DNA of 64,000 bases, from contig JANXYP010000346.1 of the NCBI GenBank assembly GCA_025355955.1, positions 3,945 through 67,944 of the forward strand. The letters are read 5' to 3'. Shown here piece by piece: positions 1 through 64,000 of this stretch (positions within the stretch are counted from its first letter, which is position 1; every line of letters begins with the position of its first letter). The notes beneath the pieces are model-generated. The model ran no database searches, was not told the origin of the DNA, and saw only the letters and a list, made by a program, of their open reading frames with translations. A program made the translations under genes and the position numbers. This DNA comes from Chloroflexota bacterium (GTDB taxonomy: Bacteria; Chloroflexota; Chloroflexia; QHBQ01).

Positions 1-1376
1 CGGGCGGCCAGCGAGATGTTGGTCACCAGCATCTCGTAGTCGTGACCAGCAGCGTAGACTTCCAGGCTCACAATCTTCTTCATTCCCTTTAGCTGGTCAA
101 TAGCAAGCAGGTTAGAGATTTCGATATGCACCCACTGGCCGCCTTGAATCTGTTCGCTGGTACCAGGCTTAACCGGAGGGCCTCCCGCTTGTGGGGAGAC
201 GAAGTAGTAGCCATACTCCCAGGCCGATGCGACATTGTTGTCGCTGTTCTCATAGGTCAGCTTGAAGATGATCGGAAACTCGCTGCTGGCAACACCGCCA
301 CCGGGCAGACCCTGGGCGAGCAGCTTGACATCGGCAGAGAGCTGCAATGTGCCGCCAGAGAGATAAGGGGACAGGTCGCGGTTCATCCTCTGGCCGAGGG
401 CAACGGAGGCATAATCTGTGGTATTGCAGCAGCGGTAAAAATGGGCGACGTGTTCAGAACGGGTATAAACCAAGGTATCGCTAATCGTCGCCACGCCATT
501 TATCGCCCCGCCATCGCCACCCTGACTGTATTGCACCGGCCCCCAATTGGAGTTGTCCTGACTGATTTCGCCCACGCCATCCTTGGCGAAATTGCCGTCA
601 ACAAGGAACTCATCCCAGGCGGCGGCAAGGCTGGGCTGGCCGCCAAAGCCAACCGTCGCCATCTGGTCGAGGCCAACCGGCACCGCGCTGGATGGCCCCG
701 GTAGGGCGCTTACCTGCACGCTGCCGTGCTGCACCATCGCTCGGCTGTAGGGCTGGTTGGTGTTGGGGTCGGTAGCGGTGGAGATACGCACGGTGCTATA
801 GGGATCAATCGAAACGCTGGCAACTGGCTGGCTGGTATCGGTGGCGGTATTGACCACTACCTGGCTGCTATGGTAGCCATTGCCGGTTACCTGTGGCACC
901 CCGACAATGATGATGCTGCCCTGGCGCGGATCGGTGTTGGGCAGCGGCTGCTGGGTAATAATCACGCTCACATGGTCTCTGCTGAAGCGGCTGGCCTTGA
1001 TCTGGTTGATGGTAAGCTGGCTATTGGGGAAGATATGGATCATGCTACCATCTGGGAAGGCAATGTCAGCCTGGGTGTCCGCGCCGGTGCGGATGCTGTC
1101 ACCCTCGTTCACCTGCGTGGTGGTACTGAAGGGAACGGTGAAGCGGGCGCTGCTTACTGTCTTGATAGTCAAGTCGCTGCCCGTATTGCGCTGCACTGTG
1201 GCGCTGAGGCTGGTGGTCGCGTTGTCATAGATAAAGCTGCCAAGCTGGAAGATGCCGTAGATGAGCAGACAAAAGAGGGCAAAGCTGGACAACAACACCA
1301 CCCAGGCGATGAGGCGCTGGCGCTGGGCGGCACGTTGCGCGGATTGGGGTTCGGTTAGTTGATCTACTGCGCTCAA
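1..1376 (-). CDS. FecR-domain-like single-pass membrane protein (C-terminus runs off the left window edge)
   Basis: Not in the ORF track because there is no stop inside the window. My hand translation of the minus strand from TTG 1376-1374 stays open to position 1. That TTG overlaps the TGA of acyP as TTGA. The product has a TM helix (LIAWVVLLSSFALFCLLIYGIF) followed by VNEGDSIRTGADTQADIAFPDGSMIHIFPNSQLTINQ, a FecR-type pattern. The + strand ORFs 126..704 and 726..1358 look like its antisense shadows. Confidence 0.5.
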   Translation of the reverse strand, partial: MSAVDQLTEPQSAQRAAQRQRLIAWVVLLSSFALFCLLIYGIFQLGSFIYDNATTSLSATVQRNTGSDLTIKTVSSARFTVPFSTTTQVNEGDSIRTGADTQADIAFPDGSMIHIFPNSQLTINQIKASRFSRDHVSVIITQQPLPNTDPRQGSIIIVGVPQVTGNGYHSSQVVVNTATDTSQPVASVSIDPYSTVRISTATDPNTNQPYSRAMVQHGSVQVSALPGPSSAVPVGLDQMATVGFGGQPSLAAAWDEFLVDGNFAKDGVGEISQDNSNWGPVQYSQGGDGGAINGVATISDTLVYTRSEHVAHFYRCCNTTDYASVALGQRMNRDLSPYLSGGTLQLSADVKLLAQGLPGGGVASSEFPIIFKLTYENSDNNVASAWEYGYYFVSPQAGGPPVKPGTSEQIQGGQWVHIEISNLLAIDQLKGMKKIVSLEVYAAGHDYEMLVTNISLAA

Positions 1377-1669
1377 TGTCTCACCTCGAAGGCGGGGAAC
1401 TCGCCGAAGCGGCCCCACTCTAGCTGCACATTGTGGACGCGGGCGGCGGGCGGCCCTGTGTATAGCTGGCGCAGCAGCGCGTCAAGTGCGAGGCGAGGGC
1501 CGCTGGCAACCACCTCGACCTCGCTGCCGTTCTCCCAGTCTTCCGCGCCAGGGAGGTTACGCACGTAGCCACGCAAACTGAGGGCGTGGGCGTGGTCGGC
1601 GACGAACATCCGAAAGCCCACCCCATGCACCCGCCCGCTGATAATTGCGCGGAACTGCTCCTCATTCAT
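1373..1669 (-). CDS. acyP: Acylphosphatase
   Basis: 98-aa ORF. ISGRVHGVGFRMF fits the acylphosphatase signature [LIV]-x-G-x-V-[QH]-G-V-x-F-R, and the size is typical of the family. Confidence 0.9.
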   Translation of the reverse strand: MNEEQFRAIISGRVHGVGFRMFVADHAHALSLRGYVRNLPGAEDWENGSEVEVVASGPRLALDALLRQLYTGPPAARVHNVQLEWGRFGEFPAFEVRH

Positions 1670-1730
1670 AACGAACGAATCCTTGTTATGGTGTCAAGCG
1701 TTCGGCAGCTATTATACCAGATCATGGGGA

Positions 1731-1761
1731 TTGCAGTTTGCAGTTTGCAGATTGCAGATTG
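1731..1761. repeat. Heptamer array TGCAGTT/TGCAGAT x4
   Basis: Upstream of the acyP start. There are no stop triplets on either strand. Confidence 0.85.
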
Positions 1762-1851
1762 GAGTAGCGATCGAGTGGTGGGGTAACGGTGGGTCGCCGA
1801 TGTGACCTTGTTACTCATGCCTGATTGCCCGATAAACGAAGTTGTGATGTT

Positions 1852-2099
1852 CTCCCCTCCCGCCGGGAGGGGTTGGGGGTGGGTCTGTGCTGCACAACTC
1901 GCACCATCCCCTACCCCTCCCGGCGGAAGGGGGAACTTCGCGGGGGTATCTACAGCGTTGGCGCGGGCCTGCACAACTCGCACCCTCCCCCTACCCCTCC
2001 GGGCGGGAGGGGAAACTTCGCGGGTATCTACAGCGTTGGCGCGGGTCTGCGCGACTAGCACCCTCCCCTACCCATCCCGATGGGTGGGGAAACTACACC
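1852..2099. repeat. Tandem repeat with a period of about 78-79 bp (about 3.5 units); each unit carries a CCCCTCC...GGAGGGG hairpin
   Basis: Units start at about 1852 (partial), 1905, 1984 and 2062. They share the core CTACCCCTCCSGGCGGRAGGGGRAACTTCGCGGG.TATCTACAGCGTTGGCGCGGG.CTGC. Confidence 0.8.
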
Positions 2100-2130
2100 T
2101 CCACCATCAAGACGCGGTTAATACCGCTAC

Positions 2131-2158
2131 TCATACCTCATGCCTCATGCCTCACGCC
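2131..2158 (-). repeat. Heptamer array (minus strand GGC(A/G)TGA) x4 at the tgt stop
   Basis: The tgt TGA (2154-2152) is the first of four TGAs spaced 7 nt apart on the minus strand, so all three frames are closed. Confidence 0.85.
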
Positions 2159-3414
2159 TTTCGTTGGATGCTGGCGATGCGGGCGGCGCGTTGGGCGGCA
2201 TCGGCGGCACGGTCAGCCACTTTGTAGTCGGCGAGGAAGGCAGCGCGGAGGGTGGCGAACTCGCCCGCGATCAGGGCAGCGCGAATCTCCTTCGCCAGAT
2301 TGACCATGAAATAGACGTTATGGATGCTGTTCAGACGGTAGGCGAGTAGCTCCTCGGCGCGGTAGAGATGGTTGAGGTAGGCGAGGCTGAAGTTGCGGCA
2401 GGTGTAGCAGGCGCAGCCCTCTTCGATGGGGCGGTCAGCCAGGGCGTAGCGGGTACTCTTGATCGGGATGCGCCCCTGTCGGGTCAGCAGTGCGCCGTTG
2501 CGGGCGAGGCGGGTGGGCAGCACGCAGTCGAACATATCTACCCCCCGTGCGATGCACTCGAACAGGTCTTCGGGACTACCCACGCCCATCAGGTAGCGCG
2601 GCTTGGATGCGGGCAGCAGGGGAGTGGTTTGCTCCAGCACGGTGTGCATCTGCTCCTTACTCTCACCAACACTGAGGCCGCCGATGGCATAGCCAGGGAG
2701 GTCGAGCGCAGCCAGTGCCGCCGCCGACTCGGCACGCAGGTCGAGGAAGGTTGCGCCTTGCACGATGCCGAACAGCATGGGGGCGGGGTTGGGCCAGTCG
2801 TTGCGCTGTTGGCGCAGTTCGCTGAAGGCGGCCAGGCATTGCGCCGCCCAGCGGTGGGTGCGCCCCAGCGCGGCGACATTGTAGGCGTGGTCGCTATCGG
2901 CGGGCGTACACTCGTCCAGGGTCATGATGATGTCCGCGCCGAGCAAAAGTTCGGCACGCATCACCGTATGCGGGGTGAAGGTGTGGCGGCTGCCGTCGAG
3001 GTGACTGCTGAATATGACCCCATCAGCGGTCAGCTTACGCCGATCAGCGAGGCTGAACACCTGGAAGCCGCCACTATCGGTCAGCAATGGGCGATCCCAG
3101 CGCATAAAGCGGTGCAACCCGCCCAGCGCGGCCACCGTCTCCACGCTGGGGCGCAGGTAGAGGTGATAGGTGTTGGCAAGGATGATCTGTGCGCCAAGGT
3201 CGCGCAGATCGTCAGGAGCCAAAGCCTTGACTGTGGCCTGGGTGCCAACCGGCATGAACACGGGGGTTTCGACCACGCCGTGCGCGGTGTGCAGCGTACC
3301 CCAGCGGGCCATGCTGCCGCTAGTGTCGCAGCCTTGCAGGGTGAAGCCAGGCGAGTGCTGAGTGCTGAGTGCTGAGTGCTGAGTAACGACTGCCACAGAT
3401 GTATATCCCACCAT
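2152..3414 (-). CDS. tgt: Queuine tRNA-ribosyltransferase
   Basis: Classic Tgt blocks are present: HGVVETPVFMPVGTQATVK, ILANTYHLYLRP, LTDSGGFQVFSL, YAIGGLSVGE and the zinc site CACYTC...H. The start is uncertain. The conserved first strand (FTLQG) lies downstream of a GAGTGCT heptamer array, so the array is inside the ORF (start at ATG 3414 or GTG 3411/3396). Confidence 0.93.
   Translation of the reverse strand: MVGYTSVAVVTQHSALSTQHSPGFTLQGCDTSGSMARWGTLHTAHGVVETPVFMPVGTQATVKALAPDDLRDLGAQIILANTYHLYLRPSVETVAALGGLHRFMRWDRPLLTDSGGFQVFSLADRRKLTADGVIFSSHLDGSRHTFTPHTVMRAELLLGADIIMTLDECTPADSDHAYNVAALGRTHRWAAQCLAAFSELRQQRNDWPNPAPMLFGIVQGATFLDLRAESAAALAALDLPGYAIGGLSVGESKEQMHTVLEQTTPLLPASKPRYLMGVGSPEDLFECIARGVDMFDCVLPTRLARNGALLTRQGRIPIKSTRYALADRPIEEGCACYTCRNFSLAYLNHLYRAEELLAYRLNSIHNVYFMVNLAKEIRAALIAGEFATLRAAFLADYKVADRAADAAQRAARIASIQRKA
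3353..3384. repeat. Heptamer array GAGTGCT x4.6 inside the 5' end of the tgt ORF
   Basis: On the coding (minus) strand it reads AGCACTC with no stops and encodes TQHSALSTQHS. Confidence 0.85.
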
Positions 3415-3505
3415 AATATTAATTCAATTGGCGAAACAGCAAAGTCGGCCTTGTTGAAGTTGCCGCAGGGCGGGCCACCGCCCGCCCCTACGTTTATGGC
3501 CTTCC

Positions 3506-3548
3506 AAAAACGAAGCAGCCCGCAGGAGATCGCTCCGGGGGCTGCTGG
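3506..3548 (-). terminator. Rho-independent terminator candidate downstream of csp
   Basis: On the minus strand, the stem GCAGCCC...GGGCTGC is followed by TTCGTTTTT. Confidence 0.5.
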
Positions 3549-3601
3549 CTGGCCTTGCGGCCAAAGAGTAGGGGCAAAGGGGTATGGCCCCTGTTGATTG
3601 C

Positions 3602-3868
3602 TTAGTAGTTGTCCTGGTAGCCGTTGCCTTGCTGGGCCTCGTAGCCACCACCGGCAGGCGCAGCGCCGACTGGCGTAACGTTGACTGCCTGCTGGCCCTT
3701 TGGCCCCTGCACCAGTTCGAACTCGACCGCCTGGCCTTCGGCGAGGGTCTTGAAACCGTTGCTCTGGATGGCGGAGTAATGAACGAACACGTCGCCGCCA
3801 TTCGGCTGGCTGATGAAGCCGTAACCCTTGGCATCGTTGAACCACTTAACCGTACCTGAGATCCGCAT
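3602..3868 (-). CDS. Cold-shock domain protein (CspA family) with a Gly/Gln/Tyr-rich tail
   Basis: 88 aa. Has the RNP1 motif KGYGFI and the RNP2 motif VFVHYS of the cold-shock domain, plus a C-terminal extension of about 20 aa. Confidence 0.93.
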
Positions 3869-4106
3869 AATTGTAATGCCTTTTCCTTTCGTATAAAAAC
3901 GTGCGAGCGTCTGCCGCCATAGCGAGGCTATGGTAGAACCAGTTGACGCAGTTTGGCCCAGGGTTGGAGGGTTATAACATGGTCACGGGCTTTGCGGCAG
4001 CAAAGCGAGTAAATCGCAGCGGGAATACGGGCGGGAGTACGGGGGGTGTTGACGACTGCCCTGCAACTTGCCTTACCCAAATCTACAATCTTACTGCTTC
4101 GGCGTA

Positions 4107-4135
4107 AGTATACGGTATGTTCGTGGCTTTGTCAA
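4107..4135 (-). promoter_or_regulatory. Sigma-70-type promoter for the cold-shock gene (TTGACA-17-TATACT)
   Basis: On the minus strand, TTGACA (4135-4130), a 17-nt spacer and TATACT (4112-4107). This predicts a 5' UTR of about 230 nt before the csp ATG at 3868. Confidence 0.55.
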
Positions 4136-4172
4136 GATATTTGAGCTAAACTGAGCTAGACAGGGCGCTTCA

Positions 4173-5111
4173 TTACATCATCCCCTCCTGAGCCTGCAAA
4201 CTCTTTTCCTCTATCTGCAACGTAGCGTGATCGATTCCGTACCTCTGGTGCAGCATATCGCGCACATCGCAAAGGGTGCCGTGGGCGTTATAGCCGGGGG
4301 TGTGCTTGTCCACCAGAATGTGCGCGCTAAGGGCTTCCACCCCGGAGGTGATGGTCCAGGCGTGCAGGTCATGCACCTCGCGCACGCAAGGCATGGCGCG
4401 GATGTCAGCTTCCATTTGGGTCAGGTCCAGCCGCGCCGGGGTGGCTTCGAGCAGCACGTCGACCGCCTCGCGCAGCAGCGTCCAGGTGCGGGGCAGGATG
4501 AATAGAGCAATGGCGACGCTGAAGATGGGGTCGGCGTAGTACCAGCCGCTAAACAGCATAACCAGGCCTGCCACCAATGCGCCCGCGCTGCCCAGCGCGT
4601 CGCTGACCACCTCGTAGAACGCGCCCTTCATGTTCAGACTTTCGCTGGAGGCGCTCATCAGCAGCCGAACATTGAACAGGTTGATACTGAGGCCTACCGC
4701 TGCTACCACCATCATCAACCCGCTCTGCACCGCTTCTGGCTGGCGGAGGCGTTGCCACGCCTCGAACAAAATGTAGCCGCTGAGGGCGAATAGGATGATG
4801 CCGTTCGCCAATGCAGCCAGGATTTCCAGCCGATAGTAACCGTAGGTTTTCTGGCGCGTGGCAGGCCGCTCGGCGAACCAGATCGCCAGCAAGGCCATAC
4901 CCTCGCCAAACACATCGGTGAGCATATGGATGGAGTCAGCGAACAGAGTCAGCGAGTTTGCCAGCCAACTGCCGAGCAGTTCGGCGAGGAATATAGTTGC
5001 GGTCAGAACCAGCACCAGCTTTAGCCTGCGCTTGTTGCGCCCTGCGCCGCTGGCGAAGTGGTTGTGGCTATGTGGCTGCTGGGCCATCACATTTTTGCCG
5101 ATCTCGCTCAT
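4173..5111 (-). CDS. Cation diffusion facilitator (CzcD/ZitB-like) metal efflux transporter
   Basis: 312 aa. His-rich N-terminus (HSHNH), six hydrophobic helices, the HMLTD motif in TM2, and a C-terminal cytoplasmic domain (LHAWTITSG...) typical of CDF proteins. An RBS-like GGGGAGAG lies upstream. Confidence 0.88.
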   Translation of the reverse strand: MSEIGKNVMAQQPHSHNHFASGAGRNKRRLKLVLVLTATIFLAELLGSWLANSLTLFADSIHMLTDVFGEGMALLAIWFAERPATRQKTYGYYRLEILAALANGIILFALSGYILFEAWQRLRQPEAVQSGLMMVVAAVGLSINLFNVRLLMSASSESLNMKGAFYEVVSDALGSAGALVAGLVMLFSGWYYADPIFSVAIALFILPRTWTLLREAVDVLLEATPARLDLTQMEADIRAMPCVREVHDLHAWTITSGVEALSAHILVDKHTPGYNAHGTLCDVRDMLHQRYGIDHATLQIEEKSLQAQEGMM

Positions 5112-5220
5112 TTACCTGTCTCTCCCCTATTCCGCTATGCCAATTCTACCCATGTAATTATACAGGCAACCGCCGTGTCGCTTCAAGATTGTTGATATAC
5201 GGTATCACAAACGACGATGG

Positions 5221-5320
5221 GCGTGCGTCACGTTCTTGCATACCCAACCAGGGCGAACAACGGTTCGCCCCTGCTGAACCCTTGCTCCGCAAGAACGTGA
5301 CGCGCACCCAACCACGGCAC
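5221..5320. repeat. Nested-palindrome element of about 99 bp (inverted copy of the 36153-36350 units), MITE-like
   Basis: Outer arms GCGTCACGTTCTTGC / GCAAGAACGTGACGC (15 bp, perfect) flank the inner REP hairpin GGGCGAACAACGGTTCGCCC. It aligns by eye over its whole length to the reverse complement of the 36.2-kb units. Confidence 0.75.
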
Positions 5321-5325
5321 GGACG

Positions 5326-5354
5326 TTTACATAAATGCAGCACGGTGGTATAAT
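5326..5354 (+). promoter_or_regulatory. Extended -10 promoter upstream of the TPR gene (TTTACA-17-TGgTATAAT)
   Basis: TTTACA at 5326-5331, a 17-nt spacer ending in TGG, and TATAAT at 5349-5354. Confidence 0.45.
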
Positions 5355-5368
5355 GTTGTCAACGATTA

Positions 5369-5470
5369 CCTCTCACCCTACCCTCTCCCGCAAGGCGAGA
5401 GGGGATAAGGCGATACCCTACCCTCTCCCACAAAGGGAGAGACCCTACCCTCTCACACGGACGAGGGAAT
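5369..5470. repeat. Three tandem copies of the CCCTACCCTCTCCC-loop-GGGAGAGG hairpin family
   Basis: ACCCTACCCTCTCCCGCAAGGCGAGAGGGG, ACCCTACCCTCTCCCACAAAGGGAGAGA and CCCTACCCTCTCACACGGACGAGGG. Other members lie at 20441-20480, 25650-25695, 55028-55062 and 59543-59587. Confidence 0.8.
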
Positions 5471-5489
5471 ACACTGAGGAAAGCCACCC

Positions 5490-8390
5490 ATGCCCTTCGC
5501 ACGCCGCTGGAGCATCCGCAACCTACTTACCGCCCTGGTGGTATTCGTCATCCTGCTGGCGGCGATGGTGATTGTCCTCAACCTGCTGGGGGTAAATGCG
5601 GCACTCATCTTCGCGCTGAAGATAATTATCGCCATCGGCCTGCTGGTGGTATGGGTGGCACTGAACATCCCGCCGCCGCGCCCACCCAGCGGCAACTTCG
5701 TGCTGGCGGTGCCGGAGTTTGGCGAACAGGTTCATGACTTGAGCAAGCCAACCGCACGGGGCGAGGCGTTCACCATCCGCCCGGTGCCGCGCAGCCTGCT
5801 CGAGGAGCTTAACCTGGAGTTCGATCTACGCAGCCTGCTCAACTTCACCCACCTGCTGCAACGCCAGCCTGTGCCACAGCCACAACCCGCTGGTGTCGGT
5901 GCAGCGGTGGTCGCGCTGCCAACCCGCCAGCTCCGCCCCAGTGAACTGACCACCACCCGCATTAGCGACAGTGTGCTGCCGCCCGCGCCGCTAGCTATCG
6001 CCACACCGCCCACCGATGCCCGCGAACTCACTGACCGCCTATATGAGCGCATTACCGCGCAGTTCCGTGAAGCGGACGCGCCGGACGCAGCGATTGGCCT
6101 TGCCCCCTTCGCCGCCAGCGAGGCTGAAGCGCTGGGCCGCGCCCGTGCGATGAAAGCGACCGCGTTGCTCTGGGGCTGGTTGAAGAGTAATGGTAAGCGC
6201 GAACGCTACTTCCACCCCATCTTCCAGATTATCCGCCCGATCGAGGGGCAACTGCTTGGCGACCGTGAGGAAATGCGGTTGGCCGGTCTCAGCCAGGTCA
6301 ACATCAGCGACCAACGGGCCTCGCGCCCTAACACCCTGCTCTTCCTCATCAGTGGGCTGGCTTGCTATGCGGGGCGCGACTTCGTTCAAGCGGTCAGCGA
6401 GTTCAAGATGGCGCTGATTAGCGCGATTATCGCCGCCGACGATGACCGGGCCGCGCTGATGGATCAGGCGATTGCCCGTTTCTACCTCGCCAACTGTTAC
6501 TATCTGACTGGCGAGATCGCCGCCGCCGAGCATGAATATCAGCTTGCCGCCAAGGCCGATCCGCTAATGGCTGAGGCGTACCAAAACCTGGGTATTGTGC
6601 AGCGGGCGCAGGGCAGGCTCGACGAGGCCGCCCGCAATCTGCAAGCGGCGGTGCGCCTCAGCCCCAGCGGGGTGTCCGCCCTGTACGACCTGGGCATCGT
6701 CTACATCAACCAGAACCAACCCGCCCGCGCCCGCGCCGCCTTCCAGAAGGCGCTGACCACAGTGGTCGTTACCAGCGAAGGTCCCCGCCAGACGGGGCCG
6801 CTAGCACTGGCCACCGCCCGCGAACTGGCCTCCGCGCATCGTGGTCTGGCGCTTGCCTTCCGCGCCGAGGGCAACCCAACCCAGGCGCTGGGCCATCTGC
6901 AAGAAGCGCTCAAGGCATATCCGCAGTACGCGGCGGTGCATATGGATATGGCCGCCATCTACCACGAGCAGGGCGAGAACGAGCGAGCCGAGCGCGAATT
7001 GCAAGCCGCGCTGGAGGTCGCCCCCAACATGGCCGAGGCTCACTACAATCTGGGCCTGATCTACCGCGCCGAGGGTCGGGTCGATGCCGCCGCCGACCAG
7101 TTCCGCGCTGCGATTCAGATTAAGCCCGACTTCGCTGAAGCCCACTACGATCTGGGCTTGCTATATAAGAGCCAGGGGCAACTCGACCTCGCGGTGCGCC
7201 AGTTCAAGGAAGCAACCACCATCCAGCCCGCCGATGCCGAGACCTTCATCAATCTGGGGTTGGGCCACAAGGATGAGGGCAACCTGAACGAAGCGGCGCA
7301 GCAGTTCCGCCAGGCCATCAGCCTGGAGCCGAACAACGCCGAGGCCCACCACCAGCTTGCCAGCGTCTACCAGGCCAGCGGCGACCCCGGCGCGGCAATC
7401 ACCGAGTACGAAGCCGCGCTCAAGCTCAACCCCGGCCTGATCAATGCCTACCACCAACTGGCGATTATCTACAAGGGGCGCAAGCAGTATGATGCGGCGA
7501 TCGTCCAGTTGCAGCAGGCGATCAAACTGAACCGCCGCGATGCCTACGCCTACTACCTGATGGGAACGGTATATGTGACCCAGCGCCAACTCGATCAGGC
7601 GTTTGAGGCGTTCCGCATCGCACTCACCTACAACCCTGAGCTGGCCGAGGCCCATTACAATCTGGGTGTGGTACTGACCAGTCGCGGGCGGCAGGCCGAG
7701 GCGGTAGCCGAGTTCCAGCAGGTGATCCGGCTCAAACCCGATGACCCCCAGGCGTACTTCGTGCTGGGCATCGCCCTGCGCGACTTGCAGCGTTACGATG
7801 AGGCCGCCGACGCGCTTGCCAACGCCGCCCGCCTCAACCCCGACTGGCCTGAAGCACGCTACAATCTGGGCCGCGTCTACCTCGCCGCTGGCAAGCCGGA
7901 GATGGCAATGGGCGAATTGCTAGATACCTTGCGCCTGCAACCAGACAACGACAAGGCTCGTTACCAGCTTGCGGCTGCCTACGCGGGCGCAGGGCGCATC
8001 AGCAGCGCCATCGAAACCTTCATCGAATTGCTGCGCCATGATCCCAACAACGCCGAGGCGTACTACAACCTGGGTATTGCCTATACCGGCCTGGGTCAGA
8101 ATGAGAACGCGGCCCGCAGCTTCTATCAGGCGGTGCGCCTGCGCCCCGGCGACGCAGAAGCCTGTAACAGCCTGGGCATTGCGCTGAAGACGCTGGGGCG
8201 GGTGGACGAGGCGATTGCATCCTTCAAGCAGGCCATCGTCCTCAACCCCGCCTACGCCCAGGCCCACTACAACCTGGGCCAGGCATACACCGCGATCAAC
8301 TCTGTATCGCAGGCGATCGAGGAGTTCCGCAAGTACGAGGAGCTGGGCGGCAAGATTGGGCGGTTACGCACGCCGAATGGTAAATGTTGA
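5490..8390 (+). CDS. Membrane-anchored tetratricopeptide (TPR) repeat protein
   Basis: 966 aa. Two N-terminal TM helices are followed by about 17 consecutive 34-aa TPR units with the pattern AEAHYNLG..Y...G..DEA...F..A..L.P. GAGGAAAG RBS before the ATG. The last codons and the stop lie inside a heptamer array. Confidence 0.85.
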   Translation: MPFARRWSIRNLLTALVVFVILLAAMVIVLNLLGVNAALIFALKIIIAIGLLVVWVALNIPPPRPPSGNFVLAVPEFGEQVHDLSKPTARGEAFTIRPVPRSLLEELNLEFDLRSLLNFTHLLQRQPVPQPQPAGVGAAVVALPTRQLRPSELTTTRISDSVLPPAPLAIATPPTDARELTDRLYERITAQFREADAPDAAIGLAPFAASEAEALGRARAMKATALLWGWLKSNGKRERYFHPIFQIIRPIEGQLLGDREEMRLAGLSQVNISDQRASRPNTLLFLISGLACYAGRDFVQAVSEFKMALISAIIAADDDRAALMDQAIARFYLANCYYLTGEIAAAEHEYQLAAKADPLMAEAYQNLGIVQRAQGRLDEAARNLQAAVRLSPSGVSALYDLGIVYINQNQPARARAAFQKALTTVVVTSEGPRQTGPLALATARELASAHRGLALAFRAEGNPTQALGHLQEALKAYPQYAAVHMDMAAIYHEQGENERAERELQAALEVAPNMAEAHYNLGLIYRAEGRVDAAADQFRAAIQIKPDFAEAHYDLGLLYKSQGQLDLAVRQFKEATTIQPADAETFINLGLGHKDEGNLNEAAQQFRQAISLEPNNAEAHHQLASVYQASGDPGAAITEYEAALKLNPGLINAYHQLAIIYKGRKQYDAAIVQLQQAIKLNRRDAYAYYLMGTVYVTQRQLDQAFEAFRIALTYNPELAEAHYNLGVVLTSRGRQAEAVAEFQQVIRLKPDDPQAYFVLGIALRDLQRYDEAADALANAARLNPDWPEARYNLGRVYLAAGKPEMAMGELLDTLRLQPDNDKARYQLAAAYAGAGRISSAIETFIELLRHDPNNAEAYYNLGIAYTGLGQNENAARSFYQAVRLRPGDAEACNSLGIALKTLGRVDEAIASFKQAIVLNPAYAQAHYNLGQAYTAINSVSQAIEEFRKYEELGGKIGRLRTPNGKC

Positions 8391-8416
8391 ATGGTAAATG
8401 TTGAATGGTAAATGGG
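8375..8416 (+). repeat. Heptamer-pair array GAATGGT-AAATGTT x3 at the TPR gene stop
   Basis: The real stop (8388-8390) is inside the array. TGA and TAA recur in the other frames. Confidence 0.85.
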
Positions 8417-8440
8417 TGCGGGCTGAGGTGCAACCCAATC

Positions 8441-8830
8441 GTTGCAGCGCATCAAGGCTTATCGCTGGCAATAACGTCGCCAAGTTACCGGGGGTTGGGG
8501 CCGCAGGCCCGATCGCTGCAGCGCATCAAGGCTTATCGCGGGTCGGTTAGCCAACGGATTGTAAAAACGGATAAACGGATTGTGGTTGGCGTAGGGGCGG
8601 GCGGTGGCCCGCCCTGATGCAGCGCCTCAATGCTTATCGCAACCGTCAATGTTGGCGTAGGCGGGTCTGCGACCCGACCGCTGAACCGCATCAACGCTTA
8701 TCGCTGGCAATAACATCGCCAAGTTACCGGGGGCTGGGGCCGCAGGCCCGATCGCTGCAGCGACACTATGCCCATCGAATAGGATGGAAGCTAGCATCGT
8801 TGCGATGCGATAAGCGTCGTGGTGAGGCGG
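8441..8830. repeat. Mosaic of short dispersed repeats (23-bp TGCAGCGCATCAAGGCTTATCGC motif x4-5, a duplicated 50-bp block, REP hairpins)
   Basis: The 23-mer occurs at 8441, 8514, 8615 (variant) and 8684 (partial), with an inverted fragment near 8800. The blocks 8464-8513 and 8703-8751 are near-identical. A REP hairpin lies at 8589-8614. Confidence 0.75.
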
Positions 8831-8912
8831 CAACTGGGGGCGTACCCCCAGACCCCCTGTAAACCTTCCGCCGCCCGCAACTTTGAACCATACTACTATT
8901 CAACATGAAACC

Positions 8913-9917
8913 ATGACCGAATCTACAATCTACAATCTACAATCTGCAATCCCCAACGCCCTCTTCCATGCCGACAACCTGCCCACTATTCAACGATATG
9001 TGGGCGATGATAGCGTTGATCTCGTCTATCTCGACCCGCCATTCAACAGCAACGCCAACTATGACCTACTGAACAAGAGGGAAGATGGCGCGAGGGCGAA
9101 GCGGGCGTTCGCCGACACTTGGCGCTGGGATGAGCGGGCGGTGGCAGATTATGCGCTGGCGATGCAGGCAGGTGGGGCGGTAGCACGATATATGCAGGGC
9201 TTCTGCACGATGCTGGGCGAGGGGGGAATGCTTGCCTACCTGGCGATGCTTGCGCCACGCCTGGTAGAGCTACAGCGGGTGATGAAGCCAAGCGGCAGCC
9301 TTTATCTGCACTGCGACCCGACTGCCAGCCACTACCTCAAGCTGCTACTCGACGCAACCTTCGGGGCGGCGCGGTTCCAGAACGAACTTATCTGGCATTA
9401 CCAGACTGGCGGGGCGACTCGCCGCCGCTTCAGCCGCAAGCATGATGTAATTTTCTTCTACACTAAGTCGGAACAGTGGAAGTTCTACAGCGAGCGCATC
9501 GCCGTGCCGCGCAGCGAGGGGGCGCGACTGCGAGCGCAGCGGCCCACCGGCGCACGCATCGCCGCCGACGATGCGACCAAAAACCCCACCGATGTGCTGC
9601 ACATCCAGCAGATGAACCCGATGGCGCACGAGCGCAGCGGCTACCCCACCCAGAAGCCGGAGAAATTGCTGGAAGTGCTAATTGAAGCCAGCAGCGACGA
9701 GGGCGACACCATCCTCGATCCCTGCTGTGGCAGCGGCACCACGTTGGCGGTGGCGCAGCGGCTGGGTCGCCGTTGGCTGGGCATTGATGCCTCGGCGCAG
9801 GCGATCGCGCTAACGCAAGGCAGACTAGCGGGGGCGGATTATAAGATGATTGAGGAGAATGTTGTTTTAGCGGGAACTAATCTGCTCCTGCCGTCGTCTA
9901 TGTTGTGGAGGTGTTAG
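8913..9917 (+). CDS. Beta-class N6-adenine/N4-cytosine DNA methyltransferase with no adjacent restriction gene
   Basis: DLVYLDPPFNS (motif IV, DPPF) is N-terminal and ILDPCCGSGTT (motif I) is C-terminal, which is the beta-class order (N6_N4_Mtase type). The ORF track starts at TTG 8883; I prefer ATG 8913. An ATCTACA heptamer array (8921-8950) falls in the first codons. Confidence 0.85.
   Translation: MTESTIYNLQSAIPNALFHADNLPTIQRYVGDDSVDLVYLDPPFNSNANYDLLNKREDGARAKRAFADTWRWDERAVADYALAMQAGGAVARYMQGFCTMLGEGGMLAYLAMLAPRLVELQRVMKPSGSLYLHCDPTASHYLKLLLDATFGAARFQNELIWHYQTGGATRRRFSRKHDVIFFYTKSEQWKFYSERIAVPRSEGARLRAQRPTGARIAADDATKNPTDVLHIQQMNPMAHERSGYPTQKPEKLLEVLIEASSDEGDTILDPCCGSGTTLAVAQRLGRRWLGIDASAQAIALTQGRLAGADYKMIEENVVLAGTNLLLPSSMLWRC
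8921..8950. repeat. Heptamer array ATCTACA/ATCTGCA x4 in the first codons of the methyltransferase ORF
   Basis: Stop-free on the + (coding) strand. The minus strand has TAG in every unit. Confidence 0.85.
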
Positions 9918-9951
9918 CCACAATCATGACCCCACGTGAAAGGAGCAGACC

Positions 9952-10491
9952 ATGCGTACTAACTTTTGGATCGGTGTTGCCCAGGTGGTGTTGCTGCTAT
10001 TTGCCGCTGCGATCGTGCTGCTGGCCGCGCAGCGGCTGACCTCGCCCGCCAACTATTACCGCCTCGCCGCGCTTGCCGCCGTCGCTACTATCGGCGGGCC
10101 AGTGTCAACCAATTCCGTGCCGCAGGCGCAACCACCGCTGCCTGCCTACTCCCCGCCGTTGCAGCAGCCACCCGCATCATCAACCGCTAGCTATACCGCC
10201 CGCTCTGCTAGCACGGTGATATACAACATCACGGTCAGCAACAACAAGGCGAACAGCGACACTTACCACGTGACGCTGCGCTCCAGTGCGGGCTGGGCCG
10301 CTGCGGATAGCCTGCCCAGCACGCTCACCCTCGGCCCCAACAGCAGCGCGCAGTTCAGCGTAACCGTGCGCGTACCGGCCAACGCTAATGGCGAGAGCGA
10401 TGAGACCAGTGTGATCGTCAGCAGTGACCTGAACGGCGAACAGGAGAGTTCCACGCTCACGACCGTGGTGTGCAACGGCTGCAACCCATAG
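9952..10491 (+). CDS. Secreted or membrane-anchored hypothetical protein
   Basis: AAAGGAG RBS and an N-terminal TM/signal anchor. The C-terminal beta-rich block (YHVTLRSSAGWAAADSLPSTLTLGPNSSAQFSVTVRVP) resembles a block in the 22799..23980 protein. No function can be assigned. Confidence 0.6.
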   Translation: MRTNFWIGVAQVVLLLFAAAIVLLAAQRLTSPANYYRLAALAAVATIGGPVSTNSVPQAQPPLPAYSPPLQQPPASSTASYTARSASTVIYNITVSNNKANSDTYHVTLRSSAGWAAADSLPSTLTLGPNSSAQFSVTVRVPANANGESDETSVIVSSDLNGEQESSTLTTVVCNGCNP

Positions 10492-10628
10492 GCAGTAGAG
10501 CTAATATTACAGCCTCACCGGGCATATTAGCGCCATATTGGTGTAGGGGCGAATCGCATACGCCCTGCCGCCAAGTATCTAAACCAATCGTAACTACATC
10601 ATCTTGCCTGCCAACTGAGGCTGTAATA

Positions 10629-12791
10629 CTAAGGCCCAGCCTGATACTTCTGCTGGTATTGGAAGGTGCCTAGCTGGCTGAGTTCTACCTCGTAGGGCGT
10701 GCCAGCGTTTTCGGGGTGCAGCTCGAACACCGCCCGCTCGAAGTATTGCACCGTATAGGTCTTACCGTCGAGGGCAGACACCTCCTGGAACTCATCGCTG
10801 ATCGGATAGCCCTGCTGCGTCAACCCACCATGGCTCACCCAGTAGGCGCGGAACTTGCCGCCCACCGTATGGCCGGTAAGCTGGAAGTAGAGCGGGTTAT
10901 CGGTGCTGACCGTCTGGTTGGGCGCACCGTCGGGATATTTGGCGTGGTAGCGGAAGGTGCCTAGCTGGCTGAGTTCCACTTCGTAGGGCGTACCAGCGTT
11001 TTCGGGGTGCAACTCGAACTCGGCCCGCTCGAAGTATTGCACCGTGTAGGTCTTGCCATCCAGCAGGCTGACCTCCTGGAACTCGTCGGTGATGGGGTAG
11101 CCTTGCTGCGCCAATCCGCCGTGGCTCTCCCAGTAAGCGCGGAACTTGCCGCCGATGGTCTTGCCAGTCACGTCAAACTTATAGGGATTGGCGGTGCTGG
11201 CGGTCTGCGGCGGGGGGGTGGTCGCCGGGGTAGCTACTGGCGTGGCGGTCACGGCAGGCGTTCCTGATCCCCCTCCCCCGCCGGGGGGAGGGTTAGGGAG
11301 GGGGGCGCTGCGCGTGCCGCGAATGGTATAGACATCCTCGCGCTGATTGCGGGTATCGGTCCAGACTATCCATACCGCATTACCCGCGGCGGAGATGCCC
11401 ATGTAATCGCCTGCCGCGTTGCCCGCGTCGGCGGCGATGCCGATGTTGTAGTCGGAAGCAGCGGTGCTGAGGCGGGTATCCGGCTGCCAGGTCTTGCCAC
11501 CGTCGCTGCTGGAGGTATAGTAGAGGTTGAGCAGCAAGTTGTTGGGGTCGTCGCGCTTGTCCATCCAGGCCACGTGAATCGTGCCGTCGGGCGCGACCGC
11601 AATGGTAGGCTCCACCTGGTCTATGCGACGGCCAGTCGGGTCGTCGTTGAGCCGCACGGGGCTGCTCCAGGTGTCGCCGCTATCGGCGCTACGGCTGTAG
11701 TAAATGTCGTAACCGTTAGTGGCATCGTTGCGGGCATCCGGCCACACCATATAGACGTTGCCATTGTGACGGTCCACCGCCACCGCCTGCATCGTGATGG
11801 TGCGCCAGTTCTCCGCGCTGTTACCCCTGGGGCAGCCAGTGCCGCAGTTCACCTCGGCAACGTCAGCGATCGGCCTCTCCGCCGACCAACTAACCCCGCC
11901 ATTGGTGGATTTCACCTCGGTGATGGCGGTGGTGCCATCGCCATACATCGTCACCAGCACATTGCCGTTGGGCAGCACCACCGGGATGCTTACCAGGGTC
12001 TCGTTATTACCAAGCTGCACAGGAGTTGACCAGGTTGCGCCGCCATTGGTGGAATATGCGCCGAAGTAGCGGACCACATACTCATTGCTCCAGGTTACAT
12101 ATAGGCGGTTGTAGTAGGGGCTGGCAGGGTTGGTGTCAATCGCCATCCAATCCTTGTCGCTGCTGCCCTTGCCGCCGCGCCAGGCAGCCACTACCTTGCT
12201 CCAGGTTGCGCCGCCGTCGCTGCTGCGGGTGACGTATGTCCCCTCATCGGGGCCACCGTAGGCTAGCAGCGAGACGTAGGCCACGCCGTCCGCGCCGAAA
12301 ACTACTACGGGGTCGCTTTCATCGGCCACCTTGAGGTCGCGCACGCCGGGGGCCAACTGGTTAGTCCAGGTTTGCCCGCCGTCGAGGGTTGCGCCCAGGT
12401 AGACCTGCTTTTTGCCGTCGCGCCAATCCTTGAACGCGACCACTGCGTTCATGTCGTTGCGCGGGTTGACCGCGATCTCCGGCTCGTGGTGGGCGCAGTT
12501 GGTGTTGCTGGCGTTGCAGGTCTCGGCATCGGTGTTGGCCTTCTGGTTCGGTCCCCACACAATCGGCCCGCTCGGAATAGATGGTGGGGTTGGGGTAGGG
12601 CCGCCAATAGCGGGCGTTGTGGTAGGCGTGGCAGCGGGCGGGCCGGGCGGAGATGTGGGGGTGCGGGTAGGCAATCCGCGATATAGGCCGCCCGCTGGCT
12701 GCGGCGCGGTAGACGCGGCCTGGCTGATGTTGCCCGCGACAAACAGGGTCAACGCGAAGAACACGAACAAGAGGGTTGACAGTTTACGCAT
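10629..12791 (-). CDS. Secreted BNR/Asp-box (sialidase-like) beta-propeller protein with two C-terminal LGFP-like repeats
   Basis: Signal peptide, then Asp-box repeats SSDGGATWS, STNGGATWS, STNGGVSWS, SADSGDTWS and SSDGGKTWQ. A Pro/Thr linker follows, then two copies of GGKFRAYW.SHGGL.QQGYPI.DEFQEVS.LDGKTYTVQYFERA.FELHPEN. Confidence 0.8.
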   Translation of the reverse strand: MRKLSTLLFVFFALTLFVAGNISQAASTAPQPAGGLYRGLPTRTPTSPPGPPAATPTTTPAIGGPTPTPPSIPSGPIVWGPNQKANTDAETCNASNTNCAHHEPEIAVNPRNDMNAVVAFKDWRDGKKQVYLGATLDGGQTWTNQLAPGVRDLKVADESDPVVVFGADGVAYVSLLAYGGPDEGTYVTRSSDGGATWSKVVAAWRGGKGSSDKDWMAIDTNPASPYYNRLYVTWSNEYVVRYFGAYSTNGGATWSTPVQLGNNETLVSIPVVLPNGNVLVTMYGDGTTAITEVKSTNGGVSWSAERPIADVAEVNCGTGCPRGNSAENWRTITMQAVAVDRHNGNVYMVWPDARNDATNGYDIYYSRSADSGDTWSSPVRLNDDPTGRRIDQVEPTIAVAPDGTIHVAWMDKRDDPNNLLLNLYYTSSSDGGKTWQPDTRLSTAASDYNIGIAADAGNAAGDYMGISAAGNAVWIVWTDTRNQREDVYTIRGTRSAPLPNPPPGGGGGSGTPAVTATPVATPATTPPPQTASTANPYKFDVTGKTIGGKFRAYWESHGGLAQQGYPITDEFQEVSLLDGKTYTVQYFERAEFELHPENAGTPYEVELSQLGTFRYHAKYPDGAPNQTVSTDNPLYFQLTGHTVGGKFRAYWVSHGGLTQQGYPISDEFQEVSALDGKTYTVQYFERAVFELHPENAGTPYEVELSQLGTFQYQQKYQAGP

Positions 12792-12919
12792 CTTTCACCT
12801 CTCCTTTTAGCCACGTCCGGTTGGGTTACGCCATATGGCCGTAGGGCGGGATAAATCCCGCCCCTACAACCCGATTTGTACCTTTAGCAGAAGGATAATC
12901 CCACCCTGGCTAAAGCTCG

Positions 12920-15900
12920 TTATGGTGCAATCGGGTACTTCTGCTGGTACTGGAAGGTACCTAGTTGGCTGAGTTCCACCTCGTATGCAGTACCCGCGTT
13001 TTCGGGATGTAGCTCGAACACCGCCCGCTCGAAGTATTGCACCGTGTAGGTCTTGCCGTCCAGTGGGCTGACCTCTTGGAACTCGTCGGAGATGGGGTAG
13101 CCTTGCTGCGCCAGCCCGCCGTGGCTCTCCCAGTAGGCGCGGAACTTGCCGCCGATAGTATGTCCCGTCTGCGGGAAGGGGTAGGGATGATCGGTACTGG
13201 CAGTCTGACCCGTTGCGCCGTTGGGGTATTTCTGCTTGTAACGGAAGGTGCCAAGCTGACTGAGCAGCACATCGTTAGGTGCGGCGTTTTCGGGGTGCAA
13301 CTCCATCACTGCCCGCTCGAAGTATTGCACGGTGTAGGTCTTGCCGTCGAGGGCGGACACCTCCTGAAACTCATTGCTGATCGGGTAGCCCTGCTGCGCC
13401 AACCCACCGTGGTTCTCCCAATAAGCGCGGAACTTGCCGCCAATAGTCTTGCCAGTCTGGGGGAAGAGGTAGGGATGGTCGGTGCTGGCGGTCTGCGTCG
13501 GGGCAGGAACGGGTGTGGCGGTGGGTAGCGGCGTGCTTGTTGCCGCAGGGGTGGGAGTTGCGTCCTCGCAAGAGACGGTAGCCGCCTCCACCGAGGTGAG
13601 CAAACTGCCACGTGCACCGCCACCGATGGCAAAGATGGTATTGCCCACGCTTGCCCCTGCTGGGATCATACGGTACTGCGCCATGTTCGGCCCGTTGCTC
13701 CACGTGTTGCTAGTCGAGTCGTACACGTAGCTCTGGTTTTGCTCCGCTGCGCTATTGCCGTAGATGCCACCGAAGACATAGAGGTGGTTACCGACCACCG
13801 CACTGCCCGGGTAGTCAATCGCGCGGGGTAGGTCGGCGCGGGCAGTCCAGGTATCCGCGGCAATGTCGTAGTCATAGGTAGAGGTGGTAAAGCTCATCGA
13901 ACCCAGGTCGAAGCCACCGGCGCTGTAAAGATGGCCGTTGATTACGCCGTAGCCCATACCGCTGACTTTGGCGGGGCTGGTAGCGCGGCTGGCCCAGGTG
14001 TTGGCAAGGGGGTCGTACACCCAGGTCTGATCGGTGACTGAAGGGGTAACCAGGCTGGTGAGGCCGCCAACCAGGTAGATCTTGCCGTTCCAGTAACCCG
14101 CCGCCATGAACGCATGGGCCAGCGGCATGGGTGCGCCGCTGCTCCACGAGTTGCTGGCGAGGTCATAGATGCGCGTGTCGGCGAAGCTGCTGCTGTTAGT
14201 CGTGAGCGTGCCTTTTACGCCGCCGAAGACGTAGAGCTTCTTGTTGATTGGCGAGTAGACGGCGTTGCCAGCCAGAAACGCGCTGGGCGCATGGGCGAGG
14301 CTAGTCCAGGTGTTAGCAGTGGGGTCATAGCGTAGTAGCTGGTTGCTCTCGTTCAGTCCTGACAGGGTAAACGTCCCGCCTGCCACGTAGACGTAGGTGC
14401 CGTCGCTGGCCGCCGCGCCGCTCATCGAGCCGGGCAGCGGAGCAACAGTTTGCCAGTTCCCCAGTGGCCCATTGCAGGGGGCAGTTTGGGCGGTGGCCCT
14501 GGTAGCTAGCCCACTAACGCTGCCAATCATCAGGGCAACGATAGCCGCGGTGGAGGCAAGCCTAACCAGTACGCCGCTCAGGTGCGGCATCGACATGGAG
14601 GTGGTTGGATTCTGATTCTGCATCTTTACTCTCTCTTTCAGGCCCGCAATGCGGGCGCTATAGGTCAATATCAGCAATAAAGGCGTGGTCGCCGGGGTAG
14701 GAGTGCCAGCCGAAGGCGGCGCAGGCGGTGCAGCCTGACATGAGACAGCGGCAATCTCAGCCGAGGCTAGCAGGCTGTCACTGCGGCCCTCGACTGCCAC
14801 GATGCTGTTGCCGACACTCGCGCCGCCGGGCAGCATCCACGCTTGCGCCATGTCCGACCCGCTGCTCCAGCGATCGCCGGTGGGGTCGTAAACGTAGGTG
14901 TGAGGCTGCATTAGGCTGCGATTATCAATGCCGCCGAAGACATACAGATGGTTGCCCACCACGGCGCTGCCAGCATAGTTGATCGCGGTGGGTAGGCTAG
15001 CGCGGGTCGTCCAGCGATCGGCGGCGATGTCGAAATCATAAGTGGCATTGGTAAACCCGCCAGTGGTGGGGTCGAAGCCGCCCACTACATAGAGGTGACC
15101 GTTGATCACGCCGTAGCTGGAGCCGCTCGCCCGCACCGGCAGCGCGGCGCGGTTGGCCCAGGTGTTGGCGAGGGGGTCATATTCCCAGGTTTGGGTCATG
15201 GTCGAAGGATTAGCCAGGCTGGCAAGGCCAGCAACGAGGTAAATACGGCCGTTCCAGTAGCCAGCGGCCATCAGCAGGCGGGTATCAGACATCGGTGCGC
15301 CGCTGCTCCAGGTGTTGGTGGCGGGGTTATAGATGCGGGTGTCAGAGAACGGATTGCTGGCGGCAGCAGTGGGCCCGTGTGCGCCGCCGAAGACGTAGAG
15401 TTTCTTGTTGATTGGCGAGTAGACGGCAGTGGCGGCGGCAAACGATGCAGGCGCGGGGGCGAGGGTTGTCCACTTGTTGGCAGCAAGGTCATAGCGCAGT
15501 AGTTGATTGCTCTCTTTAAGCCCTGACAAAGTGAAATTTCCGCCTGCCACATAGACGTAGGTGCCATCGCTTGCGGTAGCCCCACCAGTTGCCGCGCCGG
15601 GGAGCGAGGCAGCATTGTGCCATGACCCAGGCGGCCCATTGCAGGGGGTGGGTTGAGCGGTTGGTGCGGCAGTTGGCATCAAAGTGGGCGTTGGCGTAGG
15701 TTGCGCGCCAGGGTGAAGTTGCTGCCTCCTGATCAGGTCGGAGGCGACCGCGATGCTGCCGAGCAGCAACCCGATGATGATAAGGGCGGTGACAAACCGA
15801 CCGAACAGGCTGCTCAGGCGCGGCAGCGGCGAGGAGGTGGCGGCGTTTTGCGGTGCTGCGTTTTGGCGACCTGCCCAGCGGGGGCTGGCGCTAGTGCGGG

Positions 15901-16105
15901 CAAACCTCGCCTCTGCCTCGAGCTGCTGGCGCAGCCGTGTGCGGAAGGCGGGGGTGGGCTTCTGCCCATGAATCTCCCGATGCAAGCGCCTGGCAATTAT
16001 AGCCTCACCAGGATCGAGGCCAGCGGGCGGCCTGGCGTTTTCGTCCTGAGCTAGCACAGCGCAGTATTGCTCGAGCAGGGTGGCTTGTTGCTCTGGGTCG
16101 GTCAT
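12920..16105 (-). CDS. Anti-sigma factor (by position), TM helix and Kelch propeller, read through in frame into a second signal-peptide, Kelch propeller and 2x LGFP-like unit
   Basis: One 1061-aa ORF. Its start overlaps the stop of the upstream ECF sigma gene (TGATG). It has a TM helix (FVTALIIIGLLLGSIAVA) and Kelch-type blades (LYVFGG, IYLVAG, LYVVGGF). An internal ATG at 14623 is preceded by GAAAGAGAGAG and a GC hairpin, and it opens a second signal-peptide-like segment with a paralogous Kelch propeller. This may really be two genes (14624..16105 and 12920..14623). Confidence 0.6.
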   Translation of the reverse strand: MTDPEQQATLLEQYCAVLAQDENARPPAGLDPGEAIIARRLHREIHGQKPTPAFRTRLRQQLEAEARFARTSASPRWAGRQNAAPQNAATSSPLPRLSSLFGRFVTALIIIGLLLGSIAVASDLIRRQQLHPGAQPTPTPTLMPTAAPTAQPTPCNGPPGSWHNAASLPGAATGGATASDGTYVYVAGGNFTLSGLKESNQLLRYDLAANKWTTLAPAPASFAAATAVYSPINKKLYVFGGAHGPTAAASNPFSDTRIYNPATNTWSSGAPMSDTRLLMAAGYWNGRIYLVAGLASLANPSTMTQTWEYDPLANTWANRAALPVRASGSSYGVINGHLYVVGGFDPTTGGFTNATYDFDIAADRWTTRASLPTAINYAGSAVVGNHLYVFGGIDNRSLMQPHTYVYDPTGDRWSSGSDMAQAWMLPGGASVGNSIVAVEGRSDSLLASAEIAAVSCQAAPPAPPSAGTPTPATTPLLLILTYSARIAGLKERVKMQNQNPTTSMSMPHLSGVLVRLASTAAIVALMIGSVSGLATRATAQTAPCNGPLGNWQTVAPLPGSMSGAAASDGTYVYVAGGTFTLSGLNESNQLLRYDPTANTWTSLAHAPSAFLAGNAVYSPINKKLYVFGGVKGTLTTNSSSFADTRIYDLASNSWSSGAPMPLAHAFMAAGYWNGKIYLVGGLTSLVTPSVTDQTWVYDPLANTWASRATSPAKVSGMGYGVINGHLYSAGGFDLGSMSFTTSTYDYDIAADTWTARADLPRAIDYPGSAVVGNHLYVFGGIYGNSAAEQNQSYVYDSTSNTWSNGPNMAQYRMIPAGASVGNTIFAIGGGARGSLLTSVEAATVSCEDATPTPAATSTPLPTATPVPAPTQTASTDHPYLFPQTGKTIGGKFRAYWENHGGLAQQGYPISNEFQEVSALDGKTYTVQYFERAVMELHPENAAPNDVLLSQLGTFRYKQKYPNGATGQTASTDHPYPFPQTGHTIGGKFRAYWESHGGLAQQGYPISDEFQEVSPLDGKTYTVQYFERAVFELHPENAGTAYEVELSQLGTFQYQQKYPIAP

Positions 16106-16689
16106 CAGGCCATCTCCGAACCTAGAATGAGCTGCTTCAACCTTTCGACAGCACGGTGACGCAGCATCCTGATTGCCGGGGCGCTCTTATCCAGCGCCTC
16201 GCTGATCTGCGCCCCGCTCCAGCCCGCGCACTGCAACTCCAACACGGTGCGCTGTTCGTCAGGTAGCTGGGCCAGTGCGACGCGCAAGTCCTCAAGTTCG
16301 CTAGCGATGATGATCGTCTCTTCCATACTGGGGCTGGGGTCCGCCAGCTCGCTCATCTCGAACGAGGCATGGGGTCGCTGGCGAGTTTGCAGATTGATCA
16401 CCACATTATGGGCGATACGGAACAGCCAGGCGGCGAACATCCCGCCACGATAGCTGCCCAGCGCGGTGAACGCCTTGAGGAACACCTCGCTGCTGGCATC
16501 CTCGGCTGCCTCGCGGCTGTTCAGGCGCACGTAGCAGTAGGAGTAGATCGGCTCCAGGTAACGATCGTATAGGCGCGTGAAAGCCAACGGGTCGGCCAGC
16601 GCCGCTCGCATCAGTTCTTCATCAGGCTGCTCCTCGGATGCGGCCACTTCCGCCCGTCGGCGGCTAGCCAACCCGAACAGGAAAAGCAT
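16105..16689 (-). CDS. ECF (sigma-70 family group IV) sigma factor
   Basis: 194 aa. Region 2 (FTRLYDRYLEPIYSYCYVRL...AEDASSEVFLKAF) and region 4 HTH (RTVLELQCAGWSGAQISEALDKSAPAIRMLRHRAVERLK). Translationally coupled to the downstream anti-sigma-like ORF. Confidence 0.88.
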   Translation of the reverse strand: MLFLFGLASRRRAEVAASEEQPDEELMRAALADPLAFTRLYDRYLEPIYSYCYVRLNSREAAEDASSEVFLKAFTALGSYRGGMFAAWLFRIAHNVVINLQTRQRPHASFEMSELADPSPSMEETIIIASELEDLRVALAQLPDEQRTVLELQCAGWSGAQISEALDKSAPAIRMLRHRAVERLKQLILGSEMA

Positions 16690-16763
16690 ATGCTTGCCCC
16701 TTGTTTGTCGCTGCGCCCAGCAAGTCCGGCGCTTGCCTCACCAGTATAGACACTGCAGTTGGG

Positions 16764-17630
16764 TTAATGTAACGTGCGGTTTGCGGCAATATCTTTGGCC
16801 CACCCAGGAAACACGCCGAGTAGCCGCGCCACCGTTGCGCTGGTGGCCGCATTGCCCAGCGCGTGGAAGCTGAAGAACTCCACGACTACCCACACTTTGG
16901 CAACGGCAATGGCGACAGCCAACTGTTGCGCTGCCGCACCTTGTTCGCCGCTATAGCGCGAGGCGATCAGCCAATAATCGTCCATGCTGCCCAGGCCGGG
17001 GACAGTAATCGCCAGATCGAACGCCACCGCCCCGCGTCCGAAGCGCTCCCAATCGTAGAGGGAGAGTGTGCCATCCTCGCGCACGCCCCAGTTCATCGGG
17101 TTGGGGTCGCCGGAGATGTAGCAATCGGGGCCGAGGTGCACACTGGTTGCTTGTAGGGATTTCAGCGGCTCACGGAGGATGGCGGCGGCAGTGGGGGTAA
17201 AGCAGGACAACGCCGCCGCGCTCATCTCATCCGTCCACTGGGGGCGAAACAGAGGCAAATCGGGAGGGGGTGTAAGGTCTAGCTGATGCAAGGAGCTCAG
17301 CACTGCCAGCAACTCAGAGTCAGCCAGCCAGCGCTCACGAGGCAGCGACGTGGGGATGTCTTCCAGCGCCAACCAGTAGGATGCGGCATCACGCGCCGAC
17401 CAACGCAACTCCGGCACGGCCACACCGTTCGCCCGCAGCGTCGGCGCAACCTCGCGGTAGAAGCGAAACTCGCTGGCCTTGCCGCTGACCTTGATAATCG
17501 CCGAGCCACCAGCGGCGAATCGCACCCGCCACACGCTTGCGTCGCTCATCCCGCCGAGCTGTTCACTCGACTGCGGTGCGCCGTAGGTGGTGAGCAGGAA
17601 GGTGGTTAGGGCGGCGGGCCAATCAAGCAT
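16764..17630 (-). CDS. Aminoglycoside/choline-kinase-like phosphotransferase family protein
   Basis: An APH-like core is present (GDPNPMNW at the catalytic-loop position, then LYDWERFG as the DxD/DFG-like metal site). The usual His of HxDxxxxN is Gly here. I moved the start to ATG 17630, which removes the overlap with the upstream gene. Confidence 0.6.
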   Translation of the reverse strand: MLDWPAALTTFLLTTYGAPQSSEQLGGMSDASVWRVRFAAGGSAIIKVSGKASEFRFYREVAPTLRANGVAVPELRWSARDAASYWLALEDIPTSLPRERWLADSELLAVLSSLHQLDLTPPPDLPLFRPQWTDEMSAAALSCFTPTAAAILREPLKSLQATSVHLGPDCYISGDPNPMNWGVREDGTLSLYDWERFGRGAVAFDLAITVPGLGSMDDYWLIASRYSGEQGAAAQQLAVAIAVAKVWVVVEFFSFHALGNAATSATVARLLGVFPGWAKDIAANRTLH

Positions 17631-17640
17631 GGCTTGACCA

Positions 17641-18558
17641 TCATCCCCCACCCAGATCCTGCGGCCACGCGGGGGCAATCATCCCCGCATAAGCCATAGC
17701 CATGAACAGGTAGCCCTGCGCGATCATCTGATTCTGATCCTCAAGTGCGATCGCGCCGATATTGGGGTAATGGGCCCGCACGTACTCTCGCGCCTGCTGC
17801 TCCGCTGTCGCCTGCATCACATCCACCGCAAACACACCGGGTTCGCTCAGTAGTTGCCCAATCTTGGCCTTGTCTGCGCTGATAACAATGAAAACGATGC
17901 CGAATACCTCTTCTTCGGCAGTGGAGGGCAGATGCAAGGGCGGCTGTTCGCCCTTGATGCAGGCCGGGCCAATGCCGGGCATATCGTGGTAGCCGCGCGG
18001 GTGATCTACGAAACTGAACGAGCAGAAGCTCGGCTTCAATCCCTCGCGCTGGACGAAAGCGTTGAACTCGGTGTCGGTAAGCGGGCGGCGAAATTGCACC
18101 TGCACCTCGGCGCTGCCTCGCAAGCCCGTGACAAGCTGGCGATTAAGCGCAACGTAACGGTTTATATCATCGGCGGTTGCGAACTTATTACCCGTGCAGG
18201 TGGGGTGGAGAGGGGTGCAATTGACTTCTAGTCTCAGACTGTGATGAGAAAGCGTAGCCTGGTAGCTCCAGCCAGCGAACTTCTCATTCCAGCGAAGGTA
18301 CGGCCCGGCGGTGAGTTCAATTGCCGCCACTGCGCTTTGGGTGGGGGCTGGGGGTGGCAGTTGCGGAAGATCGGTTCTAACCGCCTCTGGCAGCGTGGTT
18401 TGCTCCGACTGCGGCAGCGCGGATGGAGGAGTAGCGAGCGATTGTACCACGGCGTTACCCGGTGCGGGATTCTGTCCGCCGCAGCTAGCCAGCAGCAAAC
18501 AGAGCAGAGCGATTAGTGCAACTTGCGGGTTTGCACCCCTACCTTGCGCTTTCACCAT
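17641..18558 (-). CDS. Lipoprotein, function unknown
   Basis: Signal peptide with the lipobox LLLASC|GG. No recognisable domain. Confidence 0.6.
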   Translation of the reverse strand: MVKAQGRGANPQVALIALLCLLLASCGGQNPAPGNAVVQSLATPPSALPQSEQTTLPEAVRTDLPQLPPPAPTQSAVAAIELTAGPYLRWNEKFAGWSYQATLSHHSLRLEVNCTPLHPTCTGNKFATADDINRYVALNRQLVTGLRGSAEVQVQFRRPLTDTEFNAFVQREGLKPSFCSFSFVDHPRGYHDMPGIGPACIKGEQPPLHLPSTAEEEVFGIVFIVISADKAKIGQLLSEPGVFAVDVMQATAEQQAREYVRAHYPNIGAIALEDQNQMIAQGYLFMAMAYAGMIAPAWPQDLGGG

Positions 18559-18585
18559 AAGAGTCTAACCATCTTTCACGCTGAT

Positions 18586-20343
18586 TTATCCGGCTTCCGG
18601 CAGCCCCGACATGGGGCTGCTGGGGCTGGCGCTGGCTGGCTCGATATTGGCGGGATGCTTGGGCCGCTGCTGCAGGGCGTATAGGCCGATGCTGATTAGT
18701 ATGATGGCAACGATGACGAAAATCGGCAGCTTGCTAGCCTGCCAGGCAGCAGCGACGGCGGCATCGCCCTGCACCTTGCTGTTGAAGTAATCGAAGTAGG
18801 GGAGGACGAACGAGGGAAACTTGCTGGTGAGGGTAGTGGCGATGATACCGGGATCCTGGTGGGTGATCTTGCTGAGAACATCACTCAGACCGAACACCAG
18901 CAGCGAACTCTGGCCGCTCGGCTGGTTGTACATCCAGCGCGGTTGGTAGATAAAGCCGTACATCACCGCATAGCTGGTCAGCAGCAGCACCCCATAGATG
19001 AATAGATAGACCACCTTGTAGGCAAGCGCCTTGAAGCTGTCAATCGCCACTGCAAAGGGCAGGGCCAGCAGCGGCAGCACCGAGGTGAGATAGCGGGCAG
19101 GCGGACACCACTCGCCCCACCATTGCGCGTAATTGGAGATCACCGCGAAGTAGGGCAGGAACACGATTGCCAGCCAGAGCAGATCCTTGCGCCAGCCCTT
19201 TTGCAGGGCCATCACGATCAGACCCACGATGGTCAAAATGAAGATTGGTGCGGCGACGAATAGACCCCACTGCTCGTCAATCAGCGAGCCGACCGCGCCG
19301 CGAATTGTGCCAGCCACGTCGCTGCTGCCCGCGTGGTCGCTGGCGTTGGGGATCAGCTGGGCGTAGCGTTGGTAGAAGAAGGCCATCATCAGTATCGCTG
19401 AAACCACGACCTGCGCCGCCACGATGATGTAGTTACGCAGCCGTTCCTTGCTCGGCTGGCGGTTCTCCTGCCACATATAGTAGAGAAACAGCGCTATGCT
19501 GACGGGAATAAAGCGATAGTGCATCCAGGGGATGAAGGCGATGCTGAAGCCGACCGCCGCAATTTGCAACCAGTTGTTGTGCCACAGGCGAATACGGCGG
19601 AAGGCGTAGACGATAAACAGCGCGACCGGCAGTTCGGGGAAGATAAGGAACGAATATGCCATAATCGGCGCACTAAAGGAGAAGGCAATCCAGGTCAGGA
19701 TCGCGGGCAGCAGCTTGCCGGTGCCTTCGCGGGCGAACAGGTAGATGTTGGCGGCGAGGATGGCGGCGAGGAAGTTGAGGAAGTAGACCACCAGCAGGCG
19801 ATCGCCGATGATGTAGGCGGGCAGCACCAGCAGACTGAGGCCGAGGCCGTGCTTGGAGTATAGCTCATTGCCCACGGTTGGGTCGGCAGGCAGCGGCACA
19901 TTGGGGGTGGTGTTACACTGGCGGCTGGGTGGCACAAGGATGGCGGGGTGGGGCGGCAGCGGGTAGGGGATACCAGGGGGCCAGCCCTGCCAGTCGGAGG
20001 GAAAGTCGCTAAGGTCAATTCGGCCCTTGGTCGAGTAAGCCTGACCATAGAAGGGCGGATAGATCTTGGCTTCTGCGTGGGTGCGATAGCTGTTGCACTC
20101 GTTCAGAGTGTGGTTGTACCAGATGGTGCCAGCGGTCATCAAGTAGAACGGCTCGTCGCCAGTCACCGGGTTGAGCATGGCAGTGATGCGGGGGGTAACT
20201 AGCGACAGCACCACCATGGTGATGGCTGCGACGAGAATTGGCTCCCACCAGGCGATTGTCGGGCGGCGGGACTGGCTGGCTGGCGCGACAGCGGTAGTGT
20301 CTCTCTTCTGCCGCGTAGATAGTTGCGCGGGTAGTTGCAACAC
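18586..20343 (-). CDS. Polytopic GT-C-type (ArnT/PMT-like) membrane glycosyltransferase, putative
   Basis: More than 10 hydrophobic helices, with a first-loop acidic motif (TGDEPFYL) as in GT-C enzymes. The ORF-track N-terminus (to 20571) reads through two intergenic hairpin repeats. I call GTG 20343, which sits 7 nt after AGGAG. Confidence 0.6.
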   Translation of the reverse strand: MLQLPAQLSTRQKRDTTAVAPASQSRRPTIAWWEPILVAAITMVVLSLVTPRITAMLNPVTGDEPFYLMTAGTIWYNHTLNECNSYRTHAEAKIYPPFYGQAYSTKGRIDLSDFPSDWQGWPPGIPYPLPPHPAILVPPSRQCNTTPNVPLPADPTVGNELYSKHGLGLSLLVLPAYIIGDRLLVVYFLNFLAAILAANIYLFAREGTGKLLPAILTWIAFSFSAPIMAYSFLIFPELPVALFIVYAFRRIRLWHNNWLQIAAVGFSIAFIPWMHYRFIPVSIALFLYYMWQENRQPSKERLRNYIIVAAQVVVSAILMMAFFYQRYAQLIPNASDHAGSSDVAGTIRGAVGSLIDEQWGLFVAAPIFILTIVGLIVMALQKGWRKDLLWLAIVFLPYFAVISNYAQWWGEWCPPARYLTSVLPLLALPFAVAIDSFKALAYKVVYLFIYGVLLLTSYAVMYGFIYQPRWMYNQPSGQSSLLVFGLSDVLSKITHQDPGIIATTLTSKFPSFVLPYFDYFNSKVQGDAAVAAAWQASKLPIFVIVAIILISIGLYALQQRPKHPANIEPASASPSSPMSGLPEAG

Positions 20344-20514
20344 TAGAACTCTCCTTCGGGACGCAGTGGGCGCGTTGGGTGCGATACATCCAATTGCAAT
20401 ACGTTGTTGGTGTAGGGGCGGATTGCGTCCGCCCTGGCTGCCCCTCACCCTAACCCTCTCCCATCTCGGGAGAGGGGATCTGCAGGGCGGGGTGCTGTTC
20501 ACAGCACCCGTGCG

Positions 20515-20544
20515 TTGGACACAGGTAAGCGATGCTGGTATAAT
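20515..20544 (+). promoter_or_regulatory. Candidate promoter of the GAF histidine kinase (TTGGAC-18-TGgTATAAT)
   Basis: TTGGAC at 20515-20520 and TATAAT at 20539-20544, preceded by TGG. It lies 30 nt upstream of the ATG. Confidence 0.4.
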
Positions 20545-20573
20545 TATAGCATAGACAGGAGTGATCGCCAACC

Positions 20574-22763
20574 ATGCCCGAAGATATTGCCGCGATTCTC
20601 AAGGACAGGATACACGATTTTGCCGCCGAGTGGGCGGCCAGTGACCTCTCCAACGCGGATGAATCCAGCGACAACCCCGACCCCCGCTTCTACCTCAGCG
20701 TTTACCGCACGCTGGTGGCAGCGCTGCGCTCCGATAACTATAGCCCCTTCCTCGACCAGCTTTATCAGGAAGGGGTCAACCTCAGCATCAATGGGGCGAA
20801 GGTTAGCTGGGTGGTAGCGCGGCTGCTGGCCGCCAGCCGCGTGCTGCGCGGCATCGTGCTTGCCGATCTAGGTGAGGGGGAGCGGCGGGCGGCGCGAGAG
20901 TTGCTTGACCAACTGGAGGAGCGTAGCCTGAGCGCGACGCTGGAGGGTTACACCGCCGGGGAGCATCGCTACATCGCAGCGCAGGGAGCGGCGATGAGCG
21001 AACTAAACCTGCGTAATTACCAGCAGTTGGGCCAGAGCGACCGTAGCCTGATCGCCCGTATGGCTCAACTGGGCGCGTTGCACAAGATCAACGCTGCTGC
21101 CAACTCCAGCCGCGACCTAGATTATCTCTTGCAGGTGGCGGTGGATGCGGTTGCCGATGTGCTTTACGTGGATGTCTGCTCCATCTTCCTGTACGACAGC
21201 GGCGACTGGCTGGTGCTGCGGGCCACGCACGGCCTTAGCCCCGACTCGGTGGGGGTGGTGATGCTACGAGTCGGCGAGGGGGTGACAGGCCGCGCCGCAC
21301 TCGAAGGCAAGCCGGTGGCGGTGCGCGATGCCTGGAACGATGCCAGCTTCAAATATGTGCCGGGCATAGGCGAGGAGGCATACAGCAGCATCCTCTCGGT
21401 GCCGGTGCTGCTGTTTGCCGCTGGGCGCAATCAGGGTCAGTTGGTGGGCGTTTTCACGGTGCAGACCCGCAGCTTCCGCGATTTCAACGACGATGAATTG
21501 AAGTTTCTGGAGATCCTCAGCGGCGAGATCGCGATTGCCATCGAGAACACGCGGCTGGCGAACGCCACCGATGAGCGCCTGCGCCGCAAGGTCAGCGAGC
21601 TGAACACCTTGCAATGGGTGTCCAAGCTGATCGTGGGTAATACCGACCTCGGCTACGTCCTCGATCTGATCGTGCGTCAAGCATTGCCGCTCACCCAGGC
21701 GGACATGGCGGCGGTGTTCGAGTTCGAGCCAGGCAACGGGATGCTGCGTATCGTCGCCAGCCACGGTCTCAGCGATGAATATATCAGCAAGGTGCGGCTG
21801 CCGCTGGCCTGGGGCGCGCTGGGCCAGGCGGTACGCACTGGAGAGCCGGTCTACATCCACGACATTCACGCCTGGATGGAAAGCAGTGGCGCGATTCCTG
21901 ATGAACAGGTGCGCGGGGTGATAGACAGAGAAGGCTTCACCTCGATGCTGTGCGTGCCGCTGGTAACTGCCCGCGAGACGCTGGGTGGGATTTGCATCTA
22001 CACCCGCCAGCATCACCAGTTCACCGATGAGCAGAACGAACTGTTCCGCTCCTTCGCCGACCTGGCCGCACTGGCAATCGAGAATGCCCGCCTCTACGAT
22101 GACCTGCGCCGCAGTCTGGCGACCAAGTCGCTGCTGCTGCGCGAGTTGCAGCATCGCGTGCGTAACAACTTGCAGGCAGTGGCGGCGCTGCTTTCGATGC
22201 AGCAGCGACGGATGAAGGGCGCAGCGGCGAATAGTCTGCGCGAGAGTGTGGCCCGCATCCAGAGCATCGCCGCCGTCCACGACCTCCTCAGCCGCGAGGA
22301 GGTGGGTCAGACCAGCGTGGCCGACCTGGTGCGCGAGATTATGGGCGTGGTGCGTACCAGCCTGCGTGCGCCCAACATGAAGCTCGACCTGGTGGTGGAT
22401 GGCGCAGACAACATCGCGGTGCGCGACAAGGAGGCGACTCTGCTGGCCCTCATTCTCACCGAACTGTTCAGCAACGCGGTGCTGCACGGCTTTTCGCTCG
22501 ATCGGGTGGCGGCGGGCGGGCGGGTGCAGAGCAACTGCGTAATCCACGTCAGCGCGGCGCGTGACGCAGCCGACCCCGCGCTGGTACGGCTCACGGTCAG
22601 CGACAACGGGCGCGGCCTCGGCCCCGACTTCAACCTGGCAACCAGCGCCAGCCTCGGCCTGCAAATCGTGCAGACCCTCACTGAACGCGACCTCGACGGC
22701 AAGTTCAGCATTGCGCCCGCCACGCTGGGCGGCGCGGCAGCGATGGTGGAGTTCTGCACTTAA
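20574..22763 (+). CDS. Sensor histidine kinase with two GAF domains (HisKA_2-type)
   Basis: 729 aa with two GAF-like blocks. H-box LRELQHRVRNNLQAVAALLSMQ, N-box ELFSNAVLHG, G1 DNGRGL and G2 SLGLQIV. No response regulator is adjacent. Confidence 0.88.
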   Translation: MPEDIAAILKDRIHDFAAEWAASDLSNADESSDNPDPRFYLSVYRTLVAALRSDNYSPFLDQLYQEGVNLSINGAKVSWVVARLLAASRVLRGIVLADLGEGERRAARELLDQLEERSLSATLEGYTAGEHRYIAAQGAAMSELNLRNYQQLGQSDRSLIARMAQLGALHKINAAANSSRDLDYLLQVAVDAVADVLYVDVCSIFLYDSGDWLVLRATHGLSPDSVGVVMLRVGEGVTGRAALEGKPVAVRDAWNDASFKYVPGIGEEAYSSILSVPVLLFAAGRNQGQLVGVFTVQTRSFRDFNDDELKFLEILSGEIAIAIENTRLANATDERLRRKVSELNTLQWVSKLIVGNTDLGYVLDLIVRQALPLTQADMAAVFEFEPGNGMLRIVASHGLSDEYISKVRLPLAWGALGQAVRTGEPVYIHDIHAWMESSGAIPDEQVRGVIDREGFTSMLCVPLVTARETLGGICIYTRQHHQFTDEQNELFRSFADLAALAIENARLYDDLRRSLATKSLLLRELQHRVRNNLQAVAALLSMQQRRMKGAAANSLRESVARIQSIAAVHDLLSREEVGQTSVADLVREIMGVVRTSLRAPNMKLDLVVDGADNIAVRDKEATLLALILTELFSNAVLHGFSLDRVAAGGRVQSNCVIHVSAARDAADPALVRLTVSDNGRGLGPDFNLATSASLGLQIVQTLTERDLDGKFSIAPATLGGAAAMVEFCT

Positions 22764-22798
22764 CCAACCCCTTCTCCATATCGGAAAGGTCGGGGGCT

Positions 22799-23980
22799 GT
22801 GTCAATGCGAATAGACGCACGACAACTTCAAAGCAGCATCGCCGTACTGGGCATAGCCCTGCTCGTACTCACCAGTTGCGATCAACAGCCAATCGGTGGA
22901 GCAGCAAATCTGCCGACACCCACGCCAGCCGTCACCACGCCCCTACCGAGTCCGTCACCAACCTCCTTTACTGCCGAGGTCGTTGACGACTTCACCTTCC
23001 AGATCCCCTTTCCACCCTCTGCCAGCCCTTCGCCAGCCGGAGGAGGTGAGCAGATAAACGACCAAAGCGCAGCAAACCGCTTCACTCCACACGTTGCGGT
23101 GGTGCCAGTTACCCAGATCGTCAGCGATAATCGCGGTGCTACAGTGCGGCTAACCTTCCAGATCTACAACATGGGCTATGAGACTGACACTTACTCGGTC
23201 AGCATCACCTCGACGCAGGGCTGGCAGATAGATCGTAGTGGGATGCCTACAACGCTAACCTTGACCGCTCGAAGCGGTGTTACCTACACGATCAGCTCTA
23301 TAATCCCCAGCAGCGCCAATCCAACGGATGAGGACATGATCGAAGTCACTGCCCAGAGCCAGAACCACTCTGAGTCCTACGATGTTGGCACTGCTAAAAT
23401 TATTGTCAAGTGTCCAATCAGCTTCACCGATGTCAAGCCGAACGGAGATAATACGACCGCAGACTACGCTACCTACTACGTGGCCTGCCATAACATCATC
23501 GCGGGGCTAACCCAGCCCAACGGTAGTTACAAGTTCGAGCCGCAAACCAGCATCTCCCGCGCCGACTTTGCCCAGGCGATGGTAGTTGGCTTGAGCCTAA
23601 AGCCCTATACGCCCACTATCCCCAGCTTCGCTGATGTGCCTACCAGTTCGCCATCTTACCGCTACATCGAGACCATCGCGCACATTAGCCTGTTGAATGG
23701 CGATGCTAGCGGCAAGTTTAATCCTGATGCCAGCCTCAAGCGAGGCGATGCAGCGGTGGCGATTGTTGCAACCAGAAACCTCCTCATCTACAATCCGGGG
23801 CAGGTCTTCCAGGATGTGCCAGAAAGTAGCCCTTACGTTACGGCAACTGCTACCCTGGACGCAAACGCCTACTTTCCCAGAGAGAAATGTGGGCAAGGCA
23901 GCGGCTTCTGCTTCCGGCCTGACGACCCGCTCACGCGGGGCGAACTGAGCGTCGTCCTGCGTAATATACTGGACCATTGA
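22799..23980 (+). CDS. Lipoprotein with three C-terminal S-layer homology (SLH) domains
   Basis: Lipobox LVLTSC. Three SLH-like units begin FTDV, FADVP and FQDVP, each followed by a (I/L)(S/K/T)R(A/G)(D/E) motif (ISRAD, LKRGD, LTRGE). The start may be ATG 22805. Confidence 0.8.
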   Translation: MSMRIDARQLQSSIAVLGIALLVLTSCDQQPIGGAANLPTPTPAVTTPLPSPSPTSFTAEVVDDFTFQIPFPPSASPSPAGGGEQINDQSAANRFTPHVAVVPVTQIVSDNRGATVRLTFQIYNMGYETDTYSVSITSTQGWQIDRSGMPTTLTLTARSGVTYTISSIIPSSANPTDEDMIEVTAQSQNHSESYDVGTAKIIVKCPISFTDVKPNGDNTTADYATYYVACHNIIAGLTQPNGSYKFEPQTSISRADFAQAMVVGLSLKPYTPTIPSFADVPTSSPSYRYIETIAHISLLNGDASGKFNPDASLKRGDAAVAIVATRNLLIYNPGQVFQDVPESSPYVTATATLDANAYFPREKCGQGSGFCFRPDDPLTRGELSVVLRNILDH

Positions 23981-24100
23981 TCTGGCTCGGATAACCATGC
24001 AAGGACAATGGTGGAGTTCTGTACATAATACATGGTGGAAATCCTTGTGGAAATGTGGAAAAGCCTACCTCATCCTGCCTCCCAGCAGCGCAAAAAAGGC

Positions 24101-24130
24101 TTGACAAGAGTGTTAGGCGGATGCTAAAAT
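24101..24130 (+). promoter_or_regulatory. Candidate promoter of higBA copy 1 (TTGACA-18-TAAAAT)
   Basis: TTGACA at 24101-24106 and TAAAAT at 24125-24130. It lies just outside the duplicated segment, so copy 2 lacks it. Confidence 0.5.
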
Positions 24131-24206
24131 GCCTGTAACCTGACAACATTGCTATCAACCAGGTGAGTAACCAACAGCGGGTTAGTGCAACTGCGGAGAT
24201 CACTGC

Positions 24207-24545
24207 TTGGAAATCGCCTTCCACGCAAAGATACGAAAGGCTTGCGAGAGTACCATAGAGGCTATTCGCAAGCTCGGTCCTGAGAGAGCCAAACTGCTCC
24301 AGCGTAGACTTGGAGATCTAATCGCCGCCGATTCGCTGGAAGATATGCGTAATATACAACAGGCCCGCTGCCACGAGCTAAAGGGCAATCTTGCTGGACA
24401 GCTAGCCGTTGACCTCAAACATCCATATCGCCTGGTTTTTGAAGTAGCTGATGACCCGATTCCGAAAATGCCCAGCGGTGGTCTTGACTGGAAAAATGTG
24501 CGATCCATCAGAATCCTGGAGGTGACAGACTACCATGGCTACTAA
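24207..24545 (+). CDS. higB: HigB-type (plasmid maintenance killer, RelE/ParE superfamily) toxin, copy 1
   Basis: 112 aa. The pattern LEDMRNI...RCHELKGNLAGQLAVDL.HPYRLVFEV...IRILEVTDYH matches the HigB/killer family consensus (LEAL.GDR.GQ.SIRIN..WRI.F......I.DYH). TTG start after GGAG. The toxin-then-antitoxin order is typical of higBA. Confidence 0.8.
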   Translation: MEIAFHAKIRKACESTIEAIRKLGPERAKLLQRRLGDLIAADSLEDMRNIQQARCHELKGNLAGQLAVDLKHPYRLVFEVADDPIPKMPSGGLDWKNVRSIRILEVTDYHGY

Positions 24546-24831
24546 AGCAATACAGAACGGATTCAACCCCGATTTCGCATCTCCGCCGGGCGATACGATA
24601 GAGGGAGAACTAGAGGTAAGGAAGATAACCCCCCCCGAACTGGCGGATCGGATGGGCTATCCGCTGAACACCATCAATGAAATTATATCGGGCAATAAGG
24701 AAATCACCGCTGATATGGCGACCCAGCTAGAGCTAGTGTTTGGCATCCCTGCTCACTTTTGGCTTAACCGTGAGCGCCGATACCGTGAGGCGTTGGCGCG
24801 TCGTGCCGATGCCGTTGCCATAACCGCATAG
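24535..24831 (+). CDS. higA: HigA-type XRE-family HTH antitoxin, copy 1
   Basis: 98 aa. HTH ITPPELADRMGYPLNTINEIISGNKEITADMATQLELVFG plus the FWLN motif typical of HigA/VapI. Overlaps the higB stop. Confidence 0.8.
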   Translation: MATKAIQNGFNPDFASPPGDTIEGELEVRKITPPELADRMGYPLNTINEIISGNKEITADMATQLELVFGIPAHFWLNRERRYREALARRADAVAITA

Positions 24832-24919
24832 TCACCTTTTTATTCCTCTAGCCTGGCAACATTGCTAGCAACCAGGTAAATAACCAACAGCGGGTTAGTA
24901 CAACTGCGGAGATCGCGGC

Positions 24920-25255
24920 TTGGAAATCGCCTTCCACCCAAAGATACGAAAGGTTTGCGAGAATACCATAGAGGCTATCCGCAAGCTCGGCCCTGAGAGA
25001 GCCAGACTGCTCCAACGTAGACTCAATGACTTGCGTGACGCAGAATCGCTAGCAGTGATGCGTAAGCTGCCACAAACCCGCTGCCATGAACTAAAGGGCG
25101 TTCGCGTTGGACAGCTAGCCGTTGACCTCAAACAGCCATATCGCTTGATTTTTGAAGTAGCGGACGATCCAGCCCCCGTGCTACCCAGTGGCGGCCTCGA
25201 TTGGGCAAGTGTGCGGTCAATCAGGATACTAGAGGTGGTAAGTTACCATGACTAA
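24920..25255 (+). CDS. higB: HigB-type toxin, copy 2
   Basis: A paralogue of 24207..24545 with the same family motifs, colinear at DNA level including the 5' leader. Confidence 0.8.
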   Translation: MEIAFHPKIRKVCENTIEAIRKLGPERARLLQRRLNDLRDAESLAVMRKLPQTRCHELKGVRVGQLAVDLKQPYRLIFEVADDPAPVLPSGGLDWASVRSIRILEVVSYHD

Positions 25256-25541
25256 AATTGCACAAAACGAATACTGGCCTGATTCAGTCACTCCCCTGGG
25301 TGATACCTTGGAGGAGACGCTAGAAGCGAAAGGGATGACTCACACTGAGCTGGCAAGCCGAATGGATTATCCGCTGAGTACCATTGACGAGATTATCGCA
25401 GGTAGTGTGGTTGTTACTCCAGAGATTGCGGCTCGGCTAGAGCAAGCGATCGATGTACCCGCTCATTTTTGGCTTAACCGCGAACGCCGATACCGTGAGG
25501 CGTTGGCGCGCCGTGCTGATGCGGTTGCCATAACCGCATAG
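25248..25541 (+). CDS. higA: HigA-type antitoxin, copy 2
   Basis: A paralogue of 24535..24831. The C-terminal 25 aa (HFWLNRERRYREALARRADAVAITA) are identical. Confidence 0.8.
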   Translation: MTKIAQNEYWPDSVTPLGDTLEETLEAKGMTHTELASRMDYPLSTIDEIIAGSVVVTPEIAARLEQAIDVPAHFWLNRERRYREALARRADAVAITA

Positions 25542-25789
25542 TCAACTTTATTCATTCCTCATCCTTTAGACCTACACCCCGGCCTCTGGCAGATACGCCT
25601 TGAGGCCGATGCTTTTGCCCTCCCCTGCATGGTAAGATAGCGAGGTTGCGTTGCACCCGCACCCCAACCCTCTCCCGAAATGGGCGAGGGAGATGTAAGG
25701 GCGGGTTGCACTCGCCCAAAGCAGTTGTGTTTGACGGCGGGGCGTGCTATAATACAAACAGATGTTCTAAACGGAAAGGGCTAATAGCG

Positions 25790-26908
25790 ATGAGTGTGGA
25801 GGTTCGTGAGCAAATGACCAGCACAGATAATCCCATGGGCAGGCCGGTGGTAGCCGCGAACAACCCGCTGATTGCGGAGCGTGACAGCCACGATACCCGC
25901 CCCCTGGCGATCAAGACGATAAATGTAAGCCGCGTGTACAAGATACGCGGCCAGAAAAACAAGAACGGTGAGACCACCAAGACCCTTACCGCCCTGGGTG
26001 GAGTCGACCTCGAAGTGTATCAGGGCGAGTTGTTCGGCCTGCTAGGGCCAAATGGCGCGGGCAAGACCACCCTGATCAAGATATTGACTACCCTGCTTGC
26101 GCCGAGTGGTGGCCTCTGCTACGTGGACGGCCTCGATGTGGTCAAGCAGGCCGACGAGGCGCGACGGCGCATCAACATGGTCAGCGGCGGCGAGACTAGC
26201 GGCTACGGCATCCTCACCGTGCGCGAAAACCTGTGGATGTTCAGCCAGTTCTACGGGGTCAGCAACAAGGACGCGCAGGAGCGCATCACCAAGATGCTGA
26301 AGATTGTGGAGCTGGAAGACAAGGCCAACGCCCGCGTCAGTGGCCTGAGTACCGGCCAACGCCAGCGCATGAACTTCTGTCGTGGCTTCATCACCGACCC
26401 GCGGGTTGTCTTCCTCGACGAGCCGACGTTGGGCCTCGACGTGAACGCCGCCCGCATTGTGCGTAACTTCACTCGTGACTGGATGAGCGAAGACCCCAGC
26501 CGCACGGTGCTGCTCACCACCCACTACATGGCCGAGGCCGACGAGCTATGCGACCGCATTGCCATCATCGACCACGGCGCGGTGCTGGCCTGCGACACGC
26601 CCGCCAACCTGAAGCGACTCTTGCAGAAGCAGCCAGTGTTCGAGATCAATGCGGGCGGCCTCAACGACCGCAGCCTCGACGCGATGGCCCACAGCCCCGG
26701 CGTGGTGCGCATGACCAGCGAAGCGGCTGAAGGCGGCAGCGCCTACAACCTCAAGTTCATCCTGGAGGATGAGGCGGCCATCGGTGGGGTAGTCAGCACG
26801 CTGGCGGCGCACAACGGCAACATCATCAGCCTGCAGAAAAACGAGCCAACCCTCGAAGATGTGTTCATCAAGCTGGTGGGCCGCAGCCTGAGCCAGAACG
26901 AAGAGTGA
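25790..26908 (+). CDS. ABC transporter ATP-binding protein (DrrA/ABC-2 exporter type)
   Basis: Walker A GPNGAGKTT, signature LSTGQRQR, Walker B VVFLDEPT. The ORF-track start 25646 reads through hairpin repeats, so I call ATG 25790. Confidence 0.88.
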   Translation: MSVEVREQMTSTDNPMGRPVVAANNPLIAERDSHDTRPLAIKTINVSRVYKIRGQKNKNGETTKTLTALGGVDLEVYQGELFGLLGPNGAGKTTLIKILTTLLAPSGGLCYVDGLDVVKQADEARRRINMVSGGETSGYGILTVRENLWMFSQFYGVSNKDAQERITKMLKIVELEDKANARVSGLSTGQRQRMNFCRGFITDPRVVFLDEPTLGLDVNAARIVRNFTRDWMSEDPSRTVLLTTHYMAEADELCDRIAIIDHGAVLACDTPANLKRLLQKQPVFEINAGGLNDRSLDAMAHSPGVVRMTSEAAEGGSAYNLKFILEDEAAIGGVVSTLAAHNGNIISLQKNEPTLEDVFIKLVGRSLSQNEE

Positions 26909-26947
26909 TTTCTGATTGCAGATTATAGATTTCAGATTTCAGATTGA
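26906..26947 (+). repeat. Heptamer array (TGATTTC, TGATTGC, AGATTAT, AGATTTC x2, AGATTGA) starting at the ABC ATPase stop
   Basis: TGA at 26906, TGA at 26913 and TAG at 26926 fall in three different frames. Confidence 0.8.
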
Positions 26948-26995
26948 AAGAGTGAAGCGGCATCGTGATAGCTGTTCGGCCCAACCGCTGCCAAG

Positions 26996-27030
26996 AATCT
27001 ACAATCTGCAATCTATAATCTGCAATTTCC
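26996..27030. repeat. Heptamer array AATCTAC/AATCTGC/AATCTAT x5 upstream of permease 1
   Basis: It is the reverse-complement family of TGCAGAT/GTAGATT. It is stop-free on the + strand. Confidence 0.85.
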
Positions 27031-27045
27031 ACCGGAGGTTACACT

Positions 27046-27876
27046 GTGAAAGATACTGGCGTAAAGCTATTCCTGCGAGCGGCAATTGCCCGCGCCTACC
27101 CGCGCATCTGGGGGGCGCATCGCGAACTTAGCTGGATCTTCTTCGAGATTATCGTGCCGCTGATCAACACCTCGGCCTTCGTCTTCCTCTATCGCGCCCT
27201 CGGTGCGCCAGAGCAGTACATCGGCTTTGTCGTCCTCGGCGGGGCAATGGCGACCTACTGGCTGAACGTGCTGTGGATGATGGCCTCGCAACTATACTGG
27301 GACAAGCAGGAAGGCTTCCTCGAACTGTTCATTCTCTCGCCGGTGTCGCTGATGGCAATCCTGCTGGGCATGGGCGTGGGTGGGCTGTATATGTCCACCA
27401 TTCGCGCTGGGGCCATCGCCATCATCGGCACGCTGCTCTTCAACGTGCAATTCAATGGCGACCAGTGGGGCTTTGCCTTGCTCGTTTTCTTCGTCACCAT
27501 GTTCGCGCTGTACGGCCTGGGCATGATGCTCAGTTCGGTGTTCCTGATGTGGGGGCGCGAGGCGTGGCAGGTATCGCTGGCGCTCACCGAGCCGGTCTTC
27601 TTCCTGTCGGGGATGAACTTCCCCCTCAGCAAGCTGTTCACCACCGTGCCAGGCGTGGTCAGCCTGTTCTCCGCGCTCATTCCAGTCAGCCTGGGGCTTG
27701 ATGCGCTGCGTCAATTGCTCTTCCCTGGGCAGCTACAAGGTGTGTTCAGCCCGGCGGTCGAGCTAGGCATCGAGGCAGTGCTGGGCATCATCTTCAGCGT
27801 CGCCGCCTACCTGCTGCTCAAGCGGATGGAGCATCTGGCAAAGGTGGAAGCCCGCCTCAGCCTGCGCTGGCAGTAG
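27046..27876 (+). CDS. ABC-2 type transporter permease
   Basis: 276 aa with six hydrophobic helices, directly after the ATPase gene. GTG start. Confidence 0.8.
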   Translation: MKDTGVKLFLRAAIARAYPRIWGAHRELSWIFFEIIVPLINTSAFVFLYRALGAPEQYIGFVVLGGAMATYWLNVLWMMASQLYWDKQEGFLELFILSPVSLMAILLGMGVGGLYMSTIRAGAIAIIGTLLFNVQFNGDQWGFALLVFFVTMFALYGLGMMLSSVFLMWGREAWQVSLALTEPVFFLSGMNFPLSKLFTTVPGVVSLFSALIPVSLGLDALRQLLFPGQLQGVFSPAVELGIEAVLGIIFSVAAYLLLKRMEHLAKVEARLSLRWQ

Positions 27877-27879
27877 GGC

Positions 27880-27923
27880 GAATGGTAAGGTGAATGGTAA
27901 ATGGTGAATGGTAAATGGTAAAT
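27880..27923 (+). repeat. Heptamer array GAATGGT/AAATGGT/AAGGTGA x6 after the permease 1 stop
   Basis: It starts 4 nt after TAG 27874-27876. TAA and TGA recur on the + strand. Confidence 0.85.
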
Positions 27924-27961
27924 GTAGGGGCGGGTTGCACTCGCGCCTTCTGGGGGTAACA

Positions 27962-28900
27962 ATGATAGAAACTGCAACCAAACCGAACATTAGCGTCAGC
28001 GAACCAGGCAGCGTCTGGCGCGAGAACCTGCGTACCTTCCGCATCGCTTCGTGGCTGGGCTGGCAGGTGGAGAGCAACTGGGCGGATCCGTTCGTGTTCT
28101 TCATCTTCACCATCCTTCGCCCGATGGCCTCCGCCCTGATCGTGGTGGTGATGTACAACGTGATTGCGGGTGGCAACAAGGGCAACTACTTCTCCTACCT
28201 GTTCATCAGCAACGCCTTCTTCGTGCTGGTAACGCAGACGATGGCGGGGCTGGCCTGGACCATCTTCGATGACCGCGAAAACTACAAGATGCTGAAGTAT
28301 ATCTACACCTCGCCCGCCCGCAAGTTCGCCTACCTGATTGGTCGAGCGGTAGGCAAGGTGGGCATCGGCCTGTTCACCGTGATCATCCTGCTGCTTACCG
28401 GCATCCTCTTCCTCGGTCTCCACATTGACTGGGCGCGGGTGGAGTGGGGTTGGCTGCTGGCCTACTTCGTTACCGGGATGCTGGGGCTGGGCGGCCTGGG
28501 CATCATCCTCGCGGGGGTTGCGCTGGTGATTGCGCGGCATGGCGCAAGCATCGGCGAAGTCACTGCCGGGATGCTGCTGCTATTCTGCGGCGCACTGTTC
28601 CCACCCGACGTGTTGCCCGCTGGCCTCAAGCAAGTGTCGCTGGCGCTGCCACCCACCTACTGGCTGGAGGGGATGCGCCGTGCGGTCAACGGTGGTATCA
28701 TGACCAACATCAGCACGGTCAACGGCCAGACTGTCACCGCGCCAATCAGCCCGTTCCTCGCCCAGTTCAGCGACTGGCAACTGCTCGGCATTGTCACCGG
28801 CAGTGGCATCCTCTGCGCCATCGGCTCGTTCCTGTTCTATCGCTGGGTCGAAAACCAGGCCAAAGAGCGGGGCATGATTGACCGGCTGACGGGGTACTGA
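27962..28900 (+). CDS. ABC-2 type transporter permease (second subunit)
   Basis: About 312 aa and polytopic. I moved the start to ATG 27962 because the track start 27908 lies in a heptamer array and REP hairpin. A strong terminator follows. Confidence 0.8.
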   Translation: MIETATKPNISVSEPGSVWRENLRTFRIASWLGWQVESNWADPFVFFIFTILRPMASALIVVVMYNVIAGGNKGNYFSYLFISNAFFVLVTQTMAGLAWTIFDDRENYKMLKYIYTSPARKFAYLIGRAVGKVGIGLFTVIILLLTGILFLGLHIDWARVEWGWLLAYFVTGMLGLGGLGIILAGVALVIARHGASIGEVTAGMLLLFCGALFPPDVLPAGLKQVSLALPPTYWLEGMRRAVNGGIMTNISTVNGQTVTAPISPFLAQFSDWQLLGIVTGSGILCAIGSFLFYRWVENQAKERGMIDRLTGY

Positions 28901-28904
28901 ACGG

Positions 28905-28936
28905 GAGTGCTGAGTGCTGAGTGCTGAGTGCTAAGT
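28905..28936 (+). repeat. Heptamer array GAGTGCT x4.5 after the permease 2 stop
   Basis: TGAs at 28911, 28918 and 28925 occupy three different frames, followed by TAA at 28932 and TAG at 28936. Confidence 0.9.
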
Positions 28937-28940
28937 AGCC

Positions 28941-28975
28941 AAAAAGCCCCTAGCGATCGTTTGGGGGCTTTTTGC
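28941..28975 (+). terminator. Rho-independent terminator after the ABC-2 transporter operon
   Basis: AAAAAGCCCC, a 12-nt loop, then GGGGGCTTTTT. The stem is symmetric with A and T flanks, so it may act in both directions. Confidence 0.7.
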
Positions 28976-29105
28976 CATATGCGCGCTGCGCCTCATGAGG
29001 TTAGAGCGAACCGACGTTTTCTGGTAAAATAGCGTAGTGGATGTTTGGATAAAGGATCGCTGGAATAGAGGCGGGTGGCACTCGCCCATAAAAGGAGATT
29101 AGCAC

Positions 29106-30038
29106 ATGAAGATGGGATTGAGAGCGCCGATGTTCACCTACCCCGAAGGCGCAGGGGTGATTGGTGAGCGATTTGGCCGCATGGCGGAGGAGGCCGAGGA
29201 GGCCGGGTTCTACAGCTTCTGGGTGATGGATCACTTCTTCCAGATCGGCAACTTTGGGCCGAAGGAGCGGGAGATGCTGGAGGGCTACAGCGCGCTCACC
29301 TACGCCGCTGCGCTGACTAGCAAGGTGAAGCTCGGCACGCTGGTCACGGGGGTGACTTACCGCTACCCCGGCATCCTGGTCAAGACGGTGACGACGCTGG
29401 ATGTGCTTAGTCGCGGGCGGGCATACTTTGGGGTGGGCGCAGCCTGGAACGAGCTGGAACACAAGGCGCTGGATGTGCCGTTCCCGCCGCTGAAGCAGCG
29501 CTTCGAGATATTGGAAGATACCTTGCAGATGGCGCTACAGATGTGGAGTGGCGAGGCCAAGCCATTCGACGGCAAGCATCTGCACCTGGCCGAGACGCTC
29601 AACTCGCCCAACGCCATCCAGCGACCGCACCCGCCGATCATGATCGGCGGCGAGGGCGAGGAGAAGACGTTCCGCCTAATCGCCAAATACGCCGATGCCT
29701 GCAACATCTTCGCCTTCTCTGGCCCTGAACACGTCCAGCAGAAGTATGACGTATTGCGCCAGCGCTGTGAGGAGATTGGCCGCCCCTACACGGAGATTGA
29801 GAAGACTACCGTGCTGGCAATGCTGGTGACCAAGGATGGCCGCGTGCCAGATGGATTGGAGACCAAAGTTCCGGCGATAACCGCCGCGCAGGCGATCGAG
29901 GTATTGCACCGACTTGCCGAGATCGGCACCGATCACGCCATCGTCAATCTGCCCAACTATACCGCACCGGACGCGCTGGAGATCTGGGCCAGCGAGATTG
30001 TGCCAGCAGTGACTAAGCTGGCCGTAGCCGGCCGCTAA
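29106..30038 (+). CDS. Luciferase-like monooxygenase (LLM) class oxidoreductase, probably F420/flavin dependent
   Basis: 310 aa. N-terminal EEAGFYSFWVMDHFFQ and overall LLM-class layout. AAGGAG RBS. Confidence 0.75.
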   Translation: MKMGLRAPMFTYPEGAGVIGERFGRMAEEAEEAGFYSFWVMDHFFQIGNFGPKEREMLEGYSALTYAAALTSKVKLGTLVTGVTYRYPGILVKTVTTLDVLSRGRAYFGVGAAWNELEHKALDVPFPPLKQRFEILEDTLQMALQMWSGEAKPFDGKHLHLAETLNSPNAIQRPHPPIMIGGEGEEKTFRLIAKYADACNIFAFSGPEHVQQKYDVLRQRCEEIGRPYTEIEKTTVLAMLVTKDGRVPDGLETKVPAITAAQAIEVLHRLAEIGTDHAIVNLPNYTAPDALEIWASEIVPAVTKLAVAGR

Positions 30039-30123
30039 TAAGAAAGCGCCTGGAAAGTCGTTGCATAGTTCGTAGGGGCGAACCGTTGTTCGCCCTTCGA
30101 GATGTTCTAAGAGGAGCATATCA

Positions 30124-31098
30124 ATGAGTGAGCAATTGATGAGCAAAGCGGAAGTGCTGGACGCAATGAAGCGCGGCCACAATGATTTTGTTATGATCAT
30201 CTTCGACCTCGATGAAGCAAAGATGACCGCTGTTGGCCCCTACCCCGACAGCGATTGGACGCTTAAGGACACCCTGTCCCACCTGACTGCCTGTACGGAG
30301 AGCATGATTAGCCGCCTGCCCGGACAGCAGCCCATCCCGTTCCCGGTCGAAGCCAGGGAAGGCGAAAGTTGGGATAGCCAGATAGAGCGCATCAATGAAT
30401 ATTACTATCAGCGCGACAAGGACAAGCCCATGGTCGAGGTGGGTGCCGAGTTCGAGAAGGTCTACCGGCAGGCGGTAGAGGCGGTGGAAGCACTCAGCGA
30501 GGGGCAAGTCGCTGATCGCGCCGTGCAGGAGCTGATCGCGGGCGACAGCTACGTACACTACACCGAGCATCTTGGTTATATCGCCGATTGGCTGGCGCAG
30601 CAGGATGCTACCCCGCTCCGCAACAAGGAAGATTTGCTAGCCGCGATGCAGCAGGGTCACGATAAGCTGCTGGCCGCGCTTGCTAGCCTTAGCGAGGCAC
30701 AGATGACCACGCCTGGTCCCGACCCGCATAGCAACTGGACGGTTAAAGATACGCTAGCCCATCTTGCGGCGTGGATGGGAGCGATGGTCGAGCGGCTGCC
30801 GGGCGGTGGGGGTAAGCCATTCCCCTTTGAGGAGCAAGCAGATGAGGGCCATGACCGCTTCGTCGAGCGGGTGAACGACTACTGGTATCAGCGCGACAAA
30901 GACAAACCGCTGGCTGAGGTGCGTAGCAGGTTCGCGCAAGCCTATCGCCAAATGGCTGATGCGGTTGCAAACTTGAGCGATGCACAGGTGGCCGAACGCG
31001 CCGTCCAGTATCGCATCGAGGGTAATACCTTCGCACACTTCGAGGAGCATCTGGGCTATATTGGCGATTGGCTGAAGCAGCAGCAGGGGCAGGCATGA
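30124..31098 (+). CDS. Tandem two-domain four-helix-bundle protein, ClbS/DfsB (DUF1706)- or DinB-like
   Basis: Two internally repeated halves of about 160 aa. Each has K.E.L.AM..GH, W(T)(L/V)KDTL(S/A)HL, W....ER(I/V)N.YYYQRDKDKP and LS..QV. The pattern recalls ClbS, but the assignment is tentative. Confidence 0.5.
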   Translation: MSEQLMSKAEVLDAMKRGHNDFVMIIFDLDEAKMTAVGPYPDSDWTLKDTLSHLTACTESMISRLPGQQPIPFPVEAREGESWDSQIERINEYYYQRDKDKPMVEVGAEFEKVYRQAVEAVEALSEGQVADRAVQELIAGDSYVHYTEHLGYIADWLAQQDATPLRNKEDLLAAMQQGHDKLLAALASLSEAQMTTPGPDPHSNWTVKDTLAHLAAWMGAMVERLPGGGGKPFPFEEQADEGHDRFVERVNDYWYQRDKDKPLAEVRSRFAQAYRQMADAVANLSDAQVAERAVQYRIEGNTFAHFEEHLGYIGDWLKQQQGQA

Positions 31099-31688
31099 GC
31101 GTCACGCTACGCGATGTAGACAAGGTAAACTGGTACTGGGTCACTGAACTGCGGGTGCGTGACGAGCAGAAGAGCTTCGTGGCCGACAACTCCTTTTCGC
31201 TGGCCCAGGCAGCCTACAACCCCAGCTTCGTGCCGCTGGCCGCCTACAACGAGACTGGCGAACTGGTCGGTTTCTTTATGTACGGACATGAGGCTAGCCA
31301 TGACCGCTGGTGGATCGCCCGCCTGATGGTGGAAGCGGCGCAGCAAGGCAAGGGCTACGGACGGGCGACAATGGTCGAAGGCATCAGGATGATGCGCGAG
31401 CGCACTGCCTGCCGCGAGATTTACATCAGCTACGAACACGACAACCCGGTGGCCCGCCAGCTATATGCCAGCCTCGGCTTCGTGGAGGTCGAGGTCGAAT
31501 ACGGCGAGATGATGTACGGCATTTACTACAACGAGCAGGTGGCAGTGCTACATCTAGATGTTTCATTAACTCCTCATCACCCCATCATCTCTTTCTCATC
31601 TTTGTTTGTTATCATAGGGCTGTACGGTTCAGCAGGGCGGGCAGCAGCCCGCCCCTACGATTTACAAAGCGATGAATTACACCCCTAA
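31095..31688 (+). CDS. GNAT family N-acetyltransferase
   Basis: QQGKGYGRATM is the acetyl-CoA motif A (Q/R-x-x-G-x-G/A), and NPVARQLYASLGF is a motif B-like block. ATG 31095 overlaps the upstream stop (ATGA). The C-terminal tail reads into a REP hairpin. Confidence 0.75.
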   Translation: MSVTLRDVDKVNWYWVTELRVRDEQKSFVADNSFSLAQAAYNPSFVPLAAYNETGELVGFFMYGHEASHDRWWIARLMVEAAQQGKGYGRATMVEGIRMMRERTACREIYISYEHDNPVARQLYASLGFVEVEVEYGEMMYGIYYNEQVAVLHLDVSLTPHHPIISFSSLFVIIGLYGSAGRAAARPYDLQSDELHP

Positions 31689-31708
31689 CAAAGAATGGAG
31701 AACAGAGC

Positions 31709-32923
31709 ATGACAACCCCACACCGACAGCTGACCAGGGCGATGGCGATCGCATTGCTCGCCGTGCTGCTCACTTATGGTGGGCAGGCGTTTGCCGCACC
31801 GACCACGTTGGCAGCGCAAGCCGCAGCTAGCTGCAGCAGCGGCAGCATCACCCCCACCGTAACCGAAGGCCCATTCTATAAGGCCGGTTCACCGCAGCGC
31901 GCCTCGCTGCTTACGCCGGGCATCAGCGGCACCCCGGTCACTATCACTGGCTATGTGTACGACAAGAACTGCCAGCCCATCGCTAATGCCTGGCTGGACT
32001 TCTGGCAAGCCAGCGCCAGCGGCGTGTACGACAACGCTGGCTATACACTACGCGGCCACCAGTACACCGACGCGGCTGGTCGCTTCATGTTGCAAACCGT
32101 CGAGCCGGGCGAATACCCTGGTCGCACCGAGCATATTCACGTCAAGGTGCAAGCGCCCAGCGGCCCCATCCTTACCACTCAGCTTTTCTTCCCCGGAGTA
32201 GTTCACAATAGCAGCGACTCGATCTACGACCCCGCCCTGCTGATGAACGTACAGACCGCAGCGGACGGCAGCAAGACTGCCACCTTCAACTTCGTCCTCG
32301 ATGTCACCACCACGCCGACTGCCCAGACCACGCCGACAACGACCGCTAGCTACACCTTTCCGCAGACTGGCTTTACCGTGTCGGGGGCTTTCTGGACTGC
32401 CTGGCAGAGCGGGCGCTCATTCGCCGATAGCCTGTACATCAACGGGCTGCCCATCAGCGCGGCGCGTAATGAAGTGTCGCCTACTGATGGCAAGACTTAC
32501 CTGACCCAGTGGTTCGAGCGGGCGCGGCTCGAGTTGCACCCGCAGAACGTTGCGCCCAATAATGTGCTGCTCGGGTTGCTAGGCACGGTGGCGGCTCAGG
32601 GCAAGCAGAACCAGGCCGCCTTCCAGCAGGTGAGCAATCCCGGCGGCAGCGTCGCCTGGTTTAGCCAGACCGGACACACGGTGGGCAATAGCAGCGTGGG
32701 CGGGCAAGCCATCGCCACCGCGTGGACGCGGCTGGGCGGACTGGCGCAGTTCGGCTACCCCATCTCCCAGCCGTTCACCGAGGTGAGCAAGGATGATGGC
32801 AAAAGCTATCTGGTGCAATACTTCGAGCGCCAGCGCTTCGAGTACCACCCTGAGAACGCAGGTACATCCTACGCCGTGTTGTTGGGCCGCCTGGGAGCCG
32901 AGCAGATGACGAAAACGCCGTAA
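31709..32923 (+). CDS. Secreted intradiol-dioxygenase-like domain fused to two LGFP-like repeats
   Basis: Signal peptide. TEGPFY and GRTEHIHVKV are the hallmark blocks of the intradiol ring-cleavage dioxygenase C-terminal fold. Two W..GG....GYPIS...dGk.Y..Q.FER.R.E.HPEN repeats follow. Confidence 0.7.
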   Translation: MTTPHRQLTRAMAIALLAVLLTYGGQAFAAPTTLAAQAAASCSSGSITPTVTEGPFYKAGSPQRASLLTPGISGTPVTITGYVYDKNCQPIANAWLDFWQASASGVYDNAGYTLRGHQYTDAAGRFMLQTVEPGEYPGRTEHIHVKVQAPSGPILTTQLFFPGVVHNSSDSIYDPALLMNVQTAADGSKTATFNFVLDVTTTPTAQTTPTTTASYTFPQTGFTVSGAFWTAWQSGRSFADSLYINGLPISAARNEVSPTDGKTYLTQWFERARLELHPQNVAPNNVLLGLLGTVAAQGKQNQAAFQQVSNPGGSVAWFSQTGHTVGNSSVGGQAIATAWTRLGGLAQFGYPISQPFTEVSKDDGKSYLVQYFERQRFEYHPENAGTSYAVLLGRLGAEQMTKTP

Positions 32924-32945
32924 GCGCGGCCCAACCAGGCTAGCA

Positions 32946-32973
32946 GCAAAAAGCCCCCAGCGGGAGTTGGGGG
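32946..32973 (-). terminator. Terminator candidate for the minus-strand lipoprotein gene (33138..34382)
   Basis: On the minus strand, CCCCCAA...TTGGGGG (a 6-bp GC stem) is followed by CTTTTT. Confidence 0.45.
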
Positions 32974-33108
32974 AGAATCTCGAACCTGCTTACTGTTGAA
33001 TAAGTGCTGTTCGCTGGCGGCATGATGTCATAGGCGGTGGGCAGTATAGTTAATTCAGCATGGTAGCGCTTCGAGATCCTCCCCAAACCCCGCTGGGGGC
33101 AATCCCTA

Positions 33109-33140
33109 TTCTACCTTCTACCCGCTACCTTCAACCTTCA
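33109..33140 (-). repeat. Heptamer array (minus strand AGGTAGA/AGGTTGA) x4.5 at the stop of the 33138..34382 gene
   Basis: The minus strand reads TGAAGGTTGAAGGTAGCGGGTAGAAGGTAGAA, starting with the real stop. Confidence 0.85.
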
Positions 33141-34382
33141 TTTGCAACTCGCCAGCGGTGGGGTGGGCTGGTTAGGCTGGGTGTAGCCTGAAGGGATGCT
33201 GACCTGGATGTTGGTGGGGTGAAGGCCGTCGGCGGCGATGCTGATGCCCTCTTGCAATAGTCCGGCGTAGAAGGTCATGCTCGTCTCCGGCTTGTAGATA
33301 ACTATATCGCCCTCGACAGTAGTCTCCTCGCCGGGCTTGAGGTCGTGGCCGAGACCCCAGCGGAAGGGGTAGCGCAGCGGTGCGCCCACGCGGTCGTTGT
33401 TGTTGCGATTGTTGTTCCAGTCCACGCCCACCCGCCAGAAGCCCGCCGCGTCGGGGCAGCCAATCGAGGCATAGGTATCGTTGGTTGTATAGGTGAAGCC
33501 GCCGGGCGGCCCCTGGGTGCGTAGGGTAGTCTTGCCGGTGTTACGCACCTTGATGCGCACGTGCAACTTGCTGCCAACGATTACCTGAGTGGGGCTGAAG
33601 TCCACGCTAATGGCGGTGGCCGAGGGCGGGCTGCCACCTTCGACGCTGATCGGCAGGCTGCGCTGGAAGACGTTGCCCGCCGCATCCGCCGCCTGCACCG
33701 TCACGGTGTACGCGCCATCGGGCAGCGGCGAACCGGACGGCTGCTTGCCATTGAAGGTGAGCGCGTGTTCGCCAGTAAGCACCTTGAGTGGCGGTTGCAC
33801 GATTGTGGTAGTGCCAGTGATATCGGTGGCGGTGGCGCTGACCTTGGCCGCTTTAGCCAGGCGATAGGTGAGCTGGGCGGAGTCGTCAATCGCATCGTCG
33901 TTGGGGCTGATGGTGGTAGGGGCGGCGGCAAGGTTGTCAATCGTCGGTGGCATGGTGTCGGCGGCGACGATGCGGAACGTCTGTTGCTGGTTGGCGGTCT
34001 GGCCGCTAGCATTGACCTCGACCACAAACTGATAATCGCCGACCGGCAACACCTGGCGCACCAGCCCGTTAGTGTTGCTGACCGGCAGCGAGCCGTCGAA
34101 GGCGATCTGGTAACCGCCCGCGTCGCGGGTACGATTATCGTTGCGTAGGTAATAGCGCTGGCTAGCGGCGAGGATGTAGGCTTTGATGGTGGAGCGTTGG
34201 CCCAGGTTGTAGTCAAAAACGATGAGGTTGGGTGCGGCGCGGCTGCCAGCGGTGCCGTCGGCAGTAAGCTGGGTGATACCCGCCTCGGTAGAAATCGGTG
34301 ACAGCAGCGCGCCGCCCCAGCCGCAACCAGCCAGCAGCGTAACGGTAAAACTCAGGGTTAGGAAGATTTTGAATAGTCGCAT
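33138..34382 (-). CDS. Lipoprotein with FlgD-Ig-like/Ig-fold domains
   Basis: I call the start at ATG 34382 (MRLFKIFLTLSFTVTLLAGC, with a lipobox). TISPNDDAIDDSAQLTYRL...GEHALTFNG....G.PLPDGAYTVTVQAADAAGN follows the FlgD_ig pattern. The track N-terminus to 34538 reads through repeats. Confidence 0.65.
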   Translation of the reverse strand: MRLFKIFLTLSFTVTLLAGCGWGGALLSPISTEAGITQLTADGTAGSRAAPNLIVFDYNLGQRSTIKAYILAASQRYYLRNDNRTRDAGGYQIAFDGSLPVSNTNGLVRQVLPVGDYQFVVEVNASGQTANQQQTFRIVAADTMPPTIDNLAAAPTTISPNDDAIDDSAQLTYRLAKAAKVSATATDITGTTTIVQPPLKVLTGEHALTFNGKQPSGSPLPDGAYTVTVQAADAAGNVFQRSLPISVEGGSPPSATAISVDFSPTQVIVGSKLHVRIKVRNTGKTTLRTQGPPGGFTYTTNDTYASIGCPDAAGFWRVGVDWNNNRNNNDRVGAPLRYPFRWGLGHDLKPGEETTVEGDIVIYKPETSMTFYAGLLQEGISIAADGLHPTNIQVSIPSGYTQPNQPTPPLASCK

Positions 34383-34589
34383 AAGTAAATGGTGATGTGA
34401 ATGAAAAGTGAAGCGGGCCGAAGACCGCAAATAGTGGTGTAGGGGCGAATCGCATCCGCCCATAGGCATCAAGCTAAGAAAGTAGGGGATGAGCTTGGCG
34501 GTCTGGGGGTTCAGCCCCCAGCGGCTCAAACGCATCAATGCCCATCGTTTGCCACCCCCGTTAGCGGTCAGGCCATGCCATGGTTACAG

Positions 34590-34658
34590 CCAATTAGTGA
34601 TGGTGCCGCAATAGATTGAGGCAGGGCGAACAACGGTTCGCCCCTACAGAACTATAGC
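34590..34658. repeat. 69-bp dispersed element containing a REP hairpin (copy 1)
   Basis: CCAATTAGTGATGGTGCCGCAATAGATTGAGGCAGGGCGAACAACGGTTCGCCCCTACAGAACTATAGC. It is near-identical in layout to 62474-62542. Confidence 0.7.
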
Positions 34659-34963
34659 ATCTCCTTGGCTATAATTGGTATTACAGCCAACCTACCGCGC
34701 ATTGTCATTGCAACAGCGGGGGCTGAACCCCCCAGACCTCCATCGTGTCTTCAGCATCAAGCCTAAACCAGCATATGTGCACTGACCTGTTTCCTTAGCT
34801 TGATGCCTATGGGGCGAATCGCATACGCCTTGGTGATGCGCTTTCAACGTTGATGCCGGTCAACATCCCCCAACCCTCGCTGGGGATTAGTAGTTGAAGA
34901 AGTTGGTGTAGGGGCGAGCCGTTGTTCGCCCTAGTGAAGCCTGGCTCGGTTGGCTAGCTCCGC

Positions 34964-36073
34964 TCACGCTTTCACCCGCTCGGCGGTTGCCTCTGCTGGT
35001 TTGGCATCGGCAAGCAGGGGCGGGGCAGCGCCGCCGCTGCCGCTCTCGCCGTCGTCGATCTCACCCACTCTACCGAACTTCAGGTGGAAGAGCAGCATGA
35101 ACACCAGCCCCACCAACACACCGAACCAGAGGGTGGCAAGGCGAATCAGCAGCGTTGCAGCAATGGCAAGGCCACTGGTTATCGCAGGGCTGACGAACGG
35201 GGGGGCGACCAGCACTAGCAGCAACCCGGCGATGCCTGCATCAGCAACCCCCAACCCGCCCGGCAGTCCGCTGGCCGCGCCCGCAATGCTGGTTGCCCCC
35301 AGGATGAAGGTGGTAATGAACAGCATATTCCATGATGGGGCAAAGCCGAGACCGATCATCACCAGAAAGAAGGCGAAGCACTCGCCCGCCCAGGAGATGA
35401 AACCGAGGCTGGAGGCAATCAGCATGGCGCGCGGACTGAGCAGCAGGTTGGAGCTGACGAACAGGCTACGTAGCAGGTGCATCCGCTTGGCGACGAAGGG
35501 GAAACGCTCCAGCCAGGTAAACAGCCGCTCGGTAAGGGTACGATTACGCACCACCACGATGATGGCGATGTAGGCAAACACTACCAGTGCCAGGATCGGC
35601 CAGAAGCCGTTGGCCGCCGAGGTTGCGCCGCCAAAGAGTATGAGCAGACTGAAGCCCAGCACCGCCAGCAGAATCATGGCGATGCCGTCGCTCATTCGCT
35701 CGGCGATCACAATGGGGGACGAAGTGGTGATCGGTGTGCCATTCACCTGGCGCAGTAGATACGCCTTGAGCAACTCGCCTACCTTACCAGGGGTCATCAC
35801 CATGGTGAAGCCGCTGTAAAACACCAGCCCGCTATCAGTCTTGTTGATGGGGCGGTCGCTGACCAGGTGAACGTAGTAATCCCACTTGAAGAAGCGTAGC
35901 ACGTAGTTGAACAGGGTGAGGCCAAGGATAGCGGGAATCAACGCCCAGTTGAAGGTACTGAGCGATTGACCCAGCTTGCCCAGGTCAGTAAATAGCCCCA
36001 GCGCCGCAATCACCATCACGCCGAAGATAACCGACAGGATAATTTTGCCGCGCACCCGATCGAGGAATGACAA
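34964..36073 (-). CDS. Flippase-like / LPG-synthase-TM (UPF0104) family membrane protein
   Basis: 369 aa with about 8 TM helices and a general UPF0104 layout. TTG start. Family assignment is moderate. Confidence 0.6.
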   Translation of the reverse strand: MSFLDRVRGKIILSVIFGVMVIAALGLFTDLGKLGQSLSTFNWALIPAILGLTLFNYVLRFFKWDYYVHLVSDRPINKTDSGLVFYSGFTMVMTPGKVGELLKAYLLRQVNGTPITTSSPIVIAERMSDGIAMILLAVLGFSLLILFGGATSAANGFWPILALVVFAYIAIIVVVRNRTLTERLFTWLERFPFVAKRMHLLRSLFVSSNLLLSPRAMLIASSLGFISWAGECFAFFLVMIGLGFAPSWNMLFITTFILGATSIAGAASGLPGGLGVADAGIAGLLLVLVAPPFVSPAITSGLAIAATLLIRLATLWFGVLVGLVFMLLFHLKFGRVGEIDDGESGSGGAAPPLLADAKPAEATAERVKA

Positions 36074-36152
36074 AACTTTACCACCTTTCCAACCCTGGCC
36101 CTATATCACGCCCGCCTAGTTTACCAGATGGGCGGGCTTTCTGCAAGGTTGA

Positions 36153-36350
36153 CTCCGGTGGAGGGTTTGCGTCATGTTCTTGCAGAGCAAGCGTTCAGTA
36201 GGGGCGAACTGTTGTTCGCCCTGGTTGGGTGTGCCAGAGCGTGACGCACACCTCCGGTGGAGGGTATGCGTCATGTTCTTGCAGCGCAAGCGTTCAGTAG
36301 GGGCGAACCGTTGTTCGCCCTGGTTGGGTGTGCCAGAGCGTGACGCGCAC
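36153..36350. repeat. Two tandem 99-bp nested-palindrome (MITE-like) units
   Basis: The units at 36153-36251 and 36252-36350 differ at only a few positions. Each has GCGTCATGTTCTTGCAG...GTAGGGGCGAAC.GTTGTTCGCCCT...CCAGAGCGTGACGC. Confidence 0.85.
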
Positions 36351-36440
36351 CCATCGCTGGAAGTTGTTGTTCCGTTTGTCCGTTGAACAGCCAGTTGGCT
36401 GGCTCCGTTGTTCCCAAAATAGCCCAAAAGTCCCAGCCGA

Positions 36441-36476
36441 AAAAGCGAAGCAACTCTCCACCAAGCGCGTATAAGC
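36441..36476 (+). promoter_or_regulatory. ECF-type bipartite promoter motif, copy 1 (AAAAGCGAAG-N17-CGTATAAGC)
   Basis: GCGAAG at 36445-36450, a 17-nt spacer and CGTATAAGC at 36468-36476, 63 nt upstream of ATG 36539. It is embedded in a block of about 60 nt conserved with copy 2. Confidence 0.5.
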
Positions 36477-36538
36477 ACCCAGTAAGCAGTTACCCAACCT
36501 CAATCGCAGTTTATCACCATCAGCTAAGGAGGATTACA

Positions 36539-37978
36539 ATGTCCAACCAGGTCAAGTATTACATCCGCGTCGCCATGGTCACCTTCATGGTAATTGCAAT
36601 GGCGATCTTCTACCTGCCGCGTGGCAGCGCGGCCCAGAGCAGTGCGGCCCAGAGCGGCACCGCCATGAACGGCTACAGCGTGGCTCCCGACTTCCTGGCC
36701 TACTGGAACGCCCATGGCGGTCTGGCGGTCAACGGCTACCCAATTACCAGCGAGGCGGTCGAGGCTAGCGTCACCGACGGCAAGAGCTACGCTACGCAGT
36801 GGTTCGAGCGGGCGCGTTATGAGCGCCACCCTGAGAACCCCACTGCTACTGGCACTCTGCTCGGTCTGCTGGGCAGCGAATATGTGAAAGGGCGCACCTT
36901 TGCCCCGGCCGCCAGCCAGGTGAGCAATGCCAGTGTAGCCTACTTCGCGCCGACCGGGCATAGCCTGGCGAACAGTCCCGCGCCGTTCAAGGATTACTGG
37001 CAGCAGCACGGTGGCCTCGCCCAGTTCGGCTACCCCCTCAGCGAACAGGTGCAGGAAGTCAGCACCGACGGGCATACCTACACGGTGCAATACTTCGAGC
37101 GTCAGCGCTTCGAGTACCACCCTGAGCAGAGCAACCCCCAATACCACGTGCTGCTCGGCCTGTTGGGCGTGCAATTGCATAATAGTCCCGACCACGAGCG
37201 CCACTGCGAACCAATCGCCAACAGTAACCCGCTGCCAGAGCCGACTGGCACCGTCCAGGTTACACATGAGCCGCGCCCCACCTGCACCCCGCAGCCAACC
37301 GAGAGTCCCGAGGCCACCCACCAGGCGGAGCCGACCGAGACCCCCGGCTGCGATAGCAGCAACAATGAGTGCCACACCCCCGAACCGACCCACCAGGCCG
37401 AGCCAACCGAAACCCCCGGCTGTGATAGCAGCAACAACGAGTGCCACACCCCCGAACCGACCCACCAGGCCGAGCCAACCGAAACCCCCGGCTGTGATAG
37501 CAGCAACAACGAGTGCCACACTCCCGAACCAACCCATCACCCCGAGCCGACCGAAACCCCCGGCTGCGACAGCAGCAACAATGAGTGCCACACCCCCGAA
37601 CCGACCCACCAGGCGGAGCCGACCGAAACCCCTGGCTGCGACAGCGGCAACAATGAGTGCCACACCCCCATGCCAACTCCCATCGCGACGACCACTCATG
37701 AGCCAGAGCCGACCCACACTCCCGATTGCGGCTTCCACTGCAATACCCCAGCGCCGACCGAAACCCACCAGCCAGAGCCAACCGAGACCCCTGAGGCCAC
37801 CCATCAGCCGGAACCGACCCGCACTCCCGATTGTGGCTTCCACTGCCATACTCCCCAGCCGACCGAAACCCACCAGGCGGAGCCAACCGAGACCCCCGAG
37901 GCTACCCATCAGCCGGAGCCGACCCACACTCCCGATTGTGGCTTCCACTGCGAACCGACGGTCACGCCCCGGCCCTGA
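36539..37978 (+). CDS. Secreted protein with 2x LGFP-like repeats followed by His/Cys/Pro/Thr tandem repeats (5x 24 aa, then about 2.7x 35 aa)
   Basis: AAGGAGG RBS and ATG 36539, with a signal anchor MSNQVKYYIRVAMV. Five units of HQAEPTETPGCDSSNNECHTPEPT are followed by units of HQPEPT.TPDCGFHC.TP.PTETHQ.EPTETPEAT. The track start 36383 is rejected. A terminator-like hairpin follows. Confidence 0.8.
   Translation: MSNQVKYYIRVAMVTFMVIAMAIFYLPRGSAAQSSAAQSGTAMNGYSVAPDFLAYWNAHGGLAVNGYPITSEAVEASVTDGKSYATQWFERARYERHPENPTATGTLLGLLGSEYVKGRTFAPAASQVSNASVAYFAPTGHSLANSPAPFKDYWQQHGGLAQFGYPLSEQVQEVSTDGHTYTVQYFERQRFEYHPEQSNPQYHVLLGLLGVQLHNSPDHERHCEPIANSNPLPEPTGTVQVTHEPRPTCTPQPTESPEATHQAEPTETPGCDSSNNECHTPEPTHQAEPTETPGCDSSNNECHTPEPTHQAEPTETPGCDSSNNECHTPEPTHHPEPTETPGCDSSNNECHTPEPTHQAEPTETPGCDSGNNECHTPMPTPIATTTHEPEPTHTPDCGFHCNTPAPTETHQPEPTETPEATHQPEPTRTPDCGFHCHTPQPTETHQAEPTETPEATHQPEPTHTPDCGFHCEPTVTPRP
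37319..37678 (+). repeat. Coding tandem repeat, 5 x 72 bp (24-aa unit HQAEPTETPGCDSSNNECHTPEPT)
   Basis: Unit starts at 37319, 37391, 37463, 37535 and 37607. The units differ by a handful of mostly synonymous or conservative changes. Confidence 0.9.
37697..37975 (+). repeat. Coding tandem repeat, about 2.7 x 105 bp (35-aa unit H.PEPT.TPDCGFHC.TP.PTETHQ.EPTETPEAT)
   Basis: Units start at about 37697, 37802 and 37907 (truncated by the stop). Confidence 0.85.
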
Positions 37979-38014
37979 GCAGCGAAACTGAAGATCGCCA
38001 ATCGCATCCCTCCG

Positions 38015-38049
38015 CGCCCTGGCAGCAATGTCAGGGCGGGTTATTTTGG
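38015..38049 (+). terminator. Terminator-like hairpin after the 36539..37978 gene
   Basis: The stem CGCCCTG/CAGGGCG has a 10-nt loop and the tail GGTTATTTT. Confidence 0.45.
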
Positions 38050-38093
38050 CACTATTATTTGCCGCTGATAAATAGCCCAAAAGTCCCAGCCAA

Positions 38094-38129
38094 AAAACCG
38101 AAGCAACCCAGCCCCACTTACGTATTAGC
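38094..38129 (+). promoter_or_regulatory. ECF-type bipartite promoter motif, copy 2 (AAAACCGAAG-N17-CGTATTAGC)
   Basis: CCGAAG at 38098-38103, a 17-nt spacer and CGTATTAGC at 38121-38129, upstream of ATG 38241. Confidence 0.5.
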
Positions 38130-38240
38130 TCTCGTTAAGCAATTCCCCAATTCTGGTGCCAACCTGGGCCGACCGCGACGGCAGGTTGCCCAGGCAAATC
38201 TAACCACAGCATTATCAGCATCAACAGGAGGAGAATAACA

Positions 38241-38894
38241 ATGCCCAGTCAGATAAAGTTTTACATCCGCGTCGCGCTGGTCGCCGCCTTGGTGATCGGC
38301 TTTAGCATCCTATTCATGCCGCAGGGCAATGCAGCCCAGATTGTTTCGCCCGATGGTATCACCAATCCGCAGCCCAACCCCGACCACCACTGCCGTTCAG
38401 GGGTCAATCTGAATCCGCTGCCGCAGCCAACTGGCACGGCCCAGGCCACGCCCATGCCGACCTGTACCCCGGAGCCGACCCGCACACCAGTTCATTGTGA
38501 ACACCACTGTGGCACGCCAATGCCGACCCCCATGGCAACCTCCACCGAGCAGCATTGCTGGCACGAGTGCGGCACCCCCGAGCCAACCCACCAACCCGAG
38601 CCGACCCGCACTCCCGGTTGCGACAGCAGCAACCATGAGTGCCAGACTCCGGAGCCAACCACCACCGAGCAGCATTGCTGGCACGATTGTGGCACGCCAA
38701 TGCCAACCCCCATTGCGACGACCACCGAGCAGCACTGCTGGCACGATTGTGGCACCCCGCAGCCAACCCACACCCCCGAACCGACCCGCACCGCAGAGCC
38801 AACTCACAATCCGCAGCCAACTACCACTGAGCAGCATTGCTGGCACGATTGCGGCACCGCCACCCCAACCCCCACCCGCGTATCGAACTCCTAA
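38241..38894 (+). CDS. Secreted His/Cys/Pro/Thr repeat protein, paralogous N-terminus to 36539..37978
   Basis: AGGAGG RBS and signal anchor MPSQIKFYIRVALV. Repeated (T)EQHCWH(D/E)CGTP (x4), plus HCEHHCGTP and GCDSSNHECQTPEPT. A good terminator follows. Confidence 0.8.
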   Translation: MPSQIKFYIRVALVAALVIGFSILFMPQGNAAQIVSPDGITNPQPNPDHHCRSGVNLNPLPQPTGTAQATPMPTCTPEPTRTPVHCEHHCGTPMPTPMATSTEQHCWHECGTPEPTHQPEPTRTPGCDSSNHECQTPEPTTTEQHCWHDCGTPMPTPIATTTEQHCWHDCGTPQPTHTPEPTRTAEPTHNPQPTTTEQHCWHDCGTATPTPTRVSNS

Positions 38895-38928
38895 TCACCC
38901 CATCTGATGCTTACGAACCCGATCAAAT

Positions 38929-38963
38929 GCGCCTTGGCAACGATGCCGAGGCGCGTCGTTTTT
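38929..38963 (+). terminator. Rho-independent terminator after the 38241..38894 gene
   Basis: An 11-bp stem GCGCCTTGGCA/TGCCGAGGCGC (one G-U pair), loop ACGA, then GTCGTTTTT. Confidence 0.65.
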
Positions 38964-39007
38964 GGTACTATGCTATGTTACTGATGCCATATGCGGTTCT
39001 GCCAAAT

Positions 39008-39041
39008 AAAAGCGAAGTAAAAACATAAATCTACGTATTAG
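39008..39041 (+). promoter_or_regulatory. ECF-type bipartite promoter motif, copy 3, upstream of the ECF sigma gene (AAAAGCGAAG-N16-CGTATTAG)
   Basis: GCGAAG at 39012-39017, a 16-nt spacer and CGTATTAG at 39034-39041. A possible sigma-70-type TTAGAT-17-TATAAT (39038-39066) overlaps it. Confidence 0.5.
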
Positions 39042-39110
39042 ATTATGTATGAAACTATGCTATAATTTAATAACCAGGTTGGCAGACCTGTCCTGTAAGG
39101 ATTGCTGAAG

Positions 39111-39710
39111 ATGATTTTGCAGCGGAGCGCAACTCTTGTGGTGAGCAGCACTACTGACCAACAATTCGACTTGGTCTTCAACAGATATGGTGGGTTTGTC
39201 TACACAATTGCCCAGGCGCTGCTGAAGAACCGGCAGGACGCAGAAGACGCTGTGCAGGAAGTGTTCATCCGGGTGTATCGTTCGATGGACCATTATGACG
39301 AAATCAAGGGCAGCATGGAGGGTTGGCTACGGGCCATCTTGCTCAACTACTGCCGCGACAAATGGCGCAAACGCGGTTTCCTCAGCATCCCTATCAGCCT
39401 GCTCGCACATAACCAGGATGATGGGGACGGCAACTGGGAGGAAGCGCTGGGTAACGCGGGTGGCATCAGCAAGCAGGAGGCGGGGCCGGATATGACCTTG
39501 CTGCGCCGCGAGAGTGAGGACGAGCTGTGGACGGCAGTGAATAGCCTCAGCGAAAAGCTGCGCCGCGTGGTGGTGCTGCGCTACTATATGGATCTCACCG
39601 ACAACGAAGTGGCCGAGACGCTCGGCCTGCCTAAAGGCACGGTCTACTCGCGGTTGCACGCCGCCCACCAGCGCTTGCAGGCGCTGTTGAACCCTGGTGA
39701 AGAACGATGA
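39111..39710 (+). CDS. ECF sigma factor
   Basis: Region 2 (FDLVFNRYGGFVYTIAQALLKNRQDAEDAVQEVFIRVY) and region 4 (RRVVVLRYYMDLTDNEVAETLGLPKGTVYSRLHAAHQRL). I prefer ATG 39111, 9 nt after AAGGA; the track start is TTG 39102. The stop overlaps the next start (ATGA). Confidence 0.88.
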   Translation: MILQRSATLVVSSTTDQQFDLVFNRYGGFVYTIAQALLKNRQDAEDAVQEVFIRVYRSMDHYDEIKGSMEGWLRAILLNYCRDKWRKRGFLSIPISLLAHNQDDGDGNWEEALGNAGGISKQEAGPDMTLLRRESEDELWTAVNSLSEKLRRVVVLRYYMDLTDNEVAETLGLPKGTVYSRLHAAHQRLQALLNPGEER

Positions 39711-41263
39711 ATCACGAACAAACTCAACGTGCAATTAACGGCTACCTGCGCGGCGAACTGGGAGCAGACGAGCAACGCGGCTTCCTTGCCCATGTCCGCG
39801 CTTGCCCACGCTGCAGCAGCGAACTGGCGATTGCCAGCCGCCTACAACGCGAACTGCCGCAGGCTGCGCCCTATCGCGCCAGCATCGGCACACCACTGCC
39901 TGCCGCCCTGGCGGCCAGGGTGCGGGCTAGCGTCGCCGGTCAGCAGGGGGGCAAGCCGCTCGGCTGGCTCGATTGGCTCTTCCCTGGGGCGCAACCCAGC
40001 CTGCTGCGTGGGGTGGTCAACGTGCTGGGCGTGTTCCTGCTGCTGTTCGCGTTCGCCGTAGGCGCGGCTGCGCTACGCAACGCCTTCCAGCCCGGCCCAT
40101 CCAGGCCAGGGTACGCCGCCAACTTTACCTACTCGGTCAAGCAGAACCTCACCTACGTGTTTACCGATACCACCATCACTACCGACACGCTGACCTACAG
40201 TTGGAACTTCGGCGATGGCGGCAATAGCGCCATGCACAATCCCAGCCACACCTACGGCGTGAGCGGGGTTTACAACGTGAGCATGGCGGTGAGCGGGCCG
40301 CGCGGAACTGGCAACAAGTCTCTGGGGGTGTCGGTTGGCCCCAGCGTTGCCGTCACCGTCAGCCCCACGCCGACGGCATTGCCCAGCGCCACCGCGTTCC
40401 TACCCGGCCCGTTTACGACGACCCCGGCGCTGCTGCCGTCGATGGATACTGCGACTCCACCAGCAACCGATACCCCGTCTCTACCCGGCCCGCCCATCCC
40501 GACGCGGCCCAACCTCACCCCGCTGCCGTTCGTGCCGCCCAGCGCGACCCCGCTGCTGCCCACCCCACCGACCGTGCTGCCACAGCAACCCAGCCCCACC
40601 CCGGCGCAATTGCCCAACAATGGACCAACCGGCACGGCCTTGCCGCAGTCGAGCGCTACCCCGCTGCCCATATCCAGCGCCACTGCAGTGCCGCAGCCAA
40701 CCAGCACGCCATTCGCTGCGCCAAGTGATACCCCGCTGCCCGCGCCGAGCAATACCCCACTGACCGCGCCGACCATCACGCCGACCGCCATATCGAGTAG
40801 CACACCGACCGCCATTCCGACCAGTGAGCCGAGCAGCATACCGAGCAGTACGCCACGTCCAGAGCCAAGCAATACCCCTCAGCCGGAGCCGACCAGCGCG
40901 CCGAGCGGTACGCCACTACCCGTGTCGAGCAATACGCCCGCGCCAAGCGATACGCCAGAACCGCAGCCGAGCGATACGCCAGAACCGCAGCCGAGCAGCA
41001 CGCCGCTGCCGAGCAACACGCCCGCGCCAAGCGATACGCCGCTACCGCAACCAAGCAGCACGCCGCTGCCGAACCACACGCCACATCCAACCGAGACATC
41101 AACGCCCACCCACGAGCCGCAGCCGACGCACACACCAATGCCGCCCACTGAAACGCCCACCCCGACCGAAACGCCCAGGGCCGAGCCTACCGAGACACCA
41201 GGGCCGCACCCAAGCTGCACCCCGCATACGGACAGCGAACCAGACTATGGCTGCAGCGGTTAA
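39707..41263 (+). CDS. ZAS-type (zf-HC2) anti-sigma factor with a TM helix, an extracytoplasmic PKD domain and a long Pro/Thr/Ser tail ending in Cys residues
   Basis: HVRACPRC is H-x3-C-x2-C. TM helix GVVNVLGVFLLLFAFAVGAAAL. PKD-like block YSWNFGDGGNSAMHNPSHTYGVSGVYNVSMAV. The tail contains THEPQPTHTP and AEPTETPG, both shared with the 36539 protein, and ends SCTPHTDSEPDYGCSG. Confidence 0.85.
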   Translation: MNHEQTQRAINGYLRGELGADEQRGFLAHVRACPRCSSELAIASRLQRELPQAAPYRASIGTPLPAALAARVRASVAGQQGGKPLGWLDWLFPGAQPSLLRGVVNVLGVFLLLFAFAVGAAALRNAFQPGPSRPGYAANFTYSVKQNLTYVFTDTTITTDTLTYSWNFGDGGNSAMHNPSHTYGVSGVYNVSMAVSGPRGTGNKSLGVSVGPSVAVTVSPTPTALPSATAFLPGPFTTTPALLPSMDTATPPATDTPSLPGPPIPTRPNLTPLPFVPPSATPLLPTPPTVLPQQPSPTPAQLPNNGPTGTALPQSSATPLPISSATAVPQPTSTPFAAPSDTPLPAPSNTPLTAPTITPTAISSSTPTAIPTSEPSSIPSSTPRPEPSNTPQPEPTSAPSGTPLPVSSNTPAPSDTPEPQPSDTPEPQPSSTPLPSNTPAPSDTPLPQPSSTPLPNHTPHPTETSTPTHEPQPTHTPMPPTETPTPTETPRAEPTETPGPHPSCTPHTDSEPDYGCSG

Positions 41264-41311
41264 TTGGTAAAACACAAGCCGGGCAATTGTTGCCCGGCTT
41301 TGCTGATCCAC

Positions 41312-42440
41312 CTACGCTTCTTCCTCGTCCGGCTTCACCGCTTCGTCGGCCTTCCAGTGCAAGTAGGTGTTGATGAAAGGGTCGAGGTCGCCGTCCATCA
41401 CCCCGAAGATGTCACTAGTCGAGTAGCCGCTACGATAGTCGTCCACCTTCTGATAAGGCATAAAGACGTAGGAGCGGATCTGGCTACCCCAACCCGCTTG
41501 CACGTGTTCACCACGCAACTTGGCCTGCTCCTCATCCTTCTTCTGCCGCTCCAACTCCCACAGCTTGGCCCGCATGATCTTCATCGCAGTCTCGCGGTTC
41601 TGGATCTGGCTACGCTCGTTCTGGCAGGTGACCACGATGCCGGTGGGGATATGGGTGAGGCGGATGGCGGTCGAGGTCTTGTTCACGTTCTGGCCGCCCG
41701 CGCCGGTAGCGCGATACATGTCCATCTTGATGTCGTCGTCGTTGATCTCTATCTCGATCTTGTCGTCAAGCTCCGGCAGGATTTCGACGAGGGCGAACGA
41801 GGTCTGGCGGCGGTGCTGGCTATCGTAAGGGGATATGCGTACCATACGATGCTGGCCCGCCTCGCCGTGCATATAGCCGTAGGCGTTGCGCCCGCGAATG
41901 GTCATCGTGCAACTCTTGATGCCCGCCTCGTCGCCTTCGGATACGTAATCAAGCTCCGCATCGTACTTGTGCTGCTCGGCCCAGCGGGTGTACATCCGCA
42001 TCAGCATTTGCGCCCAGGCCATCGCCTCGGTGCCGCCCTCGCGGGCGTAGATGCTCATAATCACGTTGCCCGCGTCGTACTCGCCACCCAACAGCAGTTC
42101 CATCTCATCCTTGACGAGTTGTGCGGCAATGCTGTCATGCTCGGTCTGTAGCTGGGCCAGCATATCATCTTCACCCTCGCTCAGTTCGGCCAGTTCGCGC
42201 AGCTCGGCCACCCGGCTGCCCAGCGTAGCCCAGCGCTCAATCTGCTCACGCAGTTCCGCCGCCCGCTGCGTCACCTGGCGGGCGGTCGGTTGGTCGGTCC
42301 AGAAATCGGATAGCATTGCCTGCTCGTCTAGCTCGATCAGTTCCTTCTCTTTGCGGGGCAAGTCAAAGACGGGCCTGCATCGTATTGATGCGTTCGATGA
42401 GCGCATCGAACCCGCTAGTTAGTTCTTCCGTGGTTGGCAT
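41312..42440 (-). CDS. prfB: Peptide chain release factor 2, with programmed +1 frameshift
   Basis: ATG 42440 opens a 25-codon frame (MPTTEELTSGFDALIERINTMQARL) that ends at CTT TGA C (42368-42362). A +1 shift joins it to the 41312..42406 frame (DLPRKEKELIELDE...). The GGQ motif (GAGGQNVNKTSTA) and RISPYDS (an SPF-type tripeptide variant) are present. GGAGGAG RBS. Confidence 0.92.
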
Positions 42441-42556
42441 GGTTTAGTTGGTCTCCTCCTTGATTTGCAGATAGCTGCACTTTGATGGGCTTGCAGTCTG
42501 ATTCGGTGGGTGATCTTGTTTGGCTGATCAGAATTGGATAATACTCCAATTTCAGA

Positions 42557-42598
42557 CCGAAGATTTGGAGTTTTCGCCCCGAATCTCCAAATCTTCGG
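42557..42598 (-). terminator. Perfect 14-bp-stem hairpin between the fic stop and prfB (terminator or attenuator candidate)
   Basis: CCGAAGATTTGGAG, a 14-nt loop, then CTCCAAATCTTCGG. It starts 3 nt after the fic stop. There is no clear U-tract. Confidence 0.45.
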
Positions 42599-42600
42599 GA

Positions 42601-43899
42601 TCAAGTTGCCGTTCTCTCTACAACATTCATGATGCCCATAGCCGTGTACTTCTTATCGTAGCCACTTTCATCGGCTGGCTGGAGTATATTAGCCGCCACC
42701 AGGTTTTGTACTGCACTCTTTGCTGTTTTGTAGTCGCAACCCAGTACCTTTGCAGCAGCGGAGATTGTTGTTACCGGAGACTCGAAAAGGGCATCTACCA
42801 ACTGCAGCGTTTTAAGTGAGCGGCTGGTTTGTGAAAGCTGCCTGCGCCAGGCAATCTGCAAATCCTGCAACTGCTTTGCCCGATTTGCCGCATCACCGGC
42901 TTGCTCCTGTACACCGCGTAGGAAGAACTTGACCCAGCCATCCCAGTCGCCGTGCTGGTTCACTGCCAGCAGCCGCGCATAGTATTCGTTGCGATGTTGC
43001 TCGAAGAAGGCGCTGAGATAGAGCAGCGGCTTGCGTAGCAGCCCCCAGCTTACCAGCAGCAGGGTGATGAGCAAACGTCCCACCCGCCCATTGCCGTCGA
43101 GGAAGGGATGGATAGCCTCGAAGTGCTGATGTATCATCGCAATACGCACCAGCGGCGGATACTTGTTGCTATAGTGAAGATATTTCTCCAGCGCATCGAG
43201 GCAGTCGAGCATATCGGGGGCGGGTGGCGGCACATAGGTGGCCTGGTTCAGCGTCGCCCCAGCGGGACCAATCCAGTTCTGGCTGCGGCGGAACTCGCCT
43301 GGTGTAGCCTGGTCGCCGCGCACGCCGCGCATCAGATGCTCGTGCAGCTCAAGCATAAAGCGTAGACTGAGCGGCAGGCTCTCTAGCCGCTCGATGCCGT
43401 ATTCCAGTGCATGAACGTAGTTCAGCACCTCGCGCACATCCGACTCCGGCACGGGTGACATCCCCGGCAGCGGCAATTGCCCCGCTTCGTAAGCGTACAA
43501 GTCGGCGATACTCGCTTGCGTTCCCTCGATGCGCGACGACAGCACTGCCTCGCGGCGGATGAAAGGGTTGACCAGCAGGTGAGGATTAGGCAACGCATTG
43601 CCCAGACCATCCAGCCTGCCCAGCATTAGCGCCGCTTCACTAGACAACTGAATGGCTTCGTCGTCTAGTTCAAGCGCAGGAGGTAGAGGGTTAGGCACGA
43701 ACGCCCAGTAGCTAGCGGTTCCTTGCCCTACTTTGTTGATGCGCCCCGCTGGGCTATTTTTGAAATCTTCGAGGTTCAACGCAACGACCTCCACTGCGAC
43801 ACAATATGCCAGCCTATTATACCCAAATAGCCAAAGGTGATGCAACCGCATATGCAAGTAGTTAAGGGGAGAGGGGAAAGCAACATTGCCGTAGCGCAA
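42601..43899 (-). CDS. fic: Fic family protein (class II, N-terminal autoinhibitory motif; C-terminal wHTH-like)
   Basis: The Fic motif HPFLDGNGRVGRLL matches HxFx(D/E)GNGRxxR. The upstream SSRIEGT matches the (S/T)xxxE(G/N) inhibitory helix. The true start is probably downstream of the track start (GTG 43794 or TTG 43779), because homologues begin near ...YWAFVPNPLPP. Confidence 0.85.
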   Translation of the reverse strand: MRYGNVAFPSPLNYLHMRLHHLWLFGYNRLAYCVAVEVVALNLEDFKNSPAGRINKVGQGTASYWAFVPNPLPPALELDDEAIQLSSEAALMLGRLDGLGNALPNPHLLVNPFIRREAVLSSRIEGTQASIADLYAYEAGQLPLPGMSPVPESDVREVLNYVHALEYGIERLESLPLSLRFMLELHEHLMRGVRGDQATPGEFRRSQNWIGPAGATLNQATYVPPPAPDMLDCLDALEKYLHYSNKYPPLVRIAMIHQHFEAIHPFLDGNGRVGRLLITLLLVSWGLLRKPLLYLSAFFEQHRNEYYARLLAVNQHGDWDGWVKFFLRGVQEQAGDAANRAKQLQDLQIAWRRQLSQTSRSLKTLQLVDALFESPVTTISAAAKVLGCDYKTAKSAVQNLVAANILQPADESGYDKKYTAMGIMNVVERTAT

Positions 43900-44121
43900 G
43901 CGGGCAAGCGCAACCCGTCCCTACAGTGTTTCCGCCGTGCTTGCCGCAGTGGTATAATGCAACGGCATAATATTGATGACCACAATTTTGCGTGGTCTGA
44001 TTAGCGGGCAGAACCGCCAGCGAAGAACCAGCCTACAGTGTATACGAGAGGGGCAGACAAGATGGCAGCATATAGCAATCATGACCGTACCGCAGGGGCG
44101 ACCCCATAGCAGAATGAGTGG

Positions 44122-44523
44122 GTGCGGCAGACACTGCGCTCGGAGCAGCACGGGCGCATCAGCGATCGCATCATGCTAATCAACTTTAGCGGGCGCAAGA
44201 GCGGCAAGCAATACAGCGTGCCGGTCAGCTATATGCGCGAGGGGCAAGAGGTTATTTGCTTCAGCGACAGCCCCTGGTGGAAGAACCTGGAAGGTGGCGC
44301 GAAGGTGACGCTCACCCTGCAGGGGCAGGATTTGCCCGCCTACGCCACCCCGACCACTGACCTAGAGGCAGTAGTGGCAGGGCTACGCCGCTTGATTGCC
44401 AAAGATGCCAATGATGCACAGTTCTTTGGCGTGAAGGTTGATGCCGAGGGGCGGCCCGATGAGCAGCAGCTAAGGCAGGCGGCCAGCCAGACGGCGATGA
44501 TCAGCATTGCGCTGGCAAGCTGA
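44122..44523 (+). CDS. Deazaflavin-dependent nitroreductase (DDN/DUF385)-like split-barrel protein, putative
   Basis: 133 aa. LINFSGRKSGKQYSVPVSY..EG.EVICFSDSPWWKNLEGGAKVTL resembles the DUF385 pattern (L.T.GRKSG..R.TPL.Y...G....V.S......P.WY.NL). GTG start. Confidence 0.5.
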   Translation: MRQTLRSEQHGRISDRIMLINFSGRKSGKQYSVPVSYMREGQEVICFSDSPWWKNLEGGAKVTLTLQGQDLPAYATPTTDLEAVVAGLRRLIAKDANDAQFFGVKVDAEGRPDEQQLRQAASQTAMISIALAS

Positions 44524-44598
44524 TGTTTAAGCACATGATGCCGCGATATGGCAAGGTAAGAAGGACTAATACCAATTCTAGCGGCTAATGCGGTAAAT

Positions 44599-44691
44599 GT
44601 AGGGGCGGATGGCATTCGCCCTGGTGCAACAACTACCAACATTGTCGTAGGGGCGGATGGCATCCGCCCTGGTGCAACAACTACCAACATT
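44599..44691. repeat. Tandem duplication (48-bp period) of REP hairpin plus flank
   Basis: GTAGGGGCGGATGGCAT(T/C)CGCCCTGGTGCAACAACTACCAACATT occurs at 44599 and again at 44647. Confidence 0.85.
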
Positions 44692-44989
44692 CAGGGTTGG
44701 CGCTATAGCAATATCGACCCTTTGTGCCGGGTTATCTCGCGCCGCCAACCCTTAAACCGCTATCACGATTAGCGCATTAAGGCTTTCGATCAGCATTGAT
44801 GCGTTTGAGCGCAAGGAGCTACGCTCCTAACCCTCAGTAACACGGTTAGCGTCGGCCTAACCCCAACCACTACTGCCTTTTCCCACGTGTGGGTAACGTT
44901 AAGCCCTCTGGGCAGCGGCTTTTTGCTTCCTTGCACTTCTGCTTTCTCCGCTGCTCCGTTTAACCTAACCCGTGGGCGGCTTTTGGCGG

Positions 44990-45298
44990 CTAGGCCACCC
45001 CTACTGCCCGCAGCAACGCGAACGCGGCCAAGCCTGCGAAAATAGTAATCGCCATATTGCGGCTGAAGTAAGCGACCAGGACACCGAATAGACCAGCGTA
45101 TAGGGCCGCGCCTGCCACTATGCTGCCATTGGGGGCGAACAGGGCAGGCACGATTAGCGCGGCGAAGATGGCGGGCGGCACGTAGCTGAGGACGCGGGCA
45201 AGTTGCGGGCTGGGCTGGCCGCGCAAGGTCAGCAGGGGGATCACGCGTGTGGCGTAGGTGACAATCGCCATGCCGAGAATGGTCAACCAAATGTTCAC
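44990..45298 (-). CDS. azlD: Branched-chain amino acid transport protein AzlD
   Basis: 102 aa with three or four TM helices. [23 protein letters not shown] is a typical AzlD N-terminus. Overlaps the azlC stop. Confidence 0.85.
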   Translation of the reverse strand: MNIWLTILGMAIVTYATRVIPLLTLRGQPSPQLARVLSYVPPAIFAALIVPALFAPNGSIVAGAALYAGLFGVLVAYFSRNMAITIFAGLAAFALLRAVGVA

Positions 45299-46041
45299 TT
45301 ACGCTCCTCCAGCAGCGCCCCGGCCAAGCTGCCACCGATTGCGCCAATCAGGATGTACCAGCTACCGGGTAGCAACAACCGCCCGACTAGCGCGAGGGTA
45401 CCAGCAACAATTGCGGCTATATACTGTGGGCGGGTACGCAAATAGGGCATCAGCAGCACACTGAAGCTTAGGGGGAACACCAGTTCGAGGCCGAGCGAGG
45501 TGGGATCAGGGATCACCCCGCCCAGCAGCAGGCCAGCTATGGTGCTGACTTGCCAGATAAAATACAGGCTGATGTTCGAGCCGAGTAGCAGGGCGGGGCC
45601 AGATAGACGCTTGCTGACTCGCCCCACTGTCACCGCGTAGGTTTCGTCTGTCACCTGAAAAGCGAGGCCAGCGCGTTGCAGCGTGGGTAGATGGCGCAAA
45701 CCAGGCGCAAGCGAAGCGGTAAGCAACAGGCCCCGCAGGTTTATTATCAAAGTCGCCAGTATGATCGACAATCCGTTTGCGCCACTGGCAAATAGACCTG
45801 CGGCAGTGAGTTGCGATGCACCAGCGAATACCAGTAGCGACATCCCCATCGTCTGCGCCGCATCCAACCGCGCAGCTTGTGCCGCCAACGCATAGGCAAT
45901 GCCAAATGGCGCAACCCCCAACCATAGTGGGATGGTGTCGATGAACCCACGCCAGAACTCGGCTCGGACAGTGGGCCTGATTGTCTCGCTCTGCGACTGA
46001 TTATCAGCAGCGCCATCCACCGCCATCTTTTCGTCCATCAC
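45295..46041 (-). CDS. azlC: AzlC family branched-chain amino acid permease subunit
   Basis: 248 aa and polytopic. The [23 protein letters not shown] block is typical of AzlC, and it is paired with azlD. Confidence 0.85.
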
Positions 46042-46439
46042 CCGCAGCCCTCTATCCCACCGATAATTGCCTCAGCCTCGATCTCCACCAGCATCGCCGG
46101 GTCAATCAGGCGGCTGACCTCGACCATGCTGGTTGTCGGTCGGATCGTGGCGAAGCACTCTCCGTGCGCCCGGCCCACCTGCTGCCAGTTGTCAATGTTG
46201 GTGACGTAGATGCGAGTTCGTACCACATCGCCGAGGCTAGACCCTGCCTGCACCAGCGCCACCTCGATGTTCCTCAGCGCCTGCACCGCCTGGGCGTAGG
46301 CATCGCCCGCGATGATGTTGCCCGCTACATCGGTCGCGGTCGTGCCGGAGACGTGAACGAACGGCCCTACCCGCACTGCCCGCGAGTAGCCGACGATCGG
46401 CTCCCACGGCGCGCCGCTAGCAATGTTCTCTCTATCCAT
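46038..46439 (-). CDS. ridA: RidA/YjgF/TdcF family protein (reactive intermediate deaminase family)
   Basis: 133 aa. The blocks [32 protein letters not shown] and R.RIYVTNI...VEIEAEA fit the YjgF fold family. Overlaps the azlC start. Confidence 0.8.
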
Positions 46440-46551
46440 CGTTGTATCCTTCCTGTCACTGCGCTAATCTCCCCCTGACTATAACACATCAGCGCAAGTT
46501 GTGCAACCATCTAAAGGCTGATTAGGGGTTACAAACGAGTGTGCAGGCGGG

Positions 46552-46580
46552 TTGTAAGGCAGACGACACGGTGGTATAAT
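46552..46580 (+). promoter_or_regulatory. Extended -10 promoter upstream of the PIN-associated pair (TTGTAA-17-TGgTATAAT)
   Basis: TTGTAA at 46552-46557 and TATAAT at 46575-46580, preceded by GGTGG. Confidence 0.45.
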
Positions 46581-46625
46581 GCACTTACGAAACACGAGAG
46601 AAGCCAACTGGAAAGGACTTCACCA

Positions 46626-47024
46626 ATGGCTGACACGATGATCAGAACCAGCACCCGCACCATCAAAGGAATGCTGCGTGAGATAGACCTGGAGCGCAAC
46701 TCCTGCCAGATCTTCATCGCCAAAGGCAAGTTCGTCAGTTGCACTTATGATGAGAACCTTGAGCGGGAGATTATGGCAGCGCTCGGTCTTGAGGTTGAAG
46801 CAACAGGCGAGGTGCTAGGTGCTCAGGCAAATGGCAGCAATGAAAAGGCCAGTTGGCTTCACATAGAAGAGATTAGCGCTGAGGAGAAAGAGTTCGACTT
46901 TGAGGCGGCTGAAATAAGGCCATTCACCGGAAAGGATTTGCTGGACTCCGGTTTGATCGGTATGTGGAAAGATAGGACCGATATGGACGATAGCAACGAT
47001 TTTGCTCGTAGCCTGCGTGAGTGA
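46626..47024 (+). CDS. Hypothetical protein, candidate atypical antitoxin partner of the downstream PIN toxin
   Basis: I call the start at ATG 46626, after a TTGTAA-17-TATAAT promoter. The C-terminal tail GMWKDRTDMDDSNDFARSLRE resembles tails of small PIN-associated antitoxins (weak recollection). The region is AT-richer than its surroundings. Confidence 0.5.
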   Translation: MADTMIRTSTRTIKGMLREIDLERNSCQIFIAKGKFVSCTYDENLEREIMAALGLEVEATGEVLGAQANGSNEKASWLHIEEISAEEKEFDFEAAEIRPFTGKDLLDSGLIGMWKDRTDMDDSNDFARSLRE

Positions 47025-47056
47025 AAGCATAGAAGATAGATAAGGTGTGATGAGCT

Positions 47057-47467
47057 ATGGCTGTAGCAGTGATAGATACCAACATAATGATACAGGCTCT
47101 ACCTGGCAACCCCATTACCAAGAAGTGGCTTGCTAGAGTGGAAGATAGGATCACCCTTCCCTGTTTCGTCGTAATGGAGCTGATTAAAGGCTGCGACACG
47201 CGAGACGAGCTTACCCGCCTGGACAGCTTCCTCACTCCCTACACCATATACTGGCCGAATCAGGAAGATTGTCGAAGAGCAGTAAGCATAATGAAGGACA
47301 ACTATCGTCATGGTTATAAAATGGGTGTTGTGGATGCACTGATTGCCGCCTGTGCAATTGCTCTTCATGCCAAGCTCTACACGCTCGATCACGACTTCCG
47401 CCCAGTCCCTGGCCTAAAGAAGCTCACCCCATATCAACTATCTTTAGCCGTCTCGGTTAGTACATAG
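47057..47467 (+). CDS. vapC: PIN-domain ribonuclease (VapC-like toxin)
   Basis: 136 aa. The N-terminal VIDTNIMI supplies the first PIN acidic residue. VVMELIKG and VVDALIAACAI supply the later conserved acidic positions. Confidence 0.75.
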   Translation: MAVAVIDTNIMIQALPGNPITKKWLARVEDRITLPCFVVMELIKGCDTRDELTRLDSFLTPYTIYWPNQEDCRRAVSIMKDNYRHGYKMGVVDALIAACAIALHAKLYTLDHDFRPVPGLKKLTPYQLSLAVSVST

Positions 47468-47475
47468 GAGGTAAT

Positions 47476-49125
47476 ATGCCCGAAGTAACCGCCCCCATCA
47501 TCGCTGTCACCGTCTATACCGACCGCGCCCAGGTTACGCGGCGCGGCACCATCAGCCTGAGCGAAACGGGAACGCAGGAGCTTACCGTCAGCGGGCTGCC
47601 CACCAACATTGATGGCAATTCGCTGCGGGCCAATGGGCGGGGAACTGCCGCCGTCACCATCATGGGGGTGGAGAGCAAGGTGCGCTACTTCACCGACCCG
47701 CCCCGACTAGATGTGCGCGACTTGCAATTGCAATTGCAAACCTTGCAAGACCAGGCCAGCGAATTCGCCAACCAGAATGAGACGCTTGTCAAGCGGCTCG
47801 AAACCGTGCAGAAGATGGCGGAAGTGGCTGCCGACCGTTACGCCCGCAGCCTGGCGCAAGGCACCGTGCAGCTCGAAGCCGCCCAGCAATTGCTCGACTT
47901 TATCAGCGGGCAGACGCAGCAGGTGAAGCAGGAGCAGTTGAAGCTCACGCAGCAGCAGCGCGAAAACAAGAAGCAGCAAGAGGTGGTGCAGAGCCAGATC
48001 AACCAGCTAGCCTCGCCCCAGCAACGTCAGGATAATTTCGTCAGCGTGCCGGTGGAGGTGAGTAGCGCGGGCGACTTTGCGCTAGAGCTAACCTATGTGG
48101 TCTATGGCGCAAAGTGGCAACCACTTTACGACCTGCGAATCAGCAGCCAGCCTACCGCTGCACCGGCCCTGGTGCAGCCTGCCGCCAGCCCACCACCCAG
48201 CGCAGTGTTCAACGGCAAGCTCACCCTCGGCTATCTTGCCAGCCTCAGCCAGAACACCGGCGAGGACTGGAGCGCGGTCAATCTAACCCTCTCTACCGCC
48301 CGGCCCAGCCTCGGCACGTTGCCGCCCAGGCTCGACCCCATCTACCTCGATGTCTACTCCCCACCTCCACCGATGTATGCCGCTGCGCCGATGGCGGCTC
48401 CGGCAGGGATGGCGCGAAAGGCATCCGCCCTCAGCATGGCCGATGATGCAATCATCCCAGCGCCCCAGCAGGAAGCGACCATCGCCCAGGCCACGGTCAA
48501 CAGCAGCGGCGCAAGTGTCACCTTCAGCCTGCCCCGCCCCCTGGATGTGCCGTCCGACGGTCAGCCCCATCGCACCATGATCACCAGCCAGGACTACGAT
48601 TGCCGCCTTGACTACAGCAGCGTGCCGCGCCGTGCCAGCCTCGGCTACCTGCGAGCCACGATTACTAACAACAGCCCGCTCACCCTGCTGCCCGGCTCCG
48701 CCAACGTCTTCCGCGATGGCGAGTATATTGGCAACGCCAACCTGGAACTGGTCGCCCCTCAGCAGGAGTTCAAGCTGTTCCTCGGCCCCGACGAGCAGGT
48801 ACGCACTGAGCGCGCGCTGGCGGGTCGCGAGGTGGACAAAACCTTCATCGGCAGCACTCGCCGCAACTCGTATGCCTATGTTATCAAGCTGGAGAACCTC
48901 AAGTCCTATCCGCTGCGGCTGGTGGTGCAGGATCAGATTCCGGTCAGCCGTAGCGAACAGATCAAGGTCAAGCTGAACAATGTCCAGCCACCAGCGGCGG
49001 AGGTTGACCACCTCGGCATCATCCGCTGGGAGCTAACCCTGCCCACCGGCGGCAAGCTGCAGCTACGCTACGACTACACCGTGGAGAGCAACCGCGACAC
49101 CCGCATCAGCGGCCTTGAGGATTAG
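47476..49125 (+). CDS. DUF4139/DUF4140 (MuiA-like) family protein
   Basis: 549 aa. AGGAGG RBS. N-terminal beta-rich block (VTVYTDRAQVTRRG.ISL..G.QELTVSGLP), a Gln-rich coiled coil and a C-terminal beta domain. The architecture is recalled from the TIGR02231-type family; the function is unknown. Confidence 0.6.
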   Translation: MPEVTAPIIAVTVYTDRAQVTRRGTISLSETGTQELTVSGLPTNIDGNSLRANGRGTAAVTIMGVESKVRYFTDPPRLDVRDLQLQLQTLQDQASEFANQNETLVKRLETVQKMAEVAADRYARSLAQGTVQLEAAQQLLDFISGQTQQVKQEQLKLTQQQRENKKQQEVVQSQINQLASPQQRQDNFVSVPVEVSSAGDFALELTYVVYGAKWQPLYDLRISSQPTAAPALVQPAASPPPSAVFNGKLTLGYLASLSQNTGEDWSAVNLTLSTARPSLGTLPPRLDPIYLDVYSPPPPMYAAAPMAAPAGMARKASALSMADDAIIPAPQQEATIAQATVNSSGASVTFSLPRPLDVPSDGQPHRTMITSQDYDCRLDYSSVPRRASLGYLRATITNNSPLTLLPGSANVFRDGEYIGNANLELVAPQQEFKLFLGPDEQVRTERALAGREVDKTFIGSTRRNSYAYVIKLENLKSYPLRLVVQDQIPVSRSEQIKVKLNNVQPPAAEVDHLGIIRWELTLPTGGKLQLRYDYTVESNRDTRISGLED

Positions 49126-49143
49126 CAGGGTTAAGGCTGATCT

Positions 49144-49225
49144 GTAGGGGCGAACCTTTGTTCGCCCTGCCCGCTGATTAACTCGCGTTAACCCGATCTG
49201 TAGGGGCGAACCGTTGTTCGCCCTG
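49144..49225. repeat. Pair of REP hairpins (GTAGGGGCGAACC.TTGTTCGCCCTG) spaced 56 bp apart
   Basis: Copies lie at 49144-49169 and 49200-49225, both preceded by GATCT. They belong to a family with about 25 members in this window, listed in the findings. Confidence 0.85.
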
Positions 49226-49242
49226 CCGAAGGAGCATACAAC

Positions 49243-49683
49243 GTGCGATTGGTAATTCAGCGCGTAACCCAGGCATCAGTCACAGTCGAGGGTAAGGTGA
49301 TCGGGCGCATCGGCAAGGGGCTGGTGGTGCTGGTGGGGGTGGGCAATGGTGACGATGAGGCGAAGGCGGAAGCGCTGACCGCCAAGCTGGTCAACCTGCG
49401 TATCTTCGCCGATGCTGAAGGCAAAACCAACCTCGCCGCCCTGGAGGTGGGCGCGGAGATGCTGATCATCTCGCAGTTCACCCTCTATGCTGACACGCGC
49501 AAGGGTCGTCGCCCCAGCTTCATCGAGGCCGCCCCGCCACTGGTCGCCGCTCCACTGGTCGAGCAGTTTGTCGCAGCAGTGAAAGCCTACGGCCTGCGCG
49601 TCGCCACCGGCCAGTTCCAAACCGAGATGCTGGTCGAGATCCACAACGACGGACCCTTTACGATAGTGATGAACGATGAGTGA
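49243..49683 (+). CDS. dtd: D-aminoacyl-tRNA deacylase
   Basis: 146 aa. MRLVIQRV start, with the SQFTLYAD and NDGPFT motifs diagnostic of Dtd. GTG start. Confidence 0.92.
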   Translation: MRLVIQRVTQASVTVEGKVIGRIGKGLVVLVGVGNGDDEAKAEALTAKLVNLRIFADAEGKTNLAALEVGAEMLIISQFTLYADTRKGRRPSFIEAAPPLVAAPLVEQFVAAVKAYGLRVATGQFQTEMLVEIHNDGPFTIVMNDE

Positions 49684-50101
49684 CGAGCTAACCTGGCAAG
49701 CCGGAGTGAAGCAGACAGTGCAGCGTACCGTGCTGGTGGCACTGAGCGTGGGCATTGTGCTGCTGCTCCTGCTGCTGGCGAACCTGCCCACGCTGGTAGC
49801 CACGCTGCTCACCCTCGCCTACGCCCTCTATGTGCTGCTGCCTTACCTGCTGCCGGTGCGTTATCGGCTCAACGCGGCGGGGGTGCGCTGGGGTCAGGGG
49901 CTGGACAGCCATTTTCGCCCCTGGGACAGCTTCAAGGTCTATCGTCTGCAACCGGGTGGCATCGAACTGAGCGCCTACAGCCGTCGCGATGGGCGCGTGC
50001 CTACGCTCAACAACTATCGCGCCGTCTTCCTCCCCTACGGCAAGCTGCCCCCCACCGACCTCGAAGCCGCCGTCGCCGCCCATCTGCCGCTGGATGTGTG
50101 A
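49676..50101 (+). CDS. Small two-TM membrane protein, unknown function
   Basis: 141 aa. The ATG overlaps the dtd stop by 8 nt. Two adjacent hydrophobic helices are followed by a soluble tail of about 80 aa. Confidence 0.55.
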   Translation: MSDELTWQAGVKQTVQRTVLVALSVGIVLLLLLLANLPTLVATLLTLAYALYVLLPYLLPVRYRLNAAGVRWGQGLDSHFRPWDSFKVYRLQPGGIELSAYSRRDGRVPTLNNYRAVFLPYGKLPPTDLEAAVAAHLPLDV

Positions 50102-50105
50102 GGGC

Positions 50106-50140
50106 AGAAGGTAGAAGGCGGAAGGTAGAATGTGGATGGG
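50106..50140 (+). repeat. Heptamer array AGAAGGT/AGAAGGC/GGAAGGT/AGAATGT x5 after the 49676..50101 stop
   Basis: It starts 5 nt after the TGA. TAG recurs on the + strand. Confidence 0.8.
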
Positions 50141-50172
50141 AAATGAGCGAATGTTACTTATCAAACTTGCCA

Positions 50173-50201
50173 CTCATGCCTCATACCTCTGCCTCATACC
50201 T
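50173..50201. repeat. Heptamer array CTCATGC/CTCATAC x4
   Basis: Same family as the 2131 array. It lies upstream of the P1-P7 promoter. Confidence 0.8.
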
Positions 50202-50251
50202 GTCTTCTTGACATAATCTGGGCAATTTTGCCCAAATTGGGGGTAAGGTAC

Positions 50252-50280
50252 TTGACGTAACGTTGCGATGGTAATATACT
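50252..50280 (+). promoter_or_regulatory. Sigma-70-type promoter of the P1-P7 operon (TTGACG-17-TATACT)
   Basis: TTGACG at 50252-50257, a 17-nt spacer and TATACT at 50275-50280. A 6-2-6 inverted repeat GGGCAATTTTGCCC (50219-50232) just upstream could be an operator. Confidence 0.55.
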
Positions 50281-50338
50281 ATACGCAAGGCAGACCATGT
50301 TCTAATCTGTTGGGTCCGCAATAGCACGAGGTGGGGCA

Positions 50339-50656
50339 ATGTTTAGCAAACAACCAGGCAAGCAGCAGGCGGAAGAGCCAGTCACCGCCGCCGATATTGC
50401 GGCGGCTGACAAGCTGGCGGCCAGCGTGGGTAAGTGGGGAATGAGCGCCCCTGCGTTGCTGCTGCTGGCGATCGGCAAGCCGCTCGGCTTCTTCGGGGCG
50501 CAACTGCTCTACGTTGGTGGGCCGCTGCTGCAGATGCTGGGGGCGGCCACTGGTAAGCCGCTCGCGGCGCGGGCCGACAGCCTCGCCCGCCTGCTGGAGA
50601 ACCCCGCCGCACTCGAACAACTGACCACTCGCATCGAGCAGAGGGAGAAGCGATAG
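50339..50656 (+). CDS. Operon gene P1: small membrane protein, unknown function
   Basis: 105 aa. GAGGTG RBS. The start lies about 55 nt downstream of a TTGACG-17-TATACT promoter. One or two hydrophobic segments (MSAPALLLLAIGKPLGFFGAQLLYVGGPLL). Confidence 0.65.
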   Translation: MFSKQPGKQQAEEPVTAADIAAADKLAASVGKWGMSAPALLLLAIGKPLGFFGAQLLYVGGPLLQMLGAATGKPLAARADSLARLLENPAALEQLTTRIEQREKR

Positions 50657-51484
50657 ATGAAGAGCCGGGGTAATGAGTTTTTTACCTTCGTTTACGGCAA
50701 CAGCGAGATTGTCATCCTCGCTCTGCTCGGCATCTTCCTGCTCGTCTTCCTGCTGCTGCTCAGTGCATCGCAGCGGGGTAAGCTATCAACCTTGCGTGAG
50801 TTGCTCCCCTACCAGCGCATCAAAGGTGCAATTGGCCGCGCCGCCGAGCTGGGCAAGGGGGTACACTTCAGCCCCGGCTCCGGCGACCTGGCGCAAGGGC
50901 TGCACCCGGTCGAGACGCTGGCGGGGCTGACCATCGGTGAGGCGGTAGCGCGACAGGCGGCGCAGAGCGGGGCGCGGCTGGTGACTACCACCAACGGGCC
51001 GGTTACCTATGCGGTGGCCGACAACGTGGCCTCACGCGGCTACGCCAACATGGGGCGACTGGCCGATTACAACGCCGAGGATACCCGCTTTGTCACCCAG
51101 AGCCTGAGCGATCGCCTGCCTTATCTGGTGGGCGCTGCCGATGTGGTCGAACACGAGGACACTGAGGTGAACATCGCTATTGGCTACTTTGGGGCAGAGT
51201 ACCTGCTGCTGGGTGAGACTGCGGCGCGCAGCGGCACTAACCAGATCGTGGGCAGCAGCGAGTCCAGCGCAATCCCGCTGATGCTTACCACCGCCGACCC
51301 TGAGCAGGTGCTAATCGGTGAGGAGATTTTTGCAGGCGGCGCGTACCTGCAGCAACGTGCCAGCCATGTCGCCTCGTTGATCGCCCAGGATGCGCTGCGT
51401 ATCGTGCTGATCATCGCCATCATCGTCGGGGCGCTGCTGGCGAACCTGGAACCCGACTGGCTGAAGTTTATCTTTTCGCGTTAA
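50657..51484 (+). CDS. Operon gene P2: bitopic membrane protein (TM helices at both ends, soluble core of about 200 aa), unknown function
   Basis: 275 aa. The start codon directly abuts the P1 stop. TM helices IVILALLGIFLLVFLLLLSA and IVLIIAIIVGALLANL. Confidence 0.7.
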   Translation: MKSRGNEFFTFVYGNSEIVILALLGIFLLVFLLLLSASQRGKLSTLRELLPYQRIKGAIGRAAELGKGVHFSPGSGDLAQGLHPVETLAGLTIGEAVARQAAQSGARLVTTTNGPVTYAVADNVASRGYANMGRLADYNAEDTRFVTQSLSDRLPYLVGAADVVEHEDTEVNIAIGYFGAEYLLLGETAARSGTNQIVGSSESSAIPLMLTTADPEQVLIGEEIFAGGAYLQQRASHVASLIAQDALRIVLIIAIIVGALLANLEPDWLKFIFSR

Positions 51485-51496
51485 GGAGACCAGCCC

Positions 51497-52174
51497 ATGC
51501 GCCGTCGCCCTGGCTTCGACTTCGGCTATACCGCCACCTCGGTGATCATTTACGTCACCGCGTTGATCGTGTTCGCCACTTTCTTCATCACCGCGCAGGG
51601 GCCAACCACCGACAACCCGCAAGGCTCGATCCCCTATCGCGCAGGCATCTACCTGCCTGCCCTCGCCGCGCTGCTGACCGGCTTTGCCCTGTTGCTCGGC
51701 CTTGCCAACCTGGTGCGGGTTCACGTTGGGCGCATCCAGCGGCAGGAGCGCAACTGGCCTTACAGCGGGGCGCTGCTAGCTAGCGCGGGGGTTACGATTG
51801 TGGTTGGCGCGATAGTCGGTGGCAGCGGGCCGAACAGCGCGGGCGCGACCTGGATTTTCAACAATGTATACCAGCCGCTAGCCAGCACCTTCTACAGCCT
51901 GCTCGCCTTCTTCATCGCCGCCGCCGCCTTCCGCGCCCTGCGCGCCCGCACAGTAGAGATGACCATTCTGACGGTCGTTGCGCTGATCGTCATTCTGGGC
52001 CAAGCGCCAGTCTTCCAACTGGATCAACTAAACTGGTTGGCGGCGCTCAAGGATTGGATCGTGCAGTATCCCGCGCTGGCGGCCATCCGCGGCATCGCTT
52101 TGGGCGCGTCGCTGGGTATCATTGCCACCAGCGCCCGTCTGGTACTGGGCATTGACCGCCAGTATTTGAGTTGA
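51497..52174 (+). CDS. Operon gene P3: polytopic (about 6 TM) membrane protein, unknown function
   Basis: 225 aa, 12 bp after P2. The stop lies inside a GTTGNAN heptamer array. Confidence 0.7.
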   Translation: MRRRPGFDFGYTATSVIIYVTALIVFATFFITAQGPTTDNPQGSIPYRAGIYLPALAALLTGFALLLGLANLVRVHVGRIQRQERNWPYSGALLASAGVTIVVGAIVGGSGPNSAGATWIFNNVYQPLASTFYSLLAFFIAAAAFRALRARTVEMTILTVVALIVILGQAPVFQLDQLNWLAALKDWIVQYPALAAIRGIALGASLGIIATSARLVLGIDRQYLS

Positions 52175-52211
52175 ACGTTGAATGTTGTATGTTGTATGTT
52201 GTATGTTGAAG
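52170..52211 (+). repeat. Heptamer array GTTGAAC/GTTGAAT/GTTGTAT x6 containing the P3 stop
   Basis: TGAs at 52172 (the real stop), 52179 and 52207 fall in three different frames. Confidence 0.9.
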
Positions 52212-52257
52212 TGGTTGCTCATAGGGGTGAGCCGTTGTTCGCCTAATAGCGCATCCA

Positions 52258-52285
52258 CAATCTAAAATCTAAAATCTAAAATCAT
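52258..52285 (+). repeat. Heptamer array AATCTAA x3.5 ending 2 nt before the P4 ATG
   Basis: A TAA in every unit closes all three frames immediately upstream of the start codon at 52287. Confidence 0.9.
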
Positions 52286-52286
52286 T

Positions 52287-55022
52287 ATGGCTGAAGACTA
52301 CCGCGAAGAAGAGATTATCGTGCCGTTGCGCTGCCCCAACTGTGGCGGGCTTAACCCGCCGGAGAACAAGGTGTGCCAGCTATGCGGCTTCCGACTGGTC
52401 GGCGCGACCCCAGTGTCGCCACCGGGGGTGGAGATGCGTAGCGGCAGCGAGCCGCCTGATGTGCCTGCAACGCCATCTCCGGCGATAGTCGAGTCGCTTG
52501 CGCCCGTCCCGCCGCCCGATGTTTCACGCCCCTCGACTCCGTCGGCGCGTGGCTCTGGCCTGGCCGCACGGCTGGGCGGGGCGAGTAGCGCTGCACCGCC
52601 ACCCGCTGAGTGGTTGGGCGACTTGCGCCGCAACATTGGTGGCGATGCTCCTACCCTGATCAACCCACCAACGGCATCCCAACCTGCCCCACCGCCCGAA
52701 CCGGCGCGGTCGGCCAGCGGGTTGTGGGCAGCACCAACCGCGCAGGGTGATGAGCAGCTAGGCTACGTTGCGCCACCTACCCCTACTATCAGTCCTTACC
52801 GCCGCGACGATCTGCCCGGACCCACCAATAAGCCGGTGGATTGGCTGGCAAGCCTGCGCGCTTCCAGCAGCCTCAGCCCCGAAACGGAACCGGACGCAGC
52901 AGCCGACCAGCCGGAGGACGCGCCGATTGCCATTCCCGACTGGCTGCGTAACCTGCGTGCGAGTGGCGCACCGGCAGCGGGTGTAGCCGCTGAGGAAGAT
53001 GAGGGGGTTGATGCGCCGCCCTGGTTGACCGACGAGGTCGCTCCCGATACCGGCCCGCTCGATCGGGCCGAGTCCGTTACTGCGCCAGCTAAGGACCTGC
53101 CACCCTGGCTGCGCGACGGCACCGATACGCTCGACCCGAGCCGCGTAGACCAGTTCGCGGCCACGCAGAATGCTGCTGAGGGGCAGGTGGCTAGCATCCC
53201 ACCCTGGAAACAGCAGCCGCCTGAACCGGCCCCGCCTGCGCGCCCCGACTTCAGTGACTGGTTCACCAACCGCGCCGCCACGAATGTCGCACCAGCGGAG
53301 CAAGCGCTACCCTCGACCACAACCATCGCCCGCAGTGGCAGCTTCCTGGAAGACAGCGATGCACCCGCCTGGTTGCGCGAGGTGGCGGCGGCTGCACCTC
53401 CGCCGATGCCCCAGGCGATGTCTGATCCGCCCCCCACACCTGCTGCTGAACCCCTCGCCGTCGAAGAGGGGCAATCGCCAGAGGTAGCTGAACCCGATGC
53501 AGTAGATGAGGCCATCGCTTCCGCCGCGCCGTCCGCCCGGCTGCAGCCGCCAGTCAGCGATGGCGAAACTGAGGTCGGGGTCGCCCCAGAAGCGGACGAA
53601 GCGGCTACCGATCAAGCAGACGAACTCGTCAACGATCAAGCGGAAGCAGAGGTTGACGCGATCGCCCCGCAAACGGACACCGGCTCTGCGCCGGAAGCCG
53701 CGACTACCATCCCCCGCCCCACCACCAGCGGTGGGCTGGTCAGCGGTGAAGATCTACCACCCTGGCTGCGGGTAGTCGGCGGTGAGAGCGCGGCCAGCGG
53801 CGCAACCCTGACGGTGGCGGATACTACCGTCGCGCCTCCTACCACGACCAGCTTCTTCCCCGGCGACACCGCAGAGGATACCACTGTTCCCGACTGGCTG
53901 CGGGGGATTGGCCGTGACCCGCAGGATGTCACGCCCGCCAGCGCCGAGGCGTTGACCGCATCCGTGGCCGAGCCAGTGCAGCGCATCCAGCGTGTTATGA
54001 GCGTGCGTCAGCCCCGCCCCGGCGCGGCGGAGGCGCTGGCCGCCCTGGTTGCCACTCCCAGCGCCAGCACGCGCACCGCGCCGCTCGAACTCAAGGGGGA
54101 GCATAATGTTCCCGCCAGCCTGATGCGTTGGCTGCTCAGTGAGCGCGGCATCTACCTACTTACCGCGCTGGTGATGATTGCGGTAGTGCTGGCCGACCGC
54201 GTATGGGGAGTGCAGCCGCTGGTGGTTACATCGCCCCCACCAAACGCGCAGGTAGATAGCTTCTATAAGACAATCAATAATCTCGAAACCCAGCCAGGTG
54301 CGCCGGTGCTGGTGGCCTACGATTGGGATGCCAATCGTCAGGCGGAGATGGAGCCACTCGCCCGCGCCGTCACCTGTCACCTGGGCGCGATCAAAGCCCG
54401 CTTTGCCACTGTCAGCCTAGCCCCCACCGGCCCGGCCTTCGCCCAGCGGATCGCGGAGGCAACCGTGGATCGCACCAACCCCTGCACCTCCCGCTATCAG
54501 TATGGCAGCGATTACGTCAACCTCGGCTACAGTGCGGGCGGCGACTTCGCGCTACGCAGTATGGTCGGCAATATCGCCACCGTGTTCAGCACTGATTATG
54601 TGAACGGCAGGCCGCTGTTTGGCGCAGGTGGAGTGGCCGCGCTGAAGAATGTCAATCGCCTCAGCGATTTCAAGCTGATCATCGTGCTGGAAGGGGATGA
54701 GAGTACCGCTCGCTCCTGGATTGAGCAAGTTGCCAGCCAGCCCAACACCCCACCCCTCCTGCTTGGTGAACCCGCTGCGCTCGACCCCAGCCTGCAACCG
54801 TATCTCACCATCGCTGCGCCCACCCGTTTCTTCGGCAAGGTTGCGGGCCTGAGCGATGTGGCCCGCTATCAATACGACCTGACCAGCAAAGGGTTGAACA
54901 TGGCGCGCACTGACCTGTACTTCAGCCTCAACACGCTATCGTTCGCCGCCCTGCTCGTTGCCCTGCTAATCATTATCGGCAATATCGTGTTTATTGCCCG
55001 GCTGGTCAACCGCCGCAAGTAA
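52287..55022 (+). CDS. Operon gene P4: zinc-ribbon protein with a disordered Pro-rich region of about 600 aa carrying ten PxWL motifs, then a TM helix, a folded domain of about 260 aa and a second TM helix
   Basis: 911 aa. Zinc ribbon CPNCGG-x11-CQLCG. The motif Trp residues are at positions 109, 186, 219, 246, 274, 307, 325, 362, 493 and 537 (for example IPDWLRNL, APPWLTDE, LPPWLRDG, LPPWLRVV, VPDWLRGI). TM helices are at about residues 621-636 and at the C-terminus. Confidence 0.75.
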   Translation: MAEDYREEEIIVPLRCPNCGGLNPPENKVCQLCGFRLVGATPVSPPGVEMRSGSEPPDVPATPSPAIVESLAPVPPPDVSRPSTPSARGSGLAARLGGASSAAPPPAEWLGDLRRNIGGDAPTLINPPTASQPAPPPEPARSASGLWAAPTAQGDEQLGYVAPPTPTISPYRRDDLPGPTNKPVDWLASLRASSSLSPETEPDAAADQPEDAPIAIPDWLRNLRASGAPAAGVAAEEDEGVDAPPWLTDEVAPDTGPLDRAESVTAPAKDLPPWLRDGTDTLDPSRVDQFAATQNAAEGQVASIPPWKQQPPEPAPPARPDFSDWFTNRAATNVAPAEQALPSTTTIARSGSFLEDSDAPAWLREVAAAAPPPMPQAMSDPPPTPAAEPLAVEEGQSPEVAEPDAVDEAIASAAPSARLQPPVSDGETEVGVAPEADEAATDQADELVNDQAEAEVDAIAPQTDTGSAPEAATTIPRPTTSGGLVSGEDLPPWLRVVGGESAASGATLTVADTTVAPPTTTSFFPGDTAEDTTVPDWLRGIGRDPQDVTPASAEALTASVAEPVQRIQRVMSVRQPRPGAAEALAALVATPSASTRTAPLELKGEHNVPASLMRWLLSERGIYLLTALVMIAVVLADRVWGVQPLVVTSPPPNAQVDSFYKTINNLETQPGAPVLVAYDWDANRQAEMEPLARAVTCHLGAIKARFATVSLAPTGPAFAQRIAEATVDRTNPCTSRYQYGSDYVNLGYSAGGDFALRSMVGNIATVFSTDYVNGRPLFGAGGVAALKNVNRLSDFKLIIVLEGDESTARSWIEQVASQPNTPPLLLGEPAALDPSLQPYLTIAAPTRFFGKVAGLSDVARYQYDLTSKGLNMARTDLYFSLNTLSFAALLVALLIIIGNIVFIARLVNRRK

Positions 55023-55112
55023 CAATTCCCCCTCTCCCCGTGGGAGAGGTTGGGTGAGGGTGCGGGCGGGATGAATCCTACCCCTACCAGAATGGTTCTA
55101 AGGGAGCCTTAG

Positions 55113-55751
55113 ATGGACCTGTCACTAATCGGCACCATAATCGCAGTCATTCTCACCCTGATGGTCTACAGCTACCTGATCGGCGATAATCCGCTGTATC
55201 GGCTGGCGCAGAACATCTTTGTGGGGGTCAGCATCGGCTACATCACCCTGGTAGTGATTTACAACGTGATTGTGCCGTTCGTAGGGCGCACGCTCCAGGA
55301 TCGGCCCTGGCTGGAGCGGGTGTTGCCGTTGCTGGCTCTACTGCTGGGAGTGCTACTCTGGTTCAAGGCGGCCCGCCCGCGCAACGTCTTCTCCAATGCG
55401 GTGCTGGCGATTATCGTCACCACCGGCGCAGCGTTGGGCCTGGGCGGCACCCTGGTCGGCACCCTGTTGCCCCAGATGCAGGCGACGATGCTGACATTTA
55501 GCTCCGACATCGGTTCGATCATCGGCAACCTCGTCATCATCGTCGGGGTGATCGTCAGCCTGGGTTATTTCTACTTCACCGCCAAGCCGGACGGCACCCG
55601 CACCATGACCGCTGGCTATGTGGCGACCGCAGGCCGCTGGTTCATGATGGTGGCCTTCGGCACCCTGTTCGGCTTCGCGGTAACATCGTTCTTCGCTCTG
55701 CTGGCGGATCGCATCAAGTTCTTGATCAGTCCGGGGTCATTATTATTGTAG
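55113..55751 (+). CDS. Operon gene P5: polytopic (about 6 TM) membrane protein, unknown function
   Basis: 212 aa and strongly hydrophobic throughout. Its TAG stop is followed immediately by 10 GGTAGAT heptamers. Confidence 0.7.
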   Translation: MDLSLIGTIIAVILTLMVYSYLIGDNPLYRLAQNIFVGVSIGYITLVVIYNVIVPFVGRTLQDRPWLERVLPLLALLLGVLLWFKAARPRNVFSNAVLAIIVTTGAALGLGGTLVGTLLPQMQATMLTFSSDIGSIIGNLVIIVGVIVSLGYFYFTAKPDGTRTMTAGYVATAGRWFMMVAFGTLFGFAVTSFFALLADRIKFLISPGSLLL

Positions 55752-55753
55752 AC

Positions 55754-55823
55754 GGTGTATGGTAGATGGTAGATGGTGGATGGTAGATGGTAGATGGTAG
55801 ATGGTAGATGGTAGATGGTAGAT
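55754..55823 (+). repeat. Heptamer array GGTAGAT x10 directly after the P5 stop
   Basis: This is the longest array in the window. It has a TAG in every unit, and two variant units (GGTGTAT, GGTGGAT). Confidence 0.92.
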
Positions 55824-55889
55824 TATGAAGATTGGCGAGATAAACTTATATCTGTTCCGTTGCCATAATGGCAACGGAAGGGAGAACAA

Positions 55890-58181
55890 ATGGCAGACGA
55901 GCAGGCAACGCCAAAGCACAAGGTAGAGTCGATCCTCAGCGCCGATGTGGGCAGCCTGTGGACACGGGTCGCGCTGGTTGATGTGGTCAGCGGCGAGTAT
56001 CGCTTCGTTGCTCGCGCCGTCGCGCCGACCAGCGCGGAGTTGCCCTTCGGCGACATTACGGTGGGGCTATACAACGCCATGGCCGAGCTTGAGCGCCTCA
56101 GCGGGCGGCAGATTGTCGAGGAGGGCCATCTAATCATCCCGCAGTTGCCCAATGGCAACGGGGTGGATGCCTTCATCGCCGCCAGTTCCGCCGCACCCGC
56201 AATGCGCCTTGTGCTGCTAGCCCTCAACCGCGACATTACCGCCCGCAGCGCCCTGCACGCGGCGGAGAGTACCTACACCAACGTGCTAGATCTACTTACC
56301 GTGGACGAGCATCTGGCCGAGGGCGAGAAGCCGCTGCCGGAGGGCGAGTGGCTGAGTCGGCAGGTGCAGCGGCTGGTCGCCTTGCAGCCCGATGTAGCGT
56401 TGATTGTCGGTGGGGTGGATGGTGGGCCGGTCGTGCCGCTGCTCAAGCTGGCCGACGTAGTGGCGCAGACGGCGCGGCAACGGGTGGTGCAGGAGCAGAG
56501 CATCAATGCCACGCCCACCAAATTGCCAGTTATCTTTGCGGGCAATCAGAGCGCAAGGGGGCGAGTTGCCGAGAAGCTGGACGAGGCCACCGACCTGCGT
56601 CTAACCGAGAACGTGCGCCCCCGCCTCGATCGCGAACGCCTTGCCAGCGCTCAGGAGCAACTCGACAATCTCTACTTGCAGAAGCAACTGACGGCGGTGC
56701 CTGGCTATCGGCGGCTGGCTAGCTGGACCGAGAACATCATCCCCACTTCGCTAGCCGAGGGCATTGTCACCCGCTATATTGCCGCCCAGTACAACCGCGA
56801 TGTGCTGATCGCCGATGTGGGCGCGGCGAGTGTGGGCGGCTTCCTCACCAACGAGGCACCCAGCGGCGCAAGCCCCGCTGCGGGCGAACGCGGCTTCTAC
56901 CGCGTGGTCAAGGGTGATTTCGGCATGGCCTACGGCCTGCCCAACTTGCTACGCCAGGTGGGCGCGGCGGCGGTGCTGCGTTGGCTGCCATTCACCATGG
57001 CCGAGAGCGAACTGGTCGAGTGGGCGCTCAACCGATTGCTGCGCCCGCTCAGTCTGGCGGCGGAAGAGCGCGACCTACAGATCGAACACGCCTTCGCCCG
57101 CGAGGCGCTGCGTTACATCGCGGCGCGGATGCGCGAACAGGCCAACCCCGGCGCTCGGCCCGCCTACGACTTGCTGATTGGCAGTGGCGGCCTGCTGGCA
57201 AACGCGCCCAACCCGCAGATGGCGGCATTGTTGCTGCTCGATGGGCTGGAGCCGGAAGGTCTGCCTACCGGCTCGGTGGAACTGGCGCTTGACAGCACCA
57301 TGCTGCTGCCCCACATCGGCACGATGGCCGCCGCCAACCCCGCCGCTGCTGCCTACGTTTTTGACCGCGATAGCCTGCTCTGGCTCGGCACCGCGATTGT
57401 GCCGCTTGCGGCAGTGGCTAACCCGCTGCCTAACCAACCCGCCGTGACCGTTACAGTCGAGTACGCCGATGGCGGCGACCCGCTCAAGGTGGCGGTCGCC
57501 TATGGCGAACTGCGCGTGATCAGCCTGCGTCCCGACCAGCGGGCCAATCTGATTGTGCAGCCAGGGCGCGATTTCCGCGTCGGTGGCGGTGAACGCGGCA
57601 AGCTGGTGCGTACCATGGGCGAAGAGGTGAAGGGTGGCTACGTGGGGCTGATTATTGACGCACGTGGTCGCCCCCTACGCCTGCCCAGCGCGGAGGCCGC
57701 CCGCATCGCCACCCTGCGACGCTGGCAGGAAGCAATTGGCGCGGCTGCCATCGCGGAGGAACAAGCGGGCGCGCTACCCAGCTTGAGCAGCCAGCCCGAT
57801 CTGCCCCCAATTGCGACGCGCATGGCGCTCAGTCCGCTGCCAGAGAGCGAGGCGGAGGCTGCGCCCGAACCGTATGCCGATGATGAAATACCTATGGCGG
57901 AGGCGGAAGCTAGCGATATGGCGATCAGCCCCGCTAGCGATGACGAATACCTTCCGCCCTGGCTGATGGCCGACGCGCCGGATGAGGTTGCACCCTCGCC
58001 CGCTCCAGCCCCACCACAGGAAGAAGCCAACGCGACAATGCCGCCCTGGTTGCTGGCCGACCAGCCCGCCGACCAGCCCGCCGACCAGCCCACCGACCAG
58101 CCCACCACACGCCCCGGCGCGATGACTATTCCGCCCTGGCTGCTCGGCGCGGATGAAGACGAACCCAGCAACGTGAGGTAA
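55890..58181 (+). CDS. Operon gene P6: actin/Hsp70-fold (ASKHA) ATPase-like protein, GlmL/MutL-like N-terminus, acidic C-terminal tail with three PPWL motifs
   Basis: 763 aa. ILSADVGSLWTRVALVD fits the ASKHA phosphate-1 motif (DxGS..T[KR]). The following AVAPTS....DITVGLYNAMAELERLSG parallels the GlmL family layout as I recall it. The tail contains YLPPWLMAD, TMPPWLLAD and TIPPWLLGAD. Confidence 0.7.
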   Translation: MADEQATPKHKVESILSADVGSLWTRVALVDVVSGEYRFVARAVAPTSAELPFGDITVGLYNAMAELERLSGRQIVEEGHLIIPQLPNGNGVDAFIAASSAAPAMRLVLLALNRDITARSALHAAESTYTNVLDLLTVDEHLAEGEKPLPEGEWLSRQVQRLVALQPDVALIVGGVDGGPVVPLLKLADVVAQTARQRVVQEQSINATPTKLPVIFAGNQSARGRVAEKLDEATDLRLTENVRPRLDRERLASAQEQLDNLYLQKQLTAVPGYRRLASWTENIIPTSLAEGIVTRYIAAQYNRDVLIADVGAASVGGFLTNEAPSGASPAAGERGFYRVVKGDFGMAYGLPNLLRQVGAAAVLRWLPFTMAESELVEWALNRLLRPLSLAAEERDLQIEHAFAREALRYIAARMREQANPGARPAYDLLIGSGGLLANAPNPQMAALLLLDGLEPEGLPTGSVELALDSTMLLPHIGTMAAANPAAAAYVFDRDSLLWLGTAIVPLAAVANPLPNQPAVTVTVEYADGGDPLKVAVAYGELRVISLRPDQRANLIVQPGRDFRVGGGERGKLVRTMGEEVKGGYVGLIIDARGRPLRLPSAEAARIATLRRWQEAIGAAAIAEEQAGALPSLSSQPDLPPIATRMALSPLPESEAEAAPEPYADDEIPMAEAEASDMAISPASDDEYLPPWLMADAPDEVAPSPAPAPPQEEANATMPPWLLADQPADQPADQPTDQPTTRPGAMTIPPWLLGADEDEPSNVR

Positions 58182-58183
58182 CT

Positions 58184-59443
58184 ATGAGCTTCTATTACCC
58201 AACCAAGCAACCTTCGATTGCGATGACCACCCTGGTGCGCCTGGATCGGCGACTGCCGTTCGCTGGTGAGGTGACAGTGCGGCTGGGGGCGCGGGTCGAG
58301 CCGGACGATGTAGTGGCCCGCACTCTCATCCCCGGCAAGCCGATGGAGATTGACCTGACCGCCGCGCTGGGCGTAAACGCGAAGGCTGCCGCCAAATTGA
58401 TTCGGCGACGGCCAGGCGAACAGGTGCAGATGGGCGACACCATTGCGGGCAAGCGCAACCTGGGGGCGCGACAGGTGCGCGCCCCCGCCGCCGCCGTGTT
58501 CAGCAGCTACGATGATAAGGCTGGTCTGGCAACCCTGACCCCGATGGGCGAGATGTACGAGCTTGACGCGCACCTCAAGGGCATCGTGATGGAGGTGTTC
58601 GCCAACCAGGGGGTGAGCATCGAAACCCCCGCCGCGATTGTGCGTGGCATTTGGGGCATGGGTGGTGAGCGGCACGGTGTGCTGAAGCTGCTAGTAACTG
58701 GCAACGATGAGGAGCTTACCCCCGAACTGATTGACGCGAAGAGTACCTATGCGGTGCTGGTGGGTGGCTCGTTCGTTACTGCAGCGGCGCTACGCAACTG
58801 CGTCCAGAACCGCGTGCGCGGGGTGATCGTCGGCAGTATGCCCGCCGAGGAGTTGCGGGCCTTCCTGCTCGATGTCTATACCCCCGCTGCTTATATGGCG
58901 GGCGCATCGGCGGTAGACTGGCCGATGGGCAGGCTGGGCTGGCAGTTCCCGCCGCCGCCGCTTTTCCCCAGCCTGCTGCCTAGCGCTGCGCCAGAGAACA
59001 CCCCTACCGCGATGCTACTCAATCGCCAGGGCCGCTCCAGCGAGGCACCTTTCACCCTGATTGTAACCGAGGGCTTTGGGCGGATGCCGATGTCGGAACG
59101 GGCCTTCGAGTTGCTGGCCGCCGCCGACGGGCAGGAGGTAGCGATCAGTGGCACCACCCGGCTGCGCGGCGGCCTGGCCCGCCCCGAAGTGATCATCCCA
59201 CTGCCGCGCAGCAGCGTGCAGGGCCGCGACCTCACGGCCAGCCAACAAGCGCCCGCGATGCGGGTCGGCAGTCTCGCCCGCGTACTCAGCGGCAGCTACC
59301 TGGGGCGCATCGGCAAAGTCAGCGCGTTGCCACCCCGCCCTCAGCTACTGCCCAGCGGCATCCTCGCCCGCGCTGCCGAGCTTACCCTTAGCGATGGCAC
59401 CCACACCCTGCTGCCGCTGCTCGATGTCGAGGTGCTGGAATGA
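58184..59443 (+). CDS. Operon gene P7: soluble protein with an N-terminal barrel-sandwich-hybrid-like segment and a C-terminal KOW/SH3-like motif, unknown function
   Basis: 419 aa, starting 2 bp after the P6 stop. GEVTVRLGARVEPDDVVAR recalls lipoyl/hybrid-barrel motifs. MRVGSLARVLSGSYLGRIGKVSAL follows the KOW pattern G..V.V..G.Y.G..G.V. It ends with TGA TAG TGA TAA, followed by a strong terminator. Confidence 0.7.
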   Translation: MSFYYPTKQPSIAMTTLVRLDRRLPFAGEVTVRLGARVEPDDVVARTLIPGKPMEIDLTAALGVNAKAAAKLIRRRPGEQVQMGDTIAGKRNLGARQVRAPAAAVFSSYDDKAGLATLTPMGEMYELDAHLKGIVMEVFANQGVSIETPAAIVRGIWGMGGERHGVLKLLVTGNDEELTPELIDAKSTYAVLVGGSFVTAAALRNCVQNRVRGVIVGSMPAEELRAFLLDVYTPAAYMAGASAVDWPMGRLGWQFPPPPLFPSLLPSAAPENTPTAMLLNRQGRSSEAPFTLIVTEGFGRMPMSERAFELLAAADGQEVAISGTTRLRGGLARPEVIIPLPRSSVQGRDLTASQQAPAMRVGSLARVLSGSYLGRIGKVSALPPRPQLLPSGILARAAELTLSDGTHTLLPLLDVEVLE

Positions 59444-59468
59444 TAGTGATAAGTGATGAGTGATGAAT
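59441..59468 (+). repeat. Heptamer array TGATAGT/GATAAGT/GATGAGT/GATGAAT at the P7 stop
   Basis: In frame it reads TGA TAG TGA TAA. The other two frames each contain TGA TGA. Confidence 0.9.
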
Positions 59469-59480
59469 TGTGGTATAAAG

Positions 59481-59516
59481 ATGCGCCCGCCTCTTTCGAG
59501 GCGGGCGCATTGTTTT
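59481..59516 (+). terminator. Strong rho-independent terminator closing the P1-P7 operon
   Basis: A 13-bp stem ATGCGCCCGCCTC/GAGGCGGGCGCAT, loop TTTC, and tail TGTTTT. Confidence 0.75.
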
Positions 59517-59594
59517 GGGCTACGCTATTCGCTTTGCCCGTTCCCCTTACCCCAACCCTCTCCCACCAGGGGAGAGGGGGCGAAGGGATAGAGC

Positions 59595-61439
59595 CTACTT
59601 GTCGAACCAGTCGGGCTGGCTGTTGTTGACGTTCGGATCCTGATTGGGTACTGGCGCAGCGCTCAGGCCATCGGCGTGCATGATGTAGAGTTGCTGCTTG
59701 GTCAGTTGGCGCATATAGATGATGCGGGTGCCGTTGCTGTTGAAGGCCGGGTCCCAGTCATTGGTGGTGTTGTTGACGATCTTCTGCTTGTTGCTGCCGT
59801 CGACATTCACCGTGTAGATGTCGGCATTGGCGGGGTCGCCAGAGCGATAGACGATGATGCTGCCCTGCGGCGACCATCGTGGCTCTACGTCAGCGGTGCC
59901 GTCGGTGCCGCCGGTGATGTGCTTGACGTTGCTGCCGTCAGCGTTCATGGTGTAGAGGCTCTGGGTGCCGTCGCGGTTGGAGGAGAAAACGATTTGCTTG
60001 CCATCGGGCGACCAGTCGGCATCGGTGTCAATAAAGGAGTTCTCGGTCAGCCGCACCGGGTCGACTCCGGCAAGCGCCTCGGTAACGAAGATCTCACCAT
60101 CGGGGAAGCCATCGGCATCCACGCCAGTGAAGAGGATGCGGGTGCCATCCGGCGACCAGCGCGGCCTGAACTGCTTGGACGGGAAGCGTGAGTTAAGTTC
60201 GATTGGGTTGCTGCCGTCGGCGTTCATAATGTAGATGTGGTTGAGACCCCCCTTACGGTCGCTGACGAAAGCAACCTTGGTGCCATCTGGCGACCAGGCG
60301 GCCTGGGTGTTGTTGCTGGGATCATGGGTCAGGTTGCCTCGACTGCCGCCGTCCGACTTGATCGAGTAGATCTGCAGGTGGCTGGTGTCGGACATATCGG
60401 AGGTGTAGAGGATCTTGCCGCCAATCGGCTTGGGCATGGGCGTAGCGGTGGGCGCAATGCCGGGGGTGGTGGTGGGCGTGGTCCCACCGGGGGTGCTAGT
60501 TACCGGGATGGGCTGCTGCGGATTGTAGCGCCAATCGAAGTAGTGCTGGCCGATGTTGCCCATCTCCACCTGGAAACCCGCCGGGTTGCTGGGTACATAG
60601 GTGAGCACGCGCCGCTGGTAGGGTTGAATTAGGACCGCGACGTTGGCCGTGCCTGCGATCTTGACGTTAGCCCAGAACGGCTCGGCGATCGGGTAGCCGC
60701 TGGCGTAGAACCAGGGGTCGTTGAGCCGCTGCTGCACAAACTGGCCGTTGACGTAGACGGGGCCAACCTCGTTGAGGAAGTCCCACATCGCCTTGGGGAT
60801 GTTGTGCTGGGTAGTACCCTCATAGTGGACGAACTGGGTGCCAGGGACGTTCGCCTTGCTGGGGTCGTTGCCCACATCGCCCGCCCGATTGATGGTCTGG
60901 GTGGCGTATTGACCACTGCGGTCGCCGCTGGACAGGCTGGTTACTCCCTGGAAGCTGGCATAGGTGGGAGCGTTGGGGTCATTCACGTCGGAGGCGATGT
61001 CAATGTTGGCGGGGGTGCGCTGCACGAAGGTGTTGTCGCCGATCTGCATCCTGCCGGTGGTTAGCTCGACGGTGAGCAGGCCGTTGGTGACGAAGAAGGG
61101 GTTGTGGCGATCGCCGTTGGGGTTGTTGATCTCCATGCGGCTCTTGTCGAAATACTGCACCAGGCGCTTGCCAGTGCCATCAGGCGCATCGACGTATTGC
61201 TCGAACATGATGCGGGTCGGGCTGCCCTTGAGTGGCCCCCAGTACCACGAGCGGGAAACCACGCCCTGCTCTACCGGCAGGTCGGTGCGGTTCCAGGTAC
61301 TCTGAAAGTTGGGGTCGCCGAACTGCACGGTTTGCGCGCTGGCATGGTTGCCGAGCTGCGTCGCCACCAGCGACAGCACCAGGCCGAGCGCCACGAGCAG
61401 CATCAGCGCGACATTACTGCGATGAATATATTTGGACAT
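59595..61439 (-). CDS. Secreted protein with an unknown N-terminal domain and a C-terminal TolB-like (PD40/WD40-like) beta-propeller
   Basis: I call the start at ATG 61439 (MSKYIHRSNVALMLLVALGLVLSLVA, a signal sequence). PD40-type blades are present: WSPDGTKVAFVSDR...IYIMNADGSNP, WSPDGTRILF, WSPDGKQIVFSSNRDGTQSLYTMNADGSN and WSPQGSIIVY. The track N-terminus to 61664 is rejected. Confidence 0.75.
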   Translation of the reverse strand: MSKYIHRSNVALMLLVALGLVLSLVATQLGNHASAQTVQFGDPNFQSTWNRTDLPVEQGVVSRSWYWGPLKGSPTRIMFEQYVDAPDGTGKRLVQYFDKSRMEINNPNGDRHNPFFVTNGLLTVELTTGRMQIGDNTFVQRTPANIDIASDVNDPNAPTYASFQGVTSLSSGDRSGQYATQTINRAGDVGNDPSKANVPGTQFVHYEGTTQHNIPKAMWDFLNEVGPVYVNGQFVQQRLNDPWFYASGYPIAEPFWANVKIAGTANVAVLIQPYQRRVLTYVPSNPAGFQVEMGNIGQHYFDWRYNPQQPIPVTSTPGGTTPTTTPGIAPTATPMPKPIGGKILYTSDMSDTSHLQIYSIKSDGGSRGNLTHDPSNNTQAAWSPDGTKVAFVSDRKGGLNHIYIMNADGSNPIELNSRFPSKQFRPRWSPDGTRILFTGVDADGFPDGEIFVTEALAGVDPVRLTENSFIDTDADWSPDGKQIVFSSNRDGTQSLYTMNADGSNVKHITGGTDGTADVEPRWSPQGSIIVYRSGDPANADIYTVNVDGSNKQKIVNNTTNDWDPAFNSNGTRIIYMRQLTKQQLYIMHADGLSAAPVPNQDPNVNNSQPDWFDK

Positions 61440-61679
61440 AGATTGTTGCTCTCCTTCCAAAACTGTTGGCTTGGCCCCAGCGCCACGGATGGTTGCGCCG
61501 AGCCAGCGTGATCCTACACTATCTGCGTTGTTGCGGGCAGCTTGTGCAGCCGCCGGGGCGTTTGGCCCTCGCCCATATTGTAACGAATGACCGCAAGAAA
61601 GGTTACTCTGCCACATTTTGTGGCAATCCTGCTTCCCCATTTTCTGATAAGCTCCCTCCGCCATTTCGGGGGTTGGAGG

Positions 61680-62297
61680 TCAAGCGTCTTCCTTCACTGG
61701 CGTGGGATAAATGAACAATCCGATGGTGTATTGGTGCTTACCCGCTTCATCCGACTTGCCCGACTTGCGGGCATCCTCTAGCATATTGGTAATGAATGAG
61801 TGTAGCTCCTTGACCTGCTCATCGGTGAGGTAGAACTGTTCGCCGACATCAAAACTGACCATCGGTGCGGCGTTTGTGGTGGCCTCATCCGCGTCGCCTG
61901 CGCCTTCCTCAGCGCGGATCCGCTGATCGGTTACGCTAATAAACTCGTCGCGCACACGGCTGACCAGCGCAACGTGATGCGGCACCTCCTGTTTATCCTG
62001 GATACGTAGCAGGCTGGGGTCTGGCTCGAATACCCTGGCGATGGCGCGATAGTATTTCTCGACCACCCCGCCCTTCTCCTGCTTGTGTACCAGGTGGATG
62101 AGGCCGAGGCGCGCCAGCTCGCGCACATGGTAGTGAACCTTGCCAGGCACGTCACCAATGCGGTCGGCCAACATCTTGGTGGTGGCTGGTGCGGCCTGTA
62201 GCATCCGCAGGATGTTGAGGCGGTAGGGGTCGGCAATCACGCGCAGCTGATCCAGGCTGGTCAGGGTGATGCGCTCGGCAATGTTGTCTTCGTCCAT
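61680..62297 (-). CDS. ArsR-family winged-helix transcriptional regulator with a C-terminal extension
   Basis: 205 aa. LRVIADPYRLNILRMLQAAPATTKMLADRIGDVPGKVHYHVRELARLGLI is a typical ArsR/SmtB-type HTH. Confidence 0.75.
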   Translation of the reverse strand: MDEDNIAERITLTSLDQLRVIADPYRLNILRMLQAAPATTKMLADRIGDVPGKVHYHVRELARLGLIHLVHKQEKGGVVEKYYRAIARVFEPDPSLLRIQDKQEVPHHVALVSRVRDEFISVTDQRIRAEEGAGDADEATTNAAPMVSFDVGEQFYLTDEQVKELHSFITNMLEDARKSGKSDEAGKHQYTIGLFIYPTPVKEDA

Positions 62298-62473
62298 TGT
62301 CTCTCTCCGTTATTTTTATCGCGTTCTGGAAAATTATATCACGGGCGCGGATTTTTGTAAAGATGTTTGTAAGGGCGAACCGTTGTTCGCCCTTAATGAG
62401 TTTTGACCACCAAAACCGGTAATGAAGAATCTGTAGTGGCGGGCTGCACTTGACCCTTGGCATCAAACTAATA

Positions 62474-62542
62474 CCAATTAGCGATGGTGCCGCTATAGAT
62501 TAAGCCACGGCGAACAACGGTTCGCCCCTACAGAAATACAGC
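62474..62542. repeat. 69-bp dispersed element containing a REP hairpin (copy 2)
   Basis: CCAATTAGCGATGGTGCCGCTATAGATTAAGCCACGGCGAACAACGGTTCGCCCCTACAGAAATACAGC. Confidence 0.7.
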
Positions 62543-62646
62543 GTAGCCCTCGCTATTTGCTATAGCACGGCGCATCCCTGCTCGTGTCTGAGAAACAGCA
62601 AAATGGGGTTGGTAATCGGCATTATCTTGCTGCCTGACCAACCCTA

Positions 62647-62667
62647 TTCTACCTTCTGCCTTCTACT
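62647..62667 (-). repeat. Heptamer array (minus strand AGTAGAA/GGCAGAA/GGTAGAA) x3 after the stop of the SLH protein gene
   Basis: It starts 6 nt downstream (on the minus strand) of TAA 62675-62673. TAG recurs. Confidence 0.8.
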
Positions 62668-62672
62668 TCGCC

Positions 62673-64000
62673 TTACGGGGTAGTTACGCCTTTGTACACA
62701 ATCTGGGCCATCTCGTCGCGGCGGATACTCTGGTTGGGGCGGAAAGAGCGGTCGGGATAGCCGTTGATCACTCCCTTGTAGTGGGCAGTCTCGATTGAGA
62801 CAAAGAAGACGTTGGCAGGCAGCACGTCAGTGAAGCTCGGCTGCCCGCCAGTGGGGGTGAAGGAGGGATAGTGGGCGGCATTAACTACCAGCTTGGTCAA
62901 TTGCCCGCGGGTGATGGCGAGGTTGGGGAGATAGCAGGGGAAGGTTGCGCCGTGCGTGATGCAGCTATTCGAGTCGAAGCCGCTGAGGATGCCAGCGTGG
63001 AAACCCGATTCGATGTATAGATAGGCGAAGTAGCTGGCTGGCACATCGCTGAAGTCGGGCGAACTGGGAGTATAGAATGGGGTGCCGAAGCCGAGTATCA
63101 CCACTTTGGCAAACTGACCGCGGGTCGACGTGCCGCCCGGTGAGTAGTGAGCGGCATCAATGCCGTTGATCACCCCATGGCAGTTGAGGTAGTGGATTGC
63201 CCCGTAAAAGATGTTGCCTTGAATATCTACAAACGGGTTAGGGCAATCGGTCGGTGTGATGGTTGCGGGCGCGGGCGTGTTGGTGGCTGACACCGGGGTG
63301 CTGGTGGCTAGCATTGGCGTGCTGGTCGCGGCGGACGGCGTGCTGGTCATTGGCATCGGCGTGCTGGTCGCTGGCATCGGCGTGTTGGTGGCTGGCAGCG
63401 GGGTGGCAGTGGGGCCGCCGGGGGTCTGGGTTGGTGGCACCGCCGTGCTGGTGGCTGGCATTGGCGTGCTGGTCGCGGCGGGCGGCGTGTTGGTGACACC
63501 TGCTGGTGTACTGGTCGGCGTATTCGTCAGCGGTGCAGGTGTACTGGTTGGTGTGTTCGTCGCGCTTGGTAGGGGCGTATCGGTTGGCGTGTTCGTCGGT
63601 GGCGCAGGTGTAGAGGTTGGCGTGCTAGTGCGCGTTGGCGTAGCGGTGGGAGTGACCGTGCTGCAGGGGTCGCTGTAATGCTGGGTCATTGTATGGCTAT
63701 CGTCACCGACTGTCCAGATGTCATTGACCCCTACTGCAGCCGTTCCCCAGGAGGTGGAGTTGTGGGCGACCGGGCCGTTGGGGATAGGAACAATGCTCCA
63801 GACGCTACCGTTCCAGTGTTCGCTAAACGGCACCCAATCAGCCACTGTCGCCCCGGTGTAACCGTTAGCCCAGATGTCGTTAGCGGCGGCGGCGGCAACC
63901 CCATGTAGAACGCTATCACCGGCCGGGCCGTTGGGACTGGGGATGACGCTCCAGACGCTGCCGTTCCAATGCTCGACCAGGGTTTGCATTGGGCCGCCGT
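62673..64000 (-). CDS. Secreted protein with EHWNGS.WS..P.PNGP repeats, a Pro/Thr linker and three C-terminal SLH domains (N-terminus beyond the right window edge)
   Basis: SLH-like units begin FVDI, FSDVP and FTDV, followed by (S/T)RGQ motifs (TSTRGQFAKVV, ITRGQLTKLV). The frame stays open upstream of the track ATG 63989 (...GGPMQTL), so the gene continues past 64000. Confidence 0.75.
   Translation of the reverse strand, partial: GGPMQTLVEHWNGSVWSVIPSPNGPAGDSVLHGVAAAAANDIWANGYTGATVADWVPFSEHWNGSVWSIVPIPNGPVAHNSTSWGTAAVGVNDIWTVGDDSHTMTQHYSDPCSTVTPTATPTRTSTPTSTPAPPTNTPTDTPLPSATNTPTSTPAPLTNTPTSTPAGVTNTPPAATSTPMPATSTAVPPTQTPGGPTATPLPATNTPMPATSTPMPMTSTPSAATSTPMLATSTPVSATNTPAPATITPTDCPNPFVDIQGNIFYGAIHYLNCHGVINGIDAAHYSPGGTSTRGQFAKVVILGFGTPFYTPSSPDFSDVPASYFAYLYIESGFHAGILSGFDSNSCITHGATFPCYLPNLAITRGQLTKLVVNAAHYPSFTPTGGQPSFTDVLPANVFFVSIETAHYKGVINGYPDRSFRPNQSIRRDEMAQIVYKGVTTP

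What the first reader, a model, noticed from the sequence alone, without database searches (positions are those of the whole stretch)
12920..16105. Two paralogous Kelch-propeller genes read as one 1061-aa ORF across an intergenic-looking spacer
The ORF contains two units with high similarity. Compare PCNGPPGSWHNAASLPG...DGTYVYVAGGNFTLSGLKESNQLLRYD with PCNGPLGNWQTVAPLPG...DGTYVYVAGGTFTLSGLNESNQLLRYD. Between them (about 14590-14700) lie the following, all in frame with no stop:
- a GC hairpin (GCCCGCAATGCGGGC, 14642-14656)
- a purine-rich RBS-like GAAAGAGAGAG
- an ATG (14623)
- a fresh signal-peptide-like segment (LVRLASTAAIVALMIGSVSGLATRATAQ)

A TGA exists one frame over (TTATTGCTGA). This could be a recent stop-codon loss, a single-base assembly error or a genuine frameshift site. 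Alternatively it is a real two-propeller anti-sigma protein with a second membrane pass.
Basis: partly seen in the sequence, partly recalled or inferred. Interest (0 to 1): 0.6.

Follow-up and report, generated by a model that had tools for sequence, protein, structure and literature searches.

The report
Two neighbouring Kelch genes fused in-frame
In this uncultured Chloroflexia bacterium, two adjacent paralogous genes that are separate in its closest relatives (a membrane anti-sigma sensor and a secreted Kelch protein) have lost the stop codon between them and now read as one 1061-residue gene, which is an ordinary lineage-specific gene fusion with a well-preserved history.

Summary
ORF 12920-16105 (minus strand, 1061 aa) holds two Kelch propellers joined by a stretch with a small GC hairpin, a purine run, an ATG and a signal-peptide-like segment.

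Orthology trees place unit 1 and unit 2 with two separate adjacent genes in two relatives, G002 (same genus) and an ENA soil contig. There a TGA ends gene 1, and gene 2 starts at its own ATG 39 nt (ENA contig) or about 535 nt (G002) downstream. A third relative also ends gene 1 with a stop. No other fused form was found among 5.8 billion proteins.

The fusion is probably not an assembly error. An independent Logan assembly (SRR22198310) reproduces the open frame and the junction exactly.

The "intergenic" features are relics. Hairpin, purine run and ATG match in frame the juxtamembrane codons (S-A-R-x-A-G-x-K-E-R-x-K-M) of single-propeller anti-sigma paralogues. Gene 2 is therefore a 5'-truncated anti-sigma copy whose membrane helix became a signal peptide.

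The ORF is a three-part mosaic: A-type anti-sigma head, B-type propeller, then gene 2.

Most likely it makes a membrane-tethered two-propeller chain plus an internally initiated secreted propeller. Interest is modest.

The parts
16748..16774 (-). ECF-type promoter motif CGTTAC-N17-GTCT upstream of the sigma gene
   Evidence: Conserved upstream of the sigma genes of 8 related loci. It is the only match in the window, against 0.03 expected. Its function is inferred.
16105..16689 (-). ECF sigma factor, 194 aa, A-type
   Evidence: Pfam Sigma70_r2 and r4_2. NCBIfam TIGR02937 scores 83 bits against a cut-off of 42.9.
12920..16105 (-). The fused 1061-aa ORF
   Evidence: It is reproduced for its first 930 aa, up to the contig end, in the independent Logan contig L033.
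15797..16105 (-). Cytoplasmic N-terminal part (aa 1-103), presumed anti-sigma domain, A-type
   Evidence: About 60% identical to A-type anti-sigma genes and about 40% to B-type. Informative sites split A 36 / B 8. No profile hit. The anti-sigma role is inferred from position and coupling.
15740..15796 (-). Membrane helix 1 (aa 104-122)
   Evidence: Summed hydrophobicity -1.5, Kyte-Doolittle 2.46.
14735..15649 (-). Kelch propeller 1 (aa 153-457), B-type
   Evidence: Pfam Kelch. Clusters with the stand-alone B genes of L030 and G002, support 95/95.
14678..14734 (-). Pro/Thr linker after propeller 1 (aa 458-476), the former 3' end of gene 1
   Evidence: The relatives place their stop 0-13 codons after the homologous TP(L).
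14624..14677 (-). Former intergenic spacer, now 18 codons (aa 477-494, LLILTYSARIAGLKERVK). It holds two +1-frame TGAs (14671-14673, 14665-14667), the hairpin (14642-14656) and the SD-like purine run (14629-14639).
   Evidence: Homologous to the 39-nt spacer of L030 and to the gene-2 leader of G002. Homologous in frame to anti-sigma juxtamembrane codons, score 37 against shuffles 15.5 +/- 2.8, with 0 of 2000 shuffles reaching it.
14486..14623 (-). M495 and the signal-peptide-like segment (aa 495-540; h-region 516-534; A-T-A|Q)
   Evidence: Corresponds to the start and signal peptide of the separate gene 2 in L030 and G002. Hydrophobicity +1.5. Duplex with a generic anti-SD sequence is -9.4 kcal/mol.
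13565..14485 (-). Kelch propeller 2 (aa 541-847), gene-2 type
   Evidence: 90-91% identical to gene 2 of G002 and L030. Clade support 99/99.
12923..13486 (-). Two C-terminal ~90-aa modules (LGFP-like), a shared module of secreted proteins in this lineage
   Evidence: Present on more than 50 ORFs of the genome. Marginal Pfam LGFP hit, 23.1 bits against a cut-off of 22.
12841..12867 (-). Strong hairpin after the stop codon, the likely end of the operon
   Evidence: Fold z-score -4.2, with 0 of 200 shuffles as stable.

Best explanation
The 1061-aa ORF is a real fusion, specific to this lineage, of two adjacent co-transcribed cistrons.

**The two parent genes**
- Gene 1: anti-sigma domain, membrane helix, Kelch propeller.
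- Gene 2: signal peptide, Kelch propeller, two LGFP-like modules.

**How they fused (shown by comparison).** In the nearest relatives, gene 1 ends at a TGA just after its Pro/Thr linker. Gene 2 then starts at its own ATG behind a short leader. In this genome, small indels in the last codons of gene 1 leave the TGAs in the +1 frame. The 18-codon leader has no stop in gene 2's frame because it is itself former coding sequence. So the ribosome runs from gene 1 into gene 2.

**Deeper history (shown by comparison).** Gene 2 is a 5'-truncated copy of a single-propeller anti-sigma gene.
- Its signal peptide descends from the anti-sigma membrane helix.
- Its start codon descends from a conserved internal Met.
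- Its SD-like purine run descends from Lys-Glu-Arg codons.
- Its 'hairpin' descends from Ala-Arg-x-Ala-Gly codons.

The present ORF also joins an A-type anti-sigma head, which matches the A-type sigma upstream, to a B-type propeller.

**How it works (inferred)**
1. The sigma gene and the ORF are transcribed from one autoregulated ECF promoter.
2. Full-length translation gives a membrane-tethered chain. Its marginally hydrophobic second segment probably does not stop transfer, so both propellers lie outside the cell.
3. The retained SD and ATG495 probably still give a separately initiated, secreted 567-aa propeller, as in the relatives.
For: **Orthology**
- Unit 1 groups with the stand-alone B genes of L030 and G002 (95/95). 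Unit 2 groups with their stand-alone gene 2 (99/99).
- L030: gene 1 ends ...PLSRS-TGA, followed by a 39-nt spacer with the same hairpin and purine run, then the ATG of gene 2.
- G002: stop after ...TPTP, then about 535 nt including inserted repeats, then the same leader and ATG.
- L031: gene 1 ends with a stop after ...PLSEPITSNDF.

**The fused form is unique and the sequence is reproducible**
- Among 5.8e9 proteins, only the window's own protein spans the junction.
- Logan contig L033 is 99.8% identical to window 13316-20434. Its differences lie only at 17419-17520, the junction is identical, and the frame is open for 930 aa to the contig end.
- L034, from another run, confirms the sigma gene and the first 111 residues.

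**The spacer is former coding sequence**
- Window Y-S-A-R-I-A-G-L-K-E-R-V-K-M-Q-N aligns with L032_A D-S-P-R-S-A-G-G-K-E-R-A-K-M-E-N and L030_A N-S-A-R-R-A-G-R-E-E-G-A-E-M-Q-T, codon by codon.

**Mosaic head**
- Informative sites are A 36 / B 8 in aa 1-100, then A 33 / B 85.

**Translation and topology**
- SD duplex -9.4 kcal/mol, against a genome start median of -6.6 and -3.3 for internal ATGs.
- Segment 2 is signal-peptide grade.

**Operon**
- One ECF-type promoter motif, no terminator-like site in the spacer, and a strong hairpin only after the ORF.
Against:
- The Logan contig may come from the same reads as the MAG. It excludes an assembler error but not a peculiarity of that one read set.
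- There is only one population, so there is no evidence that the fusion is old or selected.
- The direction of change (fusion versus later splitting in relatives) rests on three comparators and an unresolved deep tree.
- Internal initiation, secretion and topology are inferred. The anti-SD sequence was assumed, since no 16S 3' end is present in the MAG.
- The N-terminal anti-sigma domain has no profile match.
Confidence: 0.72

Rival explanations
1. The fused frame is the ancestral state. An in-frame internal duplication (juxtamembrane, helix, propeller, linker) of a single anti-sigma gene first produced a two-propeller ORF. This genome kept it, and the relatives later split it by acquiring stops.
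For: - The duplicated block is head-to-tail, and the spacer is former coding sequence in the same frame as gene 2.
- The window is sister to the L030+G002 pair in the propeller-1 tree, so parsimony alone cannot polarise the change.
- L031 reads the homologous CCGATA..ACCTCTA tail in the same frame as the window.
Against: - All three comparators have a stop, including the more distant L031.
- G002, and L030 once its private extra C is removed, share the same -1 offset between the gene-1 and gene-2 frames.
- The window keeps two TGAs at the homologous spot, just out of frame.
Confidence: 0.15
2. It is a sequencing or assembly artefact. A one-base indel in 14657-14680 hides the real stop of gene 1, and the organism has two ordinary genes.
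For: - The genome is a fragmented MAG (420 contigs, N50 18 kb).
- Removing one base before the TGAs would give ...PLLRY*, much like L030's ...PLSRS*.
- The fused form is a singleton.
Against: - An independent Logan assembly has the identical junction and differs from the MAG elsewhere.
- The site is not a homopolymer.
- The two units share no exact repeat longer than 26 nt, so paralogue-driven misassembly is unlikely.
Confidence: 0.06
3. It is a purpose-built two-propeller anti-sigma factor. The second hydrophobic segment is a genuine second membrane pass, which puts propeller 2 and the C-terminal modules in the cytoplasm.
For: The ORF is continuous and a second hydrophobic stretch exists.
Against: - Segment 2 is only marginally hydrophobic (+1.5 against -1.5).
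- It is followed by an A-x-A motif and derives from a signal peptide.
- The C-terminal modules are otherwise found on secreted proteins.
- None of 11 other Kelch-propeller ORFs checked in this genome (most with two or more propellers) has an internal hydrophobic segment.
- No homologue with this layout exists.
Confidence: 0.04
4. It is a programmed +1 ribosomal frameshift site that normally ends gene 1 at the out-of-frame TGA.
For: TGAs lie in the +1 frame right after the linker.
Against: - There is no known slippery or RF2-type motif and no stimulatory structure. The local fold z-score is -1.8 in the window and +0.3 in L030.
- The relatives simply have in-frame stops.
- There is no Rfam match.
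Confidence: 0.01

Closest known systems
ECF sigma factor with a co-transcribed single-pass anti-sigma factor carrying an extracytoplasmic sensor domain (for example sigma-W/RsiW or sigma-V/RsiV of Bacillus subtilis; from general knowledge)
   Same: - A 194-aa sigma with sigma-2 and sigma-4 domains.
- The stop and start codons overlap.
- The partner has a ~100-aa cytoplasmic head, one membrane helix and an outside domain.
- A conserved ECF-type promoter motif lies upstream.
   Different: - The head matches no anti-sigma profile.
- The outside domain is a Kelch propeller.
- The chain continues in frame into a second, formerly separate secreted propeller gene.
Gene fusion by loss of the stop codon between adjacent genes ('Rosetta-stone' fusions; from general knowledge)
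   Same: The components are separate, adjacent and co-oriented in relatives, and fused in one lineage.
   Different: - The two partners are paralogues of each other.
- The downstream partner keeps its SD, start codon and signal peptide inside the fused frame.
NanM/YjhT-type Kelch mutarotases (N-acetylneuraminate epimerase)
   Same: Six-bladed Kelch propellers. Pfam NANM gives E 5e-28. A BNR (sialidase-fold) gene lies next door.
   Different: NCBIfam scores are far below the family cut-offs (103.8 against 416, and 90.7 against 256). It is therefore not a member, and a sugar ligand is only a guess.
LGFP cell-wall-associated repeats (Pfam PF08310)
   Same: A marginal hit in the C-terminal module, which is attached to many secreted proteins.
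   Different: Only 21 of 53 profile positions match. The unit is about 90 aa long and no solved relative exists.

Membership tests
ECF (group 4) sigma-70 factor | Sigma-2 and sigma-4 domains only, about 200 aa | tested here: met
   Pfam Sigma70_r2 at 6e-13 and r4_2 at 6e-10. TIGR02937 scores 83 bits against a cut-off of 42.9. Length is 194 aa.
ECF-cognate single-pass anti-sigma factor | Encoded directly downstream of the sigma gene and translationally coupled to it | tested here: met
   TGATG overlap. The same arrangement occurs in G001, G003, G004, L030, L031 and L032.
ECF-cognate single-pass anti-sigma factor | Recognisable N-terminal anti-sigma domain (ASD / zf-HC2 / RskA type) | tested here: inconclusive
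   No Pfam or NCBIfam hit for residues 1-120, even at E 10.
ECF-cognate single-pass anti-sigma factor | One membrane helix after the cytoplasmic head | tested here: met
   Residues 104-122, summed hydrophobicity -1.5.
ECF-cognate single-pass anti-sigma factor | Binds and inhibits its sigma factor | not testable with these tools
   Needs a two-hybrid or pull-down experiment.
Kelch beta-propeller | Repeated Kelch blades matching the profiles | tested here: met
   Kelch_1 at E 1.6e-72 with 8 stretches. Two separate propellers, at aa 153-457 and 541-847.
Stop-loss fusion of adjacent genes | Orthologues of both halves exist as separate adjacent genes with a stop between them | tested here: met
   L030 and G002, with tree support 95/95 and 99/99.
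Stop-loss fusion of adjacent genes | The fused sequence is reproducible, not an assembly slip | tested here: met
   The junction is identical in Logan contig L033. Reads were not inspected.
Stop-loss fusion of adjacent genes | A fused polypeptide is actually made | not testable with these tools
   Needs expression or proteomics.
Sec-type signal peptide (unit 2) | n-region, h-region and c-region with small residues at -3 and -1 | tested here: inconclusive
   ...VLVR / LASTAAIVALMIGSV / SGLATRATA|Q, hydrophobicity +1.5. This is a heuristic reading only; no dedicated predictor was available.
Programmed ribosomal frameshift | A slippery motif with a stimulator, and a product that needs the shift | tested here: not met
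   The frame is continuous. There is no motif, the fold is not significant, and there is no Rfam hit.
NanM/YjhT mutarotase | Score above the family cut-off | tested here: not met
   103.8 against 416, and 90.7 against 256.
LGFP repeat | Full-length match above the gathering score | tested here: inconclusive
   23.1 bits against a cut-off of 22, but only profile positions 30-50 of 53 match.

The most novel reading that the evidence does not exclude
The locus is a gene caught between fission and fusion, and it works as a dual-output gene. One mRNA and one frame yield two products: a membrane-tethered two-propeller anti-sigma factor, and an internally initiated, secreted single propeller from a start site, SD and signal peptide that evolved out of anti-sigma coding sequence. 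The secreted propeller could compete with or feed the sensor for the same ligand.
Probability: 0.3. Interest if true: 0.45.

Novelty: new member of a known kind. Interest (0 to 1): 0.28.

Why it matters
This is mainly an annotation and evolution point.

- **Annotation.** The 1061-aa ORF should not be taken as a conserved two-propeller architecture. It is a one-lineage fusion of two genes.
- **Gene birth.** The locus shows how a secreted protein gene can arise from a membrane anti-sigma gene. The membrane anchor became a signal peptide, an internal Met became the start codon, and Lys-Glu-Arg codons became the ribosome-binding site.
- **Array dynamics.** It shows how tandem sigma/anti-sigma paralogue arrays shuffle by recombination. 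Relatives carry A only, A+B+gene 2, or B+gene 2; here there is an A/B chimera fused to gene 2.

It does not open a new mechanism.

Tried and rejected
- **JGI metagenome contig scan** with the junction peptide: only distant hits at 29-39% identity.
- **Exact-protein look-up of the BNR neighbour**, to reach more contigs across the junction: not on record. Look-up of the cut 930-aa product returned the same contig only.
- **Rfam** over 12000-17500: only a sub-threshold snoRNA chance hit.
- **Sigma-70 promoter and intrinsic terminator scan:** nothing in the spacer.
- **ECF promoter motif** in front of unit 2 or the BNR gene: absent.
- **Paralogue-driven misassembly between the two units:** rejected, because the longest shared exact word is 26 nt.
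- **Programmed frameshift:** rejected (see rival explanations).
- **Literature search** for anti-sigma factor + Kelch + ECF: nothing relevant.
- **Structure prediction:** not run, because it would not discriminate between the readings.
Full report
**What is there**

On the minus strand, 12920-16105 is one open frame of 1061 aa. Its ATG shares one base with the TGA of an ECF sigma gene at 16105-16689 (TGATG). The genome is a fragmented MAG of an uncultured Chloroflexia bacterium: 420 contigs, N50 18 kb, 84% complete.

The protein reads as follows:
- a ~100-aa cytoplasmic head
- a strongly hydrophobic helix (aa 104-122)
- a Pro/Thr linker
- Kelch propeller 1 (aa 153-457)
- a Pro/Thr linker (aa 458-476)
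- 18 odd codons (aa 477-494, LLILTYSARIAGLKERVK)
- M495 and a signal-peptide-like stretch (h-region 516-534, A-T-A|Q)
- Kelch propeller 2 (aa 541-847)
- a linker
- two ~90-aa C-terminal modules

The two units align from the juxtamembrane region through the propeller to the linker, at 56% identity over 408 columns.

**Orthologues are two genes**

The closest genomes were found with the genome search and exact-protein look-ups. They show the following:

| Relative | Arrangement |
|---|---|
| G002 (same genus) | sigma-B; a 469-aa anti-sigma-Kelch gene ending ...TPTP-TGA; about 535 nt that include dispersed 74-75-nt repeats; then a separate gene beginning MHRPTNLGGLLGRFVTTSAIIALLAASLSGQATSFAQATPCNGP, continued on a second contig and followed by the same BNR gene |
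| ENA forest-soil contig L030 | Fullest array: APH, sigma-A, a 657-aa A-type gene (anti-sigma, one Kelch, two C-modules), sigma-B, a 479-aa B-type gene ending ...PLSRS-TGA, a 39-nt spacer ATAATCGCGCCCGCCATTGCGGGCCTGAAAGGAAGAATAGCT, then the ATG of gene 2 |
| Logan contig L031 | B-type gene that also ends with a stop (...PLSEPITSNDF*) |
| Sister-genus genomes G003, G004 and assembly L032 | Only the single-propeller A-type gene. In L032 it is directly followed by the BNR gene |

In a maximum-likelihood tree of the propellers, unit 1 groups with the B genes of L030 and G002 (95/95). Unit 2 groups with their gene 2 (99/99, 90-91% identity). A search of 5.8 billion proteins with the junction region returned only the window's own protein as a fused form. 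The JGI metagenome scan found nothing close.

**How the frame stays open**

Window, L030 and L031 share ...CCT TTA T... at the end of the linker, in the same frame. Directly after it the sequences differ by small indels.

In the window, two TGAs (14671-14673 and 14665-14667), a third TGA and a TAA all lie in the +1 frame, and a TAG lies in the +2 frame. Frame 0 is open and runs into ATG495.

Relative to L030, the window has one extra base before the TGA and one base fewer in the hairpin loop. G002 also lacks that loop base, so the extra C is probably private to L030. With that C removed, G002 and L030 share the same -1 offset between the gene-1 and gene-2 frames. This speaks for a split ancestor of those two.

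**Why the spacer looks intergenic yet has no stop**

Read in gene 2's frame, the leader is homologous, codon by codon, to the cytoplasmic juxtamembrane segment of A-type anti-sigma genes:

| Sequence | Codons | Residues |
|---|---|---|
| Window | TAT AGC GCC CGC ATT GCG GGC CTG AAA GAG AGA GTA AAG ATG CAG AAT | Y S A R I A G L K E R V K M Q N |
| L032_A | GAT AGC CCC CGC AGT GCG GGC GGG AAG GAA AGA GCA AAG ATG GAA AAC | D S P R S A G G K E R A K M E N |
| L030_A | AAC AGC GCC CGC CGC GCG GGC AGA GAG GAA GGA GCA GAG ATG CAA ACC | N S A R R A G R E E G A E M Q T |

The alignment score is 37, against 15.5 +/- 2.8 for shuffles, and 0 of 2000 shuffles reach it.

So each "intergenic" feature has a coding origin:
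- The 'GC hairpin' is the codon string Ala-Arg-x-Ala-Gly.
- The 'RBS-like' purine run is Lys-Glu-Arg.
- M495 is a conserved internal Met.
- The signal peptide aligns with the anti-sigma membrane helix (LLGRFVTTSAIIALLAASL against LFGRLATAVLIVALLLGSL).

Gene 2 is therefore a 5'-truncated anti-sigma copy. Because its leader is former coding sequence, the lack of stops in that frame needs no special explanation.

**The head is also a mosaic**

Residues 1-100 are about 60% identical to A-type genes and about 40% to B-type. Residues 101-476 are 75% identical to B-type and 57-60% to A-type. Informative nucleotide sites switch from A 36 / B 8 to A 33 / B 85 near codon 100.

The sigma gene upstream is A-type, so the cognate sigma/anti-sigma head pair is kept. 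The relatives differ in which members of the array they retain, so this locus recombines often.

**Is it an assembly error?**

Two other lines of evidence bear on the question:
- The exact sigma protein is also encoded on Logan contig SRR22198310_408741 (7116 bp), which was built by a different assembler. It matches window 13316-20434 at 99.8%. All 11 substitutions and one 3-nt indel are confined to 17419-17520. The junction is identical, and the frame is open for 930 aa to the contig end.
- A second run gives the sigma gene and the first 111 codons, identically.

The two units share no exact word longer than 26 nt, and the site is not a homopolymer. I put an artefact at about 6%.

**How it most likely works**

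*Shown by sequence or computation:*
- One ECF-type promoter motif (CGTTAC-N17-GTCT, 16748-16774). It is conserved before the sigma genes of eight related loci and is unique in the window.
- No promoter-like or terminator-like site in the spacer.
- A strong hairpin only after the ORF (z -4.2).
- A purine run before ATG495 that pairs with a generic anti-SD sequence at -9.4 kcal/mol. In this genome, presumed gene starts have a median of -6.6 and internal ATGs -3.3.
- A second hydrophobic segment of signal-peptide grade only (+1.5 against -1.5 for helix 1).
- None of 11 other Kelch-propeller ORFs checked in this genome (most with two or more propellers) has an internal hydrophobic segment.

*Inferred:*
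- The full-length chain is anchored by helix 1, with both propellers and the C-terminal modules outside the cell.
- The 567-aa secreted propeller is still made from ATG495, as in the relatives.
- The cytoplasmic head holds the A-type sigma until the propeller senses a ligand.

The ligand is unknown. The Kelch/NanM-like fold and the neighbouring BNR gene hint at a sugar, but the NanM family cut-offs are not met.

**Verdict**

This is a real, single-lineage fusion of two adjacent paralogous genes, with a clear evolutionary record but no new mechanism. It counts as a new member of a known kind and is of modest interest.

Noticed in passing
window 12923-13486 and 10629-11200 (the C-terminus of the BNR gene): A ~90-aa module, usually doubled (GGKFRAYWESHGGLAQQGYPI...TYTVQYFERAVFELHPEN), sits at the C-terminus of more than 50 ORFs of this MAG. 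It also occurs on thousands of Chloroflexia proteins with unrelated domains (plastocyanin, sulfatase, hydrolases, solute-binding proteins). It has only a marginal LGFP hit and no solved relative, so it is probably an undescribed cell-envelope anchoring domain.
   Followed up: partly
window 16748-16774 (-): An ECF-type promoter motif CGTTAC-N17-GTCTAT is conserved upstream of both A-type and B-type sigma genes in eight related loci. It occurs once in the window.
   Followed up: partly
L025 (G002 contig C107) 482-1018: In the congener, the spacer between gene 1 and gene 2 holds about 480 bp of dispersed 74-75-nt repeat units. These also occur at 4050-4450 and 4950-5200 of the same locus. The insert is flanked by ACACCAT on both sides, so it looks like a small mobile repeat insertion.
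   Followed up: partly
window 17419-17520: The independent Logan contig differs from the MAG only here, with 11 substitutions and a 3-nt indel within about 100 bp of the APH-like gene. This is either a strain-level recombination tract or a hypervariable patch.
   Followed up: no
L025 3294-3968 (G002): The A-type sigma orthologue of the congener has a replaced, non-homologous C-terminus after ...MLRHR, and it lies directly next to the B-type sigma. The A-type anti-sigma gene seems to have been deleted there.
   Followed up: no
window 12841-12867 (-): A strong GC hairpin (GTAGGGGCGGGATTTATCCCGCCCTAC) without a T-run lies between the ORF and the BNR gene. It is the likely end of the operon.
   Followed up: partly

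Follow-up and report, generated by a model that had tools for sequence, protein, structure and literature searches.

The 64-kb window (the whole stretch of DNA analysed), from an uncultured Chloroflexia bacterium, encodes what is probably a compact cell-envelope signalling module, in which an ECF sigma factor and its class-I ZAS anti-sigma factor are combined with two secreted proteins, T1 and T2, candidate effectors of Cu/Zn/Ni or oxidant buffering. In its regulatory part, the module is a conventional ECF/ZAS system. T1 and T2 are, judged by sequence comparison, a lineage-restricted orphan family confined to a very small clade. The features of the module are listed in Table 1.

Table 1. Genes and control elements of the module (positions in the window).
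Feature	Position	Strand	Remarks
Conserved block 5' of the T1 promoter	36417..36440	+	AAATAGCCCAAAAGT...GAAAAAG; phased A-tracts, UP-element-like
P_T1, ECF-type promoter	36441..36475	+	AAAAGCGAAG-N17-CGTATAAG; motif scan and comparison with relatives
T1 gene, 479 aa	36539..37978	+	strong RBS AAGGAGG; ortholog P0015
Intrinsic-terminator-like hairpin and T-run after T1	38015..38048	+	hairpin 38015-38038
Upstream block and P_T2, ECF-type promoter	38070..38128	+	AAAACCGAAG-N17-CGTATTAG at 38094-38128
T2 gene, 217 aa	38241..38894	+	signal peptide, HHC...PTCTP module, six Cys-pair units
Intrinsic-terminator-like hairpin and T-run after T2	38927..38966	+	hairpin 38927-38956
P_sig, ECF-type promoter	39008..39041	+	AAAAGCGAAG-N16-CGTATTAG; putative autoregulatory promoter of the sigma gene
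Extended -10, second sigma-A-type (housekeeping) promoter of the sigma/anti-sigma operon	39058..39066	+	TGCTATAAT; sequence reading
ECF sigma factor gene, 199 aa	39111..39710	+	Pfam Sigma70_r2 and r4; TIGR02937
Anti-sigma gene, 518 aa	39707..41263	+	ZAS, one TM, PKD, Pro/Thr/Ser stalk
Hairpin terminator	41276..41300	.	between the anti-sigma gene and convergent prfB

The sigma factor scores 98 bits against TIGR02937 (cutoff 42.9), and an identical protein is present in public data (P0001). In NCBIfam it most resembles the SigE, SigW and generic ECF models, with no specific equivalog model reaching its cutoff. The linker between regions 2 and 4 is unusually long. The anti-sigma gene overlaps the sigma gene by 4 nt, with an ATGA start/stop. 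A ZAS and a PKD domain had been predicted for its product, and both are found by profile (zf-HC2 at 30.4 bits, cutoff 22.2; PKD at E 4.6e-12). The ZAS ligands are H3, H29, C33 and C36 (39713-39814), and seven orthologs have H or C at position 3 followed by the same three residues. A single TM helix (aa ~96-127; 39992-40087) precedes the PKD domain (aa 143-209; 40133-40333), which is followed by the stalk of ~300 aa and a terminal SCTP-x9-GC loop (41216-41254).

Most of this is shared with known ECF/ZAS pairs, such as B. subtilis SigW/RsiW, R. sphaeroides RpoE/ChrR and M. tuberculosis SigL/RslA. They have the same two-domain sigma factor and a co-transcribed, overlapping anti-sigma factor with H-x3-C-x2-C, a fourth ligand and a single TM. 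One difference lies in the ectodomain, which is here composed of PKD, stalk and terminal Cys loop. In relatives, the anti-sigma tails carry DCGFHCG, VCGDACN, DCGHECQ and GCGADC units, and the complete ones all end in xCTP...GC. The tail resembles the T1 linkers with an E-value of 6e-08, a score partly driven by composition. Together with the Cys-pair units of the orthologous tails, this agrees with the proposed kinship between the tail and the target repeats.

T1 and T2 are paralogous, as had been claimed (E 1e-30 for the repeat region, 4e-10 for the signal peptide). Both begin with a hydrophobic stretch that runs into an AXA-like site (SAA or NAA, with Q after the cut), which suggests a Sec signal peptide that is cleaved off. 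The common export signal of the original prediction stands, but more likely as a cleaved peptide than as an anchor. In T1 the signal peptide (aa 1-33) is followed by a two-copy domain (aa 36-225; 36644-37213), an HHC...PTCTP module and the Cys repeats, composed of five C-x6-C and three C-x3-C units set in Pro/Thr/His/Glu linkers. TRF places the tandem arrays at 37316-37669 and 37692-37951. Five copies of GCDSSNNECH had been reported; there are four, plus one GCDSGNNECH variant, inside a 72-bp tandem array of 4.9 copies. The three copies of DCGFHC(N/H/E) lie inside a 105-bp array. T2 is T1 minus the folded N-terminal domain, with one HCEHHCG, four HCWH(D/E)CG and one GCDSSNHECQ unit, and it has orthologs in L018 and L070. 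The counts of these last four units agree with the earlier ones, and each target gene indeed has its own terminator, as well as a strong RBS.

The N-terminal domain of T1, which the original prediction had missed, has 1797 homologues and is widespread in Chloroflexi surface proteins. Its AF2 model reaches a pLDDT of 93.5 and has no match in the PDB; T1 has no hit in Pfam or NCBIfam at E <= 0.1. It carries the GGL..GYP...E....DG..Y.VQYFER.R.E.HPE signature, which relates it to the LGFP-repeat (PF08310) wall proteins of Actinobacteria, and a few of the homologues are annotated as PF08310. The domain is fused to varied secreted enzymes (S8 peptidase, GH18, cupredoxin, CopC). This promiscuous fusion pattern points to a probable role of the tandem domain in attachment to the wall or surface.

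For the repeat region, only one homologue was found among 1.84 billion representative proteins. The region is predicted to be disordered, and the single-sequence AF2 model of T2 falls below a pLDDT of 50 past residue 32. T1 has 18 Cys and T2 has 14, every one of them paired, and the pairs are isolated from each other by 12-31 residues of Pro/Thr linker. High Cys and His in short clustered motifs are also seen in metallothioneins (SmtA/BmtA) and in His/Cys-rich storage proteins (Hpn). All of these are small cytoplasmic proteins, with the metallothioneins folded around metal clusters, whereas T1 and T2 are exported, carry their Cys as isolated pairs and match none of them in sequence.

Across orthologs, the loops always hold Asp, Glu or His (CGFHC, CWHDC, CEHQC, CGDEC, CDGNHEC, CDSSNNEC). 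Their sequence varies widely, some have no His (CGDEC, CGADC), and the T-like protein of L077, the most distant one, contains only 3 Cys and lacks C-x3-C units altogether. This argues against a precise metal site. Metal or redox buffering by T1 and T2 at the cell surface is plausible, and the loops may be mere disulfide staples.

An alternative with a modest share of the probability is a structural role for T1 and T2 in the envelope or a sheath, with synthesis upon wall damage sensed by the ECF system. In this view the Pro/Thr chains would be extended and probably glycosylated, and short disulfide loops would stiffen or cross-link them, with no metal role for His and Cys. An even number of strictly paired Cys would suit this role, as would the predicted disorder, the freedom of loop length and sequence, and the change in repeat copy number (five C-x6-C in T1 against one in P0015). 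The occurrence of the T1 domain in many secreted Chloroflexi enzymes and the SLH-domain wall proteins close by also point in this direction. However, His, Asp or Glu are always in or beside the loops, and the regular His spacing of the linkers (PTHTP, THQAEPTETP; PTWTHHP in L077) is unexpected for a mere spacer. Furthermore, the relatives are known from metagenome/MAG samples, and in any such organisms that live anoxically, disulfides outside the cell may fail to form.

We consider it rather unlikely that T1 and T2 act mainly by regulating the anti-sigma factor, as secreted tail mimics that adjust the switch by binding its PKD domain or tail or by competing for the same ligand or protease. The logic is comparable to that of accessory envelope proteins in other ECF systems, and the xCTP module and Cys-pair units are common to effectors and sensor tails. 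The gene order (T-like gene, sigma, anti-sigma) is moreover kept throughout the clade, down to ~61% sigma identity; at 61-62% a T-like gene still lies directly 5' of sigma. Against this, two paralogues with long, fast-expanding arrays, one of them with a surface-attachment-like domain, fit bulk effectors better than stoichiometric regulators.

As for the genes around the module, the scan covered the ORFs within ~9 kb in either direction and most of the large ones in the whole 64 kb. No MNIO/DUF692, DUF2063, radical-SAM, YcaO, lanthipeptide or protease/transporter genes were found among these ORFs or in the syntenic loci. In the window, no metal transporter, chaperone or thiol oxidoreductase adjoins the module. 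Genes for SLH-domain wall proteins are located nearby.

A precedent for envelope metal buffering under ECF control is SigF/NrsF of Caulobacter, which controls the Sec-exported, Cys-containing, copper-buffering bufferins (PMC11626156). By analogy, the two systems would share a small ECF/anti-sigma-controlled regulon of Sec-exported, Cys-bearing proteins, with metal buffering outside the cytoplasm shown or proposed. Bufferins are small folded proteins (DUF2282 or BUF_6/12Cys) in which MNIO and DUF2063 enzymes of the same operon turn Cys into thiooxazoles (PMC11626156), while T1 and T2 are long disordered repeat chains with no family match and no such enzymes in the scanned ORFs. Multi-core RiPP precursors, for example of Cys-derived metallophores with enzymes encoded elsewhere, had rightly been ranked second in the original prediction; despite the short repeated Cys units with similar linkers, and the bufferins as an ECF-controlled, Sec-exported case, they are now very improbable, given that the scanned ORFs and syntenic loci hold no modifying enzymes, the lack of any precursor-family match in Pfam or NCBIfam, core sequences that are unconserved between orthologs and the large folded domain of T1.

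The link between the genes is the promoter motif. A scan of the window for AAAA(G/C)CGAAG-N16/17-CGTAT(A/T)AG gave exactly three matches, all on the plus strand and 5' of T1, T2 and the sigma gene, with 0 expected and none in any of 100 shuffles. The three sites are those of the original prediction, whose coordinates were ~4 nt off. The relaxed core, CGAAG-N16/17-CGTAT, has one extra match (29687-29712; 0.2 expected), which is antisense and intragenic and was treated as chance. A CGT-containing -10 is typical of ECF promoters. The bipartite layout, the CGT(A) -10, the 16-17-nt spacer and the position before the own operon and adjacent targets are those of the ECF/ZAS pairs named above, but the -35 here is CGAAG, ending in GAAG, where known systems have GAAC/AAAC and the usual ending is GAAC.

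Conservation in relatives supports the regulatory reading. The core was found 11 times in six genomes (this one and five related metagenomic genomes), always on the coding strand, 68-120 nt 5' of start codons and with essentially unrelated spacers. The motif lies at the corresponding sites of T1, T2 and the sigma gene, with spacers and flanks diverged, including the P_T1 spacer of the orthologous L070 copy. Before the sigma gene, the core is kept in L018, L067, L076, L071 and L075, again with unrelated spacers. By comparison of the window with itself and with reference genomes, the motif is not part of a dispersed repeat: 596 Gb of the latter hold only 64 exact matches, among which the sole relative is the syntenic locus L018.

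The block upstream of P_T1 is almost unchanged in 5/5 target promoters of three genomes, and homology between this locus and L070 starts exactly there. The only match in the window to 36417-36497 is 38070-38150 (81 bp, 79% identity), so P_T1 and P_T2 are not independent, and the conserved upstream AAATAGCCYRAAAGT and leader AGCARTTMCC suggest additional control. Even so, it is hardly probable that the motif is a relic of promoter duplication or another regulator's site, since the sigma-gene copy has the bipartite motif alone in common and an unrelated spacer, the motif persists in six genomes despite randomised spacers, and it is strand-specific, has sigma-like 16/17-nt spacing and an ECF-typical CGT, and lacks dyad symmetry.

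ECF sigma factors depend on promoters close to the consensus and frequently activate their own gene (PMC7776599, PMC7826278). The ECF module here reads as positively autoregulated, although a different ECF sigma factor of the same genome could be the reader of the motif. In three loci that are further removed (L068, L073/74 and L077), the sigma gene is not preceded by the motif, so autoregulation is not universal in the clade. A housekeeping-type promoter not noticed earlier lies just downstream of P_sig. Its TGnTATAAT or TATAAT recurs at this position in every orthologous locus, even where the ECF motif is missing.

In the mechanism we favour, the housekeeping promoter would keep the sigma/anti-sigma pair, whose translation is coupled, expressed at a basal level. 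The single-pass anti-sigma factor would keep the sigma factor at the membrane via its N-terminal H/C-H-C-C zinc domain and expose the PKD domain, the stalk and a conserved Cys-x11-12-Cys loop, with acidic residues and His, outside the cell. An extracytoplasmic cue would then disable the anti-sigma factor, most likely by regulated proteolysis. The released sigma factor would read the three near-identical promoters (aAaAnCGAAG-N16/17-CGTAT), with positive feedback from its own and transcription of monocistronic T1 and T2 from the other two.

T1 and T2 would be Sec-exported, mostly disordered Pro/Thr/His/Glu chains with a short C-x3-C or C-x6-C loop every 16-31 residues. Most likely they would act as a high-capacity extracellular binder or buffer in the wall zone, for soft or borderline metals (Cu, Zn, Ni) or thiol-reactive oxidants. 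Since the sensor tail and the effectors carry like Cys loops, the secreted T1 and T2 could titrate the inducing cue, which would close a negative feedback loop.

The module consists of four co-oriented genes: T1 and T2, which encode paralogous Cys/His-repeat proteins, followed by an ECF sigma factor gene and its anti-sigma gene. Strong ribosome-binding sites are found at T1 and T2. Terminator-like hairpins with T-runs lie 3' of T1, T2 and the anti-sigma gene (n=3), in agreement with the original prediction of a separate terminator for each target gene. Even the most distant relatives have a T-like gene immediately 5' of sigma. An Rfam search of positions 35500-41500 gave no match. We interpret the locus, with moderate confidence, as a positively autoregulated ECF/ZAS envelope module with two exported Cys-loop/His repeat proteins that would serve in the wall zone to bind metal or thiol-reactive species. 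The switch would activate its own gene, its regulon within the window would be T1 and T2, and the sensor tail of the anti-sigma factor would be made of effector-type modules. The architectural part of this explanation is held with good confidence; the binding role of T1 and T2 is possible but doubtful.

Coordinates of the module genes and of the dispersed hairpin repeat
Feature	Position	Strand	Length	Remarks
T1	36539-37978	+	479 aa	
T2	38241-38894	+	217 aa	
ECF sigma factor	39111-39710	+	199 aa	Sigma70_r2 + r4
Anti-sigma factor	39707-41263	+	518 aa	zf-HC2 above cutoff; PKD domain, E 4.6e-12
Hairpin repeat	36153-36351			Upstream of T1 (tandem duplicate); cores also at 5250, 30074, 34623, 34910, 49146, 49202, 62371, 62507

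The bipartite motif AAAASCGAAG-N16/17-CGTATWAG (hereafter the ECF motif), predicted upstream of T1, T2 and the sigma gene, has exactly three matches in the 64 kb, all on the coding strand (36441-36475, 38094-38128 and 39008-39041), and 0 of 100 shuffles gave a match. The T1 and T2 promoters have an 81-bp block in common and are thus duplicates of each other; the sigma promoter shares with them the bipartite motif only. Related loci were recovered from public assemblies through a motif scan and through sigma and T1 homologues. One of these, L018 from a Chloroflexia MAG (87% sigma identity), keeps the full arrangement of partial T1, T2, sigma, anti-sigma and prfB; L070 carries T1 and T2, and four others (L067, L071, L075, L076) carry the sigma gene with its upstream region. 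The core CGAAG-N16/17-CGTAT after an A-tract is kept in 11 promoter instances from six genomes, 68-120 nt 5' of the start codons, with spacers and flanks diverged almost completely; by chance, a single 200-nt upstream region would contain this bipartite 10-nt core with a probability of about 4e-4. Nine distinct orthologous or paralogous loci were compared for the region 5' of the sigma gene, where an autoregulated promoter would lie: six have the motif, again with diverged spacers, and it is absent from three more distant ones, L068 (63% sigma identity), L073/74 (61%) and L077 (62%). The ECF pattern is a CGT(A) -10 element with a 16-17-nt spacer, e.g. TGAAAC-N16-CGTA for SigW. As a rule, ECF sigma factors depend on promoters close to consensus and activate their own genes (PMC7776599, PMC7826278). 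Given the conservation, the ECF-typical -10 and spacing and these habits, we accept the predicted autoregulated ECF unit, and we infer that this sigma factor reads the motif.

In a scan of 596 Gb of reference genomes, where the GTDB representatives do not include the source genome, the ECF motif has 64 exact matches, which besides L018 are scattered singletons and an unrelated mobile-element terminus in two deltaproteobacterial MAGs. The eight matches in these two MAGs were rejected as a regulon and are unrelated to the module, because they are copies of a conserved end sequence (...AAAACCGAAGACCGAAAACCGAAAACCGTATTAG) of a repeated mobile element. This terminus, ending ...CCGAAAACCGAAGACCGAAAACCGAAAACCGTATWAG, occurs in many copies (L003, L009, L012, L021, L038 and L042 in VGSO01; L041 and L062 in VGSW01), and its resemblance to the motif pattern is a coincidence. 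A relaxed core, CGAAG-N16-CGTAT without A-tract, lies at 29687-29712 (-), antisense within a luciferase-like monooxygenase gene, and is probably due to chance (0.2 expected). The alternative -35 element GCAAC was rejected, being only 13 nt from CGT and not conserved in the sigma promoters.

Nor is the motif part of a dispersed repeat, as the original prediction had allowed. The 99-bp hairpin repeat upstream of T1 was rejected as its carrier, since it ends at 36351, leaving 90 nt to the motif, and the motif is missing from its other copies. This intergenic repeat, with core AGGGGCGAACnGTTGTTCGCCCT, has 10 cores in the 64-kb window, which lie in both orientations, and a full unit of about 95-99 nt, with a further copy at 5215-5309. 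The unit folds at -48 kcal/mol (z -4.9), has no Rfam match, and is REP/MITE-like and unlinked to the ECF motif. A separate observation concerns prfB (RF2; 42440-42358, -), in which a short first ORF (MPTTEELTSGFDALIERINTMQARL*) leads into CTT TGA C, the canonical site for programmed +1 frameshifting and a known feature.

Some control elements had been missed by the original prediction. A TATAAT, mostly as TGnTATAAT (39058-39066 in the window), lies about 17 nt 3' of the ECF -10 in every orthologous sigma gene, and is also present in loci without the ECF motif. Besides the inducible promoter, the operon therefore has a basal one of housekeeping type, followed 3' by a conserved leader hairpin (CCAGGTTGGCAGACCTG). 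The target promoters have in common an extra upstream block, AAATAGCCYRAAAGT, that together with a GAAAAAG tract forms phased, UP-element-like A-tracts, and a conserved leader segment, AGCARTTMCC.

As for the sigma factor itself, it matches PF04542 (2.9e-18), PF08281 (1.4e-11) and TIGR02937 (98 bits vs a cutoff of 42.9). With about 200 aa, regions 2 and 4 only and no match to region 1 or 3, it is an ECF (group 4) protein. No NCBIfam equivalog or subfamily model comes near its cutoff (e.g. SigW, 91 vs 209 bits; SigE-fam_strep, 101.6 vs 141.55), and neither Chloroflexi nor PKD appears in the main text of the Casas-Pastor paper on ECF classification. The annotated sources of close relatives are Chloroflexia and Candidatus Chloroheliales MAGs. 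The switch is a further member of the ECF/ZAS class that fits no named equivalog model; its regulatory logic is textbook ECF signalling and by itself adds little.

At their N-termini, T1 and T2 each carry one hydrophobic segment, with SAA|Q or NAA|Q behind it, in the manner of a cleavable Sec signal. Next comes a common HHC-x23-25-PTCTP module, and then Pro/Thr/His/Glu linkers with Cys pairs every 16-31 residues. The loops found across orthologs are CGFHC, CGYHC, CWHDC, CEHHC, CEHQC, CGDEC, CDGDEC, CDGNHEC and CDSSNNEC; each keeps its two Cys and includes Asp, Glu or His, and the remainder is free. The predicted repeat inventory is essentially right, except that the five GCDSSNNECH copies include one GCDSGNNECH. 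Homogenisation of the repeat arrays shows in the DNA (92% within the 72-bp array), and repeat copy number varies among orthologs. A single-sequence AF2 model of T2 (pLDDT 41) has no structure past the signal helix, suggesting a disordered chain. Attachment of c-type haem (CXnCH) was rejected, because the trailing His is not conserved (DCGFHC-N/H/E, HCWHDCG). Instead of binding metal or thiol-reactive species through these loops, T1 and T2 may be purely structural envelope proteins stapled by disulfides, an alternative that we consider unlikely.

The repeat family was also described as of an unrecognised type, and the searches bear this out. Neither T1 nor T2 has a Pfam or NCBIfam match (for T1 in Pfam, LGFP PF08310 included, none at E <= 0.1). 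T2 found no match in a word-indexed set of 5.8 billion proteins, and exhaustive phmmer over 1.84 billion representatives returned only P0015, a T1 ortholog, and two spurious low-complexity matches. T-family alignments were also used in two metagenome scans, both of which came back empty. T1 and T2 are an extremely rare, lineage-restricted orphan family of exported Cys-pair/His repeat proteins. The T-like protein of L077 is His/Trp-rich (PTWTHHP) with few Cys. In the partial T1 of L018 (58-60), a DCGYHC unit has TGA in place of its second Cys codon (DCGYH*QTP), beyond which the frame is open for another 75 codons; since it lies about 60 nt from a contig end and within a repeat, an assembly error or recent nonsense mutation is most likely, with selenocysteine (a Cys/Sec swap in a C-x3-C motif) a less likely alternative. 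A lipoprotein-like TlpA/ResA-type thioredoxin with a WCPPC motif is the divergent neighbour of T1 in L070 (92-676, -) and has no counterpart in the window by tblastn; it may point to thiol chemistry outside the cytoplasm, or its position may be a coincidence.

T2 corresponds to T1 minus an N-terminal tandem domain, likewise missed at first, that spans T1 residues 36-225 in two copies (36644-37213). The domain, with the signature GGL..GYP..E...DG..Y.VQYFER.R.E.HPE, is present in at least 1797 proteins, with the source-named ones all from Chloroflexia or Chloroflexota. Many are secreted enzymes, with the domain fused to S8 peptidases, GH18, cupredoxin, CopC and other modules. Three further window ORFs carry it: 10629-12791 (-), 12920-16105 (-) and 31709-32923 (+). 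The AF2 model of the domain is confident (pLDDT 93.5); Foldseek against PDB gave nothing at E <= 0.001, and a PDB sequence search matched neither this domain nor T2. The signature resembles LGFP repeats, although T1 does not reach the PF08310 gathering score and only a few homologues have a precomputed PF08310 match. From this resemblance, a candidate surface- or wall-attachment module, so far uncharacterised, is a reasonable reading of the sequence.

The anti-sigma start overlaps the sigma stop codon as ATGA, and the protein has one hydrophobic helix at about aa 96-127. PF13490 (zf-HC2) scores 30.4 bits vs a cutoff of 22.2. The H-x3-C-x2-C motif, a fourth upstream ligand and the adjoining, co-oriented gene place it in ZAS class I; zinc binding and sigma sequestration are predicted. 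Seven orthologs keep the zinc ligands (H3 or C3, H29, C33, C36), the TM helix, the PKD domain and a very variable Pro/Thr stalk. The predicted motif and PKD domain are thus confirmed, and the predicted likeness of the tail to the targets is seen with T1 linkers, partly because composition adds to the score. Effector-type Cys-pair units occur in several of the stalks (DCGFHCG in L018, VCGDACN and DCGHECQ in L067, GCGADC in L071), and all complete anti-sigma proteins end in xCTP-x9-11-GC, with a loop rich in Asp, Glu and His. This sharing of modules between sensor and effector is an unusual twist. That T1 and T2 are regulatory mimics of the anti-sigma tail is, in our estimate, distinctly improbable. 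Assembly GCA_038239995.1 has two paralogous sigma/anti-sigma modules, L071 (71% to the window sigma) and L077 (62%); the L071 sigma gene has the ECF motif upstream, and that of L077 a TATAAT promoter only.

An ECF-controlled metallophore system is known in SigF/NrsF with bufferins (PMC11626156), which by analogy is the closest functional counterpart of the locus under the metal- or thiol-binding reading. However, bufferin/MNIO systems are defined by a DUF2282 or BUF_6/12Cys precursor next to genes for MNIO (DUF692) and DUF2063, and T1 and T2 match no bufferin precursor family in Pfam or NCBIfam. In a Pfam scan of 34 window proteins, covering roughly 9 kb either side of the module and most large window ORFs, no MNIO, DUF2063, radical-SAM or YcaO was found, and the syntenic loci have no RiPP-type enzymes; the predicted lack of nearby modifying enzymes stands. 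Short repeated Cys units aside, we give very little credence to T1 and T2 being RiPP precursors. Unlike bacterial metallothioneins, they match no such family (Pfam, NCBIfam, PDB sequences, exhaustive phmmer). The last base of the -35 element CGAAG is atypical; with the core conserved between diverged spacers, a motif that is no ECF promoter is just as remote a prospect.

A more speculative proposal joins these elements, and we regard it as rather unlikely as a whole. T1 and T2, ribosomally made and left unmodified, would act as an "extracellular metallothionein-like" sponge tethered to the wall, and the anti-sigma tip loop, of identical Cys/His type on a wall-spanning Pro/Thr stalk, would measure the cue that the sponge handles. 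By titrating their own inducing signal, the effectors would give a self-calibrating metal/redox buffer without dedicated modifying enzymes or transporters.

Lastly, for a Chloroflexia ECF lineage that is unclassified, the locus supplies a promoter motif that is clean and validated by comparison, and it connects the switch with an orphan family whose members are exported Cys-pair/His repeat proteins. Sensor tail and effectors built from the same modules suggest a testable feedback design. If the repeats are only disulfide-stapled spacers, this would be an ordinary lineage-specific envelope-stress regulon; if they bind metal, it would be an enzyme-free counterpart of the ECF-controlled bufferin metallophores.

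Follow-up and report, generated by a model that had tools for sequence, protein, structure and literature searches.

An eight-gene cluster of an uncultured Chloroflexia genome that looks like a conserved membrane-associated machine with an ASKHA-fold ATPase

The eight genes P0 to P7 at 49676-59516 of the window, by which we mean the whole 64-kb stretch of DNA that was analysed, look like the genes of a conserved machine in the genome of an uncultured member of the Chloroflexia (Table 1). We are highly confident that they form one real, conserved functional system. The cluster recurs in distant bacteria and archaea and we found no published description of it, which points to a real and apparently novel machine. 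A preliminary description of this DNA had proposed an undescribed membrane-associated ATPase machine encoded by seven genes. That proposal stands, and the machine has two sub-modules whose arrangement differs from lineage to lineage. The seven genes are there but they are not the complete set because P0 is a conserved eighth member.

Table 1. Features of the P0-P7 cluster and their positions in the window
Feature	Position	Strand	Description
P0	49676-50101	+	141 aa, 2 TM (predicted); homologues upstream of P1 elsewhere
Sigma-70-like promoter match	50252-50280	+	TTGACG-17-TATACT, in the 237-nt P0-P1 gap, 10/12 consensus
P1	50339-50656	+	105 aa, conserved motif PAIxxLExxKPLSFxGSQ...P.L, then helix
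P2	50657-51484	+	275 aa, DUF6754 (Pfam PF20539, 5e-46)
P3	51497-52174	+	225 aa, polytopic, 6 TM, predicted N-in/C-in
P4, whole gene	52287-55022	+	911 aa
P4, N-terminal extension	52287-54143	+	zinc ribbon and ~580 aa of Pro-rich disorder, predicted cytoplasmic
P4C, conserved core	54144-55022	+	TM, ~235-aa alpha/beta domain, TM
P5	55113-55751	+	212 aa, polytopic, about 6 TM
P6	55890-58181	+	763 aa, predicted ASKHA-fold ATPase, GlmL/MutL-hydantoinase-A branch
P7	58184-59443	+	419 aa, soluble, four domains
Intrinsic-terminator-like hairpin	59481-59516	+	13-bp perfect stem, 4-nt loop, then UUGUUUUG

Gene order and distribution

P1 to P7 are seven co-directional ORFs, all on the + strand. P2 follows P1 without a gap, P3 follows P2 after 12 nt and P7 follows P6 after 2 nt; the ORF check agrees with the preliminary description on these positions and spacings. 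Relatives of P7 are present in 554 species genomes, and synteny was examined in a sample of 80 species genomes in which P7 has a homologue. Genes of the membrane module adjoin P6-P7 in 35 of the 80, all of P1-P7 are found in 21, and P7 is alone in about 35. The carriers include Chloroflexota, other bacterial phyla, unclassified bacteria, Bathyarchaeia, a Thermoproteota MAG and a 'Thermococci' MAG, and orthologues from bacteria and archaea share 35-59% identity. As had been anticipated, homologues of P4, P6 and P7 are syntenic elsewhere, and this extends far beyond the phylum. Since archaea and several bacterial phyla carry the system, its job is likely to be at the cytoplasmic membrane itself.

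The order P1-P2-P3-P4-P5-P6-P7 recurs within the Chloroflexota at 30-51% P6 identity. Across the carriers, changes of gene order involve only two whole blocks, the soluble (P0)-P1-P6-P7 and the membrane block P2-P3-P4-P5, which in one locus (L065) are in divergent orientation. Start and stop codons overlap or abut in, for example, L004, L005 and L006. Two Bathyarchaeal loci, L070 and L079, each combine a single P1-P6-P7 set with two membrane sets, which are only 27-39% identical to one another. In 5 loci, in one of which it is duplicated in tandem, P1-P6-P7 has no membrane set beside it, and because of these loci and of P7 being found alone, the soluble proteins may have a job of their own.

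Gene neighbourhoods vary between lineages and those scanned gave no clue to a substrate. In Bathyarchaeia the cluster is beside aminotransferases and an S-Me-THD (DUF917) hydantoinase-associated protein, the solo P7 paralogues of Chloroflexaceae adjoin a response-regulator/Roadblock-like protein, and in one P1-P6-P7 locus a lipoate-protein ligase is next, followed by a DUF4388 protein. No defence, phage or plasmid link was found for the cluster, and among the neighbours scanned no pilin, secretin, secretion ATPase, peptidoglycan or S-layer gene was consistently linked to it.

Proteins of the soluble and membrane blocks

The genes had been placed outside characterised pathways and this agrees with the profile searches, which match only DUF6754 in P2 and the MutL/GlmL domain in P6. 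Residues 15-493 of P6 make up the MutL domain (Pfam PF13941, 1.3e-71). Towards the C-terminus there follow a conserved beta domain at about 497-616, in which the motif DARGRP is invariant, and a disordered tail with three PPWL motifs. The AF2 model of P6 adopts an ASKHA fold (pLDDT 89.6), as the preliminary description had predicted, but the actin/Hsp70 assignment made there does not hold. The top Foldseek matches are N-methylhydantoinase, acetone and acetophenone carboxylase, and caprolactamase, with Hsp70-like proteins, sugar kinases, FtsA, PilM and DdrA at lower ranks; diol-dehydratase reactivase is also among the matches. Judged from this model, P6 is an ASKHA-fold ATPase of the hydantoinase-A/GlmL branch and not of the actin or Hsp70 branch, and a cytoskeletal reading of the cluster is therefore weakened. 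The nucleotide-motif residues D19, G21, D309, G311 and G433-434 are conserved, and the second phosphate motif is partly degenerate in Chloroflexia (DVGAASVG versus DIGGATTD).

P6 shares the full-length MutL domain and the ASKHA motifs with GlmL/MutL, the accessory protein of B12-dependent glutamate mutase (PF13941, NF040745, TIGR01319), but differs from it by the beta domain with DARGRP and by its low equivalog scores, namely, 111 bits against a cut-off of 475 for NCBIfam GlmL and 69 bits against 204 for TIGR01319; it is below the NCBIfam Or-4 equivalog cut-off too. In the loci examined P6 is never beside glmS/glmE-like genes, its neighbours being P7, P1 and four membrane proteins, and no protein of the cluster has a Pfam match to a mutase or cobalamin-binding family. 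The database name of P6 homologues is 'glutamate mutase L'. The best matches (9h03, 5svc, 5l9w, 6yra; Foldseek E 4e-11 to 2e-7) are hydantoinase-A-type subunits, that is, those of ATP-dependent hydantoinases, oxoprolinases, acetone/acetophenone carboxylases and caprolactamase. Since the alignments span about 660 columns the domain organisation of P6 appears to be like theirs, although TM-scores are only 0.2-0.3 and identity is 10-14%, and in place of a HyuB-type partner, which is absent here, P6 has P7, P1 and the membrane proteins.

The AF2 model of P7 (pLDDT 83.4) has a split barrel-sandwich hybrid, a small beta-barrel, an alpha/beta domain with the motif TLIVTEGFG, and a C-terminal KOW/SH3-like barrel, which bears out the KOW-like C-terminus noted earlier. 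Foldseek found matches at domain level only (NusG/Spt5/eS4 KOW domains, BesA, BCCP), and in a profile search against the PDB the E2 lipoyl domain (1.8e-4) and the Spt5 KOW domain (2e-3) were matched. P7 has no solved relative and matches nothing in Pfam or among PDB sequences above threshold, and no Lys, Cys or His is invariant in its alignment. A precomputed match to RnfC_N (PF13375) exists for some P7 homologues, and RnfC and NqrA have an N-terminal barrel-sandwich hybrid. Two 6-TM subunits of ~210 aa and a bitopic subunit with an outward domain also resemble RnfA/E/G in outline. However, NqrA and RnfC are outside the top Foldseek matches of P7, P3 and P5 have no Rnf-Nqr Pfam match, there is no invariant Cys for Fe-S clusters, and no flavin-attachment motif was seen.

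P1 travels with P6-P7 and adjoins P6 outside the Chloroflexota. Its family has 33 distinct sequences from bacteria and archaea and matches neither Pfam families nor PDB sequences above threshold. The hydrophobicity for which it had been called a small membrane protein is confined to a central segment, and because a hydropathy scan of the family found no canonical TM helix, P1 is unlikely to be an integral membrane protein. P0 is predicted by the topology scan to have an N-terminal 2-TM hairpin (N-in/C-in) followed by a cytoplasmic beta-rich domain of ~80 aa. Its homologues are directly 5' of P1 in distant bacterial loci and co-occur across phyla. The P0 of the window matches those of L068 (9e-08), L085 (1.6e-05), L005 (4e-04) and L083 (1.4e-03), which match one another at 1e-11 to 1e-15, and P0 is also in the close relatives L007 and L010. 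It has no Pfam match, and one relative gives a weak hint of bPH_6 (E 0.055). We propose that the system has P0 as its eighth member, an accessory protein that serves as a membrane anchor in some lineages.

P2 is predicted to have a TM segment, a ~200-aa alpha/beta domain placed inside by K/R bias, and a second TM segment, with its N-terminus outside; E64, E181, E222, E223 and D245 are invariant. Relatives of P2/DUF6754 form 1540 clusters at 50% identity (E<=1e-3), and about 45% of the top 150 representatives have long, variable N-terminal extensions. Two short extensions that were sampled start with a hydrophobic, signal-peptide-like segment, and ten scanned against Pfam yielded one PQQ_2 propeller and one set of HEAT repeats. 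The inside loops of P3 hold 10-12 K+R versus 0-4 outside, and one P3 homologue has a sub-threshold ABC TMD0 match (E 0.054). In P5, N26, G38, F153, G174 and G183 are invariant and Q121 is present in at least 90%. P3, P5 and P4C have no Pfam, NCBIfam or PDB-sequence relative above threshold, and there is no Cys, His or Lys among the invariant columns of P3 and P5.

P4 had been described as a zinc-ribbon scaffold. This is true of the protein encoded here but the conserved part is only the C-terminal TM-ectodomain-TM module, which aligns with ~280-aa homologues from archaea and bacteria and has an invariant Asn-Ile in TM2. N280 of P4 and N26 of P5 are invariant polar residues in or beside TM segments. 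The K/R bias and the cytoplasmic N-terminal extension indicate that the P4C domain faces outward. The extension is found in Chloroflexota loci only, where most full-length P4 proteins carry it with 2 or 4 CxxC, and is missing in the P4 of other phyla and archaea. The ribbon, for which weak Pfam zinc-ribbon matches were obtained (0.003-0.08), is C16xxC19-x10-C30xxC33 and not x11 as first given. The Pro-rich region holds about 10 xP[PD]WL motifs, and the P6 tail in the Chloroflexota lineage shares a motif of this PxWL type. We interpret the zinc ribbon and the PxWL region as a tether or regulatory scaffold peculiar to this lineage.

Possible functions

Quite possibly the system is an ATP-driven transporter or translocase with an ASKHA ATPase in place of an ABC ATPase, and we tentatively prefer this reading. 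P6, its translationally coupled partner P7 and the small P1 would form the cytoplasmic energising module, and the 6-TM P3 and P5 with the TM-domain-TM proteins P2 and P4, whose globular domains are predicted on opposite faces, would form the membrane module. P6 would bind and hydrolyse ATP, the resulting conformational change would be relayed by way of P7 and P1 to P2 at its cytoplasmic DUF6754 domain, the path through the membrane would be made by P3 and P5, and a substrate or partner outside would be handled by the outward domain of P4 and, in relatives, also by ectodomains fused to P2. The 6+6+2+2 TM helices with a globular domain on each face, the invariant polar residues in or beside TM segments and the variable N-terminal extensions of DUF6754 relatives are consistent with a transporter. 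So are the MutL match, the ASKHA model, the conserved nucleotide motifs and the ATP-hydrolysing hydantoinase-A-type structural neighbours of P6. The modularity seen in L070, L079 and the 5 membrane-less loci is that of transporters with a shared energising module. ABC and ECF transporters likewise have two ~6-TM proteins, an outward globular domain and a cytoplasmic ATPase module, and can have one ATPase module for two diverged membrane modules, as in Bathyarchaeia here; they differ in using an ABC ATPase, whereas here there is an ASKHA protein with P7, P1 and P2 as additional obligatory partners. Against this reading, no component is detectably similar to a known transporter family in Pfam, NCBIfam or PDB sequences, and P3, P5 and P4C in particular have no Pfam match to ABC, ECF or other transporter families above cut-off. 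We are not aware of any transporter that is driven by an ASKHA ATPase. The structures most like P6 belong to soluble metabolic enzymes and to cofactor-reactivating chaperones, and the degenerate second phosphate motif also counts against transport, as do the loci in which P1-P6-P7 or P7 is found by itself and the missing hint of a substrate.

The structural relatives of P6 and its MutL/GlmL domain would suit a membrane-tethered ATP-dependent enzyme or chaperone system, which we consider possible but on balance unlikely. P7 would be the partner subunit, P2-P5 a membrane-bound client enzyme or an anchor and not a conduit, and P6 either a GlmL/DdrA-type nucleotide-switch chaperone that opens its partner for exchange of a bound cofactor or a HyuA-type subunit acting on a small substrate by phosphorylation. 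The membrane-less P1-P6-P7 loci and the Bathyarchaeal aminotransferase and S-Me-THD neighbours also fit, and the invariant acidic residues of the P2 cytoplasmic domain could be an active or metal site. However, by Pfam the cluster is without a HyuB-like partner and a B12-binding or mutase subunit, P7, P3 and P5 lack invariant Cys, His and Lys, P6 scores far under the GlmL and Or-4 equivalog cut-offs, and the metabolic neighbours vary between lineages. The tight pairing with four membrane proteins (35/80) and the outward domain are an ill fit to a purely cytoplasmic reaction.

It is rather improbable that P6 polymerises or scaffolds like FtsA, PilM or MreB in a cytoskeletal, envelope-biogenesis or surface-filament system with P2-P5 as a membrane platform and the P4 ectodomain acting on the envelope. 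FtsA and PilM are among the P6 matches (E about 1e-6), and PilM-PilN-PilO and FtsA tie an ASKHA protein to bitopic membrane proteins, as here; the bitopic partners, with their globular domains, are reminiscent of PilN/PilO or MreC, and in Chloroflexota a long, multivalent disordered scaffold is part of P4. Response-regulator/Roadblock-like and DUF4388 domain types, which are tied to the regulation of polarity and motility, occur beside solo P7 and near one P1-P6-P7 locus, respectively. But PilM and FtsA rank under hydantoinase-type and Hsp70-type proteins and sugar kinases, P6 being closest to the hydantoinase-A/GlmL branch and not to actin-like ATPases, and the long P4 scaffold is lineage-specific. 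The cluster has no PilN/PilO Pfam match and none of the pilus, secretion or envelope genes listed above is consistently linked to it. Since the carriers (Bathyarchaeia, Thermoproteota, Chloroflexota and several other bacterial phyla) have very different envelopes, an envelope-specific role is argued against. Finally, the genes could be unrelated chance neighbours in one genome, for which the missing functional annotation and the promoter-like sites within the block are the only arguments. We give this practically no credence: the synteny data contradict it, with the same seven or eight families together in dozens of species genomes of both prokaryotic domains, start and stop codons that overlap, and a gene order that changes by whole blocks.

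Control signals and intergenic repeats

The sites that had been said to bracket the block as promoter and terminator are both present in the sequence. In the promoter scan TTGACG-17-TATACT is the best sigma-70-like match of the region, but, as 6 such sites were seen where 2.2 are expected, it is a consensus match only; weaker promoter-like sites are at 52254-52282, ahead of P4, and at the start of P5. Since the conserved P0 adjoins the promoter-like site on its 5' side, the functional unit probably begins at 49676. The start of P0 overlaps the stop of the upstream dtd (49243-49683) by 8 nt. The perfect 13-bp stem of the terminator is at 59481-59510 (dG -36.3 kcal/mol, z = -6.4 versus shuffles); it was missing from the scan output, yet is real in the sequence.

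The larger gaps contain heptamer arrays and hairpins, as reported before: GTTGAAT x5.9 and AATCTAA x3.6 between P3 and P4, the hairpin CTCTCCCC-GTGGGAGAG between P4 and P5, and, between P5 and P6, GTAGATG x10.9 and a hairpin directly 5' of the P6 ribosome-binding site. There are 16 period-7 arrays across the window and such arrays are a genome-wide habit. In a close relative (P7 93% identical) the gap arrays are of another unit and length. Thus the heptamer arrays are not specific to the operon.

Conservation of the cluster and its organization in blocks

The seven ORFs, P1 to P7, claimed in the preliminary description are all present on the + strand exactly as described there, with the spacing that it gave, namely, 0 nt between P1 and P2, 12 nt between P2 and P3, and 2 nt between P6 and P7. 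Together with an additional gene, P0, they are a real and widely conserved system that is found in both prokaryotic domains and for which we found no published description. In other Chloroflexota, P6 homologues with 30-51% identity lie within the identical seven-gene order. The labels of P6 homologues include Ktedonobacteraceae and Anaerolineae. A P7 profile was used to scan one genome per species (about 185,000 species genomes) and relatives were found in 554. The best 80 of these 554 genomes were mapped with iterative HMMs of each window protein, and the ORFs of these related loci, which carry handles such as L007, are mechanical calls.

Genes of the membrane block, P2-P3-P4-P5, adjoin P6-P7 in 35 of the 80 loci, 21 with all of P1-P7 and the other 14 cut by the end of the contig or locus; the recovered full sets are from MAGs or other metagenome assemblies. 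Five loci have only the soluble block, P1-P6-P7, four (Ignavibacteriaceae and Zixibacteria) have an ORF of about 270 aa with two TM helices between P6 and P7, and one, L023, has P6-P7 on a contig that is too short to judge. P7 is alone in about 35 loci (Herpetosiphon, Chloroflexaceae, WOR-3, and Armatimonadota), a class in which eight loci, with no more than about 1 kb of sequence upstream, are not judgeable. The bacterial loci with P6-P7 and membrane genes are from Chloroflexota, unclassified bacteria, and a MAG labelled Alphaproteobacteria, and the archaeal ones are from Bathyarchaeia, a Thermoproteota (Kor4) MAG, and a MAG labelled Thermococci where the locus is cut by the contig end.

Gene order varies only by blocks: it is P1-P2-P3-P4-P5-P6-P7 in Chloroflexota and P1-P6-P7-P2-P3-P4-P5 in most others, the two blocks are divergently oriented in L065, and overlaps of start and stop codons are frequent in the related loci. 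The bathyarchaeal loci L070 and L079 have one P1-P6-P7 block and two diverged P2-P5 blocks, and L085 from Clostridia has two tandem P1-P6-P7 blocks with P0 and no membrane block within 7-10 kb. The two modules shuffle block-wise and one ATPase module serves two membrane modules. Between a bacterial and a bathyarchaeal set the identity is 55-59% for P6, 46% for P2, 39% for P3, 35% for P4, and 36% for P5, whereas the two membrane sets of one bathyarchaeal genome are only 27-39% identical to each other. It follows that the membrane modules are old paralogues and that there is one strongly constrained ATPase module. The identity of the ATPase between Bathyarchaeia and bacteria suggests that it is strongly constrained and that it has been transferred from one domain to the other.

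The gene P0 lies outside the span that had been described. Its homologues are directly upstream of P1 in the distant bacterial loci L068, L083, L085, L005, and L006 as well as in close relatives and, therefore, 49676 is the probable start of the functional unit, however the transcripts are organized. P0 and the stop codon of the D-Tyr-tRNA deacylase gene, dtd, overlap by 8 nt, and the 237-nt gap between P0 and P1 contains the promoter-like site. In the archaeal loci L065, L070, L078, L079, and L080 a family of 4-TM proteins of about 140 aa adjoins the cluster in either orientation, sometimes in two or three copies; it is unrelated to P0 and may be its counterpart.

Features of the cluster and its surroundings (coordinates in the window)
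Feature	Coordinates	Strand	Size or number	Remark
DUF4139/DUF4140 protein	47476-49125	+		upstream, just before dtd
P0	49676-50101		141 aa	2-TM hairpin and small cytoplasmic domain
Promoter-like site	50252-50280			TTGACG-17-TATACT
P1	50339-50656	+	105 aa
P2	50657-51484	+	275 aa
P3	51497-52174	+	225 aa
P4	52287-55022	+	911 aa
xP[PD]WL(R/x) motifs of P4	52600-54000		about 10	aa 100-545, disordered region
P5	55113-55751	+	212 aa
Hairpin 5' of P6	55840-55885		10 bp
P6	55890-58181	+	763 aa
PPWL motifs of P6	57950-58150		3	aa 688-755, tail
P7	58184-59443	+	419 aa
PD40 beta-propeller protein	59595-61664	opposite		downstream
HTH_20 regulator	61680-62297	opposite		downstream, beside PD40 propeller
SLH-domain (S-layer homology) protein	62673-63989	-		downstream
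Fic/DOC-family protein	42601-43899	-		elsewhere in window
7-nt-unit arrays (examples)	1731-1765, 8375-8415, 27881-27924, 52170-52210, 55748-55823
REP-like palindromes	5423-5441, 20456-20474, 55032-55048, 59558-59576		4

The soluble ATPase block and the membrane module

P6 had been described as an actin-fold ATPase. The ASKHA fold was confirmed in the predicted structure, but P6 is not in the actin-like branch and its Pfam family is MutL. Residues 15-493 match the MutL/GlmL ASKHA domain PF13941 (E 1.3e-71, 242 bits), and the scores are below the curated cut-offs of NF040745 (111 against 475 bits), NF040744 (82 against 600), and TIGR01319 (69 against 204). The AF2 model (pLDDT 89.6) predicts an ASKHA fold and the top Foldseek matches were 9h03, 5svc_B, 5l9w, and 6yra (E 4e-11 to 2e-7) with TM-scores of 0.2-0.3. 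The best structural matches were to N-methylhydantoinase, acetone and acetophenone carboxylases, and caprolactamase, followed by Hsp70-like proteins, sugar kinases, FtsA, PilM, and diol-dehydratase reactivase, with FtsA and PilM appearing only at rank 16 and below. The nucleotide-motif residues are conserved, the second phosphate motif being partly degenerate in the Chloroflexia versions, and the P6 subfamily has a C-terminal beta domain of its own, which bears an invariant DARGRP motif. The P6 tail in the window also contains a 12-nt tandem repeat, GCCGACCAGCCC, in four copies encoding ADQP repeats.

The AF2 model of P7 (pLDDT 83) predicts a soluble protein of four domains, a split barrel-sandwich hybrid (BSH), a beta-barrel, an alpha/beta domain, and a KOW/SH3-like barrel, and its PDB matches are at the domain level only. 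P7 has no conserved Lys, Cys, or His, and not even a nearly invariant Lys occurs in 49 sequences, so it is neither a biotin/lipoyl carrier nor an Fe-S protein; the BSH fold of such a carrier is present but the hairpin-tip Lys that is modified is not conserved. P1, the other soluble partner, has a conserved hydrophobic or amphipathic motif without a canonical TM helix.

In the membrane module, P2 is a DUF6754 protein (PF20539, E 5e-46, 157 bits against a gathering cut-off of 27), a family of 1540 clusters at 50% identity. Its domain of about 200 aa is cytoplasmic as judged from the K/R bias and from relatives that have signal-peptide-like N-termini and variable ectodomains. By simple hydropathy and K/R counts, P3 is a 6-TM protein with both termini inside and P5 has about six TM helices. 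Outside Chloroflexota P4 is only about 280 aa long and consists of a TM helix, an outward-facing alpha/beta domain, and a second TM helix, which is the core that we call P4C. Chloroflexota have added to this core the zinc ribbon C16xxC19-x10-C30xxC33 as well as the Pro-rich region, which carries about 10 PxWL motifs. These P4 motifs are common to most full-length Chloroflexota P4 homologues, and the PPWL motifs of the P6 tail are found only in the closest relatives of the window. The conserved set comprises an ASKHA ATPase in the cytoplasm, its two soluble partners, and a four-protein membrane module of 16 TM helices with one globular domain on each face, P0 being an optional 2-TM anchor.

Six of the eight proteins (P0, P1, P3, the P4 core, P5, and P7) have no Pfam family and, at the sequence level, none of the eight has a homologue of solved structure. 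Searches of Pfam, NCBIfam, and PDB sequences with P0, P1, P3, P4C, and P5, and with distant members of these families from archaea and bacteria, gave no match above noise, and a word-indexed search with the C-terminal domain of P4 found no P4C homologue. P2 and P4C resemble each other by eye in motif order. This resemblance was dropped because profile-profile comparisons of P2 with P4C, P3 with P5, P2 with P3, and P6 with P7 gave probabilities of 0.2-7% and so did not support paralogy between any of these pairs. Among 150 DUF6754 representatives there was no fusion with P0, P1, P3, P4, P6, or P7; one match suggesting a DUF6754-P5 fusion (E 1.6e-4) was discounted as weak and low-complexity-like. 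DUF6754 and this P6 subfamily are nowhere mentioned in the literature searched, and searches on PF13941, GlmL/ASKHA, TIGR01319, and 'glutamate mutase L' gave nothing relevant.

Comparison with known systems and proposed mechanism

By homology the system comes closest to GlmL and hydantoinase A, and this holds for P6 alone. P6 shares the PF13941 domain with the GlmL/MutL accessory (reactivase) system of glutamate mutase, but that system is encoded with B12-dependent mutase subunits (glmS/glmE, oraS/oraE, kamD/kamE) whereas the neighbours of P6 in the related loci are P7, P1, and membrane proteins, and no cluster protein matches a mutase or cobalamin-binding Pfam family. The predicted structure of P6 resembles the ASKHA subunit of the HyuA-HyuB type enzymes (hydantoinase, oxoprolinase, and acetone carboxylase). 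However, no cluster protein matches Hydantoinase_B and the HyuB-type catalytic subunit has a fold unrelated to P7. The closest functional analogy is with ABC/ECF transporters. The sole ATPase is of the ASKHA fold and no cluster protein matches ABC_tran, the ABC nucleotide-binding domain. P3, P5, and P4C, including distant members, match no recognised permease family at or above Pfam/NCBIfam cut-offs and have no significant PDB-sequence match; the best Pfam matches below threshold, from one P3 homologue, were DUF2306 (E 0.01) and ABC TMD0 (E 0.054). With Rnf/Nqr only the N-terminal BSH domain is in common (PF13375, in a few P7 homologues). There is no match to PF02508, the Rnf-Nqr 6-TM family, and no Cys in the invariant columns of P7, P3, and P5, and a redox pump of this type was rejected for want of conserved Cys and family matches. 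PADLOC defence models, PHROG phage protein models, and tblastn searches (P7 against plasmids and phages, P2 against plasmids) were all negative, and a defence or mobile-element origin was rejected. The cluster therefore belongs to none of the classes against which it was tested, namely, GlmL-glutamate mutase, HyuA/HyuB, actin-like, ABC/ECF, Rnf/Nqr, biotin/lipoyl carriers, and defence. The preliminary interpretation of an undescribed membrane-associated ATPase machine is supported, with refinements.

We propose that P6 would hydrolyse ATP and that P7 and P1 would relay this to the DUF6754 domain of P2 in the cytoplasm; this would in turn drive a process that crosses the membrane by way of P3 and P5, and P4C and the ectodomains of P2 relatives would work outside. 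If function is read from anatomy alone, we tentatively favour a transporter or translocase, at somewhat less than an even chance, because of the system's architecture and modularity, its variable ectodomains, and its occurrence in organisms with unrelated envelopes. The main rival is a membrane-tethered enzyme or chaperone system acting like the nearest relatives of P6; the stand-alone P1-P6-P7 loci and the hydantoinase-type fold of P6 speak for it, and we consider it rather unlikely. A cytoskeletal or envelope-assembly role is less likely still and is improbable in our view, because P6 is outside the actin-like branch (MreB, ParM, FtsA, and PilM) and envelope or filament genes are not consistently linked to the cluster. 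Within the favoured reading as a transporter or translocase, the fuller proposal of a new class of primary active transporter or translocase common to Archaea and Bacteria, in which an ASKHA ATPase with P7 and P1 as coupling proteins drives P2-P5 and exchangeable paralogous membrane modules set the substrate specificity, is doubtful, less so than the enzyme or chaperone alternative.

If the eight proteins form one machine, it would be a widely distributed membrane system without a described counterpart and would give a first function to DUF6754 and to the large 'glutamate mutase L' subfamily that annotation pipelines now misname. An ASKHA ATPase acting with polytopic proteins would, if true, be a new mode of energising membrane processes beside the ABC, P-type, rotary, and AAA+ modes. 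The carriers are Chloroflexota, Bathyarchaeia, and unclassified or candidate-phylum bacteria such as Eisenbacteria; since these environmental lineages are abundant and mostly uncultured, the function may bear on their ecology.

Sequence signals, surroundings, and variant loci

The promoter that had been proposed upstream of P1 is the best sigma-70-like match of the region and is a consensus match only; weaker matches were seen in front of P4 and where P5 starts. The proposed terminator was borne out as a perfect 13-bp hairpin followed by UUGUUUUG (dG -36.3 kcal/mol, z = -6.4), as were the heptamer tandem arrays and hairpins in the larger gaps. Sixteen period-7 arrays, with 7-nt units of many different kinds in 3.6-10.9 copies, are found across the 64-kb window, and all that were inspected are intergenic. 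In the equivalent gaps of L007, a close relative whose P7 is 93% identical, there are arrays of other units or none. A role of the arrays as operon-specific regulatory elements was rejected because of this difference and the window-wide occurrence, and the arrays are a fast-evolving habit of this genome that is outside the system. They are reminiscent, in a Chloroflexia genome, of the short tandemly repeated heptamers that filamentous cyanobacteria have. A 10-bp hairpin, TTCCGTTGCC-ATAA-TGGCAACGGAA, lies directly 5' of the ribosome-binding site of P6, where it could be an element for processing or for control of translation of the ATPase gene. Two of the four copies of the small REP-like palindrome CTCTCCC-N(3-5)-GGGAGAG flank the cluster or interrupt it; they lie in the P4-P5 gap and just past the terminator. 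There was no Rfam match in 49000-60000, and the G+C content is about 60-66% throughout with no compositional break.

The closest public sequences are Chloroflexia MAGs (93% identity for P7), and the PD40 propeller and HTH_20 regulator pair is retained downstream in the close relatives L007 and L010. Other neighbours are lineage-specific. In L087 (11330-12178) a lipoate/biotin protein ligase is directly after P7, despite the lack of a conserved Lys in P7. The bathyarchaeal cluster in L070 is flanked by two aminotransferases and DUF483 proteins (6715-8055 and 15143-16309), and an S-Me-THD (DUF917) protein adjoins the cluster in L086 (11135-12277). These neighbours might hint at the substrate, and none is kept across lineages.

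Solo P7 paralogues without P6 or membrane genes are in L029-L034 (Herpetosiphon spp.), L042-L053 (Chloroflexaceae), and L057, L063, and L066 (WOR-3), and because they lack these genes P7 may have a second, independent role. Their neighbours are unrelated and include glycogen debranching enzyme, histidine kinases, RF-1, AccA, and Era. In Herpetosiphon they are glycogen debranching enzyme and a hybrid histidine kinase, and in Chloroflexaceae the next gene codes for a response-regulator/Pro-rich/Roadblock-like protein and is followed by one for a 7-TM protein. No divergent partner was found beside solo P7 in Herpetosiphon, Chloroflexaceae, WOR-3, and Armatimonadota at E<=1 with filters off. The protein between P6 and P7 in L069, L071, and L075 (Ignavibacteriaceae) and L067 (Zixibacteria) has no Pfam match, and P1-P5 are not nearby. 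In L071 and L075 this variant adjoins an apparent Tol-Pal cluster, of which Pfam confirmed TolQ and TolB in L071 alone. L088 codes for a stand-alone MutL-domain protein of 923 aa (10001-12772) without any partner gene, so PF13941 proteins occur in quite different contexts too, and the same contig also codes for proteins with Por_Secre_tail (type IX secretion) signals.
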